NCBI GenBank assembly: GCA_944393125.1 | Contig: CALXZB010000008.1 | Coordinates: forward strand, 7,528-39,527 | DNA from: an uncultured Clostridia bacterium | GTDB taxonomy: Bacteria; Bacillota; Clostridia; TANB77; CAG-508 | Reading direction: 5' to 3' | DNA length: 32,000 nucleotides | Part shown: piece after piece, positions 1 through 32,000 of the stretch | Layout of the letters: every line of letters starts with the position of its first letter | Numbering within the stretch: the first letter of the stretch is position 1 | Program-made: the position numbers and the translations under genes | The notes under the pieces: generated by a model | Database searches by the model: none | Told to the model about the DNA's origin: nothing | The model's input: only the letters and a program-made list of their open reading frames with translations

Positions 1-3000
1 TAAATAAAAATTAAAACACTGTCAGCAGAAATAATAGCAAAAATATAAAAGGTAAAAAATGTAAGTAGTAAAAAGCTTTTAACTAATAAATAAAAAATGT
101 GGCTTAAGAAAAAAATATATTGAATATTATTTCATAAAATCTTATAAATAATTATTTTAAAATTAAAATAATTAAACAGTTAAAATAAAAAATTTAAAAT
201 AATTACTAAAATAATAAGAAATAAATTTAAAATATTTATAAAAAAATTTTTAATAAATAATATATAAATAAAAAAATTATAAAAAATTATTAAAAAAATA
301 AAATAAAAATATATTTAAAATAAAATATAAAAAATAAAATCATAAAATTAATTATTAAAATAACAAAAATATTAAAATAATTTAATTAATAAAATAAAAA
401 ATATACTAATAAAAAATATAATTAATTAAATAAAAATAAATAATAATTAAGTATAAAGAATTTAAATAAAAATATTAAAAAAATAAAAATTATTTATAAA
501 ATGAAAATAAAATAATAGAAGAAAAGTGGAAATAAATGTATATATTTTAAACAGTAAAGATAGCTAATTTTTTATATAATAAAATAAAAAATTAAAAAAA
601 CAAATAAATGAAAATTAAAACACTGTCAGCAGAAACAATAACAAAAACATAAAAGGTAAAAAATGTAAGTATTAAAAAATTACAAAAGAATAAATAAAAT
701 AATTAATATATTAAAAAATAAATTAAAAAGCATATTCAAAATAATTTCGTAAATAATTATTTTAAAATAAAAAAATATATAAATGTGAAATAATAAAAAA
801 TAAAAAATTTTATTATAAACACAATTTAAAAAATATTAAATAATAAAAATAAAAAATTAATAAATAATTGTTTTAATAATTAAAATAATTATTTATTAAA
901 AATAGAAAATAAAATTGTAAAAAATAAAATCAAAATAATTTTAGAAAATAAATATAAAAAATATAAAAATTAAAAATATTAAGAATAAAAAAATTAGAAG
1001 ATAAATTAAAATTAATTATTAAAAAAATAAAAAATATTAAAATAAATTAATTAAAAAAGTATATATTAATAAAAAAATATATTAATTAAATAAAAATAAT
1101 AATTAAAATAAAAATAAATAATAATTAATTATTATTTATAAAGAATTTAAATAAAAATATTAAAAAAATAAAAATTATTTATAAAATGAAAATAAAACAG
1201 TAGAAGAAAGATGGAAATAAATGTATATATTTTAAACAGTAAAGAATAACTAATTTTTTATATAATAAAATAAAAAATTAAAAAAACAAATAAATAAAAA
1301 TTAAAACACTGTCAGCAGAAATAATAGCAAAAATATAAAAGGTAAAAAATGTAAGTAGTAAAAAGCTTTTAACTAATAAATAAAAAATGTGGCTTAAGAA
1401 AAAAATATCTTGAATATTATTTCATAAAATCTTATAAATAATTATTTTAAAATTAAAATAATTAAACAGTTAAAATAAAACATAAATAATAACTAAAGAA
1501 ATAAAAAATAAAAATACAGTTAAAATAAAAAATTAAAAATAATTACTAAAATGATAAGAAATGAATTTAAAATATTTATAAAAAAATTTTTAATAAATAA
1601 TATATAAATAAAAAAATTATAAAAATTTATTTAAAAAATAAAATAAAAATATATTTAAAATAAAATATAAAAATATAAAAAAATAAAATCATAAAATTAA
1701 TTATTAAAATAATAAAAAAATATTAAAATAATTTAATTAATAAAATAAAAAATATATTAATAAAAAATATAATTAATTAAATAAAAATAATAACTAATGT
1801 AAAATAAATAATAAATTAATTATAAATAATTTAGACAAGAATATTTAAAAAATAAAAATTATTTATAAAATAAAAATAAAATAGTAGAAAAAAATATGGA
1901 AATAAATGTATATATTTTTAAACAAAAAGAATAATTATTTTTTTAAAAATAAAATAAAAAATAAAACAAACTAATAGATAAAAATTTAAATATAACTAGC
2001 AGAAGGAATAACAAAAGAATAAAAGGTAAAAAATGTAAGGAACAAAAAACTTAACTATAAAAAAATATATATTAAATATTATTTTATAAAATTTTATAAA
2101 TAATTATTTTTGAAATTAAAAAATTATATATTTAAAATAAAAGTAAAAATAATTACTAAAGAAATAAAAAATAAATTTTAAATATTTATAAAAAAATATT
2201 CTAAATAAAATAATTTAATTAATAAAATAATTTTTAAAATTAAATAATATATTTATAAAAATAAATAATAATTAAAAAAATTTTTAATAATAAAAATAAA
2301 AAAATTAATAAATAATTATTTATTAAAAATAAAAAGTAAAATAGTAAAAAATAAATTCAAAATAATAAAAAAATAAATATAAAAACTAAAAATACTAATA
2401 ATTAAAAAATAAAATGATAAAAAATAAGATAAAAAAATTAATTGGCAAAATAAAATTAAAAAATAATTAATATAAAAATAAATAATTATTAATTATAAAG
2501 AATTTAAATAAAATATTTTAAGAATAATATTTATATATATAGTAAAATAATGAGCGAAAAGTGGAAATAAATGTATATGTTTTAAATAATAAATAATTTT
2601 ATATGATAAAATAAAAATTATTAATAATAAGTATTAAAAAATTAAAATCTAGATGACAGAAGTAATAGCAAAAACATAAAAGGTAAAAAATGTAAGCATT
2701 AAAAATTTAAAAATAATAAATAAAATAATATAAAAAAAGAAATGAAATATAGATTTAAAATAATTTTATAAAATAGCAAAAAAATTATTTTAAAATTAAA
2801 ACAATTATTTATTAAAATAAAAAACTAAAAAAAAGATCTAAAATAAATCTTTATAATAATAATAAATATAATTCTAAAAATATAAATAATAATAAAAATT
2901 GGAAAAATAATTTTAAAATTAAAATAATAAAAATATTTTAAATAATAAAAATAATTATAAAATAAAATGATAAATAAAATATTTTAATAAAAAAATAAAT

Positions 3001-3150
3001 AATAAAATTATAAAAAAATAAAAAAATTAATAAATAATTATTTATTAAAAATATAGTAAAAATAAAATTAAAACTAATTATAAAAATAATAAAAATTAAA
3101 AAATATAAAATAATATAAAATAATATAATTAATTTACAAAAATTATATTT
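1..3150. repeat. Ultra-AT-rich non-coding tandem array, at least 5 degenerate units of about 600-690 bp, truncated by the window start
   Basis: The ORF track lists no ORF of 60 aa or more on either strand. A perfectly conserved 21-mer, ataaaaggtaaaaaatgtaag, occurs at 45, 649, 1335, 2019 and 2676. A 17-mer, tggaaataaatgtatat, occurs at 527, 1212, 1897 and 2562. Positions 1-190 match 1291-1480 with 1 mismatch. The + strand is strongly A-rich. Confidence 0.9.
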
Positions 3151-3167
3151 TATTTTGAAAGGAGGTC

Positions 3168-3189
3168 ATGATAATTTAAAAATTATCAT
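3168..3189 (+). promoter_or_regulatory. Perfect 22-bp palindrome (atgataattt aa aaattatcat) between a strong SD and the ATG of the downstream ORF; possible operator or SD-bridging hairpin
   Basis: The arms 3168-3177 and 3180-3189 are exact reverse complements. GGAGG lies at 3161-3165 and the ATG at 3198. Confidence 0.5.
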
Positions 3190-3197
3190 AAAAAGAT

Positions 3198-3884
3198 ATG
3201 GAAATTGACAATGAAATAAATATAGAAAAAAATAATTTTTTAAATAATATTATAGGACAAACCATAAATAATGCAATTGATATAGGATTAAAAGCAGTAT
3301 TGCCAGATTTAATAGAAAATCAAGTAATAGAAATTAAAGATGCTCTTTTGAAAAATGGACTGAAAGCAGGAGTAGAAACTGCAGTCAATTCAGCAATTGA
3401 TTTTGGAAAAAGTATTTCAGGAATTTTTACAGGAAATTTTGAGAATATGACACAAGTAAGAATAGCTGTTTCTGAGGGAGGAATATTAGAAACAATTTCA
3501 GATGTTTTAGATAAAATAGCAAATAAAACATATGAAGCTGGATATATAAATGAAACAGTTAATACATTAATAAAAAATGGCAAAGATATAATTTTAGATA
3601 ATATATCAAATAATATTAGAAAACAATTAGACGAACAGACAGATTTAATTGAAAACTTAAATAGATACATAGACAATTGGAAAGAAAGTTATAATAATCA
3701 AAACTTTATTGAAATGGAAAAAGAATATAACAAAATTGAAGAAAACATTGATAAAATTATACCTTTAGAAAATATAATAAAAGAAATAAGAGAAATAGAA
3801 AGCATACATAATTTAATAAAAAACAATGGTCAAAATTTTGAAATATCTGATCTGGAAAAAAATTTAGCAAAGAATTTAGTATAA
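3198..3884 (+). CDS. Hypothetical protein, predicted helical/coiled-coil, no recognised family
   Basis: 228-aa ORF with an ATG start. It has coding-like composition (Asn/Ile/Glu/Lys-rich) and no TM segment or signal peptide. No motif was recognised. Confidence 0.6.
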   Translation: MEIDNEINIEKNNFLNNIIGQTINNAIDIGLKAVLPDLIENQVIEIKDALLKNGLKAGVETAVNSAIDFGKSISGIFTGNFENMTQVRIAVSEGGILETISDVLDKIANKTYEAGYINETVNTLIKNGKDIILDNISNNIRKQLDEQTDLIENLNRYIDNWKESYNNQNFIEMEKEYNKIEENIDKIIPLENIIKEIREIESIHNLIKNNGQNFEISDLEKNLAKNLV

Positions 3885-3962
3885 TAATTTTTATTAAATA
3901 TCAATACCAAACTCTTAATTCGATATTGATATTTAATAATACATATTAAGTAATTATATATA

Positions 3963-4325
3963 TTAACTATTTAGATTTTCATTTTCTTCTTTAATTTTTT
4001 TACAAAAATCATTTGAACACATTACAATATGATAAATAAAATCAGAAGTTGATTGTGAGCTTACAGTTAATATATTATTAATTTTTTTTATAGTTTCATT
4101 ATTAGAATTTTTTCCAAACAATAAATAGTCAGCTGAAATACCAGTATATTTTACCACTTTTTTTAGAGTTTTTGCACTTAATGAGCGTTCTCCTCTTTCT
4201 ATTTGTCCTAAAAAAGAGTCTGTTATATCTATTTTTTCTGAAAATTCTTCTCTTGTCATATGCATGCCTTCTCTAATACTACGTAACCTTTCACCAATAT
4301 CAATATCTTCTTTATTAAATTGCAT
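3963..4325 (-). CDS. XRE-family helix-turn-helix transcriptional regulator
   Basis: The N-terminal segment IGERLRSIREGMHMTREEFSEKIDITDSFLGQIERGERSLSAKTLKKVVKYTGISADYLLFG is a canonical HTH_3/Cro-C1 fold pattern. The SD gaggtga (reverse complement of 4331-4337) precedes the ATG. Confidence 0.88.
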   Translation of the reverse strand: MQFNKEDIDIGERLRSIREGMHMTREEFSEKIDITDSFLGQIERGERSLSAKTLKKVVKYTGISADYLLFGKNSNNETIKKINNILTVSSQSTSDFIYHIVMCSNDFCKKIKEENENLNS

Positions 4326-4503
4326 TAAATCACCTCAAAAAAATTTTTTTATATTATATAGCGAAAAATGTCAACACATAATACGCAAAAAGCACATATT
4401 TTATATATACATCAAAAAATATTTAGTAAAAAATTTAAAAATAAAATATAAATTATGATTAATAAAATACAGTTAAATTATTTTAAAATAATTGGTAAAA
4501 ACC

Positions 4504-4532
4504 TTGCAAAATAAGGATTAGTATAATATAAT
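4504..4532 (+). promoter_or_regulatory. Sigma-A-type promoter for gyrA
   Basis: -35 ttgcaa at 4504-4509, a 17-nt spacer, and -10 tataat at 4527-4532, about 38 nt upstream of the gyrA ATG. The SD aagagg lies near 4554-4559. Confidence 0.55.
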
Positions 4533-4569
4533 ACACATGTAAAAGATAAAAAGAAAGAGGTAGAAAACA

Positions 4570-7023
4570 ATGGAAGAGAGACAAGAGGAAAATATAATTA
4601 AAAGAGATATTGAACAAGAAATGAGAACGGCATATATTGATTACGCAATGAGTGTAATTGTTTCTAGAGCATTACCAGATGTAAGAGATGGATTAAAACC
4701 TGTGCATAGAAGAATTTTATATGCAATGCATGAAGATGGTATTACTTCAGATAAACCATATAGGAAATGTGCTAATACTGTAGGTTCTGTACTTGGAAGA
4801 TATCATCCACATGGTGATGCATCAGTATATGATGCAATGGTAAGAATGGCACAAGACTTTTCAATGAGATATATGTTAATAGATGGGCATGGAAATTTTG
4901 GATCAATTGATGGTGATGGTGCAGCTGCAATGAGGTATACAGAAGCAAGAATGTCAAAAATAGCGGAACAAATGCTGGTTGATATAGAAAAAAATACTGT
5001 AGATTTTATGCCAAATTATGATGATAGATTACAAGAACCAACTGTATTACCAGCTAAAATACCAACATTATTAGTAAATGGATCATCAGGAATAGCTGTT
5101 GGTATGGCAACAAATATACCACCTCATAATTTAAGAGAAATAATTGATGGTATAATTAAAATAATTGATGATGATAATGTAACAGATGATGATTTATTAC
5201 AAATAATTAAAGGACCGGATTTTCCAACAGAAGGATTGATTTTAGGAAGAGAAGGAATAAAGGAAGCATATAAAACAGGAAAAGGCAAAATAATAATGAG
5301 AGCTGAAGCTGAAATAGAAGAAATGAGTGGTAATAAACAAAGAATAATAGTTTCTTCATTACCATATCAAGTAAATAAAGCTAGGCTAATTGAAAATATT
5401 GCCAAATTAACTAGGGAGAAAAGGATTGAAGGAATTTCAGAATTACGTGATGAATCAGATAGAAATGATAAAGTAAGAATTGTTATGGAACTTAAGAGAG
5501 ATGCGAATCCACAAATAGTATTAAACCAATTATATAAAAATACACAAATGCAAGATACTTTTGGTGTAATAATGTTAGCTTTAGTTGATGGAGAACCTAA
5601 AATTTTAACTTTAAGACAATGTTTAGACTGTTACATAGATCATAGAAAAAATGTAATTTTACGTAGAACAAAATTTGAATTAGATAAAGCTTTAGCAAGA
5701 GCACATATATTAGAAGGATTAAGAATTGCAATAGATAATATAGATGAAGTAATTTCAATAATTCGTAATTCATATGATGATGCTAAAGAAAGATTAATTG
5801 AAAGATTTGGATTAACTGATATACAAGCTCAAGCTATACTAGATATGAGATTAAAAACATTATCTGGTTTACAACGTGAAAAAATCGAAGAAGAATATAA
5901 ACAATTAATGGAATTAATAGAACATTTAAGAGCGATATTAAATAGTGAAAAATTAGTTTTTGATATTATAAAAGAAGAACTTATCGAAATTAAAGATAAA
6001 TTTGGTGATGATAGAAAAACAAAAATAGTAGCAGCAGAAGGAGAAATAGATGTTGAAGATTTAATAAAAGAGGAACAATCTGTTATTGCTTTAACACATT
6101 TTGGATATATTAAGAGAATGCCAATTGATACATATAGAAGTCAAAAACGTGGAGGAAAGGGAATTACAGGTATTGCAACTAGAGAAGAAGATTTTGTAAA
6201 GCAGATATTTACAGCATCAACTCATGATACAATTTTATTCTTTACAAATAAGGGAAAACTATATAAATTAAGAGGATATGAAGTTCCTGAAGCAGGAAGA
6301 ATGGCAAGAGGAACTGCAATTGTCAACTTGCTAAGTTTAGATGCAGGTGAAAAAGTTTCTGCAGTAATACCAATTCAGAATTTTGCTGAAGGTAAATATT
6401 TATTAATGGCAACTAAAAAAGGTTTAATAAAGAAAACAGCTTTAGCAGAATATAATTCAGCACGAAAGACAGGACTTCAAGGTATAACACTAAAAGAAGA
6501 TGATGAATTAATTGCAGTTAGATTAACAGATGGAGAAGACAATGTAGTCCTAGTAACAAGGAATGGTATGTGTATAACATTTGATGAAAAAGATGTACGT
6601 CCAATTGGAAGAGTTTCTCAAGGTGTTATTGGAATAAGAATTGATGAAAATGATGAAGTTATTGGAATGGAATCAATTATATCAGGTGGAAAAGCAACAT
6701 TATTAGCTATTACGGAAAATGGATTTGGAAAAAGGACGGAACTTGATGAATACAGAGTGCAAATAAGAGGAGGAAAGGGTGTTGTAACATATAAAATTAC
6801 ACCTAAAACAGGAAAATTAGTAGGAGTTAGAATTGCTACTGATGATGAAGATGTAATGCTAATAACAGATACTGGAACAATAATTAGACTAAAAGTAAAA
6901 GATATTAGTATTTTAGGAAGACCTACACAAGGTGTTACATTAATGAGAACAACAGACGGAGGAAAAGTAGTAAGTATAGAAACATTAACTCCTGAAATTG
7001 CTGATACAGATGCAGCTGAATAA
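4570..7023 (+). CDS. gyrA: DNA gyrase subunit A
   Basis: The N-terminus carries YAMSVIVSRALPDVRDGLKPVHRRILYAM, with the catalytic Tyr in AAMRYTEARM. The QRDR-like segment HPHGDASVYDAMVRMAQ is present. The GyrA-box YRSQKRGGKGITG in the C-terminal beta-pinwheel separates GyrA from ParC. Confidence 0.98.
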   Translation: MEERQEENIIKRDIEQEMRTAYIDYAMSVIVSRALPDVRDGLKPVHRRILYAMHEDGITSDKPYRKCANTVGSVLGRYHPHGDASVYDAMVRMAQDFSMRYMLIDGHGNFGSIDGDGAAAMRYTEARMSKIAEQMLVDIEKNTVDFMPNYDDRLQEPTVLPAKIPTLLVNGSSGIAVGMATNIPPHNLREIIDGIIKIIDDDNVTDDDLLQIIKGPDFPTEGLILGREGIKEAYKTGKGKIIMRAEAEIEEMSGNKQRIIVSSLPYQVNKARLIENIAKLTREKRIEGISELRDESDRNDKVRIVMELKRDANPQIVLNQLYKNTQMQDTFGVIMLALVDGEPKILTLRQCLDCYIDHRKNVILRRTKFELDKALARAHILEGLRIAIDNIDEVISIIRNSYDDAKERLIERFGLTDIQAQAILDMRLKTLSGLQREKIEEEYKQLMELIEHLRAILNSEKLVFDIIKEELIEIKDKFGDDRKTKIVAAEGEIDVEDLIKEEQSVIALTHFGYIKRMPIDTYRSQKRGGKGITGIATREEDFVKQIFTASTHDTILFFTNKGKLYKLRGYEVPEAGRMARGTAIVNLLSLDAGEKVSAVIPIQNFAEGKYLLMATKKGLIKKTALAEYNSARKTGLQGITLKEDDELIAVRLTDGEDNVVLVTRNGMCITFDEKDVRPIGRVSQGVIGIRIDENDEVIGMESIISGGKATLLAITENGFGKRTELDEYRVQIRGGKGVVTYKITPKTGKLVGVRIATDDEDVMLITDTGTIIRLKVKDISILGRPTQGVTLMRTTDGGKVVSIETLTPEIADTDAAE

Positions 7024-7027
7024 AATG

Positions 7028-7079
7028 AAAGAAAGTATAAAAATGAAAAATAATTCAACATTTTATACTTTCTTTTTTT
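7028..7079. terminator. Bidirectional rho-independent terminator between convergent gyrA and the dnaI-like gene
   Basis: A perfect 12-bp stem, gaaagtataaaa (7031-7042) with ttttatactttc (7061-7072), is followed by a T7 run at 7073-7079. An A-run lies on the other side. Confidence 0.8.
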
Positions 7080-7112
7080 GTAGAAAATTTTATATAAAAA
7101 GCAAAATGCTTT

Positions 7113-8123
7113 CTATCTTTTTAAATTAAATCTTAAATCATTTCCGAAAAAATAATAAATATCATAAAAACCAGCAATTCTAGAACCTATTCTTTCTTCA
7201 TAATTTTTAAAAATATTATTTATGCTTAAATTAGTAGATATTATTGTTTTGGTAACTTTATTATTTAGATTAAGCAAACGAGTATTTAAAATTGTAAATA
7301 ATTCACTTAGTTTCATACTATTTAAGCACTCTGTACCTAAATCATCAATTATAAGTAAATCAGATTCTAATACATCTTTATAAAAATTATCCTGTATAGA
7401 AGTTTTATATTTATTCATTTTATTATCAATAACTGTCTCCAATAATACTGGAGCTGTTTGATATAAAACATTTTTTCCTTTTTTAATTAATTCATTTGCA
7501 ATACAATTACTCATAAATGTTTTTCCAAGCCCAGTATTTCCTGTAAATAGCAAATTATGAGTCTGAGGATTATCAAAATTTTCAACAAATTCTATACATT
7601 TTTCTTTTATATTTATAATATTTTGACGTGGTGAAATGTTTATTTTATATTTTTCTAGTTCAATTTTGTCAGAAAAAAGATTTATATTAAATACATCAAA
7701 ATTTTCTTTTGAAAGATTTGATATATTTGATTTGTTATATGATATATCTAATAGCTTTTGCTTTAAACAAGGGCATAAAGTGGAAGCAGAGTTTTCACTT
7801 TTTATATATCCCGTATCCTTGCAAATTTTACATTCATAATTAGGCTGTAGAAAGCTATTATCAAGTTTATATTTTTTTAATAATTCATTTTTTTCTTTTT
7901 TTAATTCTTCAATTTTTGCTTGAAGATTTTCTAAAGAAGCTGAATTACCATTTAATATATTTTTTGCTGTATTAATTGCAAAATTATTTAATTCATTTTC
8001 AATTTCTTGTAAACGAGGATATTTATCAAAAATTTTTTGTTTATGTTCTTCAAAATTCAATTCAGCCCTACGTTTTTTTTGTTCATATTCTAATAACAAT
8101 GTTGATAAAATTTCGTTAGACAT
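7113..8123 (-). CDS. DnaC/DnaI-family replicative helicase loader (AAA+), with an N-terminal Cys-rich zinc module
   Basis: Walker A is FTGNTGLGKTF and Walker B is LLIIDDLGTE. The sensor is ISTN and the Arg-finger region is RIGSRI. The N-terminal CKICKDTGY...CPC resembles the DnaI zinc-binding domain. The start overlaps the upstream gene stop by 8 nt, and an SD aaggag lies inside the upstream gene. Confidence 0.85.
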   Translation of the reverse strand: MSNEILSTLLLEYEQKKRRAELNFEEHKQKIFDKYPRLQEIENELNNFAINTAKNILNGNSASLENLQAKIEELKKEKNELLKKYKLDNSFLQPNYECKICKDTGYIKSENSASTLCPCLKQKLLDISYNKSNISNLSKENFDVFNINLFSDKIELEKYKINISPRQNIINIKEKCIEFVENFDNPQTHNLLFTGNTGLGKTFMSNCIANELIKKGKNVLYQTAPVLLETVIDNKMNKYKTSIQDNFYKDVLESDLLIIDDLGTECLNSMKLSELFTILNTRLLNLNNKVTKTIISTNLSINNIFKNYEERIGSRIAGFYDIYYFFGNDLRFNLKR

Positions 8124-9171
8124 TAATTTCTCCTTTTATATTAAAAAAATCTGAAACAGCAATTTTTGAATCATTTGAATTATTTGTAAATTGTTCAGAA
8201 GAAACTCCTGCATTTGCATATAAAAATGATAAATTATCGTATTGTCTTTGATCAAATGATGCTTTTGTTACTTGTTTTTCTAATTGCTTTATATCCTTCT
8301 TTTGTTTATTTCGTTGCTCTATAAATGCAAGTATTTCATTTGCAGTTTTTAAATTTCTATCATGCCAATCTGTAATTATATTGTTAAAATATTCAAATGT
8401 TGGATTTGACTTGAAAGTAGTTCTTTTTAATGCAATTTCAATTATATTTAAGTCATACCCAAAATCAATTATCCATTTTTCTATATAAGCTTCTTCATAC
8501 TGAGTTAGAGTTTGTTTTCCTAATTTTTTTGCAATAGTTTTCTTAATTTTTACTAATTTTTCCTGTTTTTGATAGTATAGGTCTAAATCATTCCATGTAT
8601 GTATTTTATTATTTCCCCAAGCTTCAGCAACCGTTTGAACATATTTTTTGTGTAAAGCAGAACGACTAAAACAATATTCAAAAAGTGCAATCATAACTTG
8701 ATCATCAAAATTATATTTTGTAAACCATAAATCAATGTCATTATACCAAGAAGGTCCCATAATTCCTTGAAAATAAGCATTATTTATATGATTTATAACT
8801 TTTGCTCTAGCTTTATTTTTTGCAACATCTGCAACTTTTTCGGGTGATGCAGTTAAATTAGGAGTATATAATTTATGAAGAGTGGCTTCTTGTAAATTAG
8901 TCATAATATAACCAGTTTCTTTTTTGGTAATAAATCCATTTTGCTCTAAATAAGTAAGAGAGTCATTTATATCTTTTAGCTGTAATGCTAATTTTTTCGA
9001 CATATCATTCAATTTTATATCTTTTTTATATTTTGATAAAAAAAGCATATATAAATACACTTTAACACTATTGGCAGGCATTTGAGATAAATATTCTGCA
9101 AAAAAGATGTCAGGGACAACTGTTTCAGAGAATAACAAAGGTACTTCTGGATGCTCTAATTTCATTTTCAT
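8116..9171 (-). CDS. DnaD-domain replication initiation protein with B. subtilis DnaB-like architecture (winged-helix N-domain plus two DDBH2 repeats)
   Basis: Two copies of the YxxxIxxxW DDBH2 signature are present: YVQTVAEAW and YFNNIITDW. The SD ggagga (reverse complement of 9173-9178) precedes the ATG at 9171. The gene is translationally coupled to the loader gene downstream. Confidence 0.8.
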   Translation of the reverse strand: MKMKLEHPEVPLLFSETVVPDIFFAEYLSQMPANSVKVYLYMLFLSKYKKDIKLNDMSKKLALQLKDINDSLTYLEQNGFITKKETGYIMTNLQEATLHKLYTPNLTASPEKVADVAKNKARAKVINHINNAYFQGIMGPSWYNDIDLWFTKYNFDDQVMIALFEYCFSRSALHKKYVQTVAEAWGNNKIHTWNDLDLYYQKQEKLVKIKKTIAKKLGKQTLTQYEEAYIEKWIIDFGYDLNIIEIALKRTTFKSNPTFEYFNNIITDWHDRNLKTANEILAFIEQRNKQKKDIKQLEKQVTKASFDQRQYDNLSFLYANAGVSSEQFTNNSNDSKIAVSDFFNIKGEINV

Positions 9172-9189
9172 TCCTCCTTAAAAAGGAAC

Positions 9190-9221
9190 GAACCTAGTTC
9201 AAAAATTAATAAACTAGTTTC
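9190..9221 (-). terminator. Hairpin between the PrgI-like gene and the dnaB-like SD; possible partial terminator or attenuator
   Basis: gaacctagtt (9190-9199) pairs with aactagtttc (9212-9221) over 10 bp with 1 mismatch. On the minus strand it is followed by cgttccttttt and then the SD of the dnaB-like gene. Confidence 0.35.
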
Positions 9222-16579: not shown

Positions 16580-19500
16580 ATGGAGAAAAAAACTAGAAAG
16601 AAAATATTAGTTATACTAATGATAATAACAATATTAGCAACAGACTTTTTAGTACTTAGTACTGGAATAAAAACATATGCATCACAATTAAATAGTGAAA
16701 CAAATAATGAAAATATAGAATTTTCAGTGTATTTTAAAGATGGAGAAAATAGAGTAGACAGTGTGGAAAAAAGCATAAGAACAGATGATTTGAAATTATA
16801 TGCTGAAATAAAAGTGAAAAAAGAAGGTTACTTAAAAGAAGGAACAGTAATAGAACTAGAAAACAATAATTTTAACTTAAAAAGTGAAATATTACCAACA
16901 AATACACACATAAAAAGTATAGAAGGAAACAAAGTTAATTTAAAACAAATAAATAGTGAAGAAACAGTAGAAATAGAATTGGGAATAGAACCAGTTATAA
17001 CAGAAAAAATAGAACCAGAATTTCTTTCACAAACGACAACTGTTAAAATGATAGGAGTATATGTATATTCAAAAGCAGAAGAAGGAATTTCTGTAAGAAC
17101 TGATAAATGGGTTAGTGTAAATTATCAACCAGATGAAGAAACACAAGCAGAAATGGAAACAAAAATAATAACAAACAAAGTTCTTTCAATAGATGGAAAA
17201 AATCAAAGATTAATTCAGCAATTAGTAAGAACGAGAATTGTTGATAATGAATATCCAATTGAAAAAACAATAATAAAAGCTCAAATACCAGAATTAAGTG
17301 GAAATAAACCAGAAGTAGAAGCAATAGAGATAAATAAAGTAACAAAAATAGGTGATATAAAAACAGAAAATGGAACTTTAGAAATAACATTAACAAATGA
17401 AGCTGACTCAAATAATCAAATAAGTTGGAATAAAAATGTTTATGATGAAATTGTTATTTCATACATATATCCAGAAGATGTTGAAGTAGACAAATCAGAA
17501 ATAGTTACAGATGCAGAAATAAAATTATATAATTCTAAAAAATCATATACATTAAATAATAAATTAGCAATAGAAAATGAAGAATCAAATAATGTAATAA
17601 TGGGAAGAACTCAAATTACAACAGAGGAATTATATAAAGGAAAGATATATGCAAATATAGGGGAACAGTATAATACATATACAACAATGATTGTAACAAA
17701 AGCAAATATAGCGGACAAAGTTGAAATAATTGAAGGAGCAGATTACTTTGTAACAGAGGAAAAAGAATTATCCGCAAATACAAAATATATAGAAACAGAA
17801 ATAAATTTAGAACAAATGATGCAAATATTAGGACAAGATGGATGGATTGAAATAAAAAGTGGAGAGACAACAATTACTATAAATAAAGATACACAAGTAA
17901 ATGAAAATGGAGATGTTATAGTAAAATATGTAAATGGTGCAAAAGAATTAAGCATTTCAACAAGTGCACCTGTAAATAAAGGATTATTAAAATTAGAACA
18001 TACAAAGGCAATAATACAAAATGATTATACAAGAATACAATTACAAAAAGTTAATGAATTAAAAACAAAAACTATTACTACAGCAGTATTAGGTGAACAA
18101 AAAATATTGGAAAATTCTGCAGAACCAGCAGTTTTAAAACTAAATGAAACAATGTCAAAAGCAGAATTATCTATTGAAAATAACAAAAAATCATTATCAA
18201 CAACTGAAACAAATGAAATGACATTAGGAGTTACATTAATAACAAATGGAACACAATATGATTTATATAAAAATCCAAAAATAAGCATTAAATTTCCTGA
18301 AGCTGTAGAAAATGTTGAATTAGTAACAGATATAAATAAACAAAATGCAAATGAATTTACAATAAAAAATGGAGGATATAATAAATCAAATAGAACATTA
18401 CAAATAAATTTACAGGGAGAACAAACCTCATATCCAGAATCAGATTTAACACAAAGCTATATACAACTTAATTTAAAAATTTCACTAAATTCATTAGCAA
18501 TAGCTCAAAATGATAAAATAATGATGGCATATACAAATGAAAATGCTATTCAGTATTATAGTGGTACAGACTATGGAGTAACTGAACAAGAAATAGAAAT
18601 ATCAGCACCAAGCCAATTGATAAAAAAATTCAACTTAACTTCAAATGAAAATACTTCATTAACAGATACAGTGTTACAAAAAGTAAAAGAAAATGAAGTA
18701 GGTAAAGAACTTAATTTTGAAATATCACTAATAAATAATAAGGATTCAAATATAAAGAATTTGAAAATATTGGGAAAATTACCAACAACAGATAATGTAA
18801 TATCAGGGCAAGAAGCAAATACATTGGAAACAACTTTAAAAGGAATATCTGCTGGAAATGCTACAGTATATTATACAGAAAATTCCAAAGCAACAGTAGA
18901 TGTAAATAATAAAGAAAATGGATGGTCTACAAATTTAAACTCAAATGCAAAATTATACTTAATACAAGTAGAAGAATTGGAAAGAGGAGCAAATTATACT
19001 GCAAATTTAACAATAGAGCCTAAAGATATTAATGGAAATGAATTATCATATACTCAATATGGAGTTATATATGATACAATTTCAGAAACAGAAGTGAAAG
19101 AAAGCTCAAGAAAAATAGGATTAGCAACTTCTGATGCTGCAACAATAAAAACCGAAATAACAGCACAAGTAGGAGCAGATGTATTAGAAAACGGTGATAC
19201 TGTAAAAGAGGGAGAAGTAATAAAATATACTGTTACAGTTACTAATAATGGTGTAAACACTCTTGAGAATTTACAGTTAAAATTAGACGTGCCAGAAGGA
19301 ACAAGTTATGTAAGACCAATACCTGAAATAGTAGATGAGGATGGAAATATTATACAAGATGGATATGTTTATGCAGATGGATATTATGAAGAAGTGACAG
19401 ATGAAAATCAATTAGAAGAATTAACAAATATATTAATATCACAATTACCAATAAAAGAACCATATACAATAGAATATGAAGTAAGAGTGAATAAGGGAAG

Positions 19501-21979
19501 TGCAAATACTGAAATATTAAATCAATCAGTAGTAATATATGATTCAACAGAGATAGGAAATATTGAATTTAAAAACAGTGTACAAGAAGCTAATGTTAGG
19601 GTAACAATTAAGAGAGCTACAGATGAATCTATTAATTCATATCCTGGAGGAAAAGGATGTTATAAAATATATGTAGAAAATTTGGCAAATGAAACACTAA
19701 ATAATCTTGAAATGAAAGTATTATCAGATAAATTTGTTATAAATAGAGTAGATAAAGTTATAGATGGAAATGAAGTTACAATTTATGAAGAAAATGTTCC
19801 TGAAACTATAATAATTGACGAAATATCAGCAAATTCTAAGGAAACTTTTTATATAGAAGGAACAATTGATAGAGATATCCAAGAAATGCTTATATCAGCA
19901 ATAGTAAAAGATAATTATAAAAATACATATAGATCTAATGAATTAAAAGAAGATCTTCCAAATATAGACGTAGAAATAAATATGTCAAGTAATCGAGATA
20001 AAGAATATATAAAACAAGATGATATCATAGAATATACTATTATAGCTCAAAACATGGAAAATATAGATACAGAAATAGCTATAATAGATGAAATACCAGA
20101 TATTTTACAAATACAATCTGTATATATAAATGAACAACTAAAAAAGCAAACAACTAATGAGGAAGATACAAATACATATGTTGAAACAATTAATAATTAT
20201 ATATATGAAACAACAATATTAGGAGCTAAGGAAACATTTGAAGTAAAAATATTAGCAAAAGTAGGATATGTACCTAGTATGTATCATGGAAAAACTATAA
20301 CTAATAGAGCAGAACTAATGACTTTTAATGTATTAGAAGATTCATCTAAAGTTATTACTCATGTATTAAAATCAAATGAAGTTTCAAATGAAAATGTTGA
20401 AAATATTATAAGTGGTATTGCATGGTTTGATGAAAACGAAAATGGAAAACTAGATGCAGGTGAAGAGAGGTTATCAGGTATAGTTGTAAAATTATATGAT
20501 ATTTCAACAAATGATTATGTAAGAGATAGAGAAAGTAATATTATACAAACAATAACTGATAATGATGGGGAATATAATTTTTCTCAAATAAAGGATGGTT
20601 CATATTTAATTGTATTTGAATATGATTCTGAAAAATATGTGTTAACAATAGCTAATGCAGAAAATGTAGATTCATCAATAAGTTCAAAAGCAAGTATTAA
20701 AAAAATTAACTGGGATACATATATAGAAAGAGTTGGTGCTATCGAAATAAACAAATTAGATAGAAATGTTTTTGACATGAATATAGGCTTGAAAGAAAAT
20801 ATAGGTGAAACACCATCAGAAGAACAACCAGGAATAGAAGAAATTCCAGTAGAACCAGATGAACCAGAAAATCCAGATGATCCTAATGAACCTGATATTC
20901 CTGAAGAACCAGATGATGACAATACAGGAGATAATTCAGAAGATGAAGAAAAACCAGGAGTAACTCAAGAAACAAAATTAATAAGTGGATATATATGGTT
21001 AGATTCTAATGCAAATGGAAGAAAAGATAATTCTGAAAACTATTTGTCAGGAATAAAAGTTAGAGTATATGATGTTTTAAATAAAGAATACATAAAAAAT
21101 GATAATGGAGAAATATTAGTTATTTTGACAGATGATAATGGCAAATATGAAGTAAGTAATATAAATAAAGGATCATATATTTTGGTATTTGAATACAATG
21201 CAGAAGAATTTAAATTAGGCTCACAAAACTCAAATATAGTGGCAAAAGAATTAAATATAAATGGACAAAATATTACTGCAATAGTTACAGATACAATAAA
21301 AGTTCAAGATAATATATACAATGTAAATGTAGGATTACAAGAAAATTTAAAATTTGATTTAGAATTAGATAAATATATAAGTAAAATAATTGTTCAAACA
21401 AGTAAAGAAACAAAAACATATAATTACAATGAAAAAACATTAGGAAAAGTGGAAATTCACAGAAAACAAGTACAAGGAGCAAATGTTGTATTAGAATATA
21501 CAATAAAAATTAAAAATAATGGTGAAATAGCTGGATATGCTAAAAACATAGTAGACTATTTACCAAGTGGATTAATGTTCAGTTCAGAATTAAATAAGGA
21601 TTGGTATATATCTGGAAATTACTTATACACAAAGAGCTTAGAAAATACTGTAATAAATCCAGGAGAAGAAAAAGAAGTTAAATTAATTTTAACCAAAACA
21701 ATGACAAGCGAAAATGTAGGACTAATAAACAATACAGCAGAAATATATCAAGACTATAATCAATTTGGAGAATCAGACATAGATTCAACTCCTAATAATC
21801 AAAATCAAAATGAAGATGATTTTGGATCAACAGATGTAATTATACAAATTGCAACAGGAGGAAGCATAATAGCATATATAGTACTTATTTTCATAAATAT
21901 TGTATTGATATTTATAGCATTAAAAATTATGATGATGAATGAAATCATAAAAGTAAAAACAAAAGAGGAAAGGAGGTAA
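16580..21979 (+). CDS. Giant (1799 aa) cell-surface protein: signal/TM N-terminus, DUF11-type repeat domains, two SdrD-B/CnaB-like domains split by an acidic Pro-rich linker, C-terminal DUF11-like module and TM anchor
   Basis: The N-terminus is KKILVILMIITILATDFLVLSTG. The DUF11 signature is GDTVKEGEVIKYTVTVTNNGVNTLENLQLKLDVPEGTSYV. The SdrD-B signatures are GIAWFDENENGKLDAGEERLSGIVVKLYD...TDNDGEYNF and GYIWLDSNANGRKDNSENYLSGIKVRVYD...TDDNGKYEV. The tail is DSTPNNQNQNEDDFGSTDVIIQIATGG followed by a hydrophobic helix and a basic end. The gene starts 23 nt after the VanW gene. Confidence 0.9.
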   Translation: MEKKTRKKILVILMIITILATDFLVLSTGIKTYASQLNSETNNENIEFSVYFKDGENRVDSVEKSIRTDDLKLYAEIKVKKEGYLKEGTVIELENNNFNLKSEILPTNTHIKSIEGNKVNLKQINSEETVEIELGIEPVITEKIEPEFLSQTTTVKMIGVYVYSKAEEGISVRTDKWVSVNYQPDEETQAEMETKIITNKVLSIDGKNQRLIQQLVRTRIVDNEYPIEKTIIKAQIPELSGNKPEVEAIEINKVTKIGDIKTENGTLEITLTNEADSNNQISWNKNVYDEIVISYIYPEDVEVDKSEIVTDAEIKLYNSKKSYTLNNKLAIENEESNNVIMGRTQITTEELYKGKIYANIGEQYNTYTTMIVTKANIADKVEIIEGADYFVTEEKELSANTKYIETEINLEQMMQILGQDGWIEIKSGETTITINKDTQVNENGDVIVKYVNGAKELSISTSAPVNKGLLKLEHTKAIIQNDYTRIQLQKVNELKTKTITTAVLGEQKILENSAEPAVLKLNETMSKAELSIENNKKSLSTTETNEMTLGVTLITNGTQYDLYKNPKISIKFPEAVENVELVTDINKQNANEFTIKNGGYNKSNRTLQINLQGEQTSYPESDLTQSYIQLNLKISLNSLAIAQNDKIMMAYTNENAIQYYSGTDYGVTEQEIEISAPSQLIKKFNLTSNENTSLTDTVLQKVKENEVGKELNFEISLINNKDSNIKNLKILGKLPTTDNVISGQEANTLETTLKGISAGNATVYYTENSKATVDVNNKENGWSTNLNSNAKLYLIQVEELERGANYTANLTIEPKDINGNELSYTQYGVIYDTISETEVKESSRKIGLATSDAATIKTEITAQVGADVLENGDTVKEGEVIKYTVTVTNNGVNTLENLQLKLDVPEGTSYVRPIPEIVDEDGNIIQDGYVYADGYYEEVTDENQLEELTNILISQLPIKEPYTIEYEVRVNKGSANTEILNQSVVIYDSTEIGNIEFKNSVQEANVRVTIKRATDESINSYPGGKGCYKIYVENLANETLNNLEMKVLSDKFVINRVDKVIDGNEVTIYEENVPETIIIDEISANSKETFYIEGTIDRDIQEMLISAIVKDNYKNTYRSNELKEDLPNIDVEINMSSNRDKEYIKQDDIIEYTIIAQNMENIDTEIAIIDEIPDILQIQSVYINEQLKKQTTNEEDTNTYVETINNYIYETTILGAKETFEVKILAKVGYVPSMYHGKTITNRAELMTFNVLEDSSKVITHVLKSNEVSNENVENIISGIAWFDENENGKLDAGEERLSGIVVKLYDISTNDYVRDRESNIIQTITDNDGEYNFSQIKDGSYLIVFEYDSEKYVLTIANAENVDSSISSKASIKKINWDTYIERVGAIEINKLDRNVFDMNIGLKENIGETPSEEQPGIEEIPVEPDEPENPDDPNEPDIPEEPDDDNTGDNSEDEEKPGVTQETKLISGYIWLDSNANGRKDNSENYLSGIKVRVYDVLNKEYIKNDNGEILVILTDDNGKYEVSNINKGSYILVFEYNAEEFKLGSQNSNIVAKELNINGQNITAIVTDTIKVQDNIYNVNVGLQENLKFDLELDKYISKIIVQTSKETKTYNYNEKTLGKVEIHRKQVQGANVVLEYTIKIKNNGEIAGYAKNIVDYLPSGLMFSSELNKDWYISGNYLYTKSLENTVINPGEEKEVKLILTKTMTSENVGLINNTAEIYQDYNQFGESDIDSTPNNQNQNEDDFGSTDVIIQIATGGSIIAYIVLIFINIVLIFIALKIMMMNEIIKVKTKEERR

Positions 21980-21985
21980 GAACAC

Positions 21986-24900
21986 ATGAAAAAGAAAATG
22001 AAAACAATAATATTGTTAATATTAATTATAGGCATTGTAGTAGGTGTAATATTTACAAGTAATAATAAGTCATATGCGGCACCAGATGGAACATGGCAAT
22101 CTAGTGAATGTAGTGTAGATCTTGGAGGCTATATAAATAGTGGTGGAAATAGCTGGATGACATCATATTGGAATACATATTGTTTACAACATGGAACAGC
22201 ATTAAGAGATAATATGTCACACTATATAAAATATAAAGTTGAAATAAGAGGAAACACAGCAACATTTTATAATCCGAATAAAAGTGTAAAAGGGACTGTT
22301 GTAACAGAAGAAAACAATGTATTAGCTGCAATTTTAACTCCTAATGATTATATACCATATTCTGTATTACAGCAAAGTAGTAGAGTTCATTATGATTGGT
22401 GGTCTATTGGAATGTATGTGGATCATTCACACGCTGTTCACCCTACTAAAACATATGAAGATTATAGTAGAGCACAATTAGCTTTATATTCTTATTTGGG
22501 AAAATGGAGTAGTGCATGTTCTAGCAAAGGTGTATCACCAGGATGGTCTTATGGTGCGAGTGGAATAGGAGATTATTCTGAAGCAGAGGCAGGAGTATGG
22601 TTTTGTGAAGATTTAGCAAGAGCAGGAACATTTAATGTAGATTTATATTATTTAGAAGCAGGTTCTTACCAAAATCTTCTAGTAGCTAATCCATATAGAG
22701 CAACTGAAGGCAAACCAGTTGAAACTACTTCTGTATCAGTAAAGAAAGTATGGAATGGTGATAATAACAATGCTTATTATAATAGAAAGCCAATAACTGT
22801 ACAATTAAAAGCAAATGGAGCAGTAAAGCAAACACAAACTTTAAATGATTCAAATGGATGGAGTTATACATTTAGAGATTTGCCTACAAATGTAACATAT
22901 ACAGTATCAGAAGTATCTGTTCCAGGATATACAACCAATATAACAGGAAATGCTCAAAGTGGTTTTACAATAACAAACACATTACAAAGAACAAGTGTAA
23001 CAGTCCGAAAAACATGGAATGATGAAAACAATAGAGATGGAAAAAGACCAAGTTCTGTAAAAGTAACATTATATGAAAATGGAGTAGCTACTAGCACAAC
23101 AGCGACACTGAGTGCATCAAATGGTTGGGCATATACATTTTCAAATTTACCTAAATATAAAAATGGATCCCAAGTAAAATATACTATACAAGAAACTGTA
23201 CCAACAGGATACACAGCAACATATTCTGGAAATGGAACAACAAATGTATCAATAACAAACACCCATATACCAGAAAAAACACAAGTAACAGTAACCAAAA
23301 CATGGGAAGATGCATACAATGGAGTTGAGGACTTTGATGAAATAAGACCAAGTTCAATAACTATGACTTTATATGGAAATGGAGTAAAAGTAACAAAAGA
23401 TGGATTCGGAAATGCAATAACAAATCCAATAACAATTAGTGGAACATCAAAAAATTGGACAGGAACATTTACAAACTTGTATAAATATGAAAATGGAAAA
23501 GAAATAGTATATACTGTAAAAGAATCAGGAATTCCAGAAGGATATCAAAGCACTGCCAGTGGAAAAACAACTGTTGTAAATACACATGTACCACATTATG
23601 ATGGATATATTGAAATATCAGGAAAAGCATGGCTAGATGGAGAAGGAGGAAAACAAAACAGTATAAATGGTACATTTGATAAAGATACTGATCCAAATTC
23701 AACTGACCAAGGATTAGCAAATATAAAAGTAACATTAAAAGATGAGAGCGGAAATACTATAAAATCAACATATACAGATGAAAATGGTAATTTTACAAGA
23801 AGTGACTATGGATATACAGATGAAAATGGAAATTATACAATAAGAGTAAATTATGATAATAGTGTAAATGCTTATAAATTATATGAAGATGCTGCAACAA
23901 TAGAAGCAAAGATAAAAACAGCATATGTAGAATTTGAATATGATGGAATGTTATATACAACAGTAGCAAATGCAGATAGTGGAGAAAATACTTCTAAAGC
24001 AATAGAAAATGAATCAACAAGAAATACTTTTGATAATAATCATTCAGTAGTAACTTCAGAAACAAATCCTAACAGTTGGAGTGATAGAAATATTACAGCA
24101 AGTACAAAAGGAGTAATAGAATTTGATGATACATATAAACATATAACAAATGGAACATCAAAAGAAAATATAAAATATTGTGATGGAAACGGTAACTATG
24201 TAAGAACTCAATATAATGATTCAACTAAAGTTACAACAGGAAAACACACATGTACAAATTGTGAAGGAACAGGACATTCAAAAGAAGAATGGCAATATGA
24301 AGTAGAAGTAATGAAAATACAAAATGTAAATATAGGACTATTTAAAAGAGAACAACCAGATGTAGCTATATTCTCAGACTTAACTAAAGTTGAAGTAGAA
24401 ATGAATAATCAAAAATATACATATTTATATGGGGTAAGAGGTAGCGATAAAAATAATGTAGGATTACAGGCAAAATTTGAAAATAAAGATACATATACAT
24501 ATAGAAGACCAGTAAATCCAGCTGATATAGCATATATCAATGAACCAACAACTCAAAGCGGAATGAGTGTAAAAGTAACATATGAAATAAAAGTAGCTAA
24601 CTTATCATCAACATTAGTAACAACAATTCACAGTATTTCAAATTATTTTGACTCAGAATATACAATGCTAAACAGTAGCGGATGGAAAATAACAGAGGAA
24701 GATGGATTTAATAAAGCAGTATACAATGGTGATTTAGACATAACAGTAAATCGAGGAACTGAAGTCTTGGTAACAGAAGTAACATACAGTGTTAGCTCAG
24801 AAGCAATATCAAATCTATTGAATGAAGAGGCAACATTAAATAATGCGGTAGAAATAGAATCTTACTCAACTACTTATGGAGAAAGTACTTTATATGCAGA

Positions 24901-26665
24901 ACAAAGAACTGGAGGAAATAGAACAGGAAAATCATATGCAGGATATGATTATGATTCACATCCAGGAAACGCAAATATACAGCTTGCGACTGGAGAAGAT
25001 GGAATAACAAGATTATATTCAACAGATAAAAACGATAATATAATACCTACAGATAAAATGGAAGATGATACAGATATAGCACCATCATTTGTACTATGCT
25101 TAGATGCACCTACAACATTATCAGGAACAGTATTTGAAGACGCAGATGCAAGAAATGATGCAGATAATAAAGATGAAAGAGTCGGAGATGGTAAATACGA
25201 TTCTAATAATGAAAAAACAGTAAAAAATGTGAAAGTTGAACTTTATGAAAAAAATGATGAAGGAAATTTTGAAACAGCAACTGTATATGATGAAAATGGA
25301 AATAAAATAACAAACGGTTCAGTGCAAACAACAGATGGAAATGGAGAATATGCATTTACAGGAGTAGTAACAGGCAAAGAATACTATATACAATTTATAT
25401 ATGGAGATGATACTACAGAATTAGTAGAACCAACTAAAATTAATGATGATACAAAACCAGATATAAATGCAAGAAACTATAAATCTACAATAATAACAGA
25501 ACCAACACTTATAAACATATTTAAAGGTACTTCAAATGATATGTATTGGTATATAAATATTAGTGATAATTATTCAGTAGCTATAGATGATATGGAAAAA
25601 AGACTAGAAATAAGTGATTTACAATACAGTACATATAATGAAAAAATAAATATGACAGCATATAGTAAACCATTTATAACTAAATTAGAATTTGATAGTT
25701 TAGAATCAGGACAATCAGATAAAGATGGAAACATTGGAATTTCGAATAATTTAAGTAAGCTAGATTTTGGAATTATAGAAAGACCTAGAGAAGACTTATT
25801 TACACAAAAAACAATATCATATATAAAATTATCATTAGCAAATGGACAAGTAATATTTGAAGGAGATCCAAGAACACAAGACTTAAATTATGTAAAAGCA
25901 ATTGGATTTGAACAAACAGTAAATTCAGGAGCAGATGCAAGATTTGTCAATGAAAAAAGATTGTTAGCAGAATTAGATGCAGAATTAATACAAGGAGCAC
26001 AACTAGAAGTAAAATATGAAGTATCAGTTACTAATAATAATGAAATTGACTATGATTATGGAGAAAATTCAGATTATTACTATTATGGAACTATTCCTAC
26101 TGGAGAAAATCCACTAGCGACAACAATCGAGTTAGTTGATTATTTAAGTGGAGAAGTAGTATATAAAGAAGATACAAACCAGTGGGAAAAAACAGAAGCA
26201 TCTCAATTAAAAACAGAAGGACTTATAAGTCAAGAAACAGAAAAATTTGTAAAAGAAAATGATTATAAAGTATTTTTACCAAAATTTGAAGATGGAAATT
26301 CTGGTGAAGTAACACTAGAAAGAAAGGAAACTTCAAAGATATTGACAATGTCAATTACAAAAGTATTAACAAATCAAACTACAAACGCATATGATAATGG
26401 CATTGAAATAATAAAAATAGATGGAAAAACAGCAAGAACAATCCAAGAAATAAATGGAGAGATAGTAGAAAAAACATATAAGCCTGGAAATTATGTACCA
26501 ACACAAGGTCCAAATGAACAGGATGATGATACAGTAGATGTAATAATTACTCCACCAACAGGTACAACAAAATATGTTGCAACATACATTGTTACAATAT
26601 TAGCAGGATTAATAGTAATAATTACAGGAATTGTATTTATAAAGAAAAAAATCTTAACAAAATAA
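21986..26665 (+). CDS. 1559-aa surface adhesin: signal peptide, putative thioester domain, three CnaB repeats, SdrD-B-like domains, C-terminal TPPTG sorting-signal-like motif with TM and a basic tail
   Basis: YCLQHG (Cys66, nt 22181-22183) and SYQNLLV (Gln229, nt 22670-22672) fit the thioester-domain Cys/Gln motifs. The CnaB repeats begin VSVKKVWNGDNN, VTVRKTWNDENNRDGKRPSSVKVTLYENG and VTVTKTWEDAY...IRPSSITMTLYGNG (about 22718-23605). The tail is TPPTG (26549-26563), then TTKYVATYIVTILAGLIVIITGIVFI, then KKKILTK. An SD ggagg lies inside the end of the upstream gene, and the gap to it is 6 nt. Confidence 0.9.
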   Translation: MKKKMKTIILLILIIGIVVGVIFTSNNKSYAAPDGTWQSSECSVDLGGYINSGGNSWMTSYWNTYCLQHGTALRDNMSHYIKYKVEIRGNTATFYNPNKSVKGTVVTEENNVLAAILTPNDYIPYSVLQQSSRVHYDWWSIGMYVDHSHAVHPTKTYEDYSRAQLALYSYLGKWSSACSSKGVSPGWSYGASGIGDYSEAEAGVWFCEDLARAGTFNVDLYYLEAGSYQNLLVANPYRATEGKPVETTSVSVKKVWNGDNNNAYYNRKPITVQLKANGAVKQTQTLNDSNGWSYTFRDLPTNVTYTVSEVSVPGYTTNITGNAQSGFTITNTLQRTSVTVRKTWNDENNRDGKRPSSVKVTLYENGVATSTTATLSASNGWAYTFSNLPKYKNGSQVKYTIQETVPTGYTATYSGNGTTNVSITNTHIPEKTQVTVTKTWEDAYNGVEDFDEIRPSSITMTLYGNGVKVTKDGFGNAITNPITISGTSKNWTGTFTNLYKYENGKEIVYTVKESGIPEGYQSTASGKTTVVNTHVPHYDGYIEISGKAWLDGEGGKQNSINGTFDKDTDPNSTDQGLANIKVTLKDESGNTIKSTYTDENGNFTRSDYGYTDENGNYTIRVNYDNSVNAYKLYEDAATIEAKIKTAYVEFEYDGMLYTTVANADSGENTSKAIENESTRNTFDNNHSVVTSETNPNSWSDRNITASTKGVIEFDDTYKHITNGTSKENIKYCDGNGNYVRTQYNDSTKVTTGKHTCTNCEGTGHSKEEWQYEVEVMKIQNVNIGLFKREQPDVAIFSDLTKVEVEMNNQKYTYLYGVRGSDKNNVGLQAKFENKDTYTYRRPVNPADIAYINEPTTQSGMSVKVTYEIKVANLSSTLVTTIHSISNYFDSEYTMLNSSGWKITEEDGFNKAVYNGDLDITVNRGTEVLVTEVTYSVSSEAISNLLNEEATLNNAVEIESYSTTYGESTLYAEQRTGGNRTGKSYAGYDYDSHPGNANIQLATGEDGITRLYSTDKNDNIIPTDKMEDDTDIAPSFVLCLDAPTTLSGTVFEDADARNDADNKDERVGDGKYDSNNEKTVKNVKVELYEKNDEGNFETATVYDENGNKITNGSVQTTDGNGEYAFTGVVTGKEYYIQFIYGDDTTELVEPTKINDDTKPDINARNYKSTIITEPTLINIFKGTSNDMYWYINISDNYSVAIDDMEKRLEISDLQYSTYNEKINMTAYSKPFITKLEFDSLESGQSDKDGNIGISNNLSKLDFGIIERPREDLFTQKTISYIKLSLANGQVIFEGDPRTQDLNYVKAIGFEQTVNSGADARFVNEKRLLAELDAELIQGAQLEVKYEVSVTNNNEIDYDYGENSDYYYYGTIPTGENPLATTIELVDYLSGEVVYKEDTNQWEKTEASQLKTEGLISQETEKFVKENDYKVFLPKFEDGNSGEVTLERKETSKILTMSITKVLTNQTTNAYDNGIEIIKIDGKTARTIQEINGEIVEKTYKPGNYVPTQGPNEQDDDTVDVIITPPTGTTKYVATYIVTILAGLIVIITGIVFIKKKILTK

Positions 26666-26682
26666 GATAAAAATATAGAAAA

Positions 26683-26727
26683 ATGGAGAAAGAAAATGTA
26701 AAAATTATTCTTTTTCCATTTTTTTTC
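26683..26727 (+). terminator. Rho-independent terminator after the thioester adhesin gene
   Basis: atggagaaagaa (26683-26694) pairs with ttctttttccat (26708-26719) with 1 mismatch, followed by T8 at 26720-26727. Confidence 0.75.
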
Positions 26728-26767
26728 GACTTTTTTAATAAAATTTTACATAATATAGCTAAAAAAC

Positions 26768-26796
26768 TTGTTAAAAATGTCAAAATGTGGTATAGT
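26768..26796 (+). promoter_or_regulatory. Extended -10 promoter for the second giant paralog
   Basis: -35 ttgtta at 26768-26773, a 17-nt spacer including TGg at 26788-26790, and -10 tatagt at 26791-26796. Confidence 0.6.
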
Positions 26797-26855
26797 ATAA
26801 AGAGGAGAAAATACCTAAAAATATGTATTAAGCAATAATATGGAGGTAAAAAATA

Positions 26856-32000: not shown

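Follow-up and report, generated by a model that had tools for sequence, protein, structure and literature searches.

Short repeated motifs at or beside the position of a ParA-type ATPase gene are familiar from the iterated-site centromeres F sopC, R1 parC and TP228 parH, and centromeres that also serve an adjacent gene as its operator (R1 parC, TP228 parH) are an established theme. Tandem intergenic repeats of another kind make up the LDR loci of E. coli, which are of the type I toxin-antitoxin kind and have a unit of about 0.5 kb. To our knowledge, the known bacterial start-stop (ATG-stop) leader elements are single and sit in short leaders. Satellites, in which one unit is present in several head-to-tail copies, are seldom long in bacteria: a survey of 119 bacterial genomes found only 32 of 1067 to exceed 1.5 kb, with the share of bacterial satellites above that length put at 2.7%, and those with long units were mostly coding, lying inside genes with unit lengths that are mostly multiples of 3 nt (Subirana and Messeguer, 2019; PMC6749651).

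The stretch of DNA analysed here (hereafter the window) comprises 32,000 nt from an uncultured Clostridia bacterium and opens with several head-to-tail copies of one unit. Like the surveyed satellites (PMC6749651), this array consists of units that diverge from one another and change in copy number by duplication, but it is more than 3 kb long, non-coding and neutral in composition, its units measure about 650 nt and its cores are conserved across species. A first-pass annotation of the sequence had called so much non-coding tandem DNA rare in bacteria, and the survey figures agree. Eukaryotic minisatellites and satellites offer a parallel in their short kept core, fast-evolving units, partial homogenisation (concerted evolution) and higher-order repeats (here u1 resembles u3), whereas the present array is bacterial, confined to a single locus and made of only 4-7 copies. 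With the E. coli LDR and other type I toxin-antitoxin repeats it shares intergenic tandem units of about 0.5-0.7 kb, but it has no conserved small ORF on either strand and no predicted antisense RNA structure. The first of its two conserved motifs (core 1) resembles a start-stop leader element in its Shine-Dalgarno (SD)-like GG, 6-nt spacer and ATG-TAA on the strand of the downstream gene; unlike those elements, it recurs once per 600-700 nt over at least 3 kb and is conserved as a whole 14-mer, not just in its SD and ATG. Iterated-site centromeres are matched in having a repeated short motif in or next to a ParA-type ATPase slot that overlaps the start of a neighbouring gene. The sites here, however, lie hundreds of nucleotides apart in neutral filler and have no inverted repeats, every array stands at a locus whose ParA-like gene is missing or decayed, and no centromere-binding protein was found.

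Organization of the locus

The array sits between a gene for a VirB4-like ATPase, upstream of the window, and X228 (Table 1), within the dnaN-recF-gyrB...gyrA block near the replication origin. Scaffold L001, which belongs to the strain of the window, has the gene order recF, gyrB, split VirB4, array, X228, HTH and gyrA. Because cumulative GC skew climbs steadily from one end of the window to the other, the origin itself lies outside it. X228 matched no family in Pfam, NCBIfam or PHROG and no sequence in the PDB, and its AlphaFold model (mean pLDDT 71) gave no fold match and no recognisable DNA-binding fold. No integrase was found among the neighbours (VirB4-like, X228, HTH regulator, gyrA) and the cores are not attC-like inverted repeats, so the array does not have the features of integron cassettes; the ORF-less recombination cassettes suggested in the first-pass annotation find no support.

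Successive units are spaced 604, 686, 684 and 657 nt apart and stay in register at 60-94% identity, u1 and u4 sharing 60% ungapped. As u1 and u3 are 94% identical, a two-unit block was duplicated recently. The L001 scaffold carries at least one further partial unit beyond the window edge, and the array begins there at the VirB4-like stop codon. The first-pass description of at least five units of 604-686 bp holds up, as do its suggestion that the array may extend past the window edge and its exclusion of an rRNA/tRNA region, an IS element or a prophage. It had also set CRISPR aside, correctly: the units are 604-686 nt long, the conserved pieces of 12-18 nt lie 125-560 nt apart, and the intervening DNA is itself related among the units, unlike CRISPR spacers.

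Table 1. Positions in the window of the array, its units, its short motifs and the genes downstream; unit starts are approximate.
Feature	Position	Strand	Remarks
Array	1-3150	+	Five tandem non-coding units; cut at window edge; extends upstream to VirB4-like stop codon
Unit u1, type A	1-604	+	94% identity to u3 across first 224 nt
Unit u2, type B	605-1290	+	–
Unit u3, type A	1291-1974	+	–
Unit u4	1975-2631	+	–
Unit u5, last	2632-3197	+	X228 start codon (3198) stands at expected next core 2 position
Core 1 AAAGGTAAAAAATGTAAG	48-65, 652-669, 1338-1355, 2022-2039, 2679-2696	+	SD-like GG, 6 nt, ATG-TAA
Core 2 RTGGAAATAAATG	526-538, 1211-1223, 1896-1908, 2561-2573	+	Identical to opening 12 nt of sister-lineage X228
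AATTTTTTATATAATA patch	566-581, ~1252-1267	+	~40 nt past core 2; read from sequence
Strong SD (GGAGG) and mini-ORF ATGATAATTTAA	3161-3189	+	Within 22-nt palindrome, just upstream of X228 start
X228	3198-3884	+	Conserved 228-aa all-helical protein; directly downstream of array in every relative
Xre-type HTH regulator	3963-4325	-	Absent from some array-bearing relatives
gyrA	4570-7023	+	–

Composition and coding potential

Positions 1-3150 contain 1957 A, 967 T, 142 G and 84 C, or 7.2% G+C (A 62%, T 31%), against 26% G+C in the remainder of the window; the AT skew is +0.31 to +0.37 and the plus strand is 67% purine. Before position 3198 no ORF reaches 60 aa; positions 1-3190 are overlapped by just eight ORFs of 20-29 aa, none of which is repeated between units. 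The period-3 signal, by base, is 0.03-0.27 in the array, compared with 0.3-4.3 in X228 and 5.5-18 in gyrA. With no codon periodicity and no frame common to the species, the array is not a protein-coding repeat, and tblastn searches of it with the neighbouring proteins returned low-complexity noise only. It is, as the first-pass annotation had it, a non-coding, very AT-rich and A-skewed tandem satellite in a bacterial chromosome.

Is such a composition unusual in its own right? At four-fold degenerate sites of the plus-strand genes in the window the frequencies are.69 for A,.26 for T and.05 for G+C, and in the array they are.62,.31 and.07; because the two match, the bulk of the array is at the neutral mutational equilibrium of the genome. 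The low G+C content (put at about 8% by the earlier annotation) and the excess of A are therefore real but not a special property, and a stretch of 5-7% G+C need not be exotic where the neutral G+C of the genome is about 5%. The AT skew of the array (+0.34) falls between an estimate for replication alone (+0.26) and that of the plus-strand genes (+0.45). Between strains, 7.5% of columns are variable over an aligned 1.6 kb of the array, as opposed to 1.0% in gyrA; in the better-aligned part (2000-3150) a tally of the listed positions gives about 4%. The array bulk thus varies between strains at about the synonymous rate.

Conserved cores

Both cores have the form GG-N6-ATG, and they share the pattern GGWAA-N4-TGKAA with fixed spacing. 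All units in the window carry AAGG-N6-ATG-TAA on the plus strand, which is the sequence expected of a start-stop or upstream mini-ORF leader element. The core 14-mer GGTAAAAAATGTAA occurs five times in the window, where 0.16 copies are expected by chance. Of the 17 units with preserved G-containing motifs (window, L036, L039, L045 and L091), 15 carry it unaltered and two, both in L091, have lost it; it is always on the plus strand and is absent elsewhere in the loci examined. No strain polymorphism falls within the cores. At four-fold sites of gyrA the window is 0.54, 0.58 and 0.51 identical to L036, L045 and L091, respectively, which amounts to saturation; the identity of the cores across species despite saturated neutral sites therefore indicates constraint on two plus-strand motifs per unit, and these two, at least, probably do something. 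Random drift of the core motifs, the outcome that the first-pass annotation had named as telling against its reading, is not what is seen.

Compared with the GGAGG-type sites of the real genes in the window, the cores have weaker SD-like segments (AGGT, GGA), and the invariance of the full 14-mer, A-rich spacer included, fits sequence-specific recognition by a protein or nucleic acid better than it fits a generic ribosome site. Peptides downstream of the core 2 ATG are not conserved. A by-eye comparison of the cores with the consensus sequences of sigma-54, sigma-H, WalR, CtsR, Noc, dif and Ter fitted none of them. A 19-mer core scan of the genome collection returned only 23 single chance matches in unrelated taxa, and a 16-mer scan of viral contigs likewise gave single chance matches only.

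Arrays in related genomes

The nearest relatives to bear the array are represented by metagenome assemblies from animal guts, and homologous arrays in other species have 2-4 units. Locus L036 has four units of about 600 nt, fully assembled, in the same slot and with the same cores; L037/L039, L045 and L044 also have arrays in this slot. In L091, where X228 is only 48% identical, four units of 0.9-1.07 kb follow a decaying ParA-like ORF. Among more distant relatives VirB4, a ParA/MinD-like gene and X228 follow one another with gaps of 13-105 nt. In the clade of the window the ParA-like gene is absent from the locus and the array is kept; overall, arrays were found where this gene is decayed or absent and not where it is intact. 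In close human-gut relatives VirB4 abuts X228 with nothing in the slot, and the array is absent from the close relatives L048, L054 and L058, so any function it has is dispensable or lineage-specific. Different repeats occupy the same slot in L124. Other intergenic regions of these genomes also contain A-rich tandem repeats, which points to a general tendency toward spacer expansion.

Origin of the array

The array is probably a product of duplication and decay. A segment that included the X228 translation start would have been duplicated repeatedly in tandem, in the slot that more distant relatives fill with a ParA/MinD-like gene showing translational coupling to X228. Core 2 matches the X228 start: the gene opens with ATGGAAATAAAT in both L058 and L124, and in the window the repeat phase runs into the actual X228 ATG. 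In addition, the AATTTTTTATATAATA patch resembles the NNFLN codons of X228 (AATAATTTTTTAAAT) at an equal offset from the ATG. The homology of the units to X228 looks limited to its first ~80 nt, that is, to the ATGGAAATAAAT and NNFLN patches. The idea that each unit is a whole decayed X228 was not supported: DNA local alignments equalled shuffled controls, tblastn gave low-complexity matches only, purine/pyrimidine-coded alignments and diagonal correlations stayed at noise level, and blastn matches with a word size of 7 were not collinear. As homology of the units to all of X228, or to the ParA-like gene, has no statistical support, the case for a duplication origin consists of an identical stretch of 12 nt, a single additional patch and the phase of the repeats. 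The first-pass annotation had listed a decayed remnant of a known element or coding region among the outcomes that would overturn it; duplication and decay are indeed suggested by the ParA/MinD-like slot and the copy of the X228 start in the units, although this is not statistically proven.

Core 1 was also considered as a relic of ParA-like P-loop codons. The sequence GGTGAAAAAAATGTTGGAAAAACA of L103 is similar to it, but scores no better than random array segments. Comparisons of the units with VirB4, gyrA, gyrB, the HTH gene and PDDEXK revealed no homology.

A putative leader of X228

What, then, might the array do? In more distant relatives VirB4, the ParA-like gene and X228 appear to be packed as an operon behind a consensus promoter, and a perfect TTGACA-17-TATAAT stands upstream of VirB4 genes. 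No terminator-like sites were found in the window array. Given the operon-like packing and a terminator-free array, the plus strand is probably transcribed, giving X228 a long leader or spacer; the intermediate AT skew of the array is in keeping with this. The cores would then act in cis on this strand, in one of two ways. They could be translation-initiation-type sites for ribosome loading, with core 1 as a start-stop ATG-TAA, or they could be recognised by the same factor as the start region of X228. The array is a genuine, lineage-restricted non-coding satellite that fills the gap between VirB4-like and X228; our best guess, which we put forward tentatively, is that it carries cis-acting signals in a long X228 leader.

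A broader formulation is rather more doubtful: that the array is a functional multi-site element, formed from the remains of a ParA-like gene, in which the 14-nt GGTAAAAAATGTAA and the X228-start-like motif are candidate sites, separated by neutral filler and repeated 4-7 times next to the origin, for a trans-acting factor (protein or ribosome). If true, this would be a new kind of bacterial cis-element array, either a centromere-like or titration platform or a multi-start-stop leader controlling X228 and gyrA. If the cores are functional in any way, cis-elements arranged like this beside the origin and the gyrase genes would be unusual.

Alternative explanations

A platform acting at the DNA level, a role also considered in the first-pass annotation, is an unlikely alternative. 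The cores would be putative double-stranded sites for a partition adaptor, nucleoid protein or regulator, and the whole a centromere-like or titration array near oriC. The invariance of the entire 14-mer, spacer included, and the GGWAA-N4-TGKAA pattern at fixed spacing shared by both cores are in keeping with this, as are the overlap of centromere and operator functions in R1 parC and TP228 parH and the position of a near-origin array in, or right after, the slot of a ParA/MinD-like ATPase gene. However, arrays accompany a decayed or absent ParA-like gene and not an intact one, and the clade of the window has lost that gene at the locus and retained the array. The sites, 125-560 nt apart, are not closely iterated, and the cores contain no inverted repeat or palindrome. 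Neither a ParB-like nor any other DNA-binding partner was found, X228 matches no known fold, and no parS within 3 mismatches is present in the array. The strict plus-strand orientation of the cores is unexplained by such a platform.

Of similarly low probability is the view that the array is non-functional debris, in which the ParA-like gene was lost and the spacer then grew by slippage or unequal crossing-over and was tolerated. The neutral composition and synonymous-rate evolution of the bulk, the array-free sister lineages, the different repeats in the L124 slot, the A-rich tandem repeats in other spacers of the same genomes and the 94% identity of u1 and u3, a sign of ongoing duplication, all agree with this. 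The cores would on this account be kept by molecular drive, with core-keeping units re-amplified, or by copying from a sole functional last unit. Yet u1 and u4, at 60% ungapped identity, are near-random outside the cores and 100% identical within them, the same 14-mer is kept in L091 although its X228 is only 48% identical, and gene conversion confined to patches of 14-18 nt is implausible. Moreover, bacteria normally delete unused DNA, and compact AT-biased genomes are expected to lose what is useless, yet arrays of 2.5-4 kb, with 3-4 kb of neutral tandem DNA at one conserved slot, persist in several species. A 14-nt motif unchanged amid synonymous saturation makes a case for asking what maintains such DNA. 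If the cores are not functional, the locus would be a clean bacterial example of how satellites behave, in which tandem copies duplicate, evolve in concert and are kept by molecular drive.

That every repeat is a small transcription unit of its own and makes one small RNA, another candidate role in the first-pass annotation, is improbable. Each L036 unit has a promoter-like site matching 9 of 12 positions ~105 nt past core 1, and TTGAAT-17-TATAAA can be read in u1 and u3 at about 120 and 1410. Promoter-like sites in the array are nonetheless no more frequent than in shuffled sequence, and no terminators were found in the window array. Rfam 15, searched at E values up to 1, gave no match in window positions 1-3200 or in the arrays of L036, L091, L044 and L045. 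RNAalifold, applied to 15 units from five loci (four species), found 0 conserved base pairs on either strand, and a strand that is 67% purine folds little.

Still less probable is a purely physical element, whether curved, easily melted, supercoil-absorbing or an origin unwinding element. At 7% G+C the array should be among the most easily melted DNA of the chromosome, and it lies between gyrB and gyrA near oriC. Against this, A-tracts and TA steps show no 10-11 bp phasing above shuffled controls in five arrays, which gives no support to the curved DNA proposed in the first-pass annotation; positions 1-3150 contain no DnaA boxes at up to one mismatch, and GC skew places the origin elsewhere. 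The conserved G-containing cores would also go unexplained, and the composition is the neutral equilibrium of the genome.

Tandem genes on the T-rich strand for small hydrophobic peptides, LDR-like and of the type I toxin-antitoxin kind, are largely refuted. On the minus strand the L036 units do contain ORFs of 50-58 aa that span core 1 and have a high content of Phe, Leu and Ile, and the L036 unit size is near the ~0.5 kb of LDR, but frame, length and stop positions differ among species (L036 versus the window, L037/L039 and L045), the same frame in the window is open for only 17-35 codons, the starts are TTG without an SD, no period-3 signal is present, and T-rich composition alone yields such ORFs.

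Assembly of the array region

Hardly any short-read assembly of these organisms passes through the locus unbroken, which splits gyrB from gyrA in MAGs. Ten metagenome contigs from ten different assemblies are listed as encoding an identical GyrA protein; upstream of X228 none of the ten extends beyond 1.6 kb, and eight end inside the array. Because contigs break there, exactly how many copies the window has is uncertain. That the array itself is an assembly artefact or a collapsed repeat is extremely improbable: short-read contigs nearly all stop within it, runs of N interrupt it in L001 and L037, and one MAG contig end looks chimeric, but identical units in identical order were recovered in several assemblies of different samples. 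It is not an artefact of a single assembly, and copy number alone is in doubt. In the related species represented by L036 and L091, single contigs cross the homologous arrays from gene to gene without gaps.

A non-coding satellite upstream of X228

The first 3150 nt of the window form an AT-rich array of five tandem units (u1-u5) with 1957 A, 967 T, 142 G and 84 C, i.e., 7.2% G+C against 26% outside the array, and an AT skew of +0.31 to +0.37. No ORF of at least 60 aa occurs before position 3198; the array has just eight overlapping ORFs in the 20-29 aa range, and none of these recurs between units. The period-3 Fourier signal per base is 0.03-0.27, versus 0.3-4.3 in X228 (the conserved 228-aa gene directly downstream) and 5.5-18 in gyrA. 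The array is non-coding; the first-pass annotation of an A-skewed tandem satellite was thus correct, as was its exclusion of a CRISPR, the units being about 650 nt long. Hydrophobic small proteins on the T-rich strand were rejected because the 50-58 aa ORFs of L036, a related species, are conserved elsewhere in neither frame nor length.

The array begins immediately after the stop codon of a VirB4-like gene in L001, a scaffold of the same strain with identical X228 and the order recF, gyrB, split VirB4-like ATPase gene (CD1110/Mbov_0397 family), array, X228, HTH, gyrA; this scaffold has 100 N within the array. Each of the ten metagenome contigs listed for identical GyrA breaks off either 0-1.6 kb upstream of X228 or slightly within that gene, and for eight the break falls in the array, so the repeat is real and present in many samples. 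As it defeats short-read assembly, the window's count of at least five copies is insecure. An assembly artefact, which the first-pass annotation had considered, is ruled out: the array was recovered in several assemblies built from separate samples, and in relatives contigs cross its counterpart without a gap. In L039 the array is directly adjoined by part of the VirB4 3′ end in inverted orientation, which probably reflects a chimeric assembly brought about by the repeat.

Among known systems the array comes closest to the prokaryotic satellites. A survey covering 119 bacterial genomes found just 2.7% of such satellites to be longer than 1.5 kb, with most of the long-unit ones located within genes (PMC6749651); the present array is unusual in its length, in its non-coding units of about 650 nt, in a position conserved between species and in short cores that are deeply conserved. 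It belongs neither to the CRISPR arrays, LDR/type I TA repeats, integron cassette arrays or ParABS centromeres nor to any Rfam family. The array is genuine and, for a bacterial satellite, fairly unusual; its striking composition is ordinary for its genome and its bulk is neutral, and its interest lies in a constrained motif pair per unit and in kilobases of filler persisting in a compact genome.

Coordinates of the array, its cores and associated features
Feature	Locus	Position	Strand	Detail
Units u1-u5	window	starts ~1, 605, 1291, 1975, 2632	+	tandem
First G/C-keeping cluster	window			CTGTCAGCAG..AGC
Core 1 (second cluster)	window	48, 652, 1338, 2022, 2679	+	AAAGGTAAAAAATGTAAG
Core 2 (third cluster)	window	526, 1211, 1896, 2561	+	RTGGAAATAAATG
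SD	window	3161-3165		GGAGG
Mini-ORF	window	3168-3179		ATGATAATTTAA
Mini-ORF/palindrome region	window	3161-3189		22-nt palindrome ATGATAATTTAAAAATTATCAT
X228	window	3198-3884	+	first gene after array; no known family
Conjugation remnants	window	7113-12105		also upstream flank in L001/L036
Large ORFs, 1799 and 1559 aa	window	16580-26665	+	
VirB4 fragment	L039	1-153		GCA_017409455.1, contig JAFQSS010000018.1 end
ParA/MinD-like frame	L091	3082-4143		
ParA-X228 slot repeats	L124	7145-7250, 7296-7770, 7800-7930		
dnaN-recF spacer repeat	L001	1-360		
dnaN-recF spacer repeat	L037	1190-1700		
TTGACA-17-TATAAT	L036	3901-3929		upstream of split VirB4 genes
TTGACA-17-TATAAT	L001	~3950-3980		upstream of split VirB4 genes
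ACGCGCGAAAATCAAAAATAA/TTTTGATT/TATAAT module	L036	~9885-9960		
ACGCGCGAAAATCAAAAATAA/TTTTGATT/TATAAT module	L037	~9900-9960, 1520-1580, 1655-1700		
ACGCGCGAAAATCAAAAATAA/TTTTGATT/TATAAT module	L001	~355-400		

Conserved cores in neutral filler

Four-fold sites of + strand window genes (3198-26665) have A.69, T.26, G.03 and C.02 (5% G+C); at such sites of minus-strand genes the + strand has A.49 and T.43. The genome is under extreme AT mutation pressure, and its A-over-T bias has replication-strand and coding-strand components. The array (A.62, T.31, G.045, C.027) is at four-fold-site equilibrium, its skew of +0.34 falling between our own replication-only estimate (+0.26) and the + strand gene value (+0.45); it is 7% G+C and A-rich because neutral DNA in this genome looks so. 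Among strains with identical GyrA, the 1.6 kb of aligned array has many indels and 7.5% variable columns (about 4% in the better-aligned part, 2000-3150, by hand tally from listed positions), against 1.0% in gyrA and 1.9% in X228. This is roughly the synonymous rate, and no strain-variable site lies inside a core. The bulk is therefore unconstrained filler, and its extreme composition needs no special explanation. A-tracts show no phasing at 10-11 bp in the array, so nothing suggests designed curvature, and the curved locus once proposed as a candidate is not supported.

Unit u1 shares 94% identity with u3 across 224 nt, and unit middles sort into types (u1/u3 versus u2), which indicates recent duplication of a two-unit block. 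A G or C is retained by four or more of the five units in just 12 alignment columns, which cluster at three places. The 14-mer GGTAAAAAATGTAA occurs five times, against 0.16 expected by chance. Both cores fit GG-N6-ATG, i.e., GGWAA-N4-TGKAA: core 1 can be read as an SD-like AAGG followed, after six bases, by ATG and TAA (a start-stop), and core 2 as SD-like GGA, ATG and GAA, a start used by 5 of 12 window genes.

Arrays occupy the same slot in species with GyrA about 95% identical (L036, L037/L038/L039, L045 and L044). In L036, where a gap-free contig reaches from VirB4 to X228, the array has four units of about 600 nt; in L044 it has four of about 715 nt, and in the more distant L091 (GyrA 87%, X228 48% identical) four of 0.9-1.07 kb. 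As the first-pass annotation had asked of relatives, the cores persist, while the unit bulk is unalignable between species. Of the 17 units retaining G-containing motifs (window, L036, L039, L045, L091), 15 carry GGTAAAAAATGTAA unchanged, and it has been lost from the two others, both of L091; L044 carries GGCAAAAAATGGAA in its place. The 14-mer is always on the + strand and is absent elsewhere in related loci, and core 2 in relatives reads CTGGAAAT(G/A)AATGG. Four-fold sites of gyrA are 0.51-0.58 identical between array-bearing species, which is saturation for such composition; a 14-mer intact despite this implies constraint, or a strong homogenizing drive on the cores alone.

Possible origin in the ParA-like slot

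Eight distant relatives (L069, L063, L118, L106, L113, L123, L061 and L103; GyrA 77-87% identical) have the order recF, gyrB, VirB4N, VirB4, ParA/MinD-like ATPase gene (300-425 aa), X228, gyrA, with genes abutting or overlapping. In the close human-gut relatives L048, L054, L058 and L062 (GyrA 94-95% identical) VirB4 abuts X228, with neither ParA-like gene nor array. Arrays accompany either absence of the ParA-like gene, as in the window's clade, or its decay, as in L091 and L124. In L091 the frame has lost its Walker A motif and lies at about 8% (6-10%) G+C, yet no stop interrupts its 353 codons; this is a pseudogene of very recent origin or else a protein encoded almost wholly by A/T codons. 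In L124 the gene is frameshifted and followed by different, unrelated repeats, namely A-rich microsatellites of 12 nt and 15 nt plus two copies of a unit of about 397 nt whose G-containing core, TTAAGGAATAAAGGRAGAAGAA, differs. Independent expansions seem to arise readily in this slot.

In L058 and L124, X228 opens with 12 nt identical to core 2 (ATGGAAATAAAT), the units carry AATTTTTTAWATAATA, resembling the NNFLN codons of X228, about 40 nt past core 2, and the expected sixth core 2 position in the window is the true X228 start. From these short matches and their phase we infer that the unit probably arose by tandem duplication of a segment including the X228 start. All tests for longer homology of the units to X228, the ParA-like gene and other neighbors stayed at shuffled-control level. 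Another A-rich tandem repeat (about 7% G+C, unit about 182 nt) lies in the dnaN-recF spacer, and the L001 contig end falls in this repeat upstream of recF as well; such spacer expansion seems a general habit of these genomes.

Possible roles of the cores

Our tentative preference, held at somewhat less than an even chance, is a cis-acting signal array in a transcribed leader of X228. A + strand transcript would cross the array, and the cores would act on it as translation-initiation-type or factor-binding signals. Consistent with such a transcript, the cores always lie on the strand of the flanking genes, in more distant relatives X228 stands at the distal position of the VirB4 cluster and is translationally coupled, that cluster has a perfect TTGACA-17-TATAAT promoter, and the window array has no terminator-like sites. 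Against the cores being simple ribosome sites, their SD-like parts are weak relative to those of real genes, the whole 14-mer is invariant, spacer included, and the downstream peptides are unconserved. Recognition of DNA or RNA by a sequence-specific protein would account for the invariance no less well, but no partner was identified. X228 (over 2000 homologs, some roughly 70% identical) is modeled as all-helical (mean pLDDT 71) and matches no known fold. A platform for DNA binding is rather unlikely, as is, to a similar degree, tolerated debris maintained by molecular drive; minor alternatives share the remaining probability. A known or new structured RNA was dismissed (no Rfam match, no consensus base pairs among units on either strand), as were a promoter array (promoter-like sites not enriched over shuffled sequence) and a replication origin or centromere (no DnaA boxes or parS in the array; GC skew rises steadily).

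In L001, repeated TGTCGAA/TGCTCGAA motifs, Spo0A-box-like, precede the perfect sigma-70 consensus. A module ACGCGCGAAAATCAAAAATAA...TTTTGATT...TATAAT, which some relatives have ahead of recF as well as X228 and which the window lacks upstream of X228, may be a common operator and promoter. The X228 ATG of the window is without an SD of its own; a strong SD and a three-codon mini-ORF precede it, the latter within a palindrome ending 9 nt before the ATG, and this arrangement could provide translational coupling or a hairpin-controlled start.

The surrounding locus

X228 is followed by an Xre-type HTH gene, gyrA, dnaI-like and dnaB-like genes and a VirD4/TraD-like gene, then by three tRNAs and very large surface-protein genes. 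Type IV secretion/conjugation remnants (the split VirB4-like gene, the 423-aa VirD4/TraD-like gene and unknown genes of 94, 290 and 105 aa) are interleaved with gyrB, gyrA, dnaB and dnaI; their order is conserved clade-wide, so they do not stem from a recent insertion of a mobile element. Another open frame continues past the window end at 32000, and a homolog of the 1799-aa ORF has SdrD_B-type repeats; the large ORFs of 16580-32000 are probably cell-surface adhesins.
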